A DNA stretch of 64,000 nucleotides, from positions 35,650,001 through 35,714,000 of the forward strand of contig CM060734.1 in assembly GCA_030704615.1 (NCBI GenBank). Reading direction: 5' to 3'. Shown piece after piece: positions 1-64,000 of the stretch (position 1 is its first letter; each line of letters begins with the position of its first letter). A program made the translations under genes and the position numbers. The DNA is from Takakia lepidozioides (taxonomy: Eukaryota > Plantae > Bryophyta). The notes under the pieces were generated by a model. The model saw only the letters and a list, made by a program, of their open reading frames with translations, was not told where the DNA came from and made no database searches.

Positions 1-817
1 GAGGCTGAAGATGAGCACCGCCTTCCGACCTACGACCGACGGCCAAACGGAAAGAGTGAATTCCGTAGTGAAGCAGATCTTGCGGAATTACGTGTTGGCA
101 CACCAAACAGACTGGGTGGAACACTTAGACTTCTGTTATAATAACACAGAACACTCCGCAACGGGAGTTTCCCCTTTTGTATTGGTCTATGGAAAAGCAC
201 CTCTGGTGCCGACAAGTTGGGCCGCCCAGGACGTTGAGGAACCGGCAGTAGCGGCGGTACTGGAAGAACGCGAGCGTTTGTTGAAGTTCGCAAAGTACAA
301 CATTGCCAAAGCTAGGAAACGGTATGAAAGGCAGGCGAATCAGAAGCGGAGGGAAGTGAAGTTTGAGGCAGGCACGGAGGTCTGGTTGAACATCAAGAAT
401 TTTCGACTACCTCCGGAAGTGAGTCCAAAGTTCGTACCTCCGTATGCGGGACCCTTTCGCATCCGGAAGGTTATGAATGAGGATGTGTATGAATTGGAGC
501 TGCCGGCAAACAGCAAGGTGCATCCAGTATTCCACGTCTCCCTTTTGAAGCCTTACTTCAAAGATGAAGCGCGTCCGAATCGGCATCAAGTGTTGCATCC
601 GCTACCTGTGCTGTTGGATCATGAAAATGAACCTGAGTACGAGGTAGAGGCAGTACTTAAGTTGAGGAGGTTCAGGAACTGAGAAACAGAATATCTTGTC
701 AAATGGAAGGGCTATCATCATGTGGAGGCATCTTGGGTGTGTGCCTCAGAAATGGGAAATGCATCCGAGGCGGTTGCAGTTTTCGAAGGACGACCTCAAA
801 AGCGGAAGAAGCGTTGA
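1..817 (+). mobile_element. Ty3/Gypsy (chromovirus) integrase C-terminus with chromodomain, interrupted by a stop codon
   Basis: ORF 11-682 has integrase core end (TDGQTERVN), GPY/F region (PYAGPF, VHPVFHVSLLKPY) and chromodomain start (YEVEAVL). After TGA 680-682 the frame continues ETEYLVKWKGYHHVEASW...KRKKR* to 817. Confidence 0.93.
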
Positions 818-1483
818 TGGGACATCAACCTTAGAGCGTGGGGGAGGAAATGCATGCTTAGCCCGGCTTAGCTAGCTTAGGAATCCGATTGCAAAAAACT
901 TGTATTGTACAAAAATTTGTTATAAAGAAAATGGGTTCCAAATGTTGTGCGTCCTATTTTGTTTGGAATGGTGATGCATGGTGTGGTTGGCTAGTGTGTA
1001 GAATGCATGCTAGCTTACAAAAGTGGGAGAGGTAAATTGGGTTAATCGTGTGTTTGCGCAGTGCCGAAATCGGGTGACTCCCACCCAAGGGGCAAGGAAA
1101 CTTGCGCCTTCTTTAGGAATTCACGTGCTAGTGCGCACCTGGCGCGTGCGCATACTATAACTGCGCTACCGAGGGGGTTGCTTTGTAGTGCGGGCTAACA
1201 CGGAAGCTACGTGCTTCCGTTCACGTACTATAATCGTGTAGCCTCGGGACGAAGTCGTAGTGCGGCTTCGGCGTGTTCCCGTATCTCAGGCCAGCATTCC
1301 AAGGCGGACCCAATTGTAGTGATTGGGGCGCGCGATTGGTTCAAGGTTATCTTCCTAGTCAAAGAGGATTCGAGGTGAACCCTTGCTCAAGGTGATGCCA
1401 AAAGCGGCATCATGAGCGGTTGCAAGCAATGTTGTTGCAGTAAGGCGATTCGATCCTCGAGGAGGATCGTTCCTTGGCCTTGA

Positions 1484-2198
1484 TGTCGCGGCCCTTTGCC
1501 TTGAGGGCAGAGGGTCGGGACACATGAGGGGCTGCCCCTATGGTGGGGGCAGCGGCAGCGATAGGTATGGGGGGCTGAAGCACCCTTGAGTGCCCAAGGC
1601 ACTCAGAAAAGCGGAGGCGCTCACTAGATGGAGCCCCGCACACCGGGTTGCGGTGGGGGTGGCTCCACAAGGGGTGGTGGTAGCTTAGCGGGACTTAGTG
1701 GGGGTGGCATAGGACTCACCATGGGGGCGGAGACCTCGTGCGGGAGTCGTGGGGAGTCTTGGGACTCATCACGGTCCATAGGGGCCGTGGTGAGTGGGCC
1801 AAGACTCACCGCGACTCATCACCGGGAGTCGAGGGTTTTCGTGGTGGTTCGCCATAAAATGGCATGGCTGGTTGTGAAACCCCCGCGGACAGCTACAGAA
1901 GTATATATATATATAAGGGGAGTAGTGACCCCGAGAACGGTGCAAGCCCGTTGGTGACCAAAAACTAGTGAGTAAGCGAGCGAGCCGGAAAGCGACCAAA
2001 GAGTGGGGAGCTGTTCTGGACTGCCATCTATCAAAGGGAATTCTCCTAGTCCCAAATAGGTGGAGGGTTTAGTGGGAAGCGAAGGGGGACCGTTATGTCC
2101 CGGTGAGCAGCCGAAGCTTCAAGTTGGGAGTCAGGCGCGCGCATCAAAGCGAGTAACTATGACTTGAAGGGGAGCTTACCGAAGTGAGGTGCGCGACA
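1484..2198 (+). mobile_element. Solo LTR (715 bp) with 5-bp target-site duplication
   Basis: Termini TGTCGCG...CGCGACA; CTTGA on both sides (1479-1483, 2199-2203); highly similar to 2444-3170. Confidence 0.9.
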
Positions 2199-2443
2199 CT
2201 TGAAGTAGGCCAAGAAGAGTGCACTGGGAGGAGCTTGAGAGGCTCCACCCTTGGCCGGGACTTGGAGGAAGTCGGCCGAACTAGCTAGTGGAGAGTAGAG
2301 TCAAGTGTGGGGTTTGGTTCTTTGTCATGGGACGCCATGGTACGGAAACAAACTCCTTGATGTGGAATGCCACAACTTGGATGTTCGTTTCCACAAAATG
2401 GACAAGTCGATGAGGACATCGACTCCCTGTTGGTAGGGGTGTG

Positions 2444-3170
2444 TGTCGCGGCTCTTTGCCTTTAGAGCAGGGGGTCGGGACACAAGAGGGGCTACCCCTG
2501 TGGTGGGGGCAGTGGCAGCAATAGGTATGGGGGGGGCTGAAGCACCCTTGAGTGCCCAAGGCACTCAAGGAGGCGGAGGCGCTCACTAGGTGAAGCCCCG
2601 CACATCGGATTGCGGTGGGGGTGGCTCCACAAGGGGTGGTGGTAGCTTAGCGGGACTTAGTGGGGGTAGCATAGGACTCACCCTGGGGCGGAGACCTCGT
2701 GGTGGGAGTCGTGGGGAGTCTTGGGACTCATCACGGTCCATATGGGCCGTGGTGGGTGGGCCAAGACTCATCGCGACTCATCACCGGGAGTCGAGGGTGT
2801 TCGTGGTGGTTCGCCATAAAATGGCATGGTTGTTTGTGAAACCCCCGTGGACAGCTACAGAAGTATATATAGGGAGTAGTAACCCCGAGCACGGTGCAAG
2901 CCCGTTGGTGACCAAAAACTAGTGAGTAAGCGAGCGAGCCGGAAAACGACCAAAGAGTAGGGAGCTGTTCCGGACTGCCAACTACCAAAGGGAATTCCGC
3001 TGGTTCCAAATCGTTGGAGGGTTCTTTGGGAGATCAAAGGGGGGACTGTTATGCCCCGGTGAGCAGCCGAAGCTCCAAGTTGGCCTGGCGGCCAGGTGGG
3101 GAGTTAGGCCCGCGCATCAAGCGAGTAACTATGACTTAGGGGGGAGCTTACCGAAGTGAGGTACGCGACA
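2444..3170 (+). mobile_element. Probable 3' LTR of the chromovirus whose integrase is at 1-817
   Basis: TGTCGCG...CGCGACA termini, preceded by a PPT-like GGTAGGGG tract, with no local TSD. Confidence 0.8.
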
Positions 3171-3649
3171 TGCAACCTATCAATGCAAATTAAACCTCAA
3201 TCCTCGTTATTGCAAGACACATCACCTAGTACCCATCCGCTTCAAGCACTACACCTGATTTCCTAATGCTTTAATCTACAAATACAGGCTCACAAGTGAG
3301 AGGGGAGCAAGGGGGGTGGGGATTTGACAATGTGCAGGTACGGCCATCCCTGGTGACCGTACCGGCAAGGCTCCCACTCTAGCATTCAACTCGTCGGTTA
3401 AGCGTAGTATGCTCCAATAATAATAATACCCAATTCAGAATAAATAAAATGTAAAGCCGTGTCCACTGTCTATGTCACCACGGATTCCAGAATGACGCTA
3501 CGCAATGGAATAGTGCCAAGTGTCGGAATGCAGGGCCGAGCAGCCCTATCCTGTTTGGAAGCAGGGTGGGAGCGCTCTCGCTGCCTCGCTCTCGCTAGTG
3601 CCGACTGTGGACCACGATTCACACCCACTCGGGCCCAACACATCCCGCT

Positions 3650-4385
3650 ATGGCGTCCGTCGCTGGGCAGCATTTCACTATGTCGTGCAAGACAAATGCT
3701 GCGGTGTCCAGCCTGCAGAGGCCGCACCAACGGCAACAACAATGTAGAGCGATGGCCGCTGCCTGCCCTGGAGGTCAGTTGCTACTGCACATTGAGGTTT
3801 CCCTTTGTGGCTGAAATATGTGTGATAGTAATTCTGCCAATTTGAGAGGAGAGGGAGAGAGAGAGAGAGAGAGAGAGAGTACTCAATAAACCTTGCGATT
3901 CATTTGCAGGGCGGGCATCGTTGTGCGGCAGTGGAATTACTAACAGTGCACAATCATGGTTTGCTGGGGATGTAAGGGAGCTAACAGCAGCGGTCCAGTT
4001 CACTGCCCCAGCAGTGGGCAACCGCAGGCCAACAGTGGTGATGGCAAAGCCCACCATTCAGTTCATAAGAGGGATCGATGAACAGACTGTTCCTGATGTA
4101 AAGCTTACGCGGTCCAGGGATGGGACCAATGGTGTAGCGACGTTCGTGTTTGACCAACCGTCAGTGTTTGATTCCTCGAGGGAGCTAGGAGATATCACCG
4201 GCCTCTACATGCTTGATGAGGAGGGTGTATTGTCATCTGTTGACGTAAGCGCCAAATTCCTTAATGGGAAACCGGCAAAGATTGAGGCCCGCTATGTGAT
4301 GCGGAGTGGGAGGGATTGGGATCGGTTTATGCGGTTCATGGAGCGGTACGCTAATGAGAATGACCTTGGTTTCGTCAAGAAATGA
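3650..4385 (+). CDS. PSB28: Photosystem II assembly factor Psb28, chloroplast precursor; join(3650..3773,3910..4385)
   Basis: Mature domain [32 protein letters not shown]...[12 protein letters not shown]. Phase-1 GT-AG intron 3774-3909 restores an in-frame Ser/Ala-rich transit peptide ([10 protein letters not shown]...). Confidence 0.95.
3844..3879. repeat. (GA)n microsatellite in the psb28 intron
   Basis: Direct read. Confidence 0.9.
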
Positions 4386-6085
4386 CAGTGATTGTCACAT
4401 TGTCACGAACAGTAATCTAACATTGTTCAGTAGTGGAGCCACATAGTTTCACTCGAGCTTAGGGTTAACTCTCTGCGATGTATCAGTTGCTTATGTGAGT
4501 CAAGGTTTCCTATTGCAGACAGTAACTGAAGGTAGGAGCATTACTGACATTGAATTGCTTTGGGACATTGCCTTAAGGCGCAGAGTTTCCCAGCCATCCA
4601 TCCATCAAGTTCATTGATCACTTGTGTTTTAAGCATACTCCTCTGAAGAGTTAGTCCTGTGCAAGCATTCGGAGGATCCCAATGATTTTGCTTAGGCTGT
4701 TGAAGCAAGCAGCTCCATCATGACATCATGTAATTCTTTACAGTAACCAAGCTTACAAGCTGGTTACTGTGATTCAGTCCCGGCTTCTATTGGTCATCCT
4801 TGTTTGGAACGGTGAAGAAATCTACCTCCGCTGAGAGGAGGGGTCGTCATACATCTGTTCAAGAGGGGACAGAAGGAAAACTGGTGACTGTGGTATCATA
4901 CTGGAAATATACCGTTGTTACAGATCTGTAGGAGATCTGGGATAAGTCAAGGACGTTTGGTTCATAATGGGGGATGAGTTGATCACCTTTGTTCCTCAGC
5001 CTGTGTGGATCCTTTGATTTACAAGTCTGGACCTCAATGTTGGCAAGACCACTATTACAGGTTAACAGCAGAGGCGAACTTGACTGCAGCATCAGCGGCT
5101 ATGGGAGGGGAAGCCTACCTCCTTACATCCTGGGAATGAAATCCTCCAAGAATTGCAGCTGAATTATTGAAAATATGTTAGGGTCAGCTGGCTAGTGTCT
5201 TTTTCACTGCTTGGCTTTGCCTGGATAGTGCAGTGGTCAATGTTGCTATGGGTTTGTAGATTAGCCTCAGAGGATGGGTCTAATGTCTGGGAGGGAAAAT
5301 ACAGCACATGGATCCCTTAAGTTGAGGTGATTCTACCAATTGCATACACTGGGAAAAGTGAGACTCAATTTGTCTTGTCTATCACCTGGGATCAAGACCA
5401 AACATTGAAAAGTTCTGAATCTGTGAACAACTAATTGAGAGGCCAGTGGAGCAAACTCAGGCCAAGACTAGAAGTTCACAGAGGACATGCGGCCTAGGCA
5501 TAGATGAGCTCTGCCAAGCATTTTTATTCCAGAGGACTGGTCTTTTACATTCTTCGAAGGCATTAACCGGCATCCACCTCTCATATGGGAACCCATATGT
5601 TCTGAAACCTCTTCAAAATATTGGCGGCATCAGACAGAATGTCATTGCGCCTCTTTTCCCTTATTCAGTTCCTCTCAACAAGCCCGTATTCAAGTCAGCC
5701 CTTACAAGTCAACCCTCATTGCAGGGTGTGAACTCTGATGTAAATACTAATACTAAATCGATGCTAGAGTTAAGAGCTGACTTACGAGCTTTCTGAAGCA
5801 CAGGGGGAACAGTTTTATGTATTGTCTAAGTCCACCATGCATTGGCCTACTCACATGCGATGAGCAATATGATGAGCTTGTGATGTCTACCTTAAGTATG
5901 AAGTGTTCAAATCTTCTGTGGAGCTCTTCAAGGAGAATAAATCGCATGTCTGGGCTTCTGTCAATGTGAGAGCAAGTATAAAAGAGCATCCACATACATC
6001 GATGGTACTGTGTCATGCCTGTAGTGTCCCCGCAATATGGTCTTCATCGCATAATAATCTTTCAATGTGTTCCCACTAAAACTCA

Positions 6086-8764
6086 TCACAGCTTGTACAG
6101 ATGGAGAGGCAATCTAGGTGTGGCTGATACAATCAGCCGATTTGCTTTGCCACACACGACCCCAAACGATTCGACCAAGTCAATATCGTGAGGGATTTGA
6201 TCCAGGCCTGGTGCCCAGTCGAACCCTTGCACCAGAGAAGCCAGTGCAAATTGCACTAACAGAAGTCCAAGATTTTCCCCTGGGCAACCCCGGATGCCGT
6301 AGCCAAATGGAAGAAACTGGAAGTTGTCATCAAGAATGCTCAGATCCAACTTCATGAATCGTTCAGGGTTGAACTGCAGTGGATCTTGCCAAGTGTCTGG
6401 GTCACGGCCAATGGCCCCATAGTTCAGAACCACTGTAGTCATTCCAGGGATCCTGTAGTTTGTGAGAGGGGCTGGAACAAGGTTCATGTGAGGGAGTGAT
6501 AGTGGCATAGCAGGATGAAGACGTAATGTTTCCTTCACAACAGCCTGCATTCAAGGGAACTCCACATATTACGAAAGAAAATAAGTCACATGTCTATACC
6601 TGCCATCTTCTATACCTCAGTTGTGGCTGTCTCCAGTGGGCATTAACTGGCAACCATCACCTTGAACAAAAACAGTAAAGCCCTGGCATGGTGTGGGCAC
6701 TACACATTCAGTTGCCATTTTACCATTTTAAAGATGCAGGTTGTCCTAGATTACACTAGCAAACAGTCTTGTTGCAAGGGAGAATTGACAAATGCAGGAC
6801 ATGATCACTGTGAATTGAACTGACACTCTCTATCTGTATTGGATTACAGGTAGTGGGGGTTATTAACAATGCTCCAGTACAAAACACAGGCACAAGTTGA
6901 TTTGCCTTGAAAGTGCAGGAACTGAGAAGAAAGGGCACACACCTGGAGATACGGAAGATTTACCAGGTCTGTCTCCTCCACAAGGCAATCTCGTCCCACT
7001 ACTTCATCCATTTCACATTGAACTCTTTCTAACATTGGTGGATTGCGAACAAGCTCGGCAAGTGCCCACTCTATAGTACAGCTGGATGTGTCAATTCCTC
7101 CTACCATCATATCCTGTTGCACCATCACACAGCTTAAGTTAACAAGAATCAAGGAGCATTGCCATTGGCTCGAACTTCGTTGCAGATCATGTCCACAATT
7201 AATGTGAGTGGAACAACATATTTTGTTGAATCTGAAAAGCTTTAAGAATACCACATTATAATGACACGTGGGCACTGGGTTCAAGCTGAAGGACACCGGT
7301 TAAAAGAGGAGAGAGTGTGCAATAGGGCTTACCAAGAGAATGCCCATAATAGCATTGTCAGAAAGTTTGTCTTCATCTTTAAAAGATAATAGCAAATCTA
7401 TGAGGTCTTCCGTGTTTTGACCTTCGCCCCGAATATAGCCTGGCGTGGGTTCCTGTGGTTGCTGCTTGTGCTTCTCAATTACAAGTCCTAAGAACTTCAC
7501 TAATTGAGATTGCAGTCTCTTCATTTTGCGATTTTTGCCTTGCAGATCCAGCCACTTCAGCGCTGGAATCAGGTCCCCCATACCGATGTTTCCAGCAACC
7601 TCCATGACTTCCTGTACTAAGCTCTCAAAGGAGTCATGCTTGAATGTGATGCTTGTTTGTGATACCTCGCGGTGCGCATCGCCCATAAGCATTTGACATA
7701 TGATGTTCCTAGTGAGATCAGTTACCACGTTGCGAACACCAATCATCTTTCCTCTATGTGAACTCTTGCAAACATATTTTATCATCTTCACAATCTCTTT
7801 GCACCGAAATCCACTATACTTGCTAAGCCTTGAGAGAGGCAGGAGCTGCGTTGCACAAAGTTTTCGAAGATGTCGGTGATGCTTGCCAGATGAGAACCCA
7901 ATGTTGTTGAAATCAAATCCAAGATATTTACCAACCGGACAGCGGGGTCGGTAGTAAAAGTCAGAATCCCGTACCAGGAGTACCTGCCACAATTTCACGC
8001 CATTAGCACGGATGCCTTTGAAGACCGATATAGATGGATGGTGCAAGCATCGTGAATATTGACCAGGTTTTATACAGAAAATTCTTTATGTCCAATCATT
8101 TTTCCAAGAAGGCAAAGGAAAAGCGACACATGGAAAGTACTAGTTTGCACTTCGCTTGTCGAGACCCCGTGGACAAGCAGCCCACGCCCCGCTTGGATGG
8201 GGCAGAAAGGGGAAGCACATGATAAGCGCGGCCCATACAATGAGAGAGGGGCAAAACGCGATCATGTCCTAAACAAGATTCTCTTGGAAGACAAGACAGA
8301 TGGAGACAACAGAGAGGAACCGAATGCAAATTGCCTTGTATGCTAAAAGGAACCAAATCAAACATGCACTTTCTCGCAATTTCTCCCGTAGTTATACAAT
8401 TGACAACGAAAGCTCATACCTCTTTGGCCATCTCCGCATTCGAGATGATCACATACGACTCCGATGCCAGCTGCACGAAGGTGAGTGGCCCATGGTCCCT
8501 AGCAAAGCTTTCAAACTTCCCGCCGAGAGAGATTCCTCTCTGCATTATAAGCTGTGGTATGGAACCTAATGTGGGCCATTGGAACGGCCCTGGAGGTAAC
8601 TGTGCGAGGCGTTCAGCCCTGTACTTATAAAGCTCGTAGATCGTCACCACGAAGAAGGTCACACCAGCTAGTAAATATACAATCCTCCCCGCGCCTGCAC
8701 TGTCAAGACTTCGGGACTGAATCCGCCATAGCTGTGCTTCCACCCAATTCCGCACAGAGATCAT
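6086..8764 (-). CDS. Cytochrome P450, CYP71 clan; exons 8764-8420, 7983-7333, 7113-6943, 6544-6086 (~541 aa)
   Basis: N-terminal TM helix, LPPGP hinge, I-helix GGIDTSS, KETLR (ExxR), PERF and heme motif PFGYGIRGCPG. All three introns are GT-AG and phase 0. Confidence 0.93.
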
Positions 8765-10771
8765 TTCGTCAAATATACCTACTTCAAATCGTGTCTGTTC
8801 CAATGTGCGCCTTCCTCCCTGTCATCCCACTGCTCCATATAAACTGCATCCAAGGTCTGCGTCGCAGGATCTTCTTCTACTCTCTCCACCAACATATATA
8901 GCCTTACCTATGAGTACAGCGTGCGAATCTCCCCCTCTCTTGCGCTGCCGTTTGTTCTTCTCTCCGCTAAAATAAGCAGCGCTTCCTTGACTTTTGTGGT
9001 TTCTCGAAAGGTGACGGGGAGGGCACCGGTATGAACTGAAATCTCGATGAAGTTTATCAGTATTCCACATCTTATCTTGTCAAAAAAGAGTGTCGGTCCA
9101 GCGCTCGTGGAGACTGCGAGTGAGTGGGGCTTATTAGCGAAGAAGTACTGCACCAAATGTAGCACTTTTCAGCTTCCAGGGCTCCATATCGTTACTCTAC
9201 GTCTTCAATACTGCGAGGGCCGAGAGCCCCAACACCTGGAAGGCGTTCAAGTGCATTTGGTGAAGATGATGATCCAACACAAAGAGCATACATATTAACT
9301 CGACTACACGGAGAGAGTGCATTATAAGTGTGTTTACAGTGGCATGGCTGCTTGTAAGAATATGCCCAACATCAGGCAAGTTGAGTATCCATCTCGTGAA
9401 AGTAGAGCGCGTACTGTGTAATTCTTCACGTTAGACCTGTGAAGTTGATGAGACTCCAACTGATTTGCATATGCAATGTTATGGTCGGGGTCCTCCTGGA
9501 CACAACCCGAGACGACAACATCCATGAAGAAAGAAAGAGGAACATGAAACCAATGTGCGGAAAGGCTGGAGAATGACGCCCCCAACGTATAGATAGATAA
9601 AATGGACATGGAAACGCACTGGCCTATCATAGGTGTTCCATGAGAACATGCGCCAACGGGATTGATCTGCAAAATGAGCTGCTACAGGAGCTACTCTAGG
9701 GTCCGATCTAAAAGGTGGATCTAAGAAGAAGGAAGAAAAAAAGACAAAATTTATTCCGGCAGCATAATAGGGCCCACACCAAAAAGAACCAATGCCTAAG
9801 AGCATCAGAAACTAGCTGAGCGTAATCATGCGGTGGCTATCCACCACTGTGATGACAAGACAGAAGACAAGGGAATAGGCTTGTGAGGACCCCGTAGGAC
9901 AAATTTTCCAGGCCTTTCCAAAAAGAAAAATGAGGCAGCAGAGAAAAGGAAGTCGCCAAGGGACTTCGAACTTGAAGCAACCAACACTAGGTATCGACAA
10001 GCGTCATGATACAATGGCACTCGGCTCGCCGCTTACAACATGTTAGGTTTATCGATTTGGAACAAAAAAAACTCAAAAATCGAGATTCCTAGTTTCTACC
10101 GACTAGAAAACCTGGGAAGCTTTTGTGTCTCATCGGTGGCGATTCTACATATTGTACCGAAGTCGTTGCAATCGCATCAGCTCTTCCAGGAGGAAAGTAG
10201 AGCTGAAGACACAAATCTCTCCGCCAACTATCCTTGGAAGCCTTTGAGCAGAAACGCTCACACCAACCTGCAAATCAAGTATGTAATGAGTGCCTCTAGA
10301 ACGCTGCAGTGCTACCAACTTGGTTGCAGACGAAGCTAGACATGAAGATGGCACTGTAGGTACCAATCAAACAGACATGATTTAAAGCACAAACGACTGC
10401 CTAATCGGATTTAGCAAACCGATCGAGAGAGACAATGTATAAAATGTTATGGTCTCTGACAGCCGCACTGCCAAATTAGAGGTCAGCAATCTTGAGCTTA
10501 ACACTTGCTGCTTCCTTCGGACCGAAAAATTGTCCCTGCAGTCAAAATGATCCAGCGTGACTTCTAAGAAGCGCTAATGATCTCATATTGTAGAAGACAA
10601 ACAAGCAGCAGTAAGCCACTGCCAACAAGGCTCGTTTCACCGTGTCAGACATTCACAGGTAAAAAGGTGTCCGGGTAGCAAAGCTCCTTCGTAGCCAGTT
10701 GATACGCCCGTACTCTTCAAGCACGAAGCAATGCATTTACCTTGCAATCAATGATTCATTCCGTTTCATGA

Positions 10772-11506
10772 TCAGTGGCCCTCAACTGCCGCAGACTCGG
10801 ATGTGCCACTAGAATTGAGCTCTGAAGACATCTGTTCTGCAGCAGCTTTGAGAGAGGAATTGGACGCCTGATCGCCCTCGGTCTTCGAGCCACATAGTTG
10901 AGTAAACCAGCTCAATATGGAAGAAAATGCGTTGTTAGTCGCCTGCAGTCACGAAGATAAAAAGCTCTCAGAGACTTCTGACACCTTTTGAAAGTAGAAC
11001 TTTACAGAGAGATTCGGCAATGCGATCTACATTGGATGGAAGACCTCTAACAAACTGAAGCATTTCCCGACGCTCACTTTTTTCTTTCCTTCTCAGGTGA
11101 GGAGGGCTTCAAATATTTATGTGTTCCTCATGATAATTTCGCCACAACTAACTGGTTGCTTGGGGAGACAAACTGCATATTAACAACTGACCGTGGAATC
11201 ACCGGTCTCGTTTGTCGAAGTGCCACTCAAAGCGCCTAAGTTCACAGCTTTAGAAAGCGTGTCTTTCAAGCTGGAACCTTGGGAACCGCTCGAATCAGTA
11301 GCGTGCTCCGCGTAGTCCTGAACCTTCTGCACCACGCTAGCGATATATTCCTTCGAGGAATCCGCGGCATGAGTGCTTGTCTCCAACACAATGTGTGCCA
11401 CATTCTGGATGAAGGAGATATTTTCATCGCCAGAAGATGTTTCCAAAACTTGCTTGGCAGACTCTTGCATGTTTGAAGCTACCTCATCAAGATTCTCAGT
11501 CGCCAT
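10772..11506 (-). CDS. Hypothetical Ser/Ala/acidic-rich protein, exons 11506-11192 and 10942-10772 (161 aa)
   Basis: ATG in AACAATGG context; GT-AG intron joins MATENLDEVASN...GDST to ATNNAFSS...VEGH* in frame; no recognised domain. Confidence 0.6.
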
Positions 11507-12780
11507 TGTTCCAGGTCCCAAGAAAAGAACAGGTTTCAACAAAGCTCAGGTCGCAGATACTTATATCTAATCCTTGGGACAAGAATGGAAGCCAAGAGGC
11601 CAAAATAAGAATCTGTTGCCAGTCAAACGGTCTACTATTTCAATCTCTCTCTCTCTCTCCCTCTACCTCTCTCTTCCCAACGCCTTTTACTTGTGGAGAG
11701 TCTTTGCAGAAAACAGGAGAAAATGAGACTGGAATCTCCCGTGAGACAATTTTCCTATATGAATCTTTCTTTTCTCTACGAAACCTTCGCAGCTGATTCC
11801 TGCAGCAGAGAAGCCCTCTACACCAAGCGGCCAAGCGAAACATTAACCAATCGTCTCTAGTAGAAACCTCCTCTGAATCCCCCTCGACTCTCTTCCCCAG
11901 CGAAATGCCAGCGGGCCAAAGAAAGCAGAGCGAGCACATGTGAGCTTAGACAAACAGACCGGGCAACGTCTTGCACCTACGTCTTACCCTCGAATCCGAG
12001 CTGTCCTCATCCCATTGCCTCAGCAGTTCGCGCAGGCCCTCACCTCCCAACTAAAACCTGCCATGTGGAGAATACCTTCACACTCGAAGATGATGTCGGC
12101 AGTCAGCGAGATGCACATGCGCGCAACAGTTGATGGACGCAGGTTTGTGGGGCCGCAAGGCGAGTCTACACGTAAAGACACCTGTATTTGGCGCTGCACA
12201 CTGCCCGCTTTATGGAGCCTTGTGCTCTACTGCAGATCCGCCCGCCTTCTTGGCCTCCATAAACTTTCCCCTCTTCATTCTCTCGAAGTGCAATCCGGAG
12301 GATCCTCCCCTACTAGCTCGTTAGAGAATGGATTTTTGCGTATTCCAATGCGATTGTTGTGATGATCGGCGACGGAAATGATTGGGTGTGGAGTGTGGAG
12401 GTGGGTCTAAGACCAAATAGTGGCGGCGATGTTGAGTACGGTGCAAGATGACTGCCTCTGTGGGGTCCTTGAATGATACGTTGCATACGACTTTTGGCAA
12501 GTTCGGTCATCATCTTTTGGAGGACTCGTATGCCTTTATGCGTCACAGCCTGTAAGATCCCCTTCCACTATGTATGTACCTATTCGGAGAGCCAGATGAG
12601 ATTCTACCCTGGAATCGTTCATAGCTGAGAATATATAGAATAGATGATTGATTGCAAGGCACTAACTTTCAACCTATGAGTTATGGGTGCTTCGGCAATA
12701 TGGTCACATTTGTTTTTCAACTTATGATCCACAAATTGATTTATGATTAAATTGCTTTGGCAGGTATGGATGTATGCATA

Positions 12781-14235
12781 TCAATCTATGAATCGAGACG
12801 TTTGTTTTGTTTTGTTTTGTTTTGTAGCATCATTGAGATCTCCCAATCCGCGGGTGCTTGGTGCCGTTGGAAAGCCCTCAAGGAGGAGGGGTGCACCACG
12901 GGCTTGGTCTCATGATTTTTGGACAAGCAGTGAGGGAGATATGGAATTCCAAGTACTTTTGGTCACTGGAAATTCACAAAAAATAGAAAAAATTGGCAAA
13001 GTGGGCATGGTTGGAGCCTCGACAGGAGAGATATCAAGGGAAAGGTCTCCGGTTCAAATCTGGTCGTAGGCTCTGTGGAAAAAAAACTTACTTAGATGAC
13101 ATTGGACACTTGGGCCAATGGCAAAGGCTACCCTAGAGGTTGCATTTGGGCCTGGACATAGGAAACGCACTTTGATACATAGGGGATTGCACTTGGACTT
13201 AGAGACACTAGACACTTGGGCCAACGGCACAGGCTACCCTAGTCAATATATGAAGCAAGACGTTTGTTTTGTTTGTAGCGTCGTTGAGATCTCCCAAACC
13301 GCGTGGCCCAACGCTAGTGCTTGGTGCCGTTGGAAAGCCCTAGATCAAGAGGGGTGCACCGGCTTGGTCTCATGATTTTTGAACCAACTGTGTGGGAGAT
13401 GTGGAATTTCAAGTGCTTTTGGGTAGTTGGAAATTCACAAAAAATAGCAAAGTGGGGTTTCCTGGAGCAATGATTGGCCCTTCACATGGGAGATTTTGGA
13501 AATTCAAGTACTTTTGGTCGCTGGAAATTCGCAAAAAAAAATAGCAAAATGGACAATGGTTGGAGCCTCCACAGGAGAGATATCAAGGGAAAGGTCTCCG
13601 GTTCAAATCTGGTTGTAGGGTCTGTGGAAAAAAAATGCATTTGGACTTAGATGACATTGGATATATTACTACTCAATAAATTCATGGAAAAAAATTAATG
13701 GGGCCTTGACATGGGGAGACGTACTTGGATACATAGGAGATTGCACAGTAGGTTTAGATGGGCCTCGACATGGGAGACGCGCATGAGAGATGCCCTTGGA
13801 TACACATAGGAGATTGCACTTGGGCTTAGATGACAGTGGACACTCGGGCCTCTACATGGAAGATGCATTTGGATACATAAAAGATTGCACTTGGGCACTT
13901 GGGCTTAGATGGGCCTCGACATAGGAGACACACCCGGATACATAGGAAATTGCACTTGGTCTTAGATTTCAATTCTTCACACAAGGGCCAATGACACAGG
14001 CTACCCTAGAGGTCGCACTTGTCCTCAACATATGAGACACACTTAATACATAGGAGATCTTGCACTTGGGCTTAGATGACACTAGACACTTGGGCCAACC
14101 ACACACTAGGCTATCCTAGAGGTCGCATTTGAGCCTCGACATAGGGGACGCACTTGGATGAATATAAGGGGATTGCACTTGGACTTAAATGACACTTGGG
14201 CAAACGGCACAGTCTACCCTAGTCAAATACCCTAG
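12781..14235 (+). mobile_element. Non-autonomous Helitron-like element(s), head-to-tail tandem with internal repeats
   Basis: A|TC 5' ends (12781, 13243) share TCAAT-TATGAA-C-AGACGTTTG. 3' ends of GGGC(C/A)AACGGCACAG-CTACCCTAG|T type at 13242 and 14222. Internal GATACATAGGAGATTGCACTTGG repeats. Confidence 0.6.
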
Positions 14236-15273
14236 TCAAAATCTTCTTACTATGGCTTGTTGCAAGGTGAGGACCAAGGCATTCATGTCCTCTCGGTTTC
14301 TTGAAGTCTTGGGTATGTATGAACAATGTCATGTGACAGGTTGAATCTAATGTTTGACTTTAACTTACCTTTATTTGTCAATCCACCTGCTACAGTTGGT
14401 GAATCAGTGCTGCACTGAACTGCAGGACTGGGATTAAAAAATGAAGGAGTACATTCTGCCTGAAGAATAGTCTGACCATTCTGTAGGCAGAATGGACTTC
14501 AGTGTCCAGCTGGACAAAATGTGCCAGGGAACTTGAGCCCTCTGGATATTTGGAAGAATCAGCCACACCTGCTATTAACAAGGACATTTGTACAGATTAC
14601 ACAACCTTACACCTAATATGTAATCTTTTCTCCTTATCATGTGCAGTAGGAGAAGGTGGAACACTGCCAGCCACACAGTTTCCCAGTTTCCTGGCCAGAA
14701 ACATTTGAGAGAGAGTATGGAATGTTCTTGTTACTGTTTTCAAGTGCCGGAAATGGTAGTCTAAAGACAAAGACTCAGGGATTTACCAAATTTGAGGAAT
14801 TGAAGTTGAAGCACCATCGGGCGCTAGAGCTCTCTTTCACTGCAATTGCCCAACGACCAGTTTGGTGCTTCACTGTCCAGAAATATTTGATTGATTGAGT
14901 GACACCAATGGATCTCTGACTTCTCTGCGTGGAGCAGGTGCTGTTACAGGAATGCCTTCCTGATTGTGATTAGCACCCTGACCTAGCATTGTCAAATATC
15001 TAGTTTAAACACAACAACCTTACAGCGATTGGAGGAGCATCCAGACTCGGGTTTTCTCAGCTCTCACACAAGAGGGTTAATGGCAGAGATCCTTCATGGA
15101 TTGATTGCAAACCGAGTAGGTGGGAACATGCCTCAGTCTAAGGCAGATTTGCATGGAAGAAGTTGGTTCCCCTCTGCAGCAGGTGCTAGGAAATTTGGAG
15201 TACTCACTTTTTAGGTCTTCCAAAGAAATGATGATCTTGAATCAAGGGCGATACCTGCTGATTTTTCCCTGCA

Positions 15274-18200
15274 CTAGAAGTGAATCACATCTGGAAGAAT
15301 AATTGGTCTGCCAGTGAGCTTTGTTTTGCATATGGGACACAGTCTGGTCCTCCTCCACTCCTTTTGAGCACATTCATAGCACACACTTGCATGGTTGCAA
15401 GGAATGAAACAAGCCCTTTTTCAGTTATGGAAGTGAAGGAGGAGCCTTCTTTTAGGAGGACAACCTCCAATTTCCTCAAAACAGACGACACACTCTGATC
15501 GGTGTGGCTTGGTCTCTCGCGATACGTGTATGTGTTCTTTGTGTATTCCCTCTCGCATCAGTTCCTTCTCTCTTCTGTGGTGTTTGTCCACCTGTTGTGG
15601 AGCATAGGGACGCTTATTGAGCTTAAAGATAGTGGTTTAAAGGAGGAAGAGAAGGAGGCAGGCCTGAAATGCTTTTGAAACATACTCTATGAACAAGTGT
15701 GATGACGAATACAAGGCTGTATAGTAATGCTCCCTAAGCTTACTTTGAGAACCGCACTTGCACCTACTGCAATAAAGTGGTGGAGAGATGATTATACTAA
15801 TTTTGGTTTTGTGATGTTGATTCCAGACAGTCTGCTGTGCAACCCTCTTCATAACTTGCTCTTTCTACAGGCAATTCCTGCTTGTTCTGCCAAACTGGGT
15901 GCAGGATCTATGGCCACAAGGTTACAGCAAACATCTTATGAGTACATTCTTTCTATAGGAAAACATAAACTTACTCTATGGATGTTGTGCAACATTGGAA
16001 AACAGCTTGACCAAGGGAATGAATCTTACCTCTGTTGACAGCTTTGACCTCAGTCCTTCCAATTCTACAAAGTGCTCATTCTGGAGTTGTTCTCTCATCA
16101 ACTCCTTTTCTCTTTGTTCCTTCTGTAGTTGTTCCAGCATTATCTTCTTCTCTCTTTTGTGATGTTCCTCAACCTGCCAGAAACAAATGAAGGTTGTGAG
16201 TACTGCAGATTCTCTAGCATGGGAGGAAAGGAAGGTGGTATGGTGGCAAGTTGTATCTGGAGGCAGGTAATGCAAATGCTGCTACTTCGGCTCAGCTCTT
16301 CTTGTGGAGACTCTCAAGCCCCAAGTACCAACTTTGGGGCCCTGCCCATGAGGTGTGGTCCAAGAGCTTACATTCTTCCCTCTCGCCAGACTGACAAATG
16401 CATTACATGAGAAACGATGAAGAGAATAGCACGCACTTCTAATTCAACCAAGTGTTCCTTGTGAAGTTGTTCTTGCATATGCTCTTTCTCTCTTTGTTCT
16501 TGCTGTAGTTGTTCTCGAATCAACTCCTTTTCTCTTTCATGGTGCTCCTCAACCTACCAAAGGACCACCACAACCTTCAGCACTAATGATTGTCAAATCA
16601 AGGAAGAAAAATGAAGAAGATTAACTTACAGAGATTCGTTCACCTTGTAAAGCTAACACCACCTACAACATAGGCTCTCTTTCTCACCTTTAGTGCAAAC
16701 ACTTGGGTACTGAGTTTGACAAGGTAATGCCCCTGTCCTTAACCATGTGCACCACACAGTGTGACCTCCAACATATGTGCGAGTGGAATCCAATCAAGAG
16801 CTTCCATGTGGTGGCCACAATGTCTAGGCCCTTAGCAACCAGGAGGAAGTTCATTGAAGGAGAAAAGGAAGGTAGCAAGGAGGGGTGTGTAAGAGGGAAA
16901 ACAAATCTTTTTCTAACCTCAAAATGTGGATAGAACCAAGTAAAGCTTGTGTGCTTGACTCCGAAACCCTGGACTCTGTTAAAGACTTGCCATCGTTATC
17001 GTGCCACACACTGGTCAGTGATATACACAGCTTGAACGGAAAAATGGTACTCTTTCATGATTTTTCTGAAATATGAAACTTTGTTGCAAAGGTAGACCCC
17101 ACAACACATTCATTCCTGGAGCCATAACGGGGTACCACTCACTAGAGTAAGAAACTTAGCCCAATTGGGTAATAGAGATATGAAGTGGTTTTGGTTGCAC
17201 TTGTATTAATAAAAAAGGCTGGTCCTTCTAAGAACATGAATGTACTCGCAAGACCTTTGCCATAGCCTTGTGGCCATACCACACCCAGTTTGGGCGGAAC
17301 AAGAACAAGAAAGAAACAGAGGGATTTGTAACAAACAGAGAGGGCTGTCCTCAGTTGCATGCCATTGCTTTCATAGATCCTGCGGCAAGTTTGGCCAGAG
17401 CAGAATCACCAGCACATGCAGGGACTTCGCAAGAATTGAACTTGCAACCTTGCACCATGAGCAAGAATCATCCCCATAGATCCAATGACCACATCTATAG
17501 AGAGGAGAGGGGGAGCAATTTGTGCATGCAAGATGACATTCCTTCTTGAGGGAGGAAAGGCAAGTCAATTCACTTTAGGTGTGGATGAAAATACGAAGGA
17601 AATGGGGGACCACGCAACCTCCAGCAGATCTGTGTTGTTTCAATTTCATTTGATTATGTGACCTGCGCAAGCTGAACTCAAGCTCAGTCATATGATTTTG
17701 CAACTCCAAAGCACGTAAGCTCTCGCGCTTCATGCTTGCCATAAGTTTTCGCTCCATCACTTCAGCAACTTTAAACCTGTGGCAAGCAAATAGGAAAGTT
17801 TTAGGAGAAATTAATAATGCAACAACCCATCCCTGAAAATTTCTCCAACTCTCTCCACACAAAACATATGTCAAAATGCTTTATGACAACCACAACTTGA
17901 GGATCCCTTCTACTGCTCCAAACTAACTGTGAAACTCAACAGACAAAAGCACGCCAAAAGAATGTAATCATGCAGTTCCCTGAGAACGTTGGCTTGCCAT
18001 AGCCTTACAGCCATTGACCCCGCGGGAAACTAACTCTCCTGGAGTCTTTTGTGGAGTTCGCACCCACCAGGGTTTAGCTTATCCCCTCAGCTCAGCTGCA
18101 GGTATAAACTCGTCTTCCTGCAACTGTCATTAAGGTGCTCGTGGAGGCACTTGTCCACATGCAAACACGACAGCCCGGTTGCAGGATTCTGATTTTAGTT

Positions 18201-19290
18201 TTATAGCCCTGCGTTTACATGCCTGGGAACACCAAAGACAAAAGCACACCAACGGAGGAGGACATGATGAGATCATAATCTTTGGCTTCTGGTCATCTGG
18301 GGCCTCACCAAGTTTGGGAAGACCTGCAGAACTGTGTTTAAGATTTGGAAGGGAGAAGCAAAAACGAAGAGAGCAGAATGATTCTGCTGAGGGACTTCAT
18401 CCAAGGTTCAGATTCAATGGAGGAAGGGAGAAAGTGGGAAGAAAAGTGGAGGCCAAGGAGGAAGGGAGAACATGACCTTTCCCTCAACTTCAACAATGAA
18501 TATAATGAAGAACTCACTTTTCTCTAAGTTCCTCATCATCAGCTCCATACTATAGAATGCGCACCATTTGGAGGCGCTCCAGGCAGTCCCTTGCCAGAAG
18601 AGTCCAGTTGAGAGAAGACTCTTGTTGCATTTGGCTATCCTTCTCTTCAACGTCAGCCAGAGTAAGTTGAAGCTTTGCACAACATTCCTCTTCATTCAGC
18701 TGCAATTGGCAGAACTTTGGGATCATGGAGCATCCAGGAAGTAAATGGAATGAGATGTACTCTGCACTACTCACTGATACACTCACGCAAATTTGTCTAA
18801 CAGAAGCGGTTGCCAACAACTTGAGACACTGTGCTTAGGATGGTGCCTAACTTGGGAAGAAAAAAGAGAATGACAGGAACTGCGAAATGTCTACAAGAAG
18901 CCCATAGGCTGTATACCACCAAAGCCTGGAACAAGGTTTAGCCTTAGGTGGGGAGTAGGAAAATTCTTTCCAAATACTAAGGTAACCATCTATGTTCCTC
19001 AAAAGACCCCATTGGAACAAAATTATTAGCTGGCGGTGGCAGTATGGGGTGATTAGTGACTACCTGATGAAGAGTACCTCATATGATGGAGAGAAAATGA
19101 GGAGGACGTTCCTACCTCTTCATCGTATGTCCTCCTTGCCAGTAGGGCCTCCTCCTTCTTTTCCTTTATCATTTGGTCTGCTGCTTGTATGGTAGTCATT
19201 AACTCTCCTATCCGAAAATCAGAAGGCATCGTTTCCTCTTCTGCAGTGGCAATTTTTACCACAGTTCCACTTCCCACCTGCTTCTCCTGC
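15274..19290 (-). pseudogene. Multi-exon coiled-coil plus C-terminal RING-HC gene, disabled
   Basis: Last exon 15591-15274 reads VDKHHRREKELM...ECVVCFEEIGG...N*KRACFIPCNHASVCYECAQKEWRRTRLCPICKTKL...IHF* with in-frame TGA at 15421-15423. Coiled-coil exons at about 16010-16172, 16430-16553, 17630-17777, 18520-18700 and 19110-19287. Confidence 0.75.
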
Positions 19291-20389
19291 AAACCAGCAA
19301 ATTCCAGTATTCATGACAGAAGGCGAAGTAAAAATTTTGCAAGTGTATCTGGCATCTAACAAATCAAACCAAAAACTGCCCTAATTGCTGAAAGACATTT
19401 CAGAAAACGGAACTGTTTGCATAGAGCAGTATGGGAGCGATTGATGGTCAGGGTCTACCCGATTCCAACCAAGATTGACCAATTGACAGCTAACAGGAAG
19501 CCCACTTGGAGTCTTTGGCACTATGATCTCGTACGGAAGCTAAGCACACCAAGTGTGCATCATGTTTGTTTATGTGCTATAAGGATCTGGGGTTAGGATC
19601 AGTCAGTTTGAGTGTAGAAACTGCTTGTGGAAAGTGCTGCAAACAACTTGATTAAAGCTCCAGATTGGATCCTTGAGGCTCTTCCATTGGCATGGTACTC
19701 CAGAGCTGTTTAAGCATCCTGCCATTTCACAGAGGAATAACATTTGAACATTCCTTCTATGATAACTTTTTTGCCCAAATATACCTGCCTTAGAGCTACT
19801 CAGTCCTAATTGGGCTTTTGCCAGATATTCCGCAAACCTCTTCATGCACGACTCCCTACGCCCCTCCTCAGCACAATGAAAGACAAAACTTTATGCCGAT
19901 GTATAATCAATCTGTAGTTCAGCAGACTCTTATAATGTTACCTTGATAGTTTTAGTTTCTCACCGTCGATTCGAGCAACCCTGTTCACCATAGAAATAAT
20001 CTTGACAATATGGGAAGCAGTTCGGCCCTACTTGATCAAAGCAATAATCACAGACAAGTGTAAATTGGTAATGATGTGTACTTCCAGATTGTGTATATGC
20101 AAACCTACTTCACCGAATGGAGGAAGCAGAGTCCATACAGCACTCTAATCCCCCAATGTCGGGATGTTTGAATTATTGCCATGGAAGCTGCACTGAAGGG
20201 GCCTCATGGTAGTTGCTTTAAGCAACCATGCTTCTGTACTACACTAACCATGGTTCCAAGCTGCGATGCTTTCAAGTTAATATTGTGTCTCTACAACAGA
20301 AGAAGCTTGCAGTGCCACTTCAAGTGGAGGTGACAAAATAAGTACTGCAGAAGTTCATGCATAAAGGAAGCAACCTGACTTTGTTGTGA

Positions 20390-22290
20390 CTTAGCAAAGA
20401 TAGCATCCACTTGTTGATCTGGAAATGAACCTGCTATGTACATAAAGAGATTGAATGCCTGCATCAAACACTAGATGTCACTTCAGGATATCATGACACT
20501 TTAATCCAAAGAATGGCTATCATGTTAAGGATGCCAGACAGTTACACCCAGCCATTGCTGAAGAGCACCGACATGAGAAGGTCGTGCAACAGAATAAGCA
20601 GCTAGTTAGGATGATTCTCTTTTGGCAGAAGATAGTGAGCACCAGCCTCAATAGGAATAAAGGTTGATGCCTCTGCAAGGCGATCATATGATGCAACTAT
20701 GAGAGGGAAGCACGTGCCGTATTGAATCATCGGGCCACTCGGTCAGAGCCCAAATGGCATCTAGATGATCCTCTGTAAACTGCTTCTTCTCCACCAAGAA
20801 CTTGATAGTTGTCTTCACCTGTTACATGCAATTATGTAAGCCATCACTCTGTAGAACAGCTGATCGAGCATACACTTGACTAGATAGGGAATGCATGTTG
20901 AAGTATGATGTTTGCGATACATACACTCACCTCATTGACCAATTTCTTCTCATGGAGATAAGACCTCAGGACATCAACAGAGATCTTCTGCACCAGTAAT
21001 TTGTTGTTCATACCGGAATTTTTTCTGCACAGTATGAAAGCAAGAATAAGGAAGTGCTTGCCACCAAACAAAAGGCACTTCAATATGTGAGCTCACCAAT
21101 TGAAGCTGCTGCAAGGATCAATTCTACGTTTGAAAAAATCCTCCAACTAGAACATCCTCACCTCAAAATGGCTGTGAATCCCTAGGGGAAACCACATCCT
21201 TGGCTTGGAAGAAGAGTACAACACAGAATACAAGTGGTGACAATACTAAGCAGGGACATTTTGCTCGTTCAGTGTCATGGCCGGGTAAGTTGTTTACCCC
21301 ACAATCAGTTCTGGAGGGTCTATGCCTATGGTCTGTGATATCCTCAAGGGTTGCCCTCAATTAAACTTTAACACATGCTGTGATAGATCACTTTTTGAGC
21401 AAGCACAACATATACTTCAATGCCACATGAAACAAGTACTTCTTCATGTTCTATTAAGTCAGTGGCACATGAGATACTGCCGTGAGGCTAGCTGGTGAAA
21501 CTGCTCAAGGAGCCATCAGACTGTCAGAGCATCAACCTAATCACAACAGTCTGTTCCTCAGTAGGAAGATAATGAATTTTCAATGCTGGTGTGCAGATCC
21601 ACTGAGGCACAGTGTTCAACAAAATAGCTGAAACAAGGGTTGCACTGAGTGCCTACAGTTCCATCTTACCACCCCATTCTCCAAGGGAACAAATGAGTTG
21701 TCAAATCTATAGAGTGGCGAGAAGCTAAGAAGGATCCTATCACGGAATATATATAAGAGCTTAAACATGAGAATGAGCGGTAATCTAGTAACTTGAAATT
21801 CCAAATGGACACAACTTGACAATCTCCACCAGAGACCTGAAACAGATTTCATGCATCTTTAATCTTACAAGCCAGATGACAGGCCAGACCTGTCAAAGGG
21901 GAGGCATTCTACCTTGAAGCTTTACCCTGAGCAATCTTCAGACGTTTCTCCATTTCAATAACTGCGACTGGTTATCCATGGATGCACACTTAACTGTTTC
22001 CTCCACCATCTTTCTCGGGACACAACTGATCCTCCTTTTGACAGAATTTGAAATTGAATATAATTGGTGTTGGATAGATGAAAGGGTCTCCCTTGCATCC
22101 AAGTTACTTTTGACAAGAAAAGTCAGAATTCGGTTGCAGGGTTCCAGAAAGGACACTGCGACCTTGTCGGTCAGAAATTCGATGTTGTTTGTAAAGGGAA
22201 GCAGAAGAGCTTCAATGACATCGAGCTGCAACTTCTGTGGCTGATTAAGGACAGTCATCAATTGCTTGTACCCATTACCGTAAGGCGTTT
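20390..22290 (-). pseudogene. USP9X/USP24/USP34-like deubiquitinase N-terminal helical region, fragment
   Basis: Spliced segments GYKQLMTVLNQPQKLQLDVIEALLLPFTNNIEFLT / VLRSYLHEKKLVNE-VKTTIKFLVEKKQFTEDHLDAIW / AFNLFMYIAGSFPDQQVDAIF resemble, in order, the N-terminal repeats of USP9X/24 as recalled. In-frame stops present; no catalytic domain. Confidence 0.65.
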
Positions 22291-22329
22291 GCTCCTCTTG
22301 GAAGACCCCAACGCCAACGTACCCCTACC

Positions 22330-25030
22330 CCTAGCTCACATGTTCATGATGCGCACCAAAGTCCAAGCTCCAGACACCAAATTCAAGAAGAGTCGTCATC
22401 TTCACAACGGTCTTCTCCACCGTTGATTCCAGGTTCTTCCATTGGCGCCCCACCGACCGAAGAACTCCCACAGTGTCTGTTGAGCCCTCCCCCGCTGCGC
22501 CTCTTAGGTAGGGTTCGAGGTCCCACGCCAATCACTTCTCCTCTTCTCCTCCAGGTTCTCCATCCTATTCTCGGCAACGGCTTCAAGGCAGCCCAACTCC
22601 TCTTGGTCATGAGCCTCTCCACGTGCCTTCTTCACCAGTTGTGCAGCCTGCATTGCCGACCCCATCACTCTTACCCCAACAGCAGGCGCCTCTCCCATCA
22701 GACCGTACCCCATGCCCAGCTTGCGGTCGTCTTTTTGCGCGCATCAGAGGGCTTGCGCAACACCAGCGCACGTGTGCGGCTCTTCATCAGTCCCACACAA
22801 ATGGTACTTCTCCATTTCAGCCCAGTGTCTTGCACGCGCCACCTCCTGCCTCTGCTTGGCATTGGCTTTCAGCGCTAGATGTTCTGGGCGCATTTCAGCT
22901 AGGACTGCCAAGGCCTCGTCTTTATACAAGAATTTCGGTGGCACTACGTCATGAGGTCCAACTGGCACTCCGTCTACCCTTAGACTGGCTCGTGATCCTG
23001 ATGATATACCAGCATGGTATCTTTTCTTGTTATTTCGTCAGTGGTGTTTGGTTTTGCCCCCTCGTGGCGATTAGTCAGGGCACAGAGAGACGCGCATCCG
23101 TCTTCGCCGTTTTTTATCTGGAGATTGGGAGAGTCTGCAAGATGAGCATCAATTACGGGCACTAGCCCTTGCGGCACGCGCCCCTCCCGCTTCCTCCACG
23201 CAGCCACCCTCATCGGCCCACATGCGACTTCGTCATAGTCTCATGTTAGGCCGCGTTGGCGAGTACTCACGCGCGGCCAAGGCTTTAGCACCTTCCTCAC
23301 CAGCGCCTCCATCACCGGATATTGTCACTGCCCTCGAAGCCCTTCACCCATCAGCTCAGGATATTCTGCCGCTTTTTGTTGAGGACTTCGAGCCAGACCA
23401 GGATCTCAAGCTAGATCGGGAGGTCTTCACTCAGGCCTTCACGCGCAGTCCCCATCTTGCAGCGGCAGGTCCTTCTGGTCTCCTGTATGAGCACTTACGC
23501 GACTGTTTCTCTCTACATGACTCTGCTAGTGGCTTCTCTCATGTATTTCAGATTTGCTCCTTTATTGCTGCTGGCCGTATCCCTGCCCTAGTGGCCCGTC
23601 TCCTTGGGGCCTCCAGATTGTTGGCTATGAGCAAACCCTCAGGTACTGGCATCCGCCCTATCGCAGTTGGAGAGGTTCTTTACCGCCTTGTCAGCCGCTC
23701 ACTTTGTCTTCACTTTCGAGATACCTTCTTCGGACATCTCTTTCCGCACCAGTTCGGGGTCGCCACTCCAGGCGGTTGCGAGGCGGTGGTTCAGGGGATT
23801 CGTGCAGCTCTTGATCTTCATCCGGATTGGATGGTTCTCCAGGTCGACGTCACCAACGCTTTCAACATTGTGTCACGAGCGGCTATCTTTCAGGAGCTCC
23901 GTTCAGCTGGAGGAGATTTCCACCAGCTCATTCCGTTTGTTCAATTATTCTATGCATCCACCACTCCTCTATACTACAGTCATCATTCTCGCCTAGGTGA
24001 GTGCTCCATCATTCAGTCCGAGGTTGGGACCCGCCAAGGCGACCCTTTAGGAGGACCTTTGTTTGCCATGGCCCATGTCCGCGCCCTCACGGCTTCTGCA
24101 CAAGTTCACTCATCTTGTCTTTTTCCGTCGGTGGCAGACGACACGCACATTGTAGGCCCTGCCTCACAGGTACTTTCAGCTTACTATCATTTTGTCATCC
24201 AACTCTCTACCATGGGCCTTTCAGTGGAACCTCGCAAATGTGCGGTGTGGTCTCCGTCCGGTCTCCCTGCAGATTTTGTCCTCCCTGTTCACTTCATTGC
24301 TCAGCCCAATGGCATCAAAATCCTGGGAGTCCCTTTTGGCACCACCCAGTTCACAACGTCCTTCTTGGAAGATGCACTCCACCAGGATGCCACCCACGCC
24401 GATCTCCTTCCTAGGCTCGGAGATGTACAGGTAGCATATGGAATCTTGACCAAATGTTTCCTTCAGCGTCCCTCATATCTCTTGCGCACTGTTCCACCCA
24501 GCCCAGATTTCCTACACCTCTTATCTGGGTTTGATACTACCATGGTGACTATCTTCGGGAGATTGTTAGGACTATGAGCTCTGGAGGGTGCTCAGGGACT
24601 TTTGCCACGACAGCAATCCACCTTGCCCGTCTCTTCCGGTGGTGTGGGTCTTTTGTCCACTGTCACTACCGCCCCGTCAGCTTTCCTCGGCAGTTGGGCA
24701 TTGGTGGCGTCAGCCCTCGCTTCATGATTTCTCTGTGACCATCGTCTCATCCTTATGGACGCCGTTGCACATGTCGATAGTGGCATTTTACCCTTCTAGC
24801 AGAATCCCCGCTCTGCACGAGATCTTCTTTCGGCGCCGGCGCGAGCATGTCTACCACCATTTGAGCAGTTGGTTGCTCAAGGCCTCGACCATCTTCAGGA
24901 GTCCATTTCTGAGCGCGTGCACCGTCATTCTTTTTTCCGGCATGCTCTCAAGGGCTTCTTCTGAGTTGCATCGAACCCGACTTCTATCATGCGCAGGACC
25001 CGGAGCAGGGGCATGGTCGACAGCACGACT
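22330..25030 (+). mobile_element. CRE/R2-group (RLE-type) non-LTR retrotransposon, 3'-truncated and frameshifted
   Basis: Zinc finger CPAC...HQRTC (~22710). RT ORF 23222-24577 with IRPIAVGE, QFGV..GGCEA, DVTNAFN, GTRQGDPLG, SVADD and ILGVPFG; thumb GGVGL; ends at LSCAGPGAGAW. Confidence 0.85.
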
Positions 25031-25329
25031 AAATTGCAGGTCCAATTGATTTTTTCACCTATGGTTGTTTTGCATGCAATTACATAGGGGTTGAAATCTC
25101 AAAATTGACAAGAGAAAATGTGCCTCCAAATGAAGTACTTTTTTTTCTACAAAATTTTTAAAAGCCAATGGTGGATGTGTGTATGTAATGCTCACACGCC
25201 ACAAGGTGAAGTGCTTAGAGGTGTCTTCCTCTCCCATCTCTCTCTTCCAAGTTGTAAATAAGGCTCCCACATTCTGGCAGGGGTTATTATGAAGGTAAAG
25301 ATTTAAAATTGAATGAAATGTGGTGTCGT

Positions 25330-26025
25330 GGAATCCGATGACGCAGGATATGCCCAACATGGTTGTCATAGGGAGATCCTGCAACTATTTGAATGAATGC
25401 AAAAGAACGGCTTGAAGCCGGATAGTATCACCTTTATATGTGTTCTCTCTGCATGTAGCCACACTGGCCTACTGAATGAAGGAAGACGCTACTTCGATTC
25501 CCTGAGTCAAGATCATGGTGTCACCCCACCAGTCTAGCACTTTGGCTGCATGGTGGATCTTCGTGCGGGACAACTACATGAGGCAGTGGACGTGATTAAT
25601 AAAATGCCAATCAATCCATGCTGCAGCTGGCAGGTGGGATGACACTGCAAAGGTGAGAAGAATGATGAAGGTCAGAGGGGTTAGAAAGGAGCCACATGAG
25701 AAGTTGCATCCCAGAATTAAGGAAATCCATGCTGTGCTGAGAAGAGCGTCTGGGCAGATGAAGGAGGCGGGGTATGTGCTTGACACACTTTTTTTCTTGC
25801 ATGATGTGGAGGAAATGAATATTCTCTTTGCCACCACAGTGAAAAACTGACCATTGGTTTTGGGCTGATCAGCACGACTCATCAAGACTCTTCGAGTGTG
25901 TGGAGACTGCCACACCTCCACCAAATTCATCTCAAAGATTGTTGGCCAAGCAATTGTTGTATGGGACACTAACTACTTTCCACCACTTTGAAGATGGGAT
26001 TTGTTCTTGTGGTGATTACTGGTGA
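25330..26025 (+). pseudogene. PPR E/DYW RNA-editing factor remnant
   Basis: KPDSITFICVLSACSHTG, GYVLDT, HSEKL, LRVCGDCH, HHFEDGICSCGDYW*, with stops, frameshifts and deletions. Confidence 0.9.
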
Positions 26026-28954
26026 ATGGATGTTTTCTTGGAAAGATGCTAGTGTCTTGCTTCATTCATTGATCTGTGTAGCTACTCAGACCATCCACCA
26101 TTTCCTGAGAGTACTGACCATCATGTACTGTTGAGTACAAGATGCAAGTGTCTTGCTTCATTCATTGATCTGTGTAGCTAATCAGACCATCCACCATTTC
26201 CTGATAGTGGGGTCTACCCGGCATAGGTGGGAAGTCAGCCCACAATTGCACTTGACTGAAGGGGTCATTTTTTACTGATTCGGGTGACAGTGGATGGAAA
26301 TCAGAGTGCCGTCCTATTTTTGGGTTTGGGTGGTGGAGCTTCTCCAAAGCTTGAAGATGGAAGTGAATACGAATTTTAATGAGCTTGATGAGAGGGGCAG
26401 CCCTATGCACAAGTTTGTTCAGCATATTAAATTTGGACATGTTTGTTTGTTTCTCGTGGTGTGGCTTTGGATGAAGCCCTTGTGTCAAAAGCTAGGCTTA
26501 ACCCACCAAGATCTAATCCCATGGTGGATGCTTGAAAGTTCATATAGTGAATGTAAGGGTATTGGGGTATGTTGTTATTGATTGATGCGGCTTGTGAAAA
26601 TTGAACCTTGAAATGCAGATCCGCCATTTTTCTTCCAGAAAAAAAAAAAAAAAAAAAACACGAGATCTCTGCATGTAACACAGTGGGGATGACCCACCTC
26701 TTTTTTTGTGAAAAATTGAAGGTAGTTCTCAGAATTCGTCGCTAAGAGTGCGAAGCAACGCGAAGCCCTAGTGTTTATATACAATCAAACCACTTATGTT
26801 GTGCATGTATGTGTAATAGGTGTGTTGGTTAGTGTATAATGATTTAATGATGTTGTAATGAGGAGGTCTTAGGTTCAAATGTGCATTGTCTAGTAATGTG
26901 TGGGATGGTGTATGGTCAACCATTGACCTGGGATGGGGCGGTCAAGGCATATTTCAAATTTTGAATTTTTGAGCCGCCAAGATTTAAATTTGATTTTGAA
27001 TTTTGAATTTGCCACATTGTCAAGCAGGGTGTAAGATAAGCTGTCAAAAAATCTAGTCGAAACGGATGTAAGAAAAGCCAGTCCAGCGGGTCTTACAAAA
27101 GATAATAACCTCCCAATACTGGATTGAACCGCTAGTCACGGAGGTATAATCTGTCGCTTTAGCCATTAGACTAATATGCAATTCTTGGAAAACAATGTAG
27201 TTACTAACTAGTTCAACAATTCTTATCTGCCTACAGAACAAACTGATTAGTTCAGACTGAAAGTGCTACTTCAAAAATTAATAAATGGGAACCTACTACT
27301 CTGATCTGAATCCTATTAATTTCTATGGAATGTACTATCTTGATGCTATGTTTTCAATGCAATCTAGCCTGAAAACCTTACATGGACAACATACTAACTC
27401 AACTCAATTTATTTCATTTGTTTTTATTTTTTTGCTTGAGAGAATTAGAACCTATATGAACTAAACTAAGTCCCATGTTCTTGCAAATAAGTGTGCAGAC
27501 GGAAAAGATCAACTTCAAAAATTTATACGTGAAGATTGATTGGTCAGATCTAAATAGCGTTATTTGTGATTGAGAGCATTATCCTCAATCTTTGTTGTCA
27601 ATAAGAACTAGCCCACAAATTTCACAGGAGAAACATTTTAAACCGGCTCGCTATTTGCCAAAACAAACTCGTTACCTTGAACAAAAACAAAACAAAATCC
27701 TACTTCTCCCGGGGCGATTTATCAGATTGGCAGGGACAACTTGGTTGTGGTTGGTATATCGCCTTCAGGTTGCCACACAACGGCAGTAGCAATTTCCTTT
27801 GTCTCTTTGATTCTGTTTGTTGTTCAATGATAGGCTTCATGCCTTGAGTTTAAATTACGATGTACTACCGAGAGCGGTAAACCCTTCACATGACAGGTTT
27901 AGAGAAGTTTCCCGCAATATATCATTTTCATCATACAATCTCCTGACCAGAGAGACATGGTTGTGGACACTAAAGCCTGGCCTGACTGTCTTTAAAGCTA
28001 GAATCCCACGTTACACTGGAGTTGTATGTATTATGGTATATTCGGATATTCTTTAGGATATTCTTTGCTAGTATTAGTGGGATACTCCAGCAAATATCTC
28101 GGAATATTTTTAGAATATTCTTGGAATATTCTTGGACCCGAGCCTGACCCGAGTCAGCTGCTCACCGCTCACGCTCACGACTTATCCGCCCCCTTCTTGT
28201 GGCAGGTCTCTACCTATCATGAGTGCTTCCTTGATCTTCCTTATGAGATTATTAGATCTACCCCTCTCCACAATTCTCTCTAGAAATAGCGCGATAGAAG
28301 CGCGACCCAATTATCCACAACGTAAGCATGAAGTAAAATTCATGATCGATTGTTTACTGTTGAGACTTCATTACAGGTTAAAGCAACAAACTTAACAAAC
28401 CAATATAAGCATCCCTTTGTGGCTTCGATATATTAACAGTGTGCATATATTCAGCCATTGACCACCTTATCGTATCAGTCTAGTGTTTCTTTGGGTTTCT
28501 TAGACCATTCAAGAAATCAAATAGCCATTTATATTTACATTACTTATACTTTGTCATAGAACACCCATAATGGAGGATGTGAAACACAGTGGTAAACTAA
28601 ACGACATTTATTTTTCTTTCATTTGCCACTACATTGGTTATGTGGGTTGAGACTAACTCGCGACTGCGGTAGGCCAACAACATCACCATTTTTGCATGCT
28701 TTACAATCTTTGATAAAGTAAAAATCATCTTTTCTTATTGAACCATCAATCTTCCGGCCTGTTAGCCTTCCTACACCCAACCTATTTTTGCATGTTGTCC
28801 CATTTAGGGCCAAGAAGTTTCGTCTTTCCCTTTGTTTCCAATACCACAATTAGGGGGTTTGTGACGCCCGCGACGTTATCATGTAAGCACCTTACGAGGA
28901 TACTGCACTGGCCGGGTTTAGAACGGTTTTTTCTTCAAACCTTCACTAAAAGTT

Positions 28955-30085
28955 CACCTCTTGGCCCTTTTCCAGGGCTGCCAGGTTTGGACACGCACTG
29001 CAAACGCACACAAACGTGATGTCGTTGGGCTTCACTCCTTCCCCTATCATTTGCTCATAGGTCTCCAAAGCCTCCATCCCACGCCCCTGTTGTGCATACC
29101 CCTGCAAGCATCGTGTATTACAACACCACATCTTGTTCAGCCATAGTGTTGACATACATGTCCACCAGGGCAATGTTTAGGATGACATCTGGTACAATTC
29201 CAGCTTTGACGATGTCACCATGGACCTCTTTCCCCTTTTCCAGAGCTCCCAGGCTTGCACACACATTGCAAACACAAACAAATGTGATGTGGTTGGTTTT
29301 CACCCCTTCGCACACGTTTGTTCATAGGTCTCCAAAGCCTCCATCCCGCACCCTTGCTGTGCATATCTAGCAATCATCACACTCCACGACACCACATCAC
29401 GTTCAGCCATACTGTCAAACACTCCATTTGCATCCTCGATGCACCCACATTTGACATACATGTCCACCAGGGTAGTGTTCAAAATGACATCGGGTACAAT
29501 TCCAGATTTGATAATGTCACCATGGACCTCTTTGCACTTTTCCAGGGCTGCCAGGCTTGCACACGCATTGCAAATGCAAACAAACGTCATGTGGTTGGGC
29601 TTCACCCCTTTCGCACATCATTTGCTCATAGGTCTCTAAAGCCTCCATCCCGCGCGCTTGCTGTGCATATCCTACAATCATCGCAGTCCACGACACCACA
29701 TCTCGTTCAGCCATACTGTCAAACACTCCATACATGTCCACGAGGGTATTGTTCAGAATGACATTTGGTACAACTGCAGCTCTGACCATGTCGCCATGGA
29801 CTCTTTGCCCTTTTCCAGAGCTGCCAGGCTTGCACACGCATTGCAAATGCACAAAAACGTGATGTGGTCGGGCTTCACCCCTTCCCCCATCATTTGATGA
29901 TATGTCTCCAAGGCCTCCTTACCACGTCCCTGCTGTGGATACCCTGCAAGTATCGTGTTCCATGACACCACATCTCGTTCAGCCATAGTGTTGAAAACTC
30001 CCTTCTCATCCTTAATGCACCCACATTTGGCATTCATGTCCACCGGGGTAGTGTTCACAATGACATCTGCAACCACTTTAAGCCT
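28955..30085 (-). pseudogene. PLS-class PPR repeat array, degenerate
   Basis: About four ~300-bp triplets: LVDMYxKCG..VFDSMAERDVVSW..GYAQQG..EALETYEQM..GVKPNHITFVCVCNACASLAALEKG, with frameshifts. Confidence 0.9.
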
Positions 30086-30628
30086 GTATGACCAAAAACC
30101 AGCATGCAACCATCTTTGCCTAGACTATGCTGAGAAGGCCTGTATGCTCCTCTCCCATGAATAAAGCTTGACACCATGGCATTCTTCATCCTTCTTCAGA
30201 TGTCCAGGCAGTATGCAAAAGAGCCTGAGGTCTGCTTATCCTTTGCTGGGTCTATGACGAACAATAAGGTATGGCATGTGTGACAAACCAGATTTGACAT
30301 AATTGTGTTCTCATGGATACTACAGAGGGTTATCTAGAGAAGTATTATATAACGGTGGGCTCAGACCACGCAATCGGCTCCAAAAAAGTGTCTCATGGTG
30401 ACCACCCCTTCAAGGGTATACTAAAGCCACTGTTTGCAGCAAATGGCCCACGAGTACAATAGGTGGGGAATGGCCAAAAGGCTCCAGCAACCACCATCAA
30501 ATCTGTTCATTCTTGCTCGCTTGGCACAGTCTAATAGACCCAGCACACATTCTCTCCTGCTTGTAAAACAAGATCCCCCGTTCAATTAAGCTGGGCCCAG
30601 AAGCACGTACTTGATTTTTTGTTTGTTT

Positions 30629-32200
30629 TTAAAAAACTGTATGGCAGGGGTGCCCATAATACCACCAGCCCTCTGCAATTTCAAGATCTTCTTCAATGTC
30701 GATCTCCACAAAATGGATGTCCTGCGCATACTCATCAATGACCTGCCGGAACGCAAAGAAGCCAGTCAAGAAAGTTAGAGGGAACAGTGGATTGCATGGG
30801 GCCTTGCAGTGTTCCATGTTGTTAAATTATGTACAATTTGTGTACACCAAATCTACTAAAGAAGTTGGCATGGCACAACACAACAGCTCTAGACTGGCGT
30901 GCACATGACTTTAATCACCTTTTCCAACGATGTGTAAGGAATGTAGTTCATACCTACCGTGAAAGTTGTGTCATCGTATATATGTAATTTTAACTGGGGA
31001 AACTGAGGGAGGTTTATTTGGGGTTTGGAGATGGAGAGAGTGTCACATTCGTGTGAAAGCCAAACTGTACCTTATTAAGAATAGGTTTGAGTGTTCCGCA
31101 AGGCCCGCAAGTAGGTGAAGTGTACAGGACCCCAAGCAACCGAGGGCTCTCATGATACAGTTTCCTTAGCGCGTACTGTATAAAAGGAAGACAATTAGAG
31201 GACTCTTTGATGGATACAATACTACAAAACACTGTTGCTTTATTGGATTCTTTCACTCAAACACAATGGACCCACCTCTCAGTTCATGCTCAAATCAAAG
31301 GCTCTGTTGCGTTGAAATCGATAAAAAGAAGAGAGTGGTCATCAAATCACCATCACTGGTACAGTAACTGGGCCCTAAACTTGCTGAAATATGTTCATGC
31401 CTAAGCAGACTGGGCAAGAAAAGGAGAAGAGTGAGAGAAAAACAAGAAACGAAAGAGGACATCCATCTAAGCCACGCTACTCACATACCTGGCCTTTATG
31501 CTTAGTAAGTGTAATATCAAAGCCCATATCAACATCCTCTGGTGTGAGTTCCTTCTTAACAACCTCCTCTTGCGTCCACTGCCACCAAACAAGTCCCACT
31601 TTCATCGTCAAAAATTCAACATGTTTGGCAGAAATTAATGTGTGCTTGCAAACTCAGCCAAACCAACTTAGCATGTCCAATGATAAGCATGAAATTGCCT
31701 GAAATTATAACGCCACCCGACAATCCACCAACTTAGCATGTCCAATGATAAGCATGAAATTGCCTGAAATTATAACGCCACCCGACAATCCCTCTGTGTT
31801 GTGGAGAAAAAAGGTAGGGGACATGGAGCAACAAAATGCAAAATATAATAATACCTTACTAAAATAAAACCAGCCTGGACTTCTAACTTTCTATAGAGGG
31901 TAACCCAGTGGTTGGGTATTTGTGCCTTGCCTTTGCATAACCTAGGTGATCCTGGGTTCAATCCTTCAACATGTGCCTTCAGACCGTCCAATGGGCCTTT
32001 GGCCCGGGTGTTGAGCAGTAGGCTCTGTAAATTCACTGGATGTTAAAGAAACTTTATCTTTATCTTTATAGAGGGTAACAAGTGTACCTGGTGGAACTCC
32101 TCAAGAAGATCATTACTGGTCAAATAGCGCTCAACAGACAATGCTGCCATGCAGCCAGACCCAACAGCTGTAATTGCCTGCCTCCACTCATGATCCTGTT
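30629..32200 (-). pseudogene. NTRC: NADPH-thioredoxin reductase C, 3' part only, with introns retained
   Basis: Exons [26 protein letters not shown]; GFDITLTKHKGQ; [26 protein letters not shown]; VIDEY..HFVEIDIEED. Frameshift in the last exon and no 5' exons seen. Confidence 0.85.
31898..31980 (+). repeat. tRNA-derived SINE-like head
   Basis: A-box-like TAACCCAGTGG and B-box-like GGTTCAATCC at pol III spacing; no cloverleaf. Confidence 0.35.
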
Positions 32201-32644
32201 CATGATTTCCAAAAACAAACCCTTAGCTATCCATGCTCAAAGTGCACCCCACCTTGAAAGATTTGCTCCTCCAGTCATATGTCCCTTCATCAGTGTTGCA
32301 CTACCAAAACTAAGAGGACACTACAACACACCCTACGTTATTTCGACGATTTAGTTTGACGCTGGCGTTGACTGTTGTCACTTTCGACTGTTCCAACCAT
32401 TTTGCAGTCAAAATTTATATTAAAATATTCGAGATGCTAGACAACCGCGAAAATTTTGACTGTAGTGAGAGATTTTGACTACCTAAAATGAGCTGACTGA
32501 GACAACCGGTTAAGCAATGGCATGTGTAATCACAATATATAAACTATATATAACAATATATACGTGGATAATAAGAAGTAAAAACATTTAACTATTTTTT
32601 CACTGACCCAGCACATTAATAGTAAACTATTCGTGTGCTGGTTA

Positions 32645-32890
32645 AGGTTAGTGAAACAAAACAACTGAATTATCTTAACGAATGATAAACAAACGCCTTG
32701 CTGACAGCTATTGGATGAACGTATGAAAGGTTAGTGAAAGAGAACAACTGAATTATCTGAATGAATGATAAACAAATGCCTTGCTGGCAGCTGTTGGATG
32801 AACGTATGAAATATAATTTGTGTGCACTTGATGAACGTATGAATGAACGATAAAGCAAACGCCTTGCTGGCAACTATTGGATGAACGGAA
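32645..32890. repeat. Degenerate ~80-bp tandem repeat
   Basis: AACGCCTTGCTG-CAGCTATTGGATGAACGTATGAA about three times. Confidence 0.75.
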
Positions 32891-33840
32891 AATTAAATGG
32901 ATGGATTGATAGATTGATGGGAAACCCAAAATCCATCCATCTACGATACATTCATCCAAATAATTCAAAATGGATTTAGGGTTGCGGGATTGCGTTCACC
33001 GATGAGTAAGTTATGGGACTTGATCGTTTTGCTGTGTTTGAGTGGGAGGATCTGCAGGATATGCAATAGCTTGGGTGGACAACCGCAATCGCAAGATGTG
33101 GCTTTTCTTAATGTACGATGTGAAGATGTTTGTCCATCCTGCAAATGTGGGCTCTTAGTATCATGATTTGGTATTCTTCCTGATGTTTACAACGTTCTTG
33201 GGAGAGTCGGCTTGGTCTTAGCAGGCCGTGTTTCAATCTCCGCCCGCTCAGCTGCATCGTGGTGGTTCTCGCAGACCAATCCTCTCGCAGACCAATCCGA
33301 CATTACCTGACTACAGACACAAGCAGCACAACAAGAGGTGGTCAGTCAAATCCTCGATGGGTCATGACACAAGGTCGAGGACAATGTGGTGTGTCTCTCT
33401 TACGAGCGCCATTTGCTCAAGACAATATTCAAAGTTTGCATTGACGTGTTCTTCATGGCAAGCTCTTTGCTAGCGATAGTCACATAACTCGTTCTGGGCC
33501 CTGTGAAATTACCTCTGTTGTGGAGGAAGGAGTTCTTAGAAAATCACTGGAAAGGGTACCATGCCATTGCATATTTTCACACCACTTGAGAAAGCTCTAC
33601 AACCATCCACATGTGGGTCGAAGTTCCCACTGGAGGGTGTTTAGAAGGTCTGAAAATTGGTAGTAAGTCATGTACATGTTCTGATTTCCTTATCAATGAT
33701 GGCATATGAAGCTGAAGCCAGGGTTATGCAGGGTGGGTGAGACAGTTCCCCGAACCCCAACTGTGGGCTAGTGTAAAATCAATCTGGACTGGATCTGTGT
33801 GAGTGCATTATTTTTTACACTGAGAATATTTTGCAAGCAG

Positions 33841-33939
33841 GAATTCACAGAATTTCAAGGTGTCGAGGAGACTATCTCTTTCATATCTGACTACATGAAG
33901 ATGCATGGGCCCTTTGATGGCCTTGTTGGTTTCTCTCAG
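33841..33939 (+). pseudogene. Isolated exon of an FSH1/OVCA2-type serine hydrolase
   Basis: AG|EFTEFQGVEETISFISDYMKMHGPFDGLVGFSQ|GT; GPFDGxxGFSQ is the family nucleophile motif; no neighbouring exons recognised. Confidence 0.75.
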
Positions 33940-34259
33940 GTAATCACTCCTTCCATCTTTTCTACCTTCTTTACAAAGTCCCTTTGCCATATATTAGATG
34001 GCAGGGACTTACCCATGAGTGTTATGCATTTACCTTTACATGGACGTTGTAACCTTGCAGCCATAGGTCCCAACAGTTGGGAGTCCTCAATGTTGGTTGA
34101 CAATCTAACTTCGAAATATTTGAGATGGATGCCCTGCCTGGCAGACTGGTGGTGACTGTTTTATGGGTTGTTGCCAAAAGCTATGGCAGGTGGTCTTGTA
34201 GTTGGCAAGAATGAGGTGGATAATGAACTTCATCATGAGAGAGTGTACTGATAAGACAT

Positions 34260-35160
34260 TGTTTGCAGTAGCCTTGTGGCCATAGATGCGCGCACATTGT
34301 GTGTGAGAGAGATTGTACTCATAAGACGTTGTTTGCCGTAGCCTTGTGGCCATTGACCCCGCGCCCAGTTTGAGCGGGAACAAAAGGGACAAAACCTACC
34401 TCTGTCAGGGGCTGACGTTGGTAGTAAGACTTACCTTCATATAAAGAATTAATCCGGGGTTTTCAGATATACTCTAGAAATCCCTTCACACAAGCATCAA
34501 TCTGCTGTGTGTGATTTGCCTCTAAATCAGATTTATCCAGCAGGGTCAAGACTTGCGGATCCAGGTCCAGGACCTTGAGAATCTCTTCTACTCTCTTCTG
34601 CCAGGACTTAGCCTGTTTGACAGGGCGGTCCTGTTTCCAAGATATAGAGTTGATTAACTTATGATATCTGGTGTTGGGCATATGTTGCAGCTGACCCCAC
34701 CATCTGACCTTGAATTCATCTCGTCGGGAGCTTAAGGACGGAATGCCAAACTCACCCCGAACAGCCACATTGGTTGTTTTGGAGCATGCTGACATACACT
34801 CCTTAAGCACCCCCACTTGAATGGATTCTAGAGACTTAGCCTGGTTGGAGTTATCAACCCATATAGCAGATCCGTACTCCAAGGCAGGTCTAATAACGCG
34901 GCAAAGCATGGTTTTCTTAACCTCAGAGTTGCCCCCCTGCAGTGGAAAAATTTAGTGAGCCCCAGAGCTTTGCCCTTGCCAGTTTGAACAACTTTCCGGA
35001 TGTGTGCATCCCAATTACAATTGGAGGAAAATTCAACTCCCAGGTAAGTGTAGGAAGGGAGGACCGGGATCTCTTGGCTACCCCACTGCCACTTAAGATC
35101 ACTTCCTCCCTCTCCTCTGTTGTTGAATGCTACCACTGCACATTTGCTGACAGTAGCCTC
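34260..35160 (-). mobile_element. 5'-truncated LINE (RT thumb region plus 3' tail)
   Basis: ANVSKCAVV..YTYLGV..WDAHI; IRPALEYGSAIW..LESIQ..VAVRGEFG..LSSRR; frameshifted. Confidence 0.8.
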
Positions 35161-37139
35161 TAGCCCCCAAAGATCAAATTATCGCTTCTCGGTTGTGTGT
35201 GAGAGAGAGAAGGAGAGAGAGAAGGTAGAATGTGCTAGTTGAAAGGAGAAATACAGGTCTAGAGAGGGATCAAGCAGATCTCACTTGTTCCTTCTCTTCA
35301 ACCACTAGATCTATCAAGTAGGAGATTACCACAATTAGCCAATGAGGAGGATTGAAGGGAACCCACACCAAAATACACCCAACCTCTGCCAAAGATGAAA
35401 CACTTGCAGTGCCCCACCATTGCCACGAGCTGTTTTGTCTCTATGCAACGTTTGCTGTTTTTTGATCCAAAATTTCATGTCTGGGGGTCCTTGAGGCCCC
35501 CTGTTTTGGGAATATCATGCTTCTCACAGTTGCTTGTGTGAAACAAAGTAGATTCACTGTGCCGCAAGTAGGCCACAGATTTGGCTCATTGACTAACCTG
35601 CTTTGAGGCATACTATGTGGGGAAATACTTTCCTGATTTCACTCACAAAATGGGCAGGAGTTAAGTTTGAGAGAGCATAAGAAATTTGGGAGCTGAAGAA
35701 TATTAGCACAAAGTGTCTTTATACAACATACATAAATGTACATTGTTGATGTGTAGCTGTAGAAAAGGATGCAGGAGATAATCAGGTCTATCAGATAATA
35801 TTTCACTTCTCTTTATTACCCTTGACTCTGATGAACTCAATTGCCCTGGTCCTAGAGGGGTGCAATGGCCTACCCAGGATGTCAAGTTAAACTCTGTTCC
35901 AAGGTCGTCGTGTTACTGACAATACGGGTTGTCTATTGATGTGTAGGGGGCAGTCCTGTCCGCAGCTCTTGCAGGCCTTCAAGAGAAGGTATGTTTCTCA
36001 ATGACATAAGGCACCTTCTTCGACGTCTTTCAGCCTGTTTTGCCCGCTCATCAGACTCGGCCCTGAATTTGCAGCACGGAGCAGAGCAGGCATGAATTTT
36101 GTAAAGATCCTTCACGATGGTGCGACAACCGCAATCGCAAGGTGTGGCTTTTTCTTAATGTACGATGTGAAGAAGTTTGTCCATCATATAAATGTGGGCT
36201 GTTGGCTCCTGTTAGTACCATGATTTGGTATTCTTCCTGATGTTTACAAGGTTCTTGAGGGAGAGCTTGGTCTTAGCAGGTCGTGTTTCAATCTCTGCTC
36301 AGCTGCACCGTGGTTGTTCTCACAAACCAATCCGACAGTTCTTGACGATGGACACAAGCAGCACACACAAGAGGATCTTTGGGTTGATGGTCTGTCAAAT
36401 CCTCCATGGGTCATGACACAAGGTCAAGGTCGACAATGTGGTGAGGGCACCTTCTTCTTCAACCTATTTCTGCCTGTTTTACCCTCTCATCAGACTCGGC
36501 CCTGAGATACATATTGAATTCTGTAAGTTAGCTTGTTGGGTGGATCTGTGGTGGTTAGGAGTGACTTTGACAAGTTACTGCCGATGTGGCAGCAGGAAAG
36601 TATCCAAAAACAGATAACATAGATTAGGAGAAGCTCGTTGGTGGATCTATGGTGGTTTTGGAGTGATTTTGACATGTTACTGTAGGTAGGGTTAGGGCGT
36701 CAGTGTCAGCTGCTTCAGCTGCTAGCTGCAGCAAGGCAAGGATGTGTGCATGATTTGTGCAGAGGTCTGGATAGCTGAAGGAGCAGGGATAGAGTGTGGG
36801 TCCAGATTCATCCAAGAGGGCCGAATTTCAAGCTCCAGATTACCTATGATTCCCTGTGGAAGGATAGCTACACGAAACCTGCATGGGTAGATGGTGAACT
36901 GGAAGCCACAGCACCAACGGCTCAATTGATAAAATCAGGCACTGCTAATGAAGGTACCTTCTTCAACAGATTTCACCCTGTTTTTCCCTCTTATCAGAAT
37001 TGGCCCTAAATTTTCGTGTTGAATTCTGATACTTTTCTGACCCCAGGCAATGGCGGGACAATCGAGGCAAAAAGGTGAATGCTTGTTGGATTACAAAGAG
37101 TAGCAGATGCAATTGACCATAGGAACTAGTGTGATAAGT

Positions 37140-37960
37140 TGACATGTATGCCCTGGTGGACATGTATGCCCAATGTGGGTGCATTGAGGATGCAAAGCAA
37201 GGAACTTATGTGTACTCTGTTTATATACTGGGTTGGCAGGGAGGCTTTGGAGATTGTGAATGGGTGATGCTTGCAGGGTATGCTTGCAGGGACTTGGTAT
37301 GGAGGCTTTGGAGACCTATGATCAAATATTGATGGGGGAAGGGGTGAAGCCCAACCACATCACGTTGCAGCATACTGGTACTTCACAGCCATGGCGGCTC
37401 TCTCAGCCCCTCCATTTTTTTTTCTTTTGGTTTTTTTGGCGCTGGGAGAGAGCAGCAGCTCTGCTGTCTCCTCCCCCTTGCTTATGCCGATCGTTAAAGG
37501 GGAAATTGTCATTCTGAACTCTGCCTTGGTGGACATGTATGCCAAATGTGGGTGCAGCAAGCCTGATGTGAAGGGAAAGTTTGACAATATGGCTGAACGA
37601 GTTGTGGTATTTTGGAGTGCCATGATTGCAAGGTATGTGCAGCATGGGTATTAAGGCTTTGGAAACATAAGAGCAAATGATGTAGGAAGGGATGAAGCCA
37701 GACCAGGCCGTCATGTTCATTTGTTTTTGTAATATGCATATGCGAGCCTAGCAGCCCTGGGAAGGGGCAAAGAGGTTTATGGTGACATTATCCAAGCTGG
37801 AATTGTACCAGATGTCATTCTGAACATTCCCATGGTGTATATCTACGTCAAATGTGAGCCTGGCAGCCATTAAAAGGGCACAAAGGTCCATGATGACATC
37901 GTCAAAGCTGGAGTTGTCACTCTAAACACTGCCTTGGTGGATATGTATTTCAAGGCAGCC
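37140..37960 (+). pseudogene. PLS-class PPR remnant
   Basis: ALVDMYAQCGCIEDA, GVKPNHIT, LVDMYAKCG, with stops and frameshifts. Confidence 0.85.
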
Positions 37961-40340
37961 CTGGAAGTGGATGTCACTTTGGGTGACAAGGTAGCTGGCA
38001 CCACCATTCTCTGGAACTACCTGAATTTATTCTCAAAATGATTTCTAATGTTCTCTTGACATGTCCACGATAGTGCTGGACCTAGCTGCACAGCAGATTA
38101 TCCTTACTCAATGACTTCAGTTGGGCAATGATCTATGGATATGGCAACATGGCCCTCATGTTGGTCATTTGTAGAATGTGGCCAAAACTTGTTTTGCAAA
38201 TCACTCTTGATATAAAACCAGTTTTGAGCCATCCAAATGTTTTTGGTTCCGACCTGTATTTGTATTCTATGTTTTGTTGTATTTGTAATATATTTTCAAT
38301 GCAGTGCAGCGAATCAAAAAATTTAAACACAATATCCACTAATTCACATACGTACAGATATAAACTAAAAGTAAATGAAAAAAACGAAATAACAGTAATA
38401 AACAAAAAAATCCAAATATTAAATAAAAAGCCTCCCAATATATATTATATTATATTTATATGTATATATGTATATACACCTCCAGAGTAAAACATATTTA
38501 CTAAAATGTGTCCTCTTTTACTGCTTCACAGTAGAATATTACAATATACAAAGTCAAGGAAACTCAATATCACTAATTTACAGTCAAACCATATACTAAA
38601 CATCATGGAACATAGTAAATATGTTCCACTTTAGTTAAACCACTTTACTACACGTCATGCATCCACGTCACTCTCCCCTTAAGCCACTCACTACACGTCA
38701 TGCATCCACCTTATAATTCAGTTAAACCACTTTACTACACGTCATAGCACGTCATAGCCACGTCGCATCCACGTCATATTGTGCTGCCTACACGTCACCC
38801 CCTAGGTTTTACTGTCACATTTCACTGTCAGAACCTGGCATCTGGATTCGACTGCTTGACTGAAACGACTTGACCTTTGTCACGCATGTTCGATTATGGA
38901 GGCTGGGAGTAAAAATGTCGCAAATGACTAAAAAATGAATCAAATACAGAGTCGAAAAGCCCAACTTGTATTGTAGTGGGACAACGTTCAGTCTATGATC
39001 ACAGTTGTCCAGCACAACATCATAGGCGATTAAACAGTAGGGCAATGAATGAATGAACACCACCAGGCTACAGTATCACGAAAGTGACATGATCTCTTGG
39101 TTACCTGAAGATCTCCGGCAAATGATCTCGTCGTATCAGTGCTGTCCTCGTCTCTGTTATCTGTTTTTCGATTCTTTCATTTTGCCACATTGGCTGTTAA
39201 GATCACTCCAAAACCAAGAGAAAAGGCCACATCTCTTCAATATGCCTCCATGCTTGTGAATCTTGTGGCCCGCACACCTTTCCCGGGGGGCTCCGATGCG
39301 AATCTTTCTCTTCACTTTAATTAAGACGTGTTGTAGTTATTAAGAATGAAGTGTTTTCAGTTCAATGTTTTCCTCATAAGGAAACCGGCTAGAAACTTGG
39401 CATCTGCTCGAAGGTTGACATTCCAAGCATTCCAAGCATTCATCTCTCTGCCGGGTGTCTTGTGACTCGGATACGAGTTGCCCACTTTAGGGGTAGAAGT
39501 CAACATTGGTTTTCTGTGTTCCAGCTATGCAGAGTTCAACATCGGAATTTAGGGACGACTCTGATAACATGATCTCATGGCCGAGTTTCATGAGAAGTAA
39601 AACAGGCTGAAACAGGTCGAAAAAGAAGGTGCCCTCACCACATTGCGTGAAACCCCTCCGCGCTCGAGCACGCCCTTCCCCGCGCTGCTTTTCGGGCATT
39701 TCAGGCAGGTTCCAAAGAAATTGACGACGACGATGACGTGTCTACGATGATGTGGCGACGAAACGTGGCGACGATAACGTGGCACTATGACATCCTATTC
39801 CTGCTCTACGCTAAACTAGCTTCCGACCTTTGATCGTCGCTAGAATAACAAACTTTGCCCTACCAATATGGTACAATCCATACTAGTGTAAAATGAGCCC
39901 AGTAACCTTTCTCACACCATGTCTAGTCAGCATGCCACCTCTGAGTCCCTTAATACTACCAATGTGACATAATTTATACTAGTGTAAAATAAGCCCAGTA
40001 ATATTTCTCACACAATATATAGTCAGCATGCCACATCATATAGTTCCACCCCATTGTGTGGATTAACTTATACTACATGACTCATTTCACACCGGTGTGA
40101 GATAAGCCTTGTACACTGTTGGACACTTTCTCGGTCAACAACCGTTGACCACAGAAGATGTGAGCTTGATGTACACTAGTCTACACGAAGCGGCTTTTCT
40201 TACACTGGCTCATTCTACACCATCAAAATTTTACAGGGGTGTAAAATTTTGTGTAAGAAAAGCCAGGTGTGAACTACCCTTGTTGTGTATTAGTATCATG
40301 TCATGGTTTTAGTCATGGTTAACTAGAATTACCTACTTTT

Positions 40341-43010
40341 AGTAACTAAGACATTTTGGATATTTATATTTGTATTTTGTGTGTTGGGACTTCATTTGGT
40401 CTCACATGCCAAGTGAGGTATCAAACCTCACTTGGGACATGGGGATGGGTTTTCCCCTTGTGAGTGTTGAGGAGGGCTCATCTTCTTGTAGTTGAGCCTC
40501 CATGAGCCTCTCCCACCTCCATAGCTCTAGGTATTGAGAGGGAGTGTGGTGAAGGCTTTGTAGGGTGGATTCCTTTAGCAAATGTGCCCTTGGCTTGACT
40601 TAGTTTATGTGATTGAGTGGATTCATGAGTGGAGTGTTTCCCTTGTGTTCACTTTCATTATCACTACAAGAAGATCACCTTATGCTTGTGAGTGCGGAGT
40701 GTAAGGATTACTTTAGCACTTGTGTCGGTGTACACCAAGGAGCGAGAGAGCTAGGAAAAGCTCAAGTATTTCACAAGGCTTGCAAGGAAAGGTACTTGTG
40801 GTGTTACACCAAGGTGTTGGAGAGCTCAAGAAGGAGCTTGTTTGCCACAAGATTTGCAAGGATTACAAGAGGGAAGTCTTGTATGTGTGGAAGCATGGAT
40901 TCTAGGGATTGAGAATCATTTCTATGCATTATGGAATCAATGATGTGTGCCATGGCTTGTGGAGAGCAACTAAATGATTGTTAGTACTCATTTCACTATC
41001 AATCTAGGGTTAAGCAAGCTCAAGTGTGGATGCTGTGGAAGAGAAGCCAAGGAGCTACATAGGCTTGGGCTCGAAGACAACAATGGCAAGCACTTGGAGA
41101 GCATTAGGAAGCTCAAGAGGTTTGAAGGGGAGCATGTGAAGAAGTCTTCCAATCATGGTTGGAGAACAACTTGTGGAAAGTCCTAGAAGAAAAGAGATTG
41201 TGGCTCAAGGCATGCATAACAACTTCAACCATGTGACAAGACAAGGAAGGGGAAGGTGCTCATGTACTCATTCCCTTTTGGCTTAAGTTTTGTGGTGGAT
41301 GGTTGATCAAGCAAATGATGCTTATGTGGAGCATGCTTCCCAAGTGTGGCTTCCAATTTCAAACTTGAGAAGAGCTAGAAAATAAAAGGAGCAAGTTGAT
41401 TCCCTTGTGTATGAGGTGATGCATATGTGAAGCATGCTTTTGGCTTGAGCTTTGCAATTTCAAGCTTGAGAGGAGTGGCTCTTGAGCTAGCAAGTGAAGG
41501 GAGCTTGAATGACCAAGGCTTGAGAGGAGACAAGGCTTGTTGGTTGCCAAAGGAGGTACAAGCTTCATTTTGACTTCCAATGAGAAATTGAGCTTGTTGT
41601 GTGGCCAATGCATTGCTAGTTGAGTTGGAGACAAACTTGAATAGCTTAAGGTGAAGAAGATCAAGGAAATTTGCCTTGGTTAGAGGCGAGTGGACACATG
41701 CAATGGGATTGATTGCAAGTAAATGAGTTAGGCCTCCAAGTTAACATAGAATTCATGGATGCTTGAGGGGATTAAGCATAGAGCCCCAAGGAGCACAAAC
41801 CCTAGCTTGGTAAGGCTAAACCTCAAGGACATAGAGAGGGAAGTGGGTAAAGCCTAGGGGGAAATGAACTACTCTATGAGGGGGAAATGGCTATTCGGAG
41901 GGGGAAATGGCTATTCGAAGGGGGAAATGGCTATCCTAAGGAGAATACAAGGGGAATACAAGGGAAATATGTATAGGCCCAGGGGAATACTGGGAAAATA
42001 CTATGGCATATTCTTAGGAATATTCTTTGGGAACTTTGGGAACTTATTGGGAACTTGAAAACACATTGGGAACGCATTGGGAACATGGTGACATAGGAAG
42101 AGTCCTTGGAGGACCATTGGGAGTCCTTGGAGGACTGTTTGGAGGACCATTGGGAATCCTTGGAGGACTGTTTGGAAGACCATTGGGAGTCCTTGGAGGA
42201 CTATTTGGGGTCCTTGGAGGACCATTTGGAGGACCATTTTGGAGTTCTTTGGAAGACTATTTGGGGTCCTTGGAGGCCAATGTTTGGCGAGCTTGAGGAG
42301 TTTTTGACGACTTGTGTGAGGGACTATTTGGGGTCCTCGAGGGCTAAGTTTTGGAAGGCTCTTGGGACTTGGTGTACTGTTTTGGAGTCCCATTGTGCAA
42401 GGATTGGGAGCCTTAGTGAGATTATTTGAGAGACATATTCTTGATGGCTCCTTGAGAGTTATTTGAGAGACCCTTGAAAAGTAGTCTTGTCTATTGTTCA
42501 AGCAAGAGAGTGTGGAGATAAGGTAGTGGGATGAGGGCATGCTGGGATTAGGAATTGCTTTAGTCTCTCTTCCTTGTAGTCTTTCACCCTCTCTGTAGGC
42601 CAAAACCTTTCCGTAGGTGGAGGCAAGAGTCAGTCCTGGTTTGGGCTGGGGTGTCATTGCAGGAGCGACACTGTGGAGTGTTTTTGGTGTGAGGGAGTTG
42701 TTGTCTTGATTTTCTTGTGTTTGGATCCCCTCCACACCTACATGCTTGACTATGCGCCATGTTAGCTTTGTGTGGGCACTTGTTTTCATAGGAGGCTGGT
42801 CCGGATTTGATCACCAGTCAATCCTAGAGCGTGCCGTCGGTGGTGAGGCTGGGGTGATGACCAAACAGACCATCATTGTTTCTATTATGGTGAGGCTGGG
42901 TTGATGACCAGCAGACCATATGAGTGTTTGCGGTGGATGCAGGTGCAGGTTTATGTTACGAACCTAGTAGTCTAAGCCATAAGCCGCAACAGGTTCTCTA
43001 CCCGGTTACT
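40341..43010 (+). repeat. Putative 5' LTR (~2.67 kb) with internal minisatellites
   Basis: Begins AGTAAC (as does the 3' copy at 50355) and ends GTTACT. GGGGAAATGGCTAT 21-mers at 41870-41940 and ~33-bp GAGTCCTTGGAGGAC..TTTGGAGGACCATTGG repeats at 42100-42280. Confidence 0.65.
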
Positions 43011-43257
43011 TTGTGGAAAGGGGGATTAGAGACAGATTTACAACTGGTGTGGTTGTGAGTTTTCATCACGGAGGTGCCACCAGTTGCTGAGGAGAGTGCC
43101 GGTACGAGCACCAGCGATACTAGTGAGTATACAAGACGAGGTGTGCGGTTTAGGCCACCTTCACCTTCAGTGTCTTCTGAGGAAGGTTCAGACTCGGAGT
43201 CAGGAGGATTCTCGCCGAGGGTGCAAGCCATTTCCGTGCCATTGTTGTGGGATACGA

Positions 43258-44460
43258 TGGAGGAAATGTATGGAGCTACTAAGGTGCTACGACAGTACTC
43301 TGGAGCTGTGGGCACCATCGAGCTTGATAATTTCATACATGAGTTTGATAGTTGGTGTGATTTGCAGCAGATGCACAATCCACAACTGTTTACGCATTTT
43401 ATGGCGTGGAAGGAGCTGTTTTAGCACCTTGAGGGCCGCCTATGGATGACTACCATGAGTTTAGGCGGGGAAATGAGGTGGAGATTGAGGAGTGGCGACA
43501 ATATTGGTCACCTGACTATATCTCCATCACTAGAGGCATAAGGGCAGCGGCGACACCAGCAGCTATACCAACTACCCCAACTGCAAGCACTAGTAGTGGG
43601 ACAAGTAAAGATAGAGCTGGGAAATCCACTCAAGCTCCTGCTGCAGCACCAGCACCCGTGCCTGCCTTTAATCCAGTTCTGGAGTTCTTCGAGGAATTAA
43701 GGAGAAACTACCAGGGGATAAGGACGGAGAAATTGCGGAGTTTGCAAGAGTTCCAACGAAAGCCTACTGAGAGTTTAAGGGAGGCTTACACGCGCATGAG
43801 GCGATTGATAAATGTAACCCAAGGGGTTACGGAAGCTCAAGCAGTCCAATTCCGGTATGGGATATTGGACAATGAACTGAGGAGAAGGGTGCAGCATGCA
43901 ACTGTCCTACAAGTGGACCAACCCACCTTAGCAAACGTGTTTTTGCTGGTAGAGCGGATAGAGCTCAATATGGTGGAGGAGCGAGTGGTCATGGTGGGAT
44001 TTGATAAGGAGACACAACGAAGTGGGGCTCCTAGCCAACAACAACCATTACCCCAACGTGCTCAAGGCAACAAGGGGGCTCAGGTGAAGCCCAAGGAAGG
44101 ATAGAGATGATCTCAATTCCAGAGGTCACTTCCTTCATTCTCAGGCCAACAACAGTCGGGTGTGATATGTCGGGATTGTGGAGGACCCCATGTTAAGAGA
44201 GATTGCCCGGAGAGAGGCAAAGGGCCGGCACAGGCACAGCCTACACAACTACAGTGTGGGCTTTGTGGCAAGTATGGGCATGAAGAGGCCCATTGTTATG
44301 ACTTGCATCCTGAGCTACGGCCAGGCCAGTTCCAAGGAAACAATGGTGGCCGAGGACGAGGCAATGTAGTCCAGAGAGGTAGATGAGGCAGAGGTCGCGG
44401 TGGAGGTCGCGGTGGAGGTCGTAACCAAAACCAGGGAGCACAAGGTCAAGGTCAAGGTCA
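43258..44460 (+). pseudogene. Gag with two CCHC zinc knuckles
   Basis: FQRKPTESLREAYTRM (major-homology-like), CRDCGGPHVKRDC and CGLCGKYGHEEAHC, RGG-rich tail; stops and frameshifts. Confidence 0.85.
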
Positions 44461-45269
44461 TGACCAAGGTATGGTGGATAGGCTTGCCCAGCTAGAGCAA
44501 CGTCTTGCTACCATGGCCATTACATATGTTGCGCCAGCTCCAAGGCATGAGGTTCAATCCCCACTTGCACAACCTCATATGCCTAGGGAAGACCAGATTG
44601 GTATGGGCTTCATGTGTGGAGCCGCACTTGCGGACCATTGCATGTGGACTCTGTAGCTGCTGTCACTCGAGCAGCAACGCGTGCTCCTGAGCCAAGAAGA
44701 GCAGATGTGGATTTTGATCCACAAAGGGAGGAAGCAAGTCGACAGACAAAGCTTCCACAGTCCTTTACATTAGCTGAGATAGTGCCAACTACGCCATCGA
44801 TGGTACCCGCTCGCCCAAGTGTGTTAGAGGTAGAGCCACGAGTGCCAGTGGGGAGAGTTGGTGTGGCTCGGGAAATGCCAGTGGGTGGTGCTGCAAAACA
44901 AGGTGCAGCCAATACATTGTTGGGGGCGGCTACGGCTGTTTGCCAAGCTCCATTGTTTTCTGCAATGACCATTGCAATGCCAGGGATTCGGCCAGCTGCT
45001 GTATTCAGACTAGCAGCTAGACTTTGTGAGAGTGGTGATGCATCGGCACTATCTGCGGGGATAACGGATAATGTGCAGTGCATGGATGCCCTGGACTCAA
45101 AGGTGAAGATAGCCACAGCTGCACCATGGCAAGCGACAGCTGCAAGGTTGCAAGAGTTGCCAGTTAGACCAGCCATTGAGCGTAGTATGATGACTCTTGG
45201 AGTAGTCCTGGTGGACAATCAGGATGAAGTGTTTCAATTGGGTGGCCCAACCGAGAGGAGGTTTAGGCC

Positions 45270-45580
45270 ACTGCGGGTTTTATTGGACTCGGGAGCACAA
45301 CCATTGATGTTGGGGAGAGCAGCAATTGCAGGCTTGGGCCTCACAGAGGCGGATTTGGAGCCTTGCCCTTTCCAAATTCAAACATCTTTGGGTGGTTCAG
45401 AGAAGGTGCGAGGGATTACACGCCATGATCTCTTCATTCGATTACAGCCGGATCATCCTACGGACGGCTCAGTCATGAGAGCTAAAAGCCATTGTTACGG
45501 ACGCGATGTCCTATGATGTGCTTGTTGGTGGGGCTGTGTTGTACCCCATGGGCTTTACTTTGGACTTTTGGGAGGAAACG
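45270..45580 (+). pseudogene. Retroviral-type aspartic protease
   Basis: VLLDSGAQ catalytic motif; YDVLVGG end motif after a frameshift. Confidence 0.85.
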
Positions 45581-45994
45581 ACATCCTACAGGCCGGAATG
45601 GCAGTCAGGAGATGGCCGACGTGCACTGCTCCCAGTGCGGTTTATTGGGAATGTAGCGGTGGATCATAGGAACATGATGCCCACATTGGTTGCATTCTCA
45701 GAGGTGGTGGCTTGGGGTGGTGAGCTCTTGGAGGAAAATAGCCATGCAAATGTTAGGCCACCACCTGATGAGGACAAACAATTGGCATATAAGGCTGATT
45801 TGCTTCCTTATATGTCTGTTTATATACCACTATGGGGTACAGTTGGGAATCTGCATCGAGTAGCAGGCGAGTGTGTGCACCAAGCATGACAGGAGGCCTA
45901 TCCATTTGTGAGTGAGGGGAGTTCAGTGAAATCACCTGGACCTCCTCAGTTAGCTCCTTTGGACACAATGCCCATTATCTGGCAACAACCTGAC

Positions 45995-47015
45995 TCAGGC
46001 ATTTGTCTACTAGACCTGTTTGGAGGCATGAGCACTGGGCTTGCAGGAGTGTTGCAAGCAAGAATCAAAGTACGCAAGTACTTGTATGTGGAGAAGGATG
46101 AGATTGCTCGGCGTGTTTCCATGCGCCATGTTGCCTTGCTCACACATCAGTATCCTGAGTTGTTGCCTCTCTCAGCAATTCAAGGGTACCAAAAAGCCTT
46201 ACCAGTAGACATTACCTTGCTGAGGGCGGATGATTTGGACTGGCATGGTGCCATTGACTTGGTGATAGCTGGATGGCCTTGCCAATGGGACTAAAGCAGT
46301 AATTTGCAATCTATACTGGTTCATACATTGAAGCATCTTTTTATACGAAGCTGGTTTGACTGCTATTGGTTCCGCAGGTCATGGGAATGGCTTGCATGAT
46401 GCACGATCGCATTTGTTTTGAGAGATGTTGCGAGTGTTGCGTGACTTGCAAGTGAGGCAAGTGAAACCTTCAGCTTACATCCTGGAAAATGTTCCTCTCA
46501 TGGGGGATTCTCAGGCCAAGGTTATGGCCAGTGTGCATCAGATCCGGTCATGGATTGGACCAGCTGTATTGTTGGATGCAGCTGCAGTGGGTTCACGGGC
46601 ACATAGGCCTAGGTTGTGGTGGACCAATCTTGCACCACCAAAGTCGCTCAAGAGAGCCTATGATTCCATTCAACGGCCACCCAACCTCACGGTTGAGGGC
46701 ATTTTGGACCAAGGGAGGCAACCACAGAGAGCGCGACATGATGATTGTCCACCTTTGGCAGTGGTCAATCGAGTGGGGCAGCCACGTGCAGCCTTGCCTA
46801 CGCTCATGAGCTTTCTCTCGTCTCATGCTTTTCGAGACAATGGTCCTGGGTTGATTTGGGACAGTGTGCTACAGCAATTGGTGGAGCCCAATGCGGATAA
46901 ACGAGAGCGGGCAATGGGATTTTCCACGGGGCACTACAGCTGTGCCAGCTCTGTTAGAGGCATCACGACGCCAGGTGTTGGGTCAGGCAATGGATCTCAA
47001 TTGCTTGACATGGGT
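45995..47015 (+). pseudogene. C5 cytosine DNA methyltransferase domain (DNMT3-like) inside pol
   Basis: Motifs in order: I LDLFGGMSTG, II YVEKD, IV IAGWPCQ, VI ILENV, VIII HRPRLWWTN, IX RERAMGF, X RRQVLGQAMDLN (frameshifted). Insertion after PCQ and TGA at 46419. Confidence 0.92.
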
Positions 47016-47544
47016 CATTTGGCTTGTGTATGGCTGAGCAACGGAGATTGCAAGCATTGGTGGCTACTTCCACACTCCCATTGGATATTGCACCCTCTCT
47101 GCCAACCGGGACGGTGGAGGCAGTGAGTGGGGGTGAGCACAGGATCATGGGGTGCAAACACCCATGGTTGATGTGGGATGAGATGCGCAAAGAGAGAGTT
47201 ATTGGATCTCTCAAGCAGCAGTACGAGGAGTGGGGAAAGCCATACACTGAGGATCAGTTGGAGGCCAAGGTGGCTAAGGTTTTTGAAGAGGTTGACGATG
47301 TTTCTTCCCCAGAGGATGTTTTCAAGGTGGCTATGGCGGAGCAAGTGGAGGCTACGCCACCGTCAGAGTGGGCGGACAAGGCCCAAGAGGTTGCTATCTA
47401 GCAACCAAAGGATTCGTCTCCTATCTCCAAGCCTGGTGTACCCAAGGTTGTAGTCACTGAGGACAATTGGGAACCAGATGTTGGACCTAAAGTCACCGGA
47501 GGAGAGAGACGGAGGATCCAGCGATTTCTAAGGGCTTATAGAAA

Positions 47545-48678
47545 TTGCTTTGCCTTCGGTTTGAAGGATTTGGGGAGTTTGAAGGGTCAGGAGATTATTT
47601 GGCAAGTGACACGCCAATCTTTCGAAGGCCCCACCGGTATAGTGACATGGAGAGATCATTGATCCAGTCACGGACTATGAAGTTGTTCGAAGCTGGACTG
47701 GTAGAGTTGTCAGGCGGGGAGTATGCCTCGGCAACGGTGATGCTAGCTAAGAAGGATATCTATGGCAATTGGGCTGAAAGAAGGATGTGTGGGGACTATT
47801 GTCCTGTCAACCGTCAGACTAAGTCCGATAGATATGCCATGCCAACTCCAGAGGAGATCTTTGATGCCATTGGGCATGCAAAGGTGTTTAGCACATTGGA
47901 CTTGCGATCCGGTTACCACCAGTTGCCAATCAAAGCGGCTGACAAGCAAAAGATGGCATTCTGGGGGATTGACCAACATGGGAAGGATTGCTTGTACCAA
48001 TGGCGGTTCCTACCGTTTGGGTTGAAGAATGCTCCTGCAGAGTTTCAGAGGGTCATGGATATGATTCTTGCGGGGCTAGACTTTGCTCGGTGCTACATTG
48101 ATGACATCATCATCTTTAGTGCTACGATTGAGGAGCACGAGAGACACCTTCAGATGGTGTTTGAGCGCTTGAGAGCGCACGGGTTGAAACTGCACCCCGG
48201 AAAGTGCAAGTTCTTCCACAAACAGATTGAGTATCTGGGCCACATGATATACCCTGGAGGATTGGGTGTTCAACAGACAAAGGTGGAGGCCATTGCATGC
48301 ATTCCATGCCCCATGGATGTGAGCATAGTTCGTGCTTTCACGAACAATGATGCCGAGGCGAAGTATAGTTCTTATGAAGGGGAGTGTCTGGCTGCAGTAT
48401 GGGCAGTGACACATTTTAGATGCTACCTCTATGACAATCTCTTCACTCTTGTCACGGATCACCAACCATTGAAGTGGTTGATGGAGTCAGACACGCTTAC
48501 AGGGAAGCTTGCACGGTGGGCACTTATGCTTCAAGAGTACGACTTCCAGGTGGTGCAGCGAGCCGGAATAGTCAACCGGGATGCGGATGGATTGAGTTGC
48601 AATCCATGCACAAGTGAGCTTGATGATACAAGAGCTCGTTGGCATGGTGAGACGGACGAGGAGATGGTGCCAGGATGA
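47545..48678 (+). pseudogene. Gypsy reverse transcriptase and partially deleted RNase H
   Basis: RMCGDY, LDLRSGYHQ, LPFGLKNAP, YIDDII, YLGH; RNase H C-half (YSSYEGECLA, TDHQPL, ADGLS); the region between VRAF and NNDAE is missing. Confidence 0.95.
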
Positions 48679-48959
48679 TACGCATCTGCCTTTTTATGCA
48701 TTCTAGCAATGGGAGCTCAAGCTGGTCCATCCCATGTGATTGGTCATAGAGATAGTGTGCATGACGATCTAGAGATCAGTGAGGAGCTTGGTGGTGCTAA
48801 GGATGTACATGAAGATGCAGCAATGTTGGCCTACCTTCGTACTGGAGAGACAGCAGCCAGTGTGACTGCTAATGAGAGAGATCGGATCCTACAACGAGCC
48901 AAGAGGTTCAAGTGGGAGGGGACTCACTTACTCCGAGTATGGGAGGATGGATGAGTGAG

Positions 48960-50238
48960 GATTGTGCTTCATCCAACACAACGAGCGCGATTGGTACGCC
49001 ATGCCCATGAGGAGTTGGGATATTTTGGGATGCGGCGCACTCATAGTTTGCTGCAAGGACAGTACTGGTGGTGGGGCATGCACACGGATGTGCAATAGTT
49101 AGTGGCAAGGTGCATGGTGTGTGATAGAGTGCGGGCTTCTTTCAATGCACTTACTCCACAATTGCATCCTTTATCCATTATGGGTTTGGGCTATCGTTGG
49201 AGTCTTGACTTCGCAGGCCCATTGCCACTGACGATTCGCCATAACAAATATGTGTTGGTGATGGTGGAACATTTCTCCAAATGGATTGAATTGGTGGCAT
49301 TGCCTGACAAGGCAAGTGAGGGGGCTGTGTATGCATTCTTAGATCGAGTGCTTAGCCAATTTGGTGCTCCAGCCGAGGTACTCACGGACCAGGGGAGAGA
49401 GTTCTTGGGGGAGTTTCAGGCTTTGTGTGAGCAAGCCTTGATAGATCACCGCACTACTTCTCGGGATCATCCCGAGGCTGATGGCTTGGCCGAGAGGGTT
49501 GTGCAAACAGTCAAACGAGGCTTGCGCAAGTATGGCTTGCAGAAGGGACACTTGGGAGATTGGGACCTTCAGCTATCTTGGTTGGGCATGGGCTACAGGT
49601 TTAGCAAGCAAGCATCACTTGCCTCGTTTTCGCCTTATCTCCTTCTCTTTGGCCGAGAGCCAGATTTGCCTGCATCTATTCGCAGGGAGACTGCAGTAGT
49701 CCTCAACCTTGATAATCCGGATGTGTGGACACAAGCATGTGCCCAGTGGGCAGAGTTGTTCAAGAGAGTTATGCCTATGGCTTTTGAGAACCTTGCTATT
49801 GCCCAACACCGAGACACATTGAGGTACGCCACTATACGTGGAGAGGGATATCGGCCAGGTGTTCGGCATTTCCATCCTGGGGACTATGTGTATCTGCAGC
49901 AGACAGCACCTACGACCTTGGATGTCACAACAGGTCGTGTGATTCTAAGGGTCCGGGAGGTGTTGCCTTCAGGAGTGTTGATTTTGGAGGGTCGAGATGG
50001 CATGGTATGGAAGGACTATGTGCGCAATTGTGCGCAATGTCACCTTCCACATGTGGATGGGAGGATAGATCCCAACCTTGCAGTGGTACTTGCAGGGTTG
50101 CGTTGCATGCTATGTGGGCATGCTGGTGGTGCCGCGACCATGTTGGTGTGTGACAAATGCTCAAGGGGGTGGCACATGGGATGCTTGACACCACCACTTG
50201 AGGAGGTTCTTAGTGGAGAATGGTTGTGTCCATGATGC
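48960..50238 (+). pseudogene. Integrase with C-terminal PHD finger
   Basis: HHCC zinc motif, DFAGP, TDQG, AERVV core; then CMLC...MLVCDKCSRGWHMGCLTPPL...WLCP*C (C4HC3). Confidence 0.93.
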
Positions 50239-50759
50239 CTTGGATAGAGGTAGTGGGGCATGACAGTGGTGAGGTTGACAAGTGATCCAAGGTCTAGCTA
50301 ACGGGAGTTCAATGCCATGGACACCCAATTGAAGCCATGGATTGCAGGAAGGCGAGTAACGATGGGGCTATATTTATATTTTGTGTGTTGGGACTTCATT
50401 TGGTCTCACATGCCAAGTGAGGTGTCGAGCCTCACTTGGGATATGGGGATAGGTTTTTCCCTTGTGAGGATGGAGGAGGCTCATCTTCTTGTAGTTGAGC
50501 CTCCATGAGCCTCTCTCACCTCCATAGCTCTAGGTATTGAGAGGGGGTGTGGTGAGGGCTTTGTAGGGTGGATTCCCTTAGCAAGGGTGCCCTTGGCTTG
50601 ACTTAGTTTATGTGATTGAGTGGATTCATGAGTGGAGGGTTTCCATTATGTTCACTTTCATTATCATTGTGGTATAGCTTTCGAGGACAGTGTGCTTAGA
50701 TTGTGTGGTGGACAGCGATATATGTTATGGCACGATGCTTAGGTGCACAACAGCCATTA

Positions 50760-50943
50760 TGGTCGTTGGCGCATTTTGAAGTGTTTGAATTCTAGGGTGG
50801 ATAGGGCAAGTGCAGTGCCAATTGCATGCTGTGTGTTGCACAATTATTGTCAGATGTGGGGCATGCCTAAGCCAAGGAATGGTGGAATTAGAGACAATTT
50901 GGCAGATTTTCGTGGACAGATTGCCCATCCTAAGAAAAGGTGA
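50760..50943 (+). mobile_element. PIF/Harbinger transposase C-terminal fragment
   Basis: GRWRIL...IACCVLHNYC motif. Confidence 0.75.
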
Positions 50944-52084
50944 AGCGGCAAAAGTAGGAGGCGAGATAATGAGAGAGAAACTGCACACACAATGGTTTAT
51001 TGACAACCCATGCGAATAAAATTGTTTGAATAGCAACCATGAATCCATACTTCATAAATTCTCGACATTCTACAACCCCAAATGTTAATGCAGGTCACAG
51101 TATGAAGAAAAACAAAGTACTTCAAGCTCCACCTCGGTTTTCTAGGAATAACTTCTTGTGTTCTTATTCAATTGATGTGAAACAACATCCCAGAGCTAGG
51201 GCATCAACCTAGCTTTCCAACAAGCCATCACACGCCCATACTGCAAAACTTTTCAATATTCTACAACCCCAAATGTTAATGCAGGTCACAGTATGGAGAA
51301 ATACAAAGTACTTCAAGTTCAAGCTACTTTTTTCTTGGCATAACTTCATGTCTGTGCTCATTGTTACTAAACACACTCATAAACCACAACGAATTAAGCA
51401 CATCAAGTGCTACCACCCACGGAGGATCCGCCTGAACCATCGTTTGGCTTTAACACATCTGCAAACAAAGCGGCCATGTGAAGGTGGGTTGGCCAACTCC
51501 CGACATGTTTGTTCGCTTTGAAGAATCTGCGAGGTGACTCTCTCGGTCATGGCCATCTTAAGCGTCTCCATCTCTTTGATCAATCCCCTCCCCAAACTCT
51601 TTTATGGCACTTGCAATGGTAGTTGAACCTCCAGACAAACGTCGTTTATTTGAATTTGGACGACCTTGCACATCTGGCAACTTCAAAAACAAAATCTGCC
51701 TGTCAAAAGAAAGGCAATGAGAAAAAAATGCCTGTCACCGTGAAAGTTTAAAAAAAAAAAAAATCCTGTCAAAAGAAAGGCAAAAATTTCTGATAATTAG
51801 GGGTAATTTTATTACTAAGTCCACCTAGGAGAGGCTCACAAAGCCTGAAAGGTACAAATTATGAATAGAGAATCTGCCAGAGATTACTGATAGGTATTAG
51901 CAATTTTATTAGGAAGTCCACCTAGGAGAGGCTAAAAAAGGTACAAATTGTTAGTAGTTATTGTTCATCTTACTAGTAAGTCCACCTAGGGAGGCACTGC
52001 GGGCTGCCCTTCTTTGTGTTTCAAAGCCTTAAATCTCTAGGCTCTCCCTTTTTGTAACGTGTGCGTGCTCCAGCCTCCATTCTT

Positions 52085-52300
52085 AGTGTTTTTTTTTTTC
52101 TTACAAAGGTGTTGAGTAGACGGATATTTGGCTCGAATCCATTTTGGTTAATGTGGGCATGCACTTGCTTTCCCGTTTCTAGGTCTTTACTCTTGATACA
52201 CCCTTGTAAAATGCACAATTAAGTACTGGAGTCTGGCGGCCAAAATGAATTGCTGGTTCAAAACGTGTAGTGCTTATTTTACTTGTTCTCCCTTACACGG
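52085..52300 (-). pseudogene. N-terminal PLS PPR fragment
   Basis: CILQGCIKSKDLETGKQVHAHI..GFEPNIRLLNT. Confidence 0.7.
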
Positions 52301-53441
52301 TGTACCCACAACCACAACAGTTCCAGAAAAATTCTTCTTGAGTCCCTCTCCTGTTTCAAATGCATCTGTTGTGGAGGAGGTGCCATATTCAAACAACTGC
52401 ACCTAATTCGACACGGCCATCCTGCATGACTCAAAATCTTTACTTACAAATTTACAATCAACTGGCATATTGTATTTCCTAGCTCATTGATAAGCCAAGA
52501 AAATATCTCTCAAAGAAGAGAGCTTGGGGCTACGTATGAAGAGGTTAAAAATGCTAAAGTCTTTTAGTTAGAGAATAAGTGGTACAAATGCTACATGTTC
52601 GGGTTGGAACCCATGAAAATAGTGAAGACAATACCATATGTATTCACGGACTGGAGCATCACTAATTGTAGTTGTAAGAAGTTCACACTTTTCATTTTTT
52701 GTTTTAATTTCATATGACAAAATTGTGTGAAAGGTCAAAAATCTGTCAACCTGTCATGTTAAAGGCATTTTCTCAAAGTTGTCTGTCACAGTGAAAGTAA
52801 AAAAGAAGAAAACCTGTCACAAAAAAGGTAGGGCTACCTGTTCAAAAAACAACACTGATGAGTCATGTGCGCACTGTAAGTGACAAGGACTCACCGCACT
52901 GATAGGGATATCCGCTCAGCTCGGTCACTCGGCTTTACAAGCCGGTACGCCAGATAAAATAAGATAAAAAACTTATCTCATGTTAAAATGAAAGTCGTTT
53001 TCACGTTAAAAAATGTTATAGCTTGCATGTTGTCCGCTGGGTCCCCCCGGGCTGATCCGCTGGCTGATTAGCCTTTGCCCGCACCCCCAGGTGACGTTGT
53101 CAAGAGCAGTCTCTATCTTGTTTGTTTGTTTCCCACTGGGCCCACAGCCACGCGGCGAGTCGGCTGAGTTTGTGTGTTTGGGAAGGATTGTGGGGGCAGA
53201 TAGTTTGTGCAGATCCGACTTGACCCTGATTTAGCAGACCAGAGTGGCGGGAGCAGTGAGGCGGTGGTGGGCGAAGGGGCCATGTTGGTAGCTTCACATT
53301 TGATCGTGTGAGAAGAGAGTGTTGCGGGGGAGCAGCATTGCAGAGTTTCTATGGATAACCGACAGGTTGTGTTCGACTGGTGATCGTGGGTGTGTTTGAA
53401 GAACGGACATTGCTTAGGCTTGGTCTTGGGGGGACATCACA

Positions 53442-55196
53442 ATGGGACGCACCACTCAAATTGCTCGCATGTCGACTGGGGGCCCAGTGGGGCGCAAGGA
53501 GATTACTTCCCGTCCCGTGACAGTAAGTAGGATATACCTCTCTCCTGATATGCCAGAGCTTTGGATTGTCTGAACAGGAACTTTTGTTCCATTCATTTAG
53601 ACATTTCAGAGAAGAGGAGACCAGTTTGTGGTTGAATGCAAATGTGGCACTCCCTAACAACTGTCGCAGGTAAACGCATTCTACCTGTATCTAGGATGTT
53701 GAGGATGACTCTTTTGCTTCCTCCCTGCGTCTAAATTTTTTCGTCTTTCATGTACATGGCCCACCCGTTGATTATTTGCTTAACTTTTCAATGCTTATGT
53801 GGGAGTCAGAATTCACCGTGGAAGTCAGATTGCAGACGTTTGACAGCAGTCCTGGAAAAAGCAAATAAGGTACACTCCTTCCTGACTCTTTCGTTCTCCA
53901 TCAGCCCTATTCCTGCCCTCTTCACCGAGGTAACAGATTCAAGCTTGTTTTAATGTGGTTTGCGTACTGTGAATAATGATAGGAGGTGGACAATCTCAGA
54001 AAAACTAACAAGAAACTGCGAACCCACGTTAGGGGATTGTGGAGGATTCATAAGTCTCGGAGGGCCACTTGGATGAGGCTGCTCCGACAAGCCTCAAAAG
54101 TATGTTGCGCGCTCTCACTCTTCTTTTCCCTTGCAACAGTATGAGAACGGCTAGAATTATCTAGAACTAAGCGGAATCTCGTTATGCGTTGTGGGACTTC
54201 GTCAGCCGTGTAAAGCTACAATTGCACTGGAATTTTGATCCGATGGCTCATATATCGTGTTGGGCCATATGCCCACAAGGCTAGCTCAAGCACAACTCAA
54301 AAAATTCAATAATGGGACCCAGCGTTTGAGCTCAGCCTCAGACTCCAGTCTTACAGGACAACTTCATCGACAACGCAGTGATTTGCACAATGTAGTGTGT
54401 CCACCCTGTTCACATTTTCCTCTTTACTCACCAAACATTATTCTCTGCATGACTTATCAGGGTTTGGTGGGTTTGACAGTCGGGTCGCTCAATCTTGGGG
54501 TTGAGAGGCAGATGGTGGGAGCATAGGTTTCTCAGGTTGCGCCATGCAAGCAGTGGATATGGAACTTCCTTTCTTTACCTCCTGCCCCTGCAGATAAGGG
54601 GGATACCACTCTAATACCCTGGCAGCATTTTCATCCGAAGACCAAAAATGCTTGACCTTCACAAAGGGCTCAGCTTCGTGCAAGGATTTAGGCCCTGGTT
54701 TCGTTCATTTATCTGTTTTTGATATGGACTTTCCGCAGATGTTTTTGGGTATCTTTTTCTCCCCATTTTGTCTTTCCCTTCCTTGTATGTTACTCTAGCT
54801 TGAAGTTGGTATTTTGAAGGATTCTGTCCAACATTGTATCAATATTCGCAGGTGCATGATCATCTTTTAAGACAGAATGTGAAGGTTGTGGCTGAACATG
54901 TAGAGGAGAAGGCGACGTGGGTGGAAGCATTGCAGGAGGCAACAAAAGTGGCACAGGAATCAGGCTGTGTAGTGTGTTTCCAAGAGATTGGTGGGATAAA
55001 ACCAAAGAAGGGATCCGTGACAAGGCAGGTTAAAAAACCCGACATACGGAAAAGAGCATGTCTCATCCCATGCAATCATGCGAGTTTCTGTACTGACTGT
55101 GCTTCCAGGGAGTGGAAGACAAGTGGCAAGTGTCCCCTGTGCAACATTAAATTGACTAAAAAGCCCTTAACACTTCCGACTATGATCCATTTTTAA
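53442..55196 (+). CDS. Histone-H3-tail-like / coiled-coil / RING-HC protein; model join(53442..53522,53578..53669,53836..53869,53983..54099,54852..55196), ~222 aa
   Basis: ACAATGG start and in-frame GT-AG splices (first intron only 55 nt; extra exons in 54100-54851 possible). Intact RING CVVC..PCNH..CTDC..CPLC in the last exon. Confidence 0.6.
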
Positions 55197-55741
55197 CTCC
55201 TTTTGTCTGAGAGGAGGGCAAAAACAAAGACCAGCTTGGGCTTTTACGAAAGGTCACCTTCCCCCCTAATCCAAACCCTGCAAAACAAGTTTAGACAGAT
55301 GGAATCAAAGCATTTGTAGGCAGAATTGCGGGGTTGCACCCTTATGTTCAATTAACGCCTGGAGACATACAAAAAGAGGCCGCATTGGCAGGTGTAGAAG
55401 CAACATAGGATTTAGCATTCGCGATTGTGTGCGGGGATCCAAGCTGGGTGACCATCATGCACATGCTGATTGGTATGGGTAGCCCAGGTTTGCTGCAAAA
55501 AAGGTGAACCAAAGCATCTCCTCTACATTGTTAACTATTTACATTAGGATTCCATTCGATCTCTTTGAATGTTCAATTTTAGCCCCAATTTCGGGACTGC
55601 CAACTAGGTCTAGGATCTTTTGCACACTGTGCAAGCAGCGTATGATACAGCCCACCCTCAGAATTGGGCAGTAGTCGCAAGACGAACTAGCTCTTAGCTA
55701 CACCGGCTTGAGCCCCGGAGTCTTCTTCTGCATGCCGCTCC

Positions 55742-58491
55742 TCACCTAGCCAACATAAACTTGCCATCTTGCTCTATCTTGGACTCTAGTTCCGAGGGCT
55801 TGGCAACGCATTTGACAGGCAGAGTAGCGTTAGGGCTGGTGATGACAGCCGACACATCGGAATGACGAAGTTGGCTCGTGTTGCTTGCGTTGCCCGCAGG
55901 GCACCGTTTGTTAAGCCATTGGATAATGTCCCTGAACACGAGGTCTATATTCTCGTCCGGCTCTCCGGAGGTCAAGCCGTGCCACATGCCTGGATAGAGT
56001 ATTAGTTCCTTGTCAAAGCTGTTGGCTTTCTCATATAGCTCTTTACTACATTGTGGATCATTAACTTGGTCATCTTCTCCATGCACCACAAGAAATGGCA
56101 AGGTCACCTGTCAGATTCATATCCAATATGCAGTTAAAACACGCTCTGCCTCACTCACTGGCGCAATCTTAAAATGATATTTCTCTCCTTATGTGAGGAA
56201 GTGTATCGCAAATAAGGATTGTGGACGCCAACAAGTCCGCGAGCAGATGCAAAAATGTTTCCATCGTCAACCAACAAGCTGGCTCATTGCTCATACCTCG
56301 TCAAGCCGTTTTTCGAGGTCCGAACTGACATCCAACAGCTCCGCTGCAGTCTTCAATCGTGGTCTGTCTTGGTAAATATAAGGATTTGCTCGAATCTGCC
56401 AGACACCCATTTCTCATTAGTTCTGATACACATGAGAGTAATCCTCCAGATTTATCAATTGTACATCTTCGTAAGTCCAGATGCAAGCAGTCCCGTATTA
56501 TCAACAAGGTTTCTGTTAGTAAGCACTAAAATTTGTCATTTCTTTGCAACCAACAGTGAAATTTGTACCTCTTCTCTTTTCAGAAGATCTTTGAACGCGC
56601 TATCGATCACGTTTTTGGTTGGAACTATTTTCCAGGTCGGAATATAGTTCGCCAACTTCTTCAAAATGTTTACCACTATTGCAGGTGGCTTCAGCTTCTC
56701 AGATATCTGCAACACATGTGAAGATCAATCTTCCGTCCTTCGGCACCATCGGCTCCATATCTCAAATACTGACGCGTACGTAGACTCCAAGTATAACAGA
56801 TCAGTACATAACCGTACCTTACACATGGGGGCAACCAGCACTGCACCATTCCACTCATGTGGTTCTTTTCTATGGATACGGAGTGCCACTGCCCCGCCCA
56901 TGGACTCTCCATACAGAAACCTGGCCTTGTTTTTGTACTCCTCTCTCTCTGCACAACATACATACACATGGACTTTACACATGAACGAGCTTCTTCAAGA
57001 GTGCACGTCTCCTTATCAACTTCGCTCAAGTGACAATATCCATATGTTAGAACAACCGAAACTTGCAGCCGCATTAAATCCACTCCACGCAATTTAAATG
57101 ACTCCACTGAAACTTTGTGAGAGGATCAAGGATTATGAGCCAGAGGAAAGTGGTTACCTCTCACATCTCTGAAAAAGCTTTGACAATCATCCACCAGGTT
57201 TTGAAAGTTTTCAATGTAACTCCATAGTCCCTCCGACTTCCCATGCCCCTCGTAGTCAATGCCAAACACTGCATAGCCTGCTTGCGCAAGCCGCACGCCC
57301 GTATCTGTGGCACAGTGCACGTATGTACATAAGTTACGAGGAATGGATACACATTTACTCAACCTAGTGCAGATTTGCAGGGTTTCATTGTAAAAAACTT
57401 GAAATCAAGGTCAATGTTAGAAGCTGTTTTCTGAACAAATTGTCGTTCACTCGCATAAGAACCTATACATGTCACCTTGATTTCGACGACCATCACCAAT
57501 TTGTGAGGTTTTTCTCGATATCCGGGAACGAAAGTTCGTACAACTATTCCACTTATGAATGTCGATAGGAAGCAAACGATCCTGCAGCAGCTTCTGAAAT
57601 AGTCTAATGTACCTACGGGATGTTGGATTTCGTGGAAATTTTAGTTACCTTTCATGAATACACTCGTCTCCATGGAATATCCTGAATCCACAGACACAAA
57701 CACATTATGTAAAAGACCAGTTGACATATATATACACACTCAACTCCATGATGATTTGTAGACTCTGAAGCTGGTAATTTAAAATCAGCTGACAGTCTAC
57801 GTTTATGAATGTGGATTAATCACCACAAGCCTAACTGGTCATCCCCCAGGGTCATCAAAACCCAAGAAAATACCGTGGCACAGGAACACGAGCGCCTTCA
57901 GTTCCTGACAAGCAGGAAGCCATCGACAGGTAAACAGCTTCACGCCCCTTGAGTTCCGTATGAATTCCTGCAAAGTAAACTGTAATCTTAGTCCCATGAT
58001 ATCAGATCCATCTTACATGTACTAACTATCCATCACGAGTAAGATCTGTAATTCGAGTTCGTAGCCTGTATAATTCTAGTACGAAATTCTCAACATAGCA
58101 TGAACATGTGTAAGCAGCACCCTCGGCTCGAAACTATGCAAACATCCCTTTGTTCAAGTGCTGCTGTACAGCTGCAGATCGACACTGTGTAATGAGGTAA
58201 CTTGGAATGTGATGGCTCGGCTCCATGACGCAGCATTATAATGTCACGTAAGTGGTCTTACAACAATACGCTTCTGAGTGTGCCTGCTTTTGTCTCGAGA
58301 AGCTGTCACACTAGCCTAAGCACTAACTACTTGAGGCAGTTATGCAAAGCCAGTTTCAATTTGCGCCGGGGACCATCCATAAAAGGTGGACCTAAAAGTT
58401 AAAAGTGGAACGCTCAAGATTGAGTAGGACTGAAACGTAAGGAAAATGCACATACCTCTCCATACTTGATTCCAGCAAAACTGTCTACCAT
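55742..58491 (-). CDS. Monoacylglycerol lipase / caffeoyl shikimate esterase-like alpha/beta-hydrolase (8 exons)
   Basis: MVDSFAGIKYGE, NSRGVKLFTCRWLP, LCHGY, DYEGHGKSEG, GESMGG nucleophile elbow, LVVHGEDD, YPGMWHGL; canonical splice sites. Confidence 0.93.
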
Positions 58492-60005
58492 TTCTTCATA
58501 TTTCTGCACAAAACAAGTTCAAGGAACTCAGATCACTGGACGTGTAGCTGAAGAGCTCGCTTTCGGATGCAGCGACAATTGTCAATGTCATCCACTGGAC
58601 AGTGTCGACTCAACTTTACGATCTCTGCACACCAGATCTCATTGCGGACCGCTGTGCCTCTCTCCTACACGCTCTTTACTCTTCTGTCAGCGCTGTAAGG
58701 TTCATTGTTTCATTCCTCTTCGTATTACAGCAGAACACAGGCCTCTGGGAAACAAGTAGGAAAACTCCCAGGGAAAGGGAGCTGCAACCATCTACTTACC
58801 GTCATATCTCCGGCAACCGGAATCGGCTTCTCTGTCTGTGCAACTGTCCCACGCCAATCTGTAGATCAGGATACGAAGAGAGATAATCGAGCAAAGAAGG
58901 CCTCGGCGAACTGCTAGAAACAGAATTCTACTAATATTGGTTTTCGACGTGAACACGCTAACTTATGTAGAACTCCTGGGCAGCACAACAAAGCAGCAAG
59001 CCATTGCAAGTCAACGGCTGAGGGGTGATGCGACTTTGCGGTGGCTGTGACACGGATACGAGTTATCTTGTTTGTGTTGTGCATGAACGCGAATAATTAG
59101 CACGAACCTCCAATCCTGGTCCGCAAAGCGAAGAAGACCGACTTTTGAGTGACTTCCATGACTGCATCACCCCTGATATATATACTCTACTCTTTCGGGA
59201 AAGACCGCGCGGCGGCACTTGTCACATCACGCCGACGTCTGCTGCGAGGCCTTGGGCCGCAGACCTAGATGTTCCTACACACACTCTTCTCGACCTTCCA
59301 GAGCCGCCACCAGCACGACCATCCGTCCCTATCTTCTTCTCATTGCTTTTTACTTTCTAATGTGGGGCAGCCACAAAGCTATTATTAACCCCTCAATCAT
59401 CCGGGTTTGAATAAAGTAATTCAACCCTTGTACCTTTTTCTTTTTTTTCCTTTTTTTGTGACTTTGCTGGATGTTAAAATTCTAACTTGGTTCCTTATGC
59501 AATTTGGTTCCGACCTGTTCCAACTGGAAGCATGTCATTTGGATGATTCTTGCCACGTTTAGAGATTGAACAGGTCAGAGGCCACGTGGTGGGTGAGGAA
59601 ACAGTTCATGTCACTTGGGGGTTATGCCAGATTTGGAGGCAGTCTATTTTTTGAGATGCCATATTATGGGAGGCACCTAAAAACACCTACCGTACAAAGC
59701 AGTAGGCTACTGGCATTTCCATCATTTGATAAAAAAACAATGAGAGGGGAATACCCGCCTGCGCGACCGATCATCACTGATCAGGCCTCTTTATTATAGC
59801 GAGAGGAGACATAACCTGTGTCGTTAAGAACCGGGGCTGATTTCTCTTCCTTAATATCATTTCATTGTACAGCGTAATAACCAGCCATCAGTACAAGGGC
59901 AATACCAAAAAGTATAATGCACGTGTCGATTATACTCTGTGGAACGCACACTTCCGACATTTCTGACGATGAAAGGAAAAAGAAATCATTCCATTTTTTT
60001 CATGC

Positions 60006-60850
60006 AGAGGAAGGCCCCTGTGTCGGACCCCCCTTGAATTTTATGCCCCTTGGATTTTACCGCCTTTGGGCCGGGGCGTAAAATTCAAGGAGCGCCCTCC
60101 ACTCCGGGCGCCCTAGACTGAGGGCCTTCCTCTATACGTAAGGTAATAAGAGGAAGACCCCTTGTTCAGGCGCCCCTTGAATTTTATGCTCCTTGGATTT
60201 TACCGGGCCCTTGGCCCCGGGCAGAAAATTCAAGGAGCGCCCTCCACTCCGGGCGCCCTAGACTGAGGGCCTTCCTCTATACGTAAGGTAATAAGAGGAA
60301 GACCCCTTGTTCGGGCACCCCTTGAATTTTATGCTCCTTGGATTTTACCGGGCCCTTGGCCCCGGGCAGAAAATTCAAGGAGCGCCCTCCACTCCGGGCG
60401 CCCTAGACTGAGGGCCTTCCTCTATACGTAAGGTAATAAGAGGAAGACCCCTTGTTCGGGCGCCCCTTGAATTTTATGCTCCTTGGATTCTACCGGGCCC
60501 TTGGCCCCGGGCAGAAAATTCAAGGAGCGCCCTCCACTCCGGGCGCCCTAGACTGAGGGCCTTCCTCTATACGTAAGGTAATAAGAGGAAGACCCCTTGT
60601 TCGGGCACCCCTTGAATTTTATGCTCCTTGGATTTTACCGGGCCCTTGGCCCCGGGCAGAAAATTCAAGGAGCGCCCTCCACTCCGGGCGCCCTAGACTG
60701 AGGGCCTTCCTCTATACGTAAGGTAATAAGAGGAAGACCCCTTGTTCGGGCGCCCCTTGAATTTTATGCTCCTTGGATTCTACCGGGCCCTTGGCCCCGG
60801 GCAGAAAATTCAAGGAGCGCCCTACACTCAGGGCCTTCCACTACACGTAA
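60006..60850. repeat. Tandem array of ~6 x 145-bp fold-back units
   Basis: AGGAAG anchor at 60008, 60151, 60296, 60441, 60586 and 60731; near-identical units. Confidence 0.97.
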
Positions 60851-63800
60851 GAGAGTAACCTTGCCATAAGTCGCAGAGCACAAGGCTCGGGGAAACCGCC
60901 CAATGACTGGAAACAACGATTTTAGGAAGTTGGGGGAGAAACACGCAGCGAAAATCAAACAGGCCGTCAATTGGTACAGCTGGCCAATGTAAGAAATCCA
61001 TGTTCTCAAAAACCAAAAATGAAAAATATCCCAATTAAAATAACATAATCTACCAAATTTCACGGTGAAATGGGCTCACTTTTGGTGAGGGGATGGAGGT
61101 GCCACACAGGCAGTAATGTCTACCTTCAGTTTTCTGGATGATTTATGGTACGTGGAGTTTGCTTGGCGGACTCAACAAGTAACAATCTCGGCCAGTTTTA
61201 TTTTATATTTTATATTTAAAAAAATAAATGAACAGGGGGATAGCTAGCTTCTGTTTCACACGAGGAAAAACATTAGGAACGAAACTATGAAAATAACCCG
61301 ACAACAGAGGCCGCCTGCGCTCTAGAATCAGAATTTAAAAAACAAATGAAGCTGGGCATGTAACGTATTTAGGTAAAGGCAATGCAGCGAGAGCCGCCGT
61401 GACGAGTGGCAAGTTGTATTATTTTTGGGAATTCCACAACAAATGGCCGGCATTACCCAACGGAATTAACACATGTCAACACCATAAAAATAGCCAAGTA
61501 GTGGACCAATAGCGAAGTCAGACATGAAGCAATAGTCAGCCAAAGATTCCACAAGATGATCCAATGGTCCAGATCAGACGATCCAGTGAATGTTGAGCAC
61601 CATCCAATTACGATATCTTCAAATCAGATGTGGAGTGTCGTGTGTGCAAAATGATTCGATGATGAATGGTAAGCGGTTATGTATTAGGGAATAGGCATTG
61701 GCTGGCGATTCCCCTAAAATAACACCACTCGCGACGAAAGTGGAATTAGAAGCTATGCATGTATCTTTTCATTTTTATTATTATTAATTATGCCGATTGG
61801 TTGGTGAATTCTCTAAAATAATCCCACTCGCCACGGAAGATTCGTCGATGGCCATTGGGAGGCTATAATTCTCTGAAATACTGTGTAGGATTACTTTAGG
61901 GATTTGCCACCAACGGTTATTATCCAACGTAATTGGCTAGTGCGAGACTTATGATATCAACACCAGAGAAATAGCCAATAGACGAATCAAAAAAATTGAG
62001 CAATAATCAGGCCCCAAGACGTCCAAATCGTAGGAGTCACGGAATGTTGAGTAGGTACTAGCCAAATACGAAAAAGACAATGGACCGATAGACAATGTTA
62101 GCTTAGCTAATTAAGGGCTTAATTCCCAAAAAAGATTGCTGGGGAAGGACCCACTGTTTTCAATACAAACCCTTGCCACCCCAACTCTACGGCAACCAAC
62201 GGAAGGTAAACACCTTCATTTATGAAACTTATGAAGTTTTGAGCCCACAACCAAGCGGTTTCTTTTTGGAAATTTGGAAAACAGCACGAGTGGCTATTGA
62301 GTTTTGCAGGAAATAGCAATATATTCTGTTCATCCACTGAAATTTGGATAGAATCATCTTCCTTTATACTTTCATCCATTTCTATCATCTATATTTGGCA
62401 AATTCATCCATAATTTATTTTTTATTTGGAGAAGTTTGGCGATTTCATCCATTTTAAAACAGAGAATTTTGACAGAATACTCCATTTTATTTTTTGTGGT
62501 CGAAATTTGGTGATTATTCGCCACTAAAAGAATGGCTGCCACAAGCACTGACTAGTGAAATGATCAAGTTATGCCCTAACCATTCGGTTATCTATTCGAT
62601 GTCACCCACTTATAAATACTAGGGTTGCTCGTGGCTGCGCACACAATGTTCAAGTTTTTTTTTTTAAAAACTTTTATAAGTTAACTAATTAATTTTGGTG
62701 AAAGTAAAGTTCTACAGCCACGGGAATCAAAAACTACTATCATCTATAGACTTACTCCTTCACTATGGTTCAGTCACCAAGCAAAGATCTCTCAACTGTC
62801 CAGTTTTCGAAACCCTCCGAGGCTCAACTCTGTGGCACTTATGGAAGGCAAGCTGCAAAAAACGTTCTCTGGGGAATTACCTCCACCATCTCTGTCCTCC
62901 TCTCTAATGTTTTTTATGATGTGGGTGTTAAGTCGCGTAAAGCGCAGTCTAACACGTGTGCAGACATCAAGCGGAATTTGAGGAATGCTTCAGCCATCCA
63001 TGCAACCTTCCAAAACACCTTGGGCATCCAGGGTCTTAGGTATCTGCAATAGCGGGCCGAGCTCCCTCCCCTATGCTGGCGTTATCACCGAGCGACCCTC
63101 CACAGTTGAATTGAGCGCGAAGTTAATTGGAAGCACTTGAAACCTTCCACTAAAGCCGTGGCTTCATTACATATAGAGTAGCTCTGCTGTTAGAAAGGTC
63201 AATGTCAAATCTCTTGCCATGACTCTTCCACATTCCATTTCGAAAACAAAACCTTATAATGATAAGTTCCTCTAGGTCACCCCATCGGGAGTTAATCCCA
63301 TATGTTATTTTTTTGGGATGCCATTTCCAGACAGTGTGGCCAAAGTCTTTAGTTCTTTCTCAGGCTCTCGGAGGTCCTGTTCACGACTTCACTGATTACG
63401 GCGTGTGTGCCTCATGGTGTAACAAGGGTTTTAATTTTTTTTCCCCAAAATGATTTCACATAGAGATTTCATCAGGGCCACTGTCCCCTGTTCCTAAAAA
63501 TAAATAAATAAATAAATAAGTTTCAAAGGGCTGCCTCCCCTTTCTCAAAAAAAGAAAAAAAAAGAAAAAAAGGAAAAACATTCAATCAACTAAGTGTATT
63601 GTATTTATTATAGAGAAAAACATTTCGGCTAGAGCTGAAGCCACTTCATTTTATGGCTACTCTTCATTTCAAGGGTGGATTCTATAAAGGTTTTATAAAT
63701 CAGAATCTTAACAAGTAAATTTCAAATTCTTAAACATAGAGACTAAATAGATTTACATACATCTAGTATCTATTGTAGAGTTTGTTGAAGTGTATTTATA

Positions 63801-64000
63801 ATATATTAATATAATTATACATTTAATAGTCTAAAATATGGACAAGAGATAAAAATGTAATATTAACACTTCATTAGCTATTACTAACATTATCATCTTT
63901 AATTATATATATATACACTATCCTAATATATTAGTAACTCAAAAATTGTGTAAACCATTGAATTTATTTTCATGGTTTTATCATAAATAATAATTAGGAG

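Follow-up and report, generated by a model that had tools for sequence, protein, structure and literature searches.

A retrotransposon family of mosses and liverworts encodes a DNMT3-like cytosine methyltransferase before a conserved, probably leaky stop codon

Introduction

Why does a transposon retain the very class of enzyme that silences it? The question has been open from 2018 onward, and all carriers known so far are algae, for which few genetic tools exist. It is raised anew by a window of 64,000 nucleotides (the whole stretch of DNA analysed; contig CM060734.1, positions 35,650,001 to 35,714,000) from the moss Takakia lepidozioides, where a first-pass annotation noticed an LTR retrotransposon with its own cytosine DNA methyltransferase (DNMT). 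The core of that claim, a retrotransposon-borne and selected DNMT3-like enzyme in a land plant, is supported by the present analysis. The best BLAST match suggested a liverwort as the host, but a tree points to a moss. Retrotransposon-encoded DNMTs were found in print for algae only; here they are found in land plants (the Takakia window, liverworts, and peat mosses). I found no paper describing a Marchantia element that encodes a DNA methyltransferase.

The Takakia element

The element is a decayed Ty3/Gypsy copy spanning positions 40299-50752 of the window, with all parts on the plus strand; the extent first given, 43258..50238, was too short. The gene order (gag, protease, reverse transcriptase [RT], RNase H, integrase), the Ty3-type RT, and the DDE integrase assign it to Ty3/Gypsy, and Ty3 is the best match for the RT-RNase H region of its intact relative L069. 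Pfam searches of the window matched gag, RT, RNase H, rve, and a PHD finger, with the protease match below threshold. A long 5′ untranslated region (40678..43058) with tandem repeats of 12-54 bp is strongly depleted in CpG (observed/expected 0.17 across 40365-43058). The gag region with two Cys/His knuckles (43257..44560) just misses the cut-off (PF03732, E 7.6e-5), is matched by tblastn to the Marchantia sequence P0007, and has a frameshift and stops. The aspartic protease (45200..45660) has LLDSGA at 45280-45297, a sub-cut-off match to PF13650 (E 0.012), and a frameshift near 45480. The DNMT (45998..47045) is followed by the RT (47462..48339; PF00078, E 6.8e-32), with TLDLRSGYHQ at 47893 and YIDD at 48094. 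Only a remnant of RNase H follows (48340..48640; PF17917), whose first part is deleted: about 95 codons of the RT connection and RNase H, corresponding to residues 317-411 of L069 ORF2, are gone at 48339/48340, while a longer read contig spans this gap. The DDE integrase with its zinc-binding part (48930..50050; PF00665, E 3.6e-15) has internal stops.

At the integrase C-terminus lies a PHD finger (50101..50238; PF00628, E 4e-9), whose best matches among solved structures are CHD4, KMT2D, DPF3, KDM5A, ATXR5, and BHC80. Unlike chromoviruses such as Tcn1 and Chlamyvir, the window element and L069 have no chromodomain after the integrase by Pfam, but a PHD finger. Gypsy polyproteins with a PHD finger are also known in the green lineage from REM1 and Gypsy-7a_cRei of Chlamydomonas; the part of that source consulted (PMC9940879) does not mention a methyltransferase, and the LTRs of Gypsy-7a are nearly ordinary.

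As first stated, this copy is dead. The DNMT region alone has a stop at 46419, a frameshift near 46928, and a copy-specific insertion of about 86 bp (46286..46372) just 3′ of the catalytic PCQ, which is a gap relative to P0007. Read joints in three runs skip the insertion, and other copies lack it. The RNase H deletion and the stops and frameshifts of gag and integrase add to the decay.

Ends and priming

The expectation of ordinary LTRs was not borne out. A reading with two identical LTRs was rejected, since the window and its relatives share a layout of split repeats, A ... B-A-B or A ... B. The 5′ repeat A (40299..40665) begins TGTCATGG and ends ..ATCA. Its start was set by end-to-start joints in reads and by the TGTCATG start conserved in moss relatives, and its positions 40365-40663 are 93% identical to 50369-50666 in the partial 3′ copy of A (50369..50667). 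Repeat B (50668..50752; TGTGG...CACAACA) forms the right end, and its start and end motifs match those of moss relatives. Read depth falls beyond B, and the host's own reads show B-to-A joints in other copies. A purine tract (50345..50356) is the likely polypurine tract, and GGGGGGCGAG stands before B in moss loci. The first copy of B and the first 66 bp of the second A follow this tract in relatives but are absent from the window copy. The complete A-coding-B-A-B layout is present in L029 and L067, and B-A-B ends in L012 and L044. The ends are of the TG..CA type, and an exact 4-bp target duplication flanks five of seven complete relatives, the other two being one transition off; the 4-bp flanks of the window copy (ATCA/GCCA) differ, giving no matching duplication.

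The 12 nucleotides immediately 3′ of A (40666..40677) are a predicted primer-binding site, to which a predicted self-primer inside A (40480..40491) is perfectly complementary. None of 2000 shuffles was as good, and the self-primer is paired in the minimum free energy fold of a stretch whose ends were chosen by the analyst. The same register with a different sequence was found in 11 of 21 5′ ends of the peat-moss family. Such a complement, a candidate for Tf1-type self-priming if it lies at the transcript 5′ end, is seen in two families with different sequences. The sequence CACTACAAG after A was at first read as a CACTA transposon end. That reading was rejected because an equivalent sequence comes after A in moss relatives too, and pairs with the inside of A. 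No tRNA gene was detected within the window. Tf1/Sushi elements and plant Tcn1 chromoviruses, Ty3 elements of mosses among them, are likewise predicted to prime themselves instead of using a tRNA (PMC6317226), but they carry a chromodomain and neither PHD nor DNMT; the words "PHD" and "methyltransferase" do not occur in the main text of that survey. No paper was found linking self-priming with a PHD finger and Chlamydomonas.

How are the split ends restored? Copying of the second B from the first B of the same element is unsupported, the two being 91-94% identical within an element and 88-94% between elements. A circle model predicts some copies with A-B-A-coding-B. No B stands before A in any of 19 5′ ends, which counts against that model. 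Together with the conserved stop described below, the predicted self-primer and the pairing of split ends with normal target duplications suggest that an integrase-based element replicates here by a route not yet described.

The methyltransferase domain

Coordinates confirm the claim that the main C5 methyltransferase motifs all fall between protease and RT, in order and on one strand: I (LDLFGG, 46010-46027), II (E, 46085-46096), IV (AGWPCQ, 46268-46285), VI (ILENV, 46479-46493), VIII (AHRPRL, 46599-46616), IX (RERAMGF, 46902-46922), and X (LGQAMDL, 46978-46998). The window residues agree at 12 of 12 scored sites, including the catalytic Cys, Glu, and Arg, and the order is unrearranged. Among distinct DNMT domains, the catalytic Cys is present in 178 of 179 and the motif VI Glu in all 179. 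The proposed check with PF00145 gave a divided answer: neither broken piece of the window DNMT matches at E<=1, whereas intact relatives pass the cut-off (L069 ORF1, E 1.8e-13; P0007, E 8.9e-9). The pieces are 67% identical to P0007, and a 172-residue piece used as a query retrieved 81 relatives at E<=1e-3. Thus, the motif set is not due to chance.

The suspected DNMT3-like character was upheld. With intact relatives as queries, the best sequence match is DNMT3A (E 2e-11), as against 1e-4 for a DRM-type enzyme and 2e-4 for the bacterial HaeIII. In Foldseek searches, all 32 rows among the matches listed are DNMT3A, DNMT3B, or DNMT3C (best E 7e-17, TM 0.66). By sequence and fold, the element enzyme is a DNMT3-type C5 cytosine methyltransferase, with catalysis predicted.

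A lack of purifying selection had been named as grounds for giving up the claim, and it was not seen. Between intact families, dN/dS of the DNMT is about 0.13 (0.14 for L069/L070 and 0.12 for L068/L069), and between the window and moss copies it is about 0.1, near saturation. Within the peat-moss family, whose close copies are decayed, it is 0.56-0.66, higher than that of the RT (0.32-0.51).

Distribution and phylogeny

Is this a one-off capture? Numerous copies were found, and several genera carry the DNMT: Marchantia (with many annotated genes), Calypogeia, Riccia, and Sphagnum. Metagenome contigs held 207 related stretches, and in the best 80 of the 207, which were retained, the order gag-protease-DNMT-RT-RNase H-integrase-PHD holds in every case in which the domains occur and have not been rearranged. 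The DNMT co-occurs with the PHD finger in relatives. In chlorophyte relatives, the DNMT lies after RNase H and ahead of integrase. In both unrooted trees, a single branch sets the elements with the Gag-protease-DNMT order apart from the rest (SH-aLRT 98 for the DNMT and 99 for the RT), so the two phylogenies, built from the sequences retrieved, agree. The closest kin of the DNMT are enzymes carried by other elements. Whether it groups with a host gene was probed indirectly: none of 24 DNMT-only matches with long flanks has a companion domain of host DNMT3. No Klebsormidium-named protein, host DNMT3, or DRM was retrieved among the matches listed in protein searches.

In one read run of the host, 46,682 contigs fall on the window element; host copies were viewed through such contigs, and summed depth does not equal copy number. 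Depth over protease and DNMT is about 2-7x below that over gag and RT/integrase, which could reflect relatives that lack the DNMT or are more diverged.

Intact copies such as L069 were found, as were unbroken genes of Marchantia polymorpha (e.g., Mp4g09160, MpVg00370, and Mp5g06330), which are annotated as hypothetical host proteins. The bryophyte DNMT inventories examined do not count them. CpG of intact L069 is also depleted (0.32-0.38), a value that does not separate self-methylation from host methylation. Since M. polymorpha offers methylation mutants, methylomes, and transformation, the question of why the enzyme is retained is directly testable there.

The closest published likeness is KnitGypsy-Dnmt3 of the alga Klebsormidium nitens (de Mendoza et al. 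2018, PMC5890265), compared here through its description. Like the bryophyte family, it is a Gypsy element whose DNMT3-type domain is unrearranged and under purifying selection, and it combines the domain set of Gypsy with DIRS-like split repeats (A-coding-B-A-B). The bryophyte family differs in its land-plant hosts. The text examined on KnitGypsy-Dnmt3 (PMC5890265) mentions no PHD finger ("PHD" occurs 0 times), and neither a self-primer nor target duplications nor relatives in chlorophytes. SymbioDIRS-Dnmt3 and SymbioLINE-Dnmt (PMC5890265) and the EpiLTRs of Cymbomonas and Euglena (bioRxiv 10.64898/2026.05.21.726589) are also retrotransposon-borne C5 methyltransferases, but they belong to other retroelement classes or have DNMT4-related enzymes with DAM and a chromodomain, in algal or protist hosts.

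The conserved stop codon and the use of the methyltransferase

Between the DNMT and the RT, the window has an in-frame TAG CAA CCA (47399..47407), a predicted readthrough site between Gag-protease-DNMT and RT-RNase H-integrase-PHD. This stop was first read as decay, which was ruled out by the shared frame, the fixed position, and L069. An in-frame stop followed by CAR stands at this place in every one of the 50 scorable sequences among 62, while only 24 of 747 decay stops have CAR next. In 38 of 47 loci, DNMT and RT are read in the same frame. L069 consists of 1369 codons, TAG CAG TTA, and 1047 codons with no other stop (2,417 codons in total), and many unbroken database proteins, including Marchantia genes, terminate 57-181 residues past the DNMT. 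The earlier description of the DNMT as part of pol rather than a nested gene thus holds for phase and strand, but the conserved stop divides it from the RT, and it does not lie simply within one pol frame. It closes the Gag-protease-DNMT frame, and RT, RNase H, integrase, and PHD follow the stop. In KnitGypsy-Dnmt3, by contrast, DNMT, RT, and RNase H are in one ORF according to the authors (PMC5890265).

UAG-CAR-YYA is the leaky stop context of tobamoviruses (PMC3159437), and the window element shares it. The context is exact in 5 of the 50 sites (the window, L035, L068, L069, and L070). The other 45 belong to one peat-moss family and mostly have CAA CCC and then ATG; TAA is found in 15. No paper joining the CARYYA context with a retrotransposon was found. 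The stop is likely read through at a low rate, judging from these sequences, and the DNMT would then be made at the level of Gag. An in-frame UAG likewise gates the replicative enzymes in tobamoviruses (PMC3159437) and in MuLV gag-pol (PMC5009743), but in this family the stop is placed behind protease and DNMT instead of behind Gag.

It seems somewhat probable that this moss and liverwort Ty3/Gypsy family packages its DNMT through the leaky-stop frame and methylates its own new cDNA. The first frame would give Gag, protease, and DNMT, and low-rate readthrough would add RT, RNase H, integrase, and PHD. The DNMT would enter the particle at the Gag level and may be freed by the element protease. 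After presumably self-primed reverse transcription, the terminal unit B+A may go through a circular form that is opened at the palindrome CA-GC-TG. The DNMT would methylate the new cDNA before or during integration, which the PHD finger may direct to unmodified H3 tails. A copy thus pre-marked like host heterochromatin might do less harm to the host and be hidden from surveillance of unmethylated DNA. The observations behind this proposal are direct ones: domain order, stop conservation, catalytic residues, between-family selection, tree congruence, split ends, and the target duplications of relatives. Counted against it are the inactivity of KnitGypsy-Dnmt3 in yeast (PMC5890265), the mere 5 of 50 exact contexts, the within-family dN/dS, and the lower protease-DNMT depth.

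A wider reading, tentative and rather improbable as a whole, is that one ancient green-plant Ty3 lineage has kept an active DNMT3 all the way from the chlorophytes to the mosses and liverworts. The enzyme would have been shifted from its place between RNase H and integrase to close the Gag frame, where a leaky stop switches its dosage, with circle integration at an internal palindrome placing methylated copies into H3K4-unmethylated chromatin, like the pairing of DNMT3 with ADD. In Marchantia, dozens of unbroken Gag-protease-DNMT genes would then contribute de novo methylation that has gone unnoticed.

The DNMT might instead be active but act in trans within the nucleus. Its targets would be integrated copies or the chromatin of the host, and its effect a brake by which the element limits itself or a reshaped host methylome, rather than marked cDNA in the particle. 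As the end of an abundant first frame, it would be made in far greater amounts than cDNA requires; Marchantia has many unbroken genes of this kind, and for Symbiodinium, effects at the level of the host have been suggested (PMC5890265). I consider this unlikely, since fusion to Gag would place the DNMT in the particle beside the cDNA, chlorophyte relatives have it between RNase H and integrase, and the Klebsormidium methylome is described as ordinary although such elements are present (PMC5890265).

It is distinctly unlikely that DNMT and RT are separate proteins, the second frame arising from reinitiation, an internal start, or spliced RNA. The ATG two codons past the stop in most of the 45 peat-moss sites and the 15 TAA stops would fit, but the five loci with the exact context have no ATG there, the stop frame and the Gln codon are preserved across families that are about 50% identical, and a change from TAG to TAA is expected when methylated DNA decays.

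Very doubtful, too, is another job for an active DNMT-like enzyme: methylating the RNA or the RNA:DNA hybrid, or protecting cDNA against nucleases or deaminases of the host without any role in chromatin. The Klebsormidium enzyme left yeast DNA unmethylated, a result that its authors call inconclusive, and both ideas are raised in their paper (PMC5890265). However, DNMT3 rather than DNMT2 matches best in both sequence and fold, the DNMT3-type SymbioDIRS enzymes do methylate CG in yeast (PMC5890265), and the bryophyte DNMT is accompanied by a histone-reading PHD finger.

That the DNMT is a neutral passenger, from a one-off host-gene capture or a nested insertion, is scarcely tenable and already largely refuted: the broken window copy missed by PF00145 and the relaxed dN/dS among close moss copies would fit it, but the 0/24 companion domains, the same DNMT position in many families and genera, the invariant catalytic residues, the congruent trees, and the low dN/dS between intact families argue against it.

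DNMT-bearing elements in bryophytes

On the forward strand of the window, the Ty3/Gypsy copy at 40299-50752 carries gag from 43257, a protease (LLDSGA at 45280), a methyltransferase-like stretch (45998-47045), a reverse transcriptase (RT; YIDD at 48094) followed by RNase H and integrase, and a PHD finger that lies downstream of the integrase and ends at 50238. As the first-pass annotation had claimed, C5-methyltransferase motifs I, II, IV, VI, VIII, IX, and X lie in canonical order between protease and RT on the same strand, and the copy is dead. Its DNMT has one stop, frameshifts, and an insertion after PCQ that is absent from other copies; about 95 codons before RNase H are missing, and gag and integrase carry stops. 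Assignment by the Pfam model PF00145 failed on both broken DNMT pieces and succeeded on the intact relative L069 and on Marchantia Mp4g09160 (P0007), which is 67% identical to the pieces. Comparison of one run of host reads (X1) with the window copy gave 176 A>G and 144 T>C changes versus 44 G>A and 61 C>T. A/T in the window copy where other copies carry G/C is the commoner direction, as expected if methylated DNA decays.

A 172-residue piece used as the query found 81 proteins, with names including Marchantia, Calypogeia, Riccia, and Sphagnum. Neither vascular plants nor hornworts were named among the matches listed for the DNMT searches. The Marchantia cluster has 18 members, and four of the 15 listed (P0386, P0387, P0388, and P0391) lie on the male V chromosome. 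A metagenome scan gave 207 related stretches. Of the best 80, chosen by DNMT similarity, most come from a single family in which the first frame terminates as in Sphagnum jensenii P0080. In run X1, 46,682 contigs map onto the window element, with a summed depth of 65,000-492,000 across the coding part versus 718 in the last flank bin; this shows many copies, while the summed depth is not a copy count. Depth over protease and DNMT is about 2-7 times below that over gag and RT/integrase. With several bryophyte genera and many host-read contigs represented, a one-copy capture was not what was seen. One metagenome contig has a complete, unbroken element (L069:976-8226) with a DNMT about 50% identical.

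Enzyme type and selection

The DNMT3-like character proposed earlier was borne out by sequence, the best solved matches being DNMT3A/B (E 2e-11; DRM-type 1e-4, HaeIII 2e-4), and by the fold of the L069 model (pLDDT 78), for which all 32 listed matches were DNMT3. Removal of close duplicates left 179 of 238 domains. Of these, 178 have the motif IV Cys and all 179 the motif VI Glu; each of the two motif VIII Arg residues occurs in 174. Purifying selection was found between families: dN/dS (NG86) of the DNMT is 0.14 for L069/L070, 0.12 for L068/L069, and, in a comparison near saturation, about 0.1 for the window copy versus moss copies. Comparisons of close, decayed moss copies with one another gave 0.66 and 0.56 for the DNMT, versus 0.51 and 0.32 for RT. 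The DNMT-bearing element is real, under selection, and widespread in bryophytes.

The PHD finger of the window element best matches fingers of CHD4, KMT2D, DPF3, KDM5A, ATXR5, and BHC80, many of which read unmodified H3K4. In 72 of 75 sequences, Gly stands two residues before the PHD His; K4me3-reading fingers have Trp at this position. The ADD domain of DNMT3 also reads H3K4me0.

Two architectures

When 1.84 billion representatives were scanned with HMMER, 249 matched at 1e-30, of which the best 150 were listed. Wherever a fetched DNMT protein had recognizable neighbors, these were retroelement domains. Another 122 are DNMT-only or nearly so; in the 24 of these with long flanks, no host-DNMT3 companion domain was found, although one protein, P0521 (1053 residues), has a PHD finger and a PCIF1_WW-family domain together with a relative of the element's DNMT. 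In P0474, a related DNMT adjoins a Copia-type gag domain (PF14223). Named carriers of the first architecture, PR-DNMT-RT, are bryophytes. The second, RT-RNaseH-DNMT-integrase-PHD in one frame (P0053, P0069, P0251, P0276, and about 130 similar proteins), has the chlorophytes Chromochloris and Haematococcus as named hosts; P0251 and P0256 also match a G-patch domain. In trees of subsets of the 179-domain set, PR-DNMT-RT elements form one side of a branch (DNMT, 98, 44 rows; RT, 99, 28 rows). The window element groups with bryophyte elements (100 and 92), and both trees place L069 as sister to the bryophyte clade. Lacking an outgroup, the trees show neither direction nor origin.

A conserved stop between DNMT and RT

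Among 47 loci in which the DNMT end lies within 700 nt of the RT start, 38 keep one frame between the two and nine are shifted by indels; every translation has a stop followed by Gln. In a survey of 62 sequences, 12 had no downstream landmark, and all 50 scorable ones have a stop plus CAR (TAG 35, TAA 15) at 17 or 23 codons upstream of the landmark. Although the script searched for stop-Gln first, that choice has no bearing on the fixed position. Decay stops within domains are followed by CAR in only 24 of 747 cases. In the window, L035, L068, L069, and L070 (four families), the context is exactly UAG-CAR-YYA, the consensus given for tobamovirus readthrough in the accessible text of PMC3159437; in the peat-moss family, the stop is mostly followed by CAA CCC ATG. 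L069 has 1369 codons (stop to stop) with PF00145, then TAG CAG TTA, and then 1047 codons with RT, RNase H, integrase, and PHD. The fixed stop and this two-frame layout suggest that the DNMT would be part of the Gag-level product and that RT is likely made via readthrough. Thus, the DNMT does lie between protease and RT on the same strand as first described, but the stop cuts it off from RT, contrary to its placement in pol.

Split ends

The first-pass annotation called the element an LTR retrotransposon; an ordinary-LTR layout of its ends did not hold. The two ends of the window copy share only 300 bp (93% identical), and host reads contain joints from the right end to the left start. Both are explained by the split layouts of moss relatives with two terminal repeats, A and B: L029 and L067 read A-coding-B-A-B, L012 and L044 have B-A-B termini, and 10 loci have a single B terminus. 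In these relatives, A starts with TGTCATG and B ends with ACGACA. The B-A joint is a palindrome, CA-GC-TG, likewise in L068 and with one change in L069. A purine tract lies upstream of B1. Five of seven complete copies have an exact 4-bp target duplication, and in the other two it differs by one transition; the flanks of the window copy have no matching one.

In the window copy, the first 12 nt downstream of A could pair with a stretch within A (0/2000 shuffles). At the same place, 11 of 21 moss 5′ ends, including two pairs from the same locus, have 10-17 nt of other sequence complementary to the inside of A. Folds of this pairing gave z of -2.5 and -2.0 on stretches chosen by the analyst. Reverse transcription may be self-primed, giving a B-A-coding-B-A product; this would be closed into a circle, which integrase would cut open at the first palindrome. 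The other permutation expected of the circle was found in none of 19 5′ ends, which counts against this model.

Known systems

KnitGypsy-Dnmt3 of the alga Klebsormidium nitens was described by De Mendoza 2018 (PMC5890265), the only paper in the searched literature with the name KnitGypsy. The repeat plan is common to both systems. According to the paper's accessible text, DNMT, RT, and RNase H share one ORF in KnitGypsy-Dnmt3, whereas the bryophyte elements have no single ORF; the Klebsormidium enzyme had no activity in yeast. The bryophyte element is probably kin of KnitGypsy-Dnmt3 and would work like it, and Marchantia offers a host in which this is testable. Later papers, in the portions available, speak only of streptophytes without naming land plants, and their supplementary trees might include bryophyte sequences. 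No land-plant DNMT element was described, nor the conserved stop, in the available portions of PMC6453930, PMC11982613, PMC13398078, bioRxiv 363937, PMC6317226, PMC6673714, PMC8557442, PMC9940879, and PMC5009743, or elsewhere in the searched literature, outside which lie subscription bryophyte-genome papers and REM1. Chlorophyte DNMT3-bearing Gypsy elements were likewise not found in the parts examined. The algal precedent is already known; the likely readthrough and the end-structure features are new here.

Other features of the window

Host genes lie at 3846-8821 and 54804-57404: Psb28 and, by eye, a cytochrome P450, a RING-type finger, and a monoglyceride-lipase-like gene. Psb28 best matches Marchantia (73%); in a 37-row tree of this one short gene, with a few outgroup labels guessed from identifiers, it branches first in a clade with Physcomitrium and Ceratodon (98/95), which fits a bryophyte host that is probably a moss. 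The 3′ end of another Ty3 element (1-3170) has integrase and then, by eye, a chromodomain-like frame, with a repeat of about 520 bp (1569-2088 and 2531-3042); no DNMT was seen in it. Probable non-LTR retrotransposon RT remnants were seen by eye at 23075-25049 and 34463-34951, and mutually inverted PPR-like repeat remnants lie at 28958-30067 and 37151-37917. At 60006-60834, a 145-bp unit is repeated in tandem, with 5.7 copies that are 96% alike.

Follow-up and report, generated by a model that had tools for sequence, protein, structure and literature searches.

The reading that we favour, with a probability of about 45%, is that coding exon 1 of a histone H3.3 gene was copied, has since diverged and now heads a live coiled-coil RING gene in the form of a drifting N-terminal peptide. 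On this reading coding exon 1 of an intron-bearing gene of the H3.3 type, with its start codon, residues 1-23 of the tail and the surroundings of the first coding intron, would have been duplicated without the rest of the histone and would have come to lie about 290 nt ahead of the coding exons of a coiled-coil RING E3 gene that is itself lineage-specific. The copied exon would then supply the start codon and first 26 residues of the RING gene, giving by exon shuffling a chimera of ~200 residues. The peptide itself would be a drifting passenger, with Met9 being one of many substitutions and not a tuned trap. Throughout, the window is the whole 64,000-nt stretch of DNA that was analysed, and the features of the proposed gene in it are as follows:

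53442-53522 (+): H3-tail-like candidate first coding exon, Met plus 26 residues, with start context ACAATGG.
53523-53528 (+): GTAAGT splice donor, phase 0, three codons past the conserved plant H3.3 intron position (between Lys23 and Ala24).
53578-53669 (+): optional exon of the model in the original prediction (ELLFHSF...NNCR), ending in phase 2, which needs a 55-nt intron and the alternative acceptor 53806.
53810-53869 (+): exon NSPWKSDCRRLTAVLEKANK, in phase 0, preceded by a pyrimidine-rich tract and AG and followed by GTACAC.
53983-54099 (+): exon encoding 39 basic helix-like residues (EVDNLRK...RQASK) in phase 0, with GTATGT as its donor.
54852-55196 (+): last exon, with a helical stretch, a C3HC4 RING, the KLTKKP...IHF tail and a TAA stop, assigned from Pfam and the family alignment.

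The likeness of the exon to H3 is real. The 27-codon frame opening at ATG 53442 (window 53442-53522, +) translates as MGRTTQIARMSTGGPVGRKEITSRPVT, and in agreement with the original prediction 11 of the 18 residues after Met are identical to the H3 tail, ungapped and in register from Met, with Thr4, Met9 and Pro14 standing where H3 has lysines. When residues 1-23 are aligned with H3 1-23 the differing residues include Thr4, Ile6, Met9, Pro14, Val15, Gly16 and Arg23, the last replacing Lys23; positions 19-23 read EITSR where H3 has QLATK, the changes being conservative (E/Q, I/L, S/T, R/K), and past residue 23 there is no resemblance to H3. The ATG lies in a strong context (A at -3, G at +4), and the predicted GTAAGT donor is present directly after the exon, at 53523. 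An exact look-up of the 43-residue exon-1 frame returned no matching record. Transposon capture of the exon was considered and rejected, there being no inverted or direct repeats found to flank it and its DNA being single copy within the 64-kb window.

Searching 177,635 PDB sequences with the 27 residues by phmmer gave E-values that are modest (0.004-0.14), with the best 60 of 126 matches all being histone H3, one of them via a Cse4 chimera that aligns over H3 residues 1-24. Under a random model using the six-frame residue frequencies of the window itself, and with the genome size taken as 0.33-0.7 Gb, the expected number of ATG-anchored matches of at least 11/18 is 8.5e-7 per window and 0.004-0.009 per genome; the second-best H3-tail match anywhere in the window reaches 7/18. 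Judged on match counts alone, chance resemblance thus modelled appears unlikely, though not negligible for a scan of such extent. Taking all the evidence together, we consider it highly unlikely that an unrelated short open frame merely happens to look like an H3 tail, although a scan of 250,000 windows should by chance yield ~0.2 ATG-anchored matches of this quality, the PDB E-values do not go below 0.004, Pfam makes no call on the exon, and other famous motifs may also have been in mind when the prediction was made. Set against these points are the per-genome expectation of just 0.004-0.009, the restriction of the best 60 of 126 PDB hits to H3 (or the Cse4 chimera over H3 1-24), and the finding that the likeness stops where exon 1 of H3.3 does, a strong donor in phase 0 following at most three codons on, which is independent of the criteria by which the exon was first picked out.

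The boundary in question is well defined in plants. In 10 of 10 H3.3 loci compared (L032-L041; all from seed plants and all encoding the canonical H3.3 protein), coding exon 1 consists of Met and residues 1-23 and ends ...KQLATK before the GT, in phase 0. Seed-plant loci were used because an H3 protein search aimed at bryophyte H3.3 genes returned mostly mis-modelled long H3s. The window exon resembles plant H3.3 coding exon 1 in its start at Met, its tail-like residues 1-23 and its phase-0 GT donor, but differs in that 10-11 of the 23 residues are changed (7 of 18 within the first 18) and in that the donor lies 9 nt beyond the Lys23 position; a donor three codons off the H3.3 intron position, rather than at it, may be counted as a point against H3.3 descent. 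At the nucleotide level the window exon is 51-60% identical to the seed-plant H3.3 first coding exons. One decayed intron-bearing H3.3 copy, in Salix, has a matching acceptor before Ala24; in this Salix dunnii locus (L031, CM027660.1) the decayed copy (3398-3686) lies 1 kb from an intronless H3.3 copy (2001-2408), and the annotated 193-residue protein P0106 is a fusion of both.

The absence of a histone fold, which the original prediction had asserted, was borne out in two ways. No Pfam match to the fold (alpha1-alpha3, residues ~45-131) was found in ten open pieces downstream of the exon, and when the 64-kb window was searched by tblastn with five full-length H3 proteins, the H3-like exon alone was matched, with E-values of 2e-4 to 2e-3 that reflect slightly high scores, the queries carrying Met9. 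The H3.3 exons 2-4, which encode the fold, hence have no counterpart in the window. An H3 pseudogene with a decayed fold was rejected, there being no fold remnant by Pfam or tblastn. The likeness to the tail and the phase-0 donor near the H3.3 boundary, together with the lack of a histone fold, imply that the exon is most likely a diverged copy of the H3.3 first coding exon, and since the window contains no other part of H3, exon 1 alone would appear to have been copied or kept.

Downstream, the last exon encodes a RING-HC (C3HC4) domain as judged by its motif and profile matches, with a putative role in ubiquitin transfer. All eight of eight zinc ligands are present (CVVC ... PCNH-ASF-CTDC ... 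CPLC), with a Lys-rich insert between ligand pairs, within an open frame of 114 codons, and the exon is matched by the Pfam families zf-C3HC4_3 (34.4 bits against a cut-off of 27, E 1.9e-8) and zf-RING_2 (27.7 against a cut-off of 27.3). None of C74, H76, C80, C83, C94 and C97 varies across a 13-row family alignment, and no row extending over the first Cys pair lacks it. Checking of the frames exon by exon revealed that 53810-53869, 53983-54099 and 54852-55193 are each open and in phase 0, the first two encoding basic helical sequence that fits the coiled coil preceding the RING in relatives. Joined to 53442-53522, they give a model of 200 residues with all junctions in phase 0 and with predicted introns of 287, 113 and 752 nt. 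The claim of an in-frame splicing route from exon 1 to an intact RING-HC is thereby upheld, via open phase-0 exons and a RING above the Pfam cut-off. The particular route first put forward, via 53578-53669, is indeed in frame, but it requires the 55-nt intron, a short one by land-plant standards, so that inclusion of this exon appears less likely than skipping it, which we prefer.

The stretch before 53810 has the look of an intron end, with its pyrimidine-rich tract and AG, and does not look like coding sequence; an upstream start exon is therefore needed. Within the 3.1 kb before acceptor 53810, and with donors accepted at 6 or more of 8 consensus positions, three ATG frames end in phase 0 at an acceptable donor, i.e. 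the 53442 exon, a frame from the internal Met9 of the same exon and a frame of 6 codons whose ATG lies in a poor context. On sequence alone the 53442 exon is the best candidate for the start exon of the RING gene.

These observations bear on a rival and more doubtful account, according to which the H3-like exon is a dead fragment, a relic of partial H3.3 duplication lying outside the RING mRNA whose in-frame fit is luck; as part of the same account, and just as doubtfully, the RING gene would start at another exon or ATG, or would itself be unexpressed. A phase match by luck has one chance in three, the exon could owe its start context and donor to the parent H3.3 gene, and an in-frame ATG at 53750 could start a 192-residue product from an unspliced 5' end. 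Decayed genes and repeats also lie nearby, among them an LTR retroelement whose end is at 50666 and a paralogue of the RING gene that is interrupted by an in-frame stop. The intron-like sequence before 53810 speaks against a start in that stretch, however, as does the lack of any better combination of ATG and donor within 3.1 kb upstream, and the intact RING exon means that a start exon must exist somewhere. In keeping with a live gene headed by the H3.3-derived exon, the RING exon is open, whereas its paralogue carries an in-frame TGA.

This paralogue, at window 15277-17775 (-) with its RING exon at 15277-15600, is 59% identical to the RING exon over the 49-residue C-terminal half. Its TGA, at 15421-15423, lies inside the RING insert, and from this sequence the paralogue is probably a pseudogene. 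Its upstream exons contain repeated VEEHH(E/K)REK... units, and its likely first exon, at about 17660-17775 (MERKLMAS...), reads MERKLMASMKRESL...; these upstream exons differ from those of the RING gene, and an H3-like start is absent from the paralogue region (15.3-17.8 kb).

More distant relatives are found among bryophytes. The Sphagnum magellanicum hypothetical proteins KAH9573235.1, KAH9575168.1 and KAH9560828.1 likewise end in a C3HC4 RING that carries a Lys-rich insert and is preceded by a helical stretch, and the bryophyte coiled-coil RING family shares the C-terminal motif RKRAC(F/L)xPCxHAxxCxxC...W...CPxC...KP...(I/L)HF at the very end of the protein. Their identity to the window gene is, by contrast, only 29-58% and limited to the last exon, and no H3-like peptide stands at the start of those whose sequence extends to an N-terminus. 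A HMMER search with the RING exon against 1.84 billion representatives found distant relatives only, at no more than 58% identity and over the RING C-terminal half, and no close orthologue was found by a word-indexed search in 5.8 billion proteins, which covers proteins of 66-208 residues only. In seven homologous loci from peat-bog metagenomes and Logan contigs (L001-L007), tblastn exon by exon found no H3-like exon, the RING exon alone being shared. Since the paralogue and the homologues lack the H3-like exon, it is therefore a late, lineage-specific addition to the gene. The expectation that ARMSTGG would be conserved in relatives thus found no backing, both the paralogue and the bryophyte homologues reaching an N-terminus being without the exon and no orthologue having been found.

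The question remains as to what, if anything, the peptide does. Its block Ala7-Arg8-Met9-Ser10-Thr11-Gly12-Gly13 equals that of H3 save for position 9 and, at the level of sequence, Met9 lies in the otherwise intact motif Ile6-Ala7-Arg8-Met9-Ser10-Thr11-Gly12, compared with Thr-Ala-Arg-Lys-Ser-Thr-Gly in H3. Intactness of block 7-13 save for position 9 is what might also be expected of a selected mimic, and may as such be held against the passenger reading. The original prediction was of a K9M trap for SUVH-type methyltransferases, i.e. that the tail-like N-terminus is a selected H3K9M-type decoy filling the active site of a SUVH-type H3K9 methyltransferase or engaging tail readers, which we consider very improbable. 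We have as little confidence in its detailed form, in which contact would be made via Ala7-Arg8-Met9-Ser10-Thr11 and the C-terminal RING would ubiquitinate the captured protein. Similarly, it seems to us a very slim prospect that a RING ligase captured H3.3 exon 1 and kept it as a non-modifiable H3 tail (Thr4, Met9, Pro14) that marks methyltransferases or readers for ubiquitination.

Several points speak for such a decoy. In fission yeast H3K9M traps Clr4 (PMC5030085), and the mutant histone (PMC5030085, PMC8167812) has, as does the window exon, Met for Lys9 while its ARxST context is otherwise intact. Around position 9 of the window exon, seven residues are unchanged save for the Lys to Met replacement, the RING is intact, Met9 H3-tail-like stretches occur in non-histone proteins of environmental eukaryotes in our metagenome scan, and in one SIMPL-domain family two members sharing 41% identity have both retained an H3-like N-terminus in which position 9 is Met or Gln. 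EZHIP, a non-histone protein with a K27M-like peptide inhibiting PRC2, is comparable to the predicted protein in that it bears an H3 methylation site with Met in place of Lys, although its motif is short and internal, corresponds to the Lys27 site and is no histone-exon copy, and EZHIP has no RING.

The parallels are nevertheless incomplete. The H3K9M mutant is a full nucleosomal histone, whereas the window protein has no fold and would not be expected to be incorporated into chromatin; a free peptide on a soluble ligase is not equivalent to a nucleosomal tail. In fission yeast trapping by K9M is reported to work together with Lys14 ubiquitylation (PMC8167812), whereas the window exon has Pro at position 14. 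The known N-terminal H3 mimics (H3TMs), which like the window protein are non-histone proteins whose N-termini resemble H3 after Met removal, follow an A-R-T-K rule, with a small residue 1, Arg2 and a methylatable Lys4 (PMC8166343); the window exon begins Gly-Arg-Thr-Thr, and with Gly1 and Thr4, hence no Lys4, it departs from this rule. No use of 'K9M-like' or 'H3K9M mimic' as terms was found in the literature searched.

The pattern of change within the exon also argues for drift. The H3 tail peptide is nearly invariant in real H3, and the loss of ~40% of these residues, with Lys4, Lys14 and Lys23 replaced besides Lys9, is as expected of a drifting passenger. The excess of lysine loss over that of other residues is not significant (p ~0.14-0.19, Fisher-type count from the alignment). 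The trap proposal is accordingly not supported, Met9 being one of seven changes in 18 residues, the other lysines being replaced too and the relatives, in both the paralogue and the distant homologues, being without the exon, with no orthologue found. From this divergence (7/18 tail residues changed, no relative with the exon) we infer that a decoy function is probably lacking.

A scan of metagenome contigs for R-T-x-Q-x-A-R-M-S-T-G-G yielded 23 loci (L008-L030); with the same motif no relative of the RING gene was found in metagenome contigs, and nothing was found in viral contigs. Full-length, intact H3 variants with Met9 were seen as one identical open reading frame in four samples (L011, L014, L024, L028), with further intact variants in L013, L022, L025, L027 and L029; some of the Met9 loci may reflect rare variants of, or errors in, ordinary H3 genes. 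Non-histone reading frames with an H3-tail-like Met9 stretch encode a VWA protein (L012/L026), in which the stretch is internal and matches H3 2-30, a ubiquitin-like-domain protein (L021), a 1721-residue protein (L019, N-terminal) and a SIMPL/DUF541 protein (L030:110-1006), in which the stretch is N-terminal. The SIMPL-domain proteins P0176 and P0179 (41% identical) have H3-like tail starts without Lys4 and Lys9, MARTRQTARMSTGG... and MARTRQTARQSAGG..., with Met or Gln at position 9 and Arg at position 4, and two further SIMPL-domain homologues have degenerate N-termini. In this non-histone family, which belongs to unknown protists, the H3-like N-terminus may represent a conserved mimic of the H3 tail that cannot be modified.

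If the window exon is transcribed and joined to the RING, it would represent a clean case of a histone first exon shuffled onto an unrelated enzyme, with a 23-residue tail copy as compared with the 4-7-residue convergent motifs of known histone mimics, and would provide a natural, testable case for a Lys9-to-Met tail outside the nucleosome engaging plant H3K9 methyltransferases. Were a decoy function to be established, the protein would be a germline-encoded H3K9M-type decoy, i.e. an H3K9 counterpart of EZHIP arisen via exon shuffling. If the exon is a relic or a passenger, it would be an ordinary outcome of partial gene duplication in a repeat-rich region, and H3-tail look-alikes of this genome should then be checked against the H3.3 exon-1 boundary before being called mimics.

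With respect to the neighbourhood, a pair of direct repeats at 40365-40663 and 50369-50666 (~300 nt each, 91-95% identical, 10,003 nt apart) constitutes the LTRs of a retroelement that was originally described as carrying a DNA methyltransferase. Its placement near the H3-like exon was correct, the 3' LTR ending 2.8 kb upstream, and, as had been stated, no link between the two was seen. Two candidate relics in the intervening sequence, a Harbinger transposase at 50743-50943 and a PPR fragment at 52021-52218 (-), were rejected, neither having Pfam support. On the other side of the RING gene, 55742-56107 (-) is the last exon of a convergent alpha/beta hydrolase gene of the Hydrolase_4/monoacylglycerol-lipase type (Pfam E 2.7e-12), the stop codon of which lies ~550 nt beyond that of the RING gene. 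A tandem array at 59917-60941 comprises about seven copies of a 145-nt unit, the inner copies being 97-98% identical. Arrays of ~270-300-nt repeats are also present at 28958-30067 and 37507-37856, with inverted partners 7.4-8.5 kb away, and one arm of these encodes ...VDMYAKCG..., which we take, by eye, to be typical of PPR proteins.
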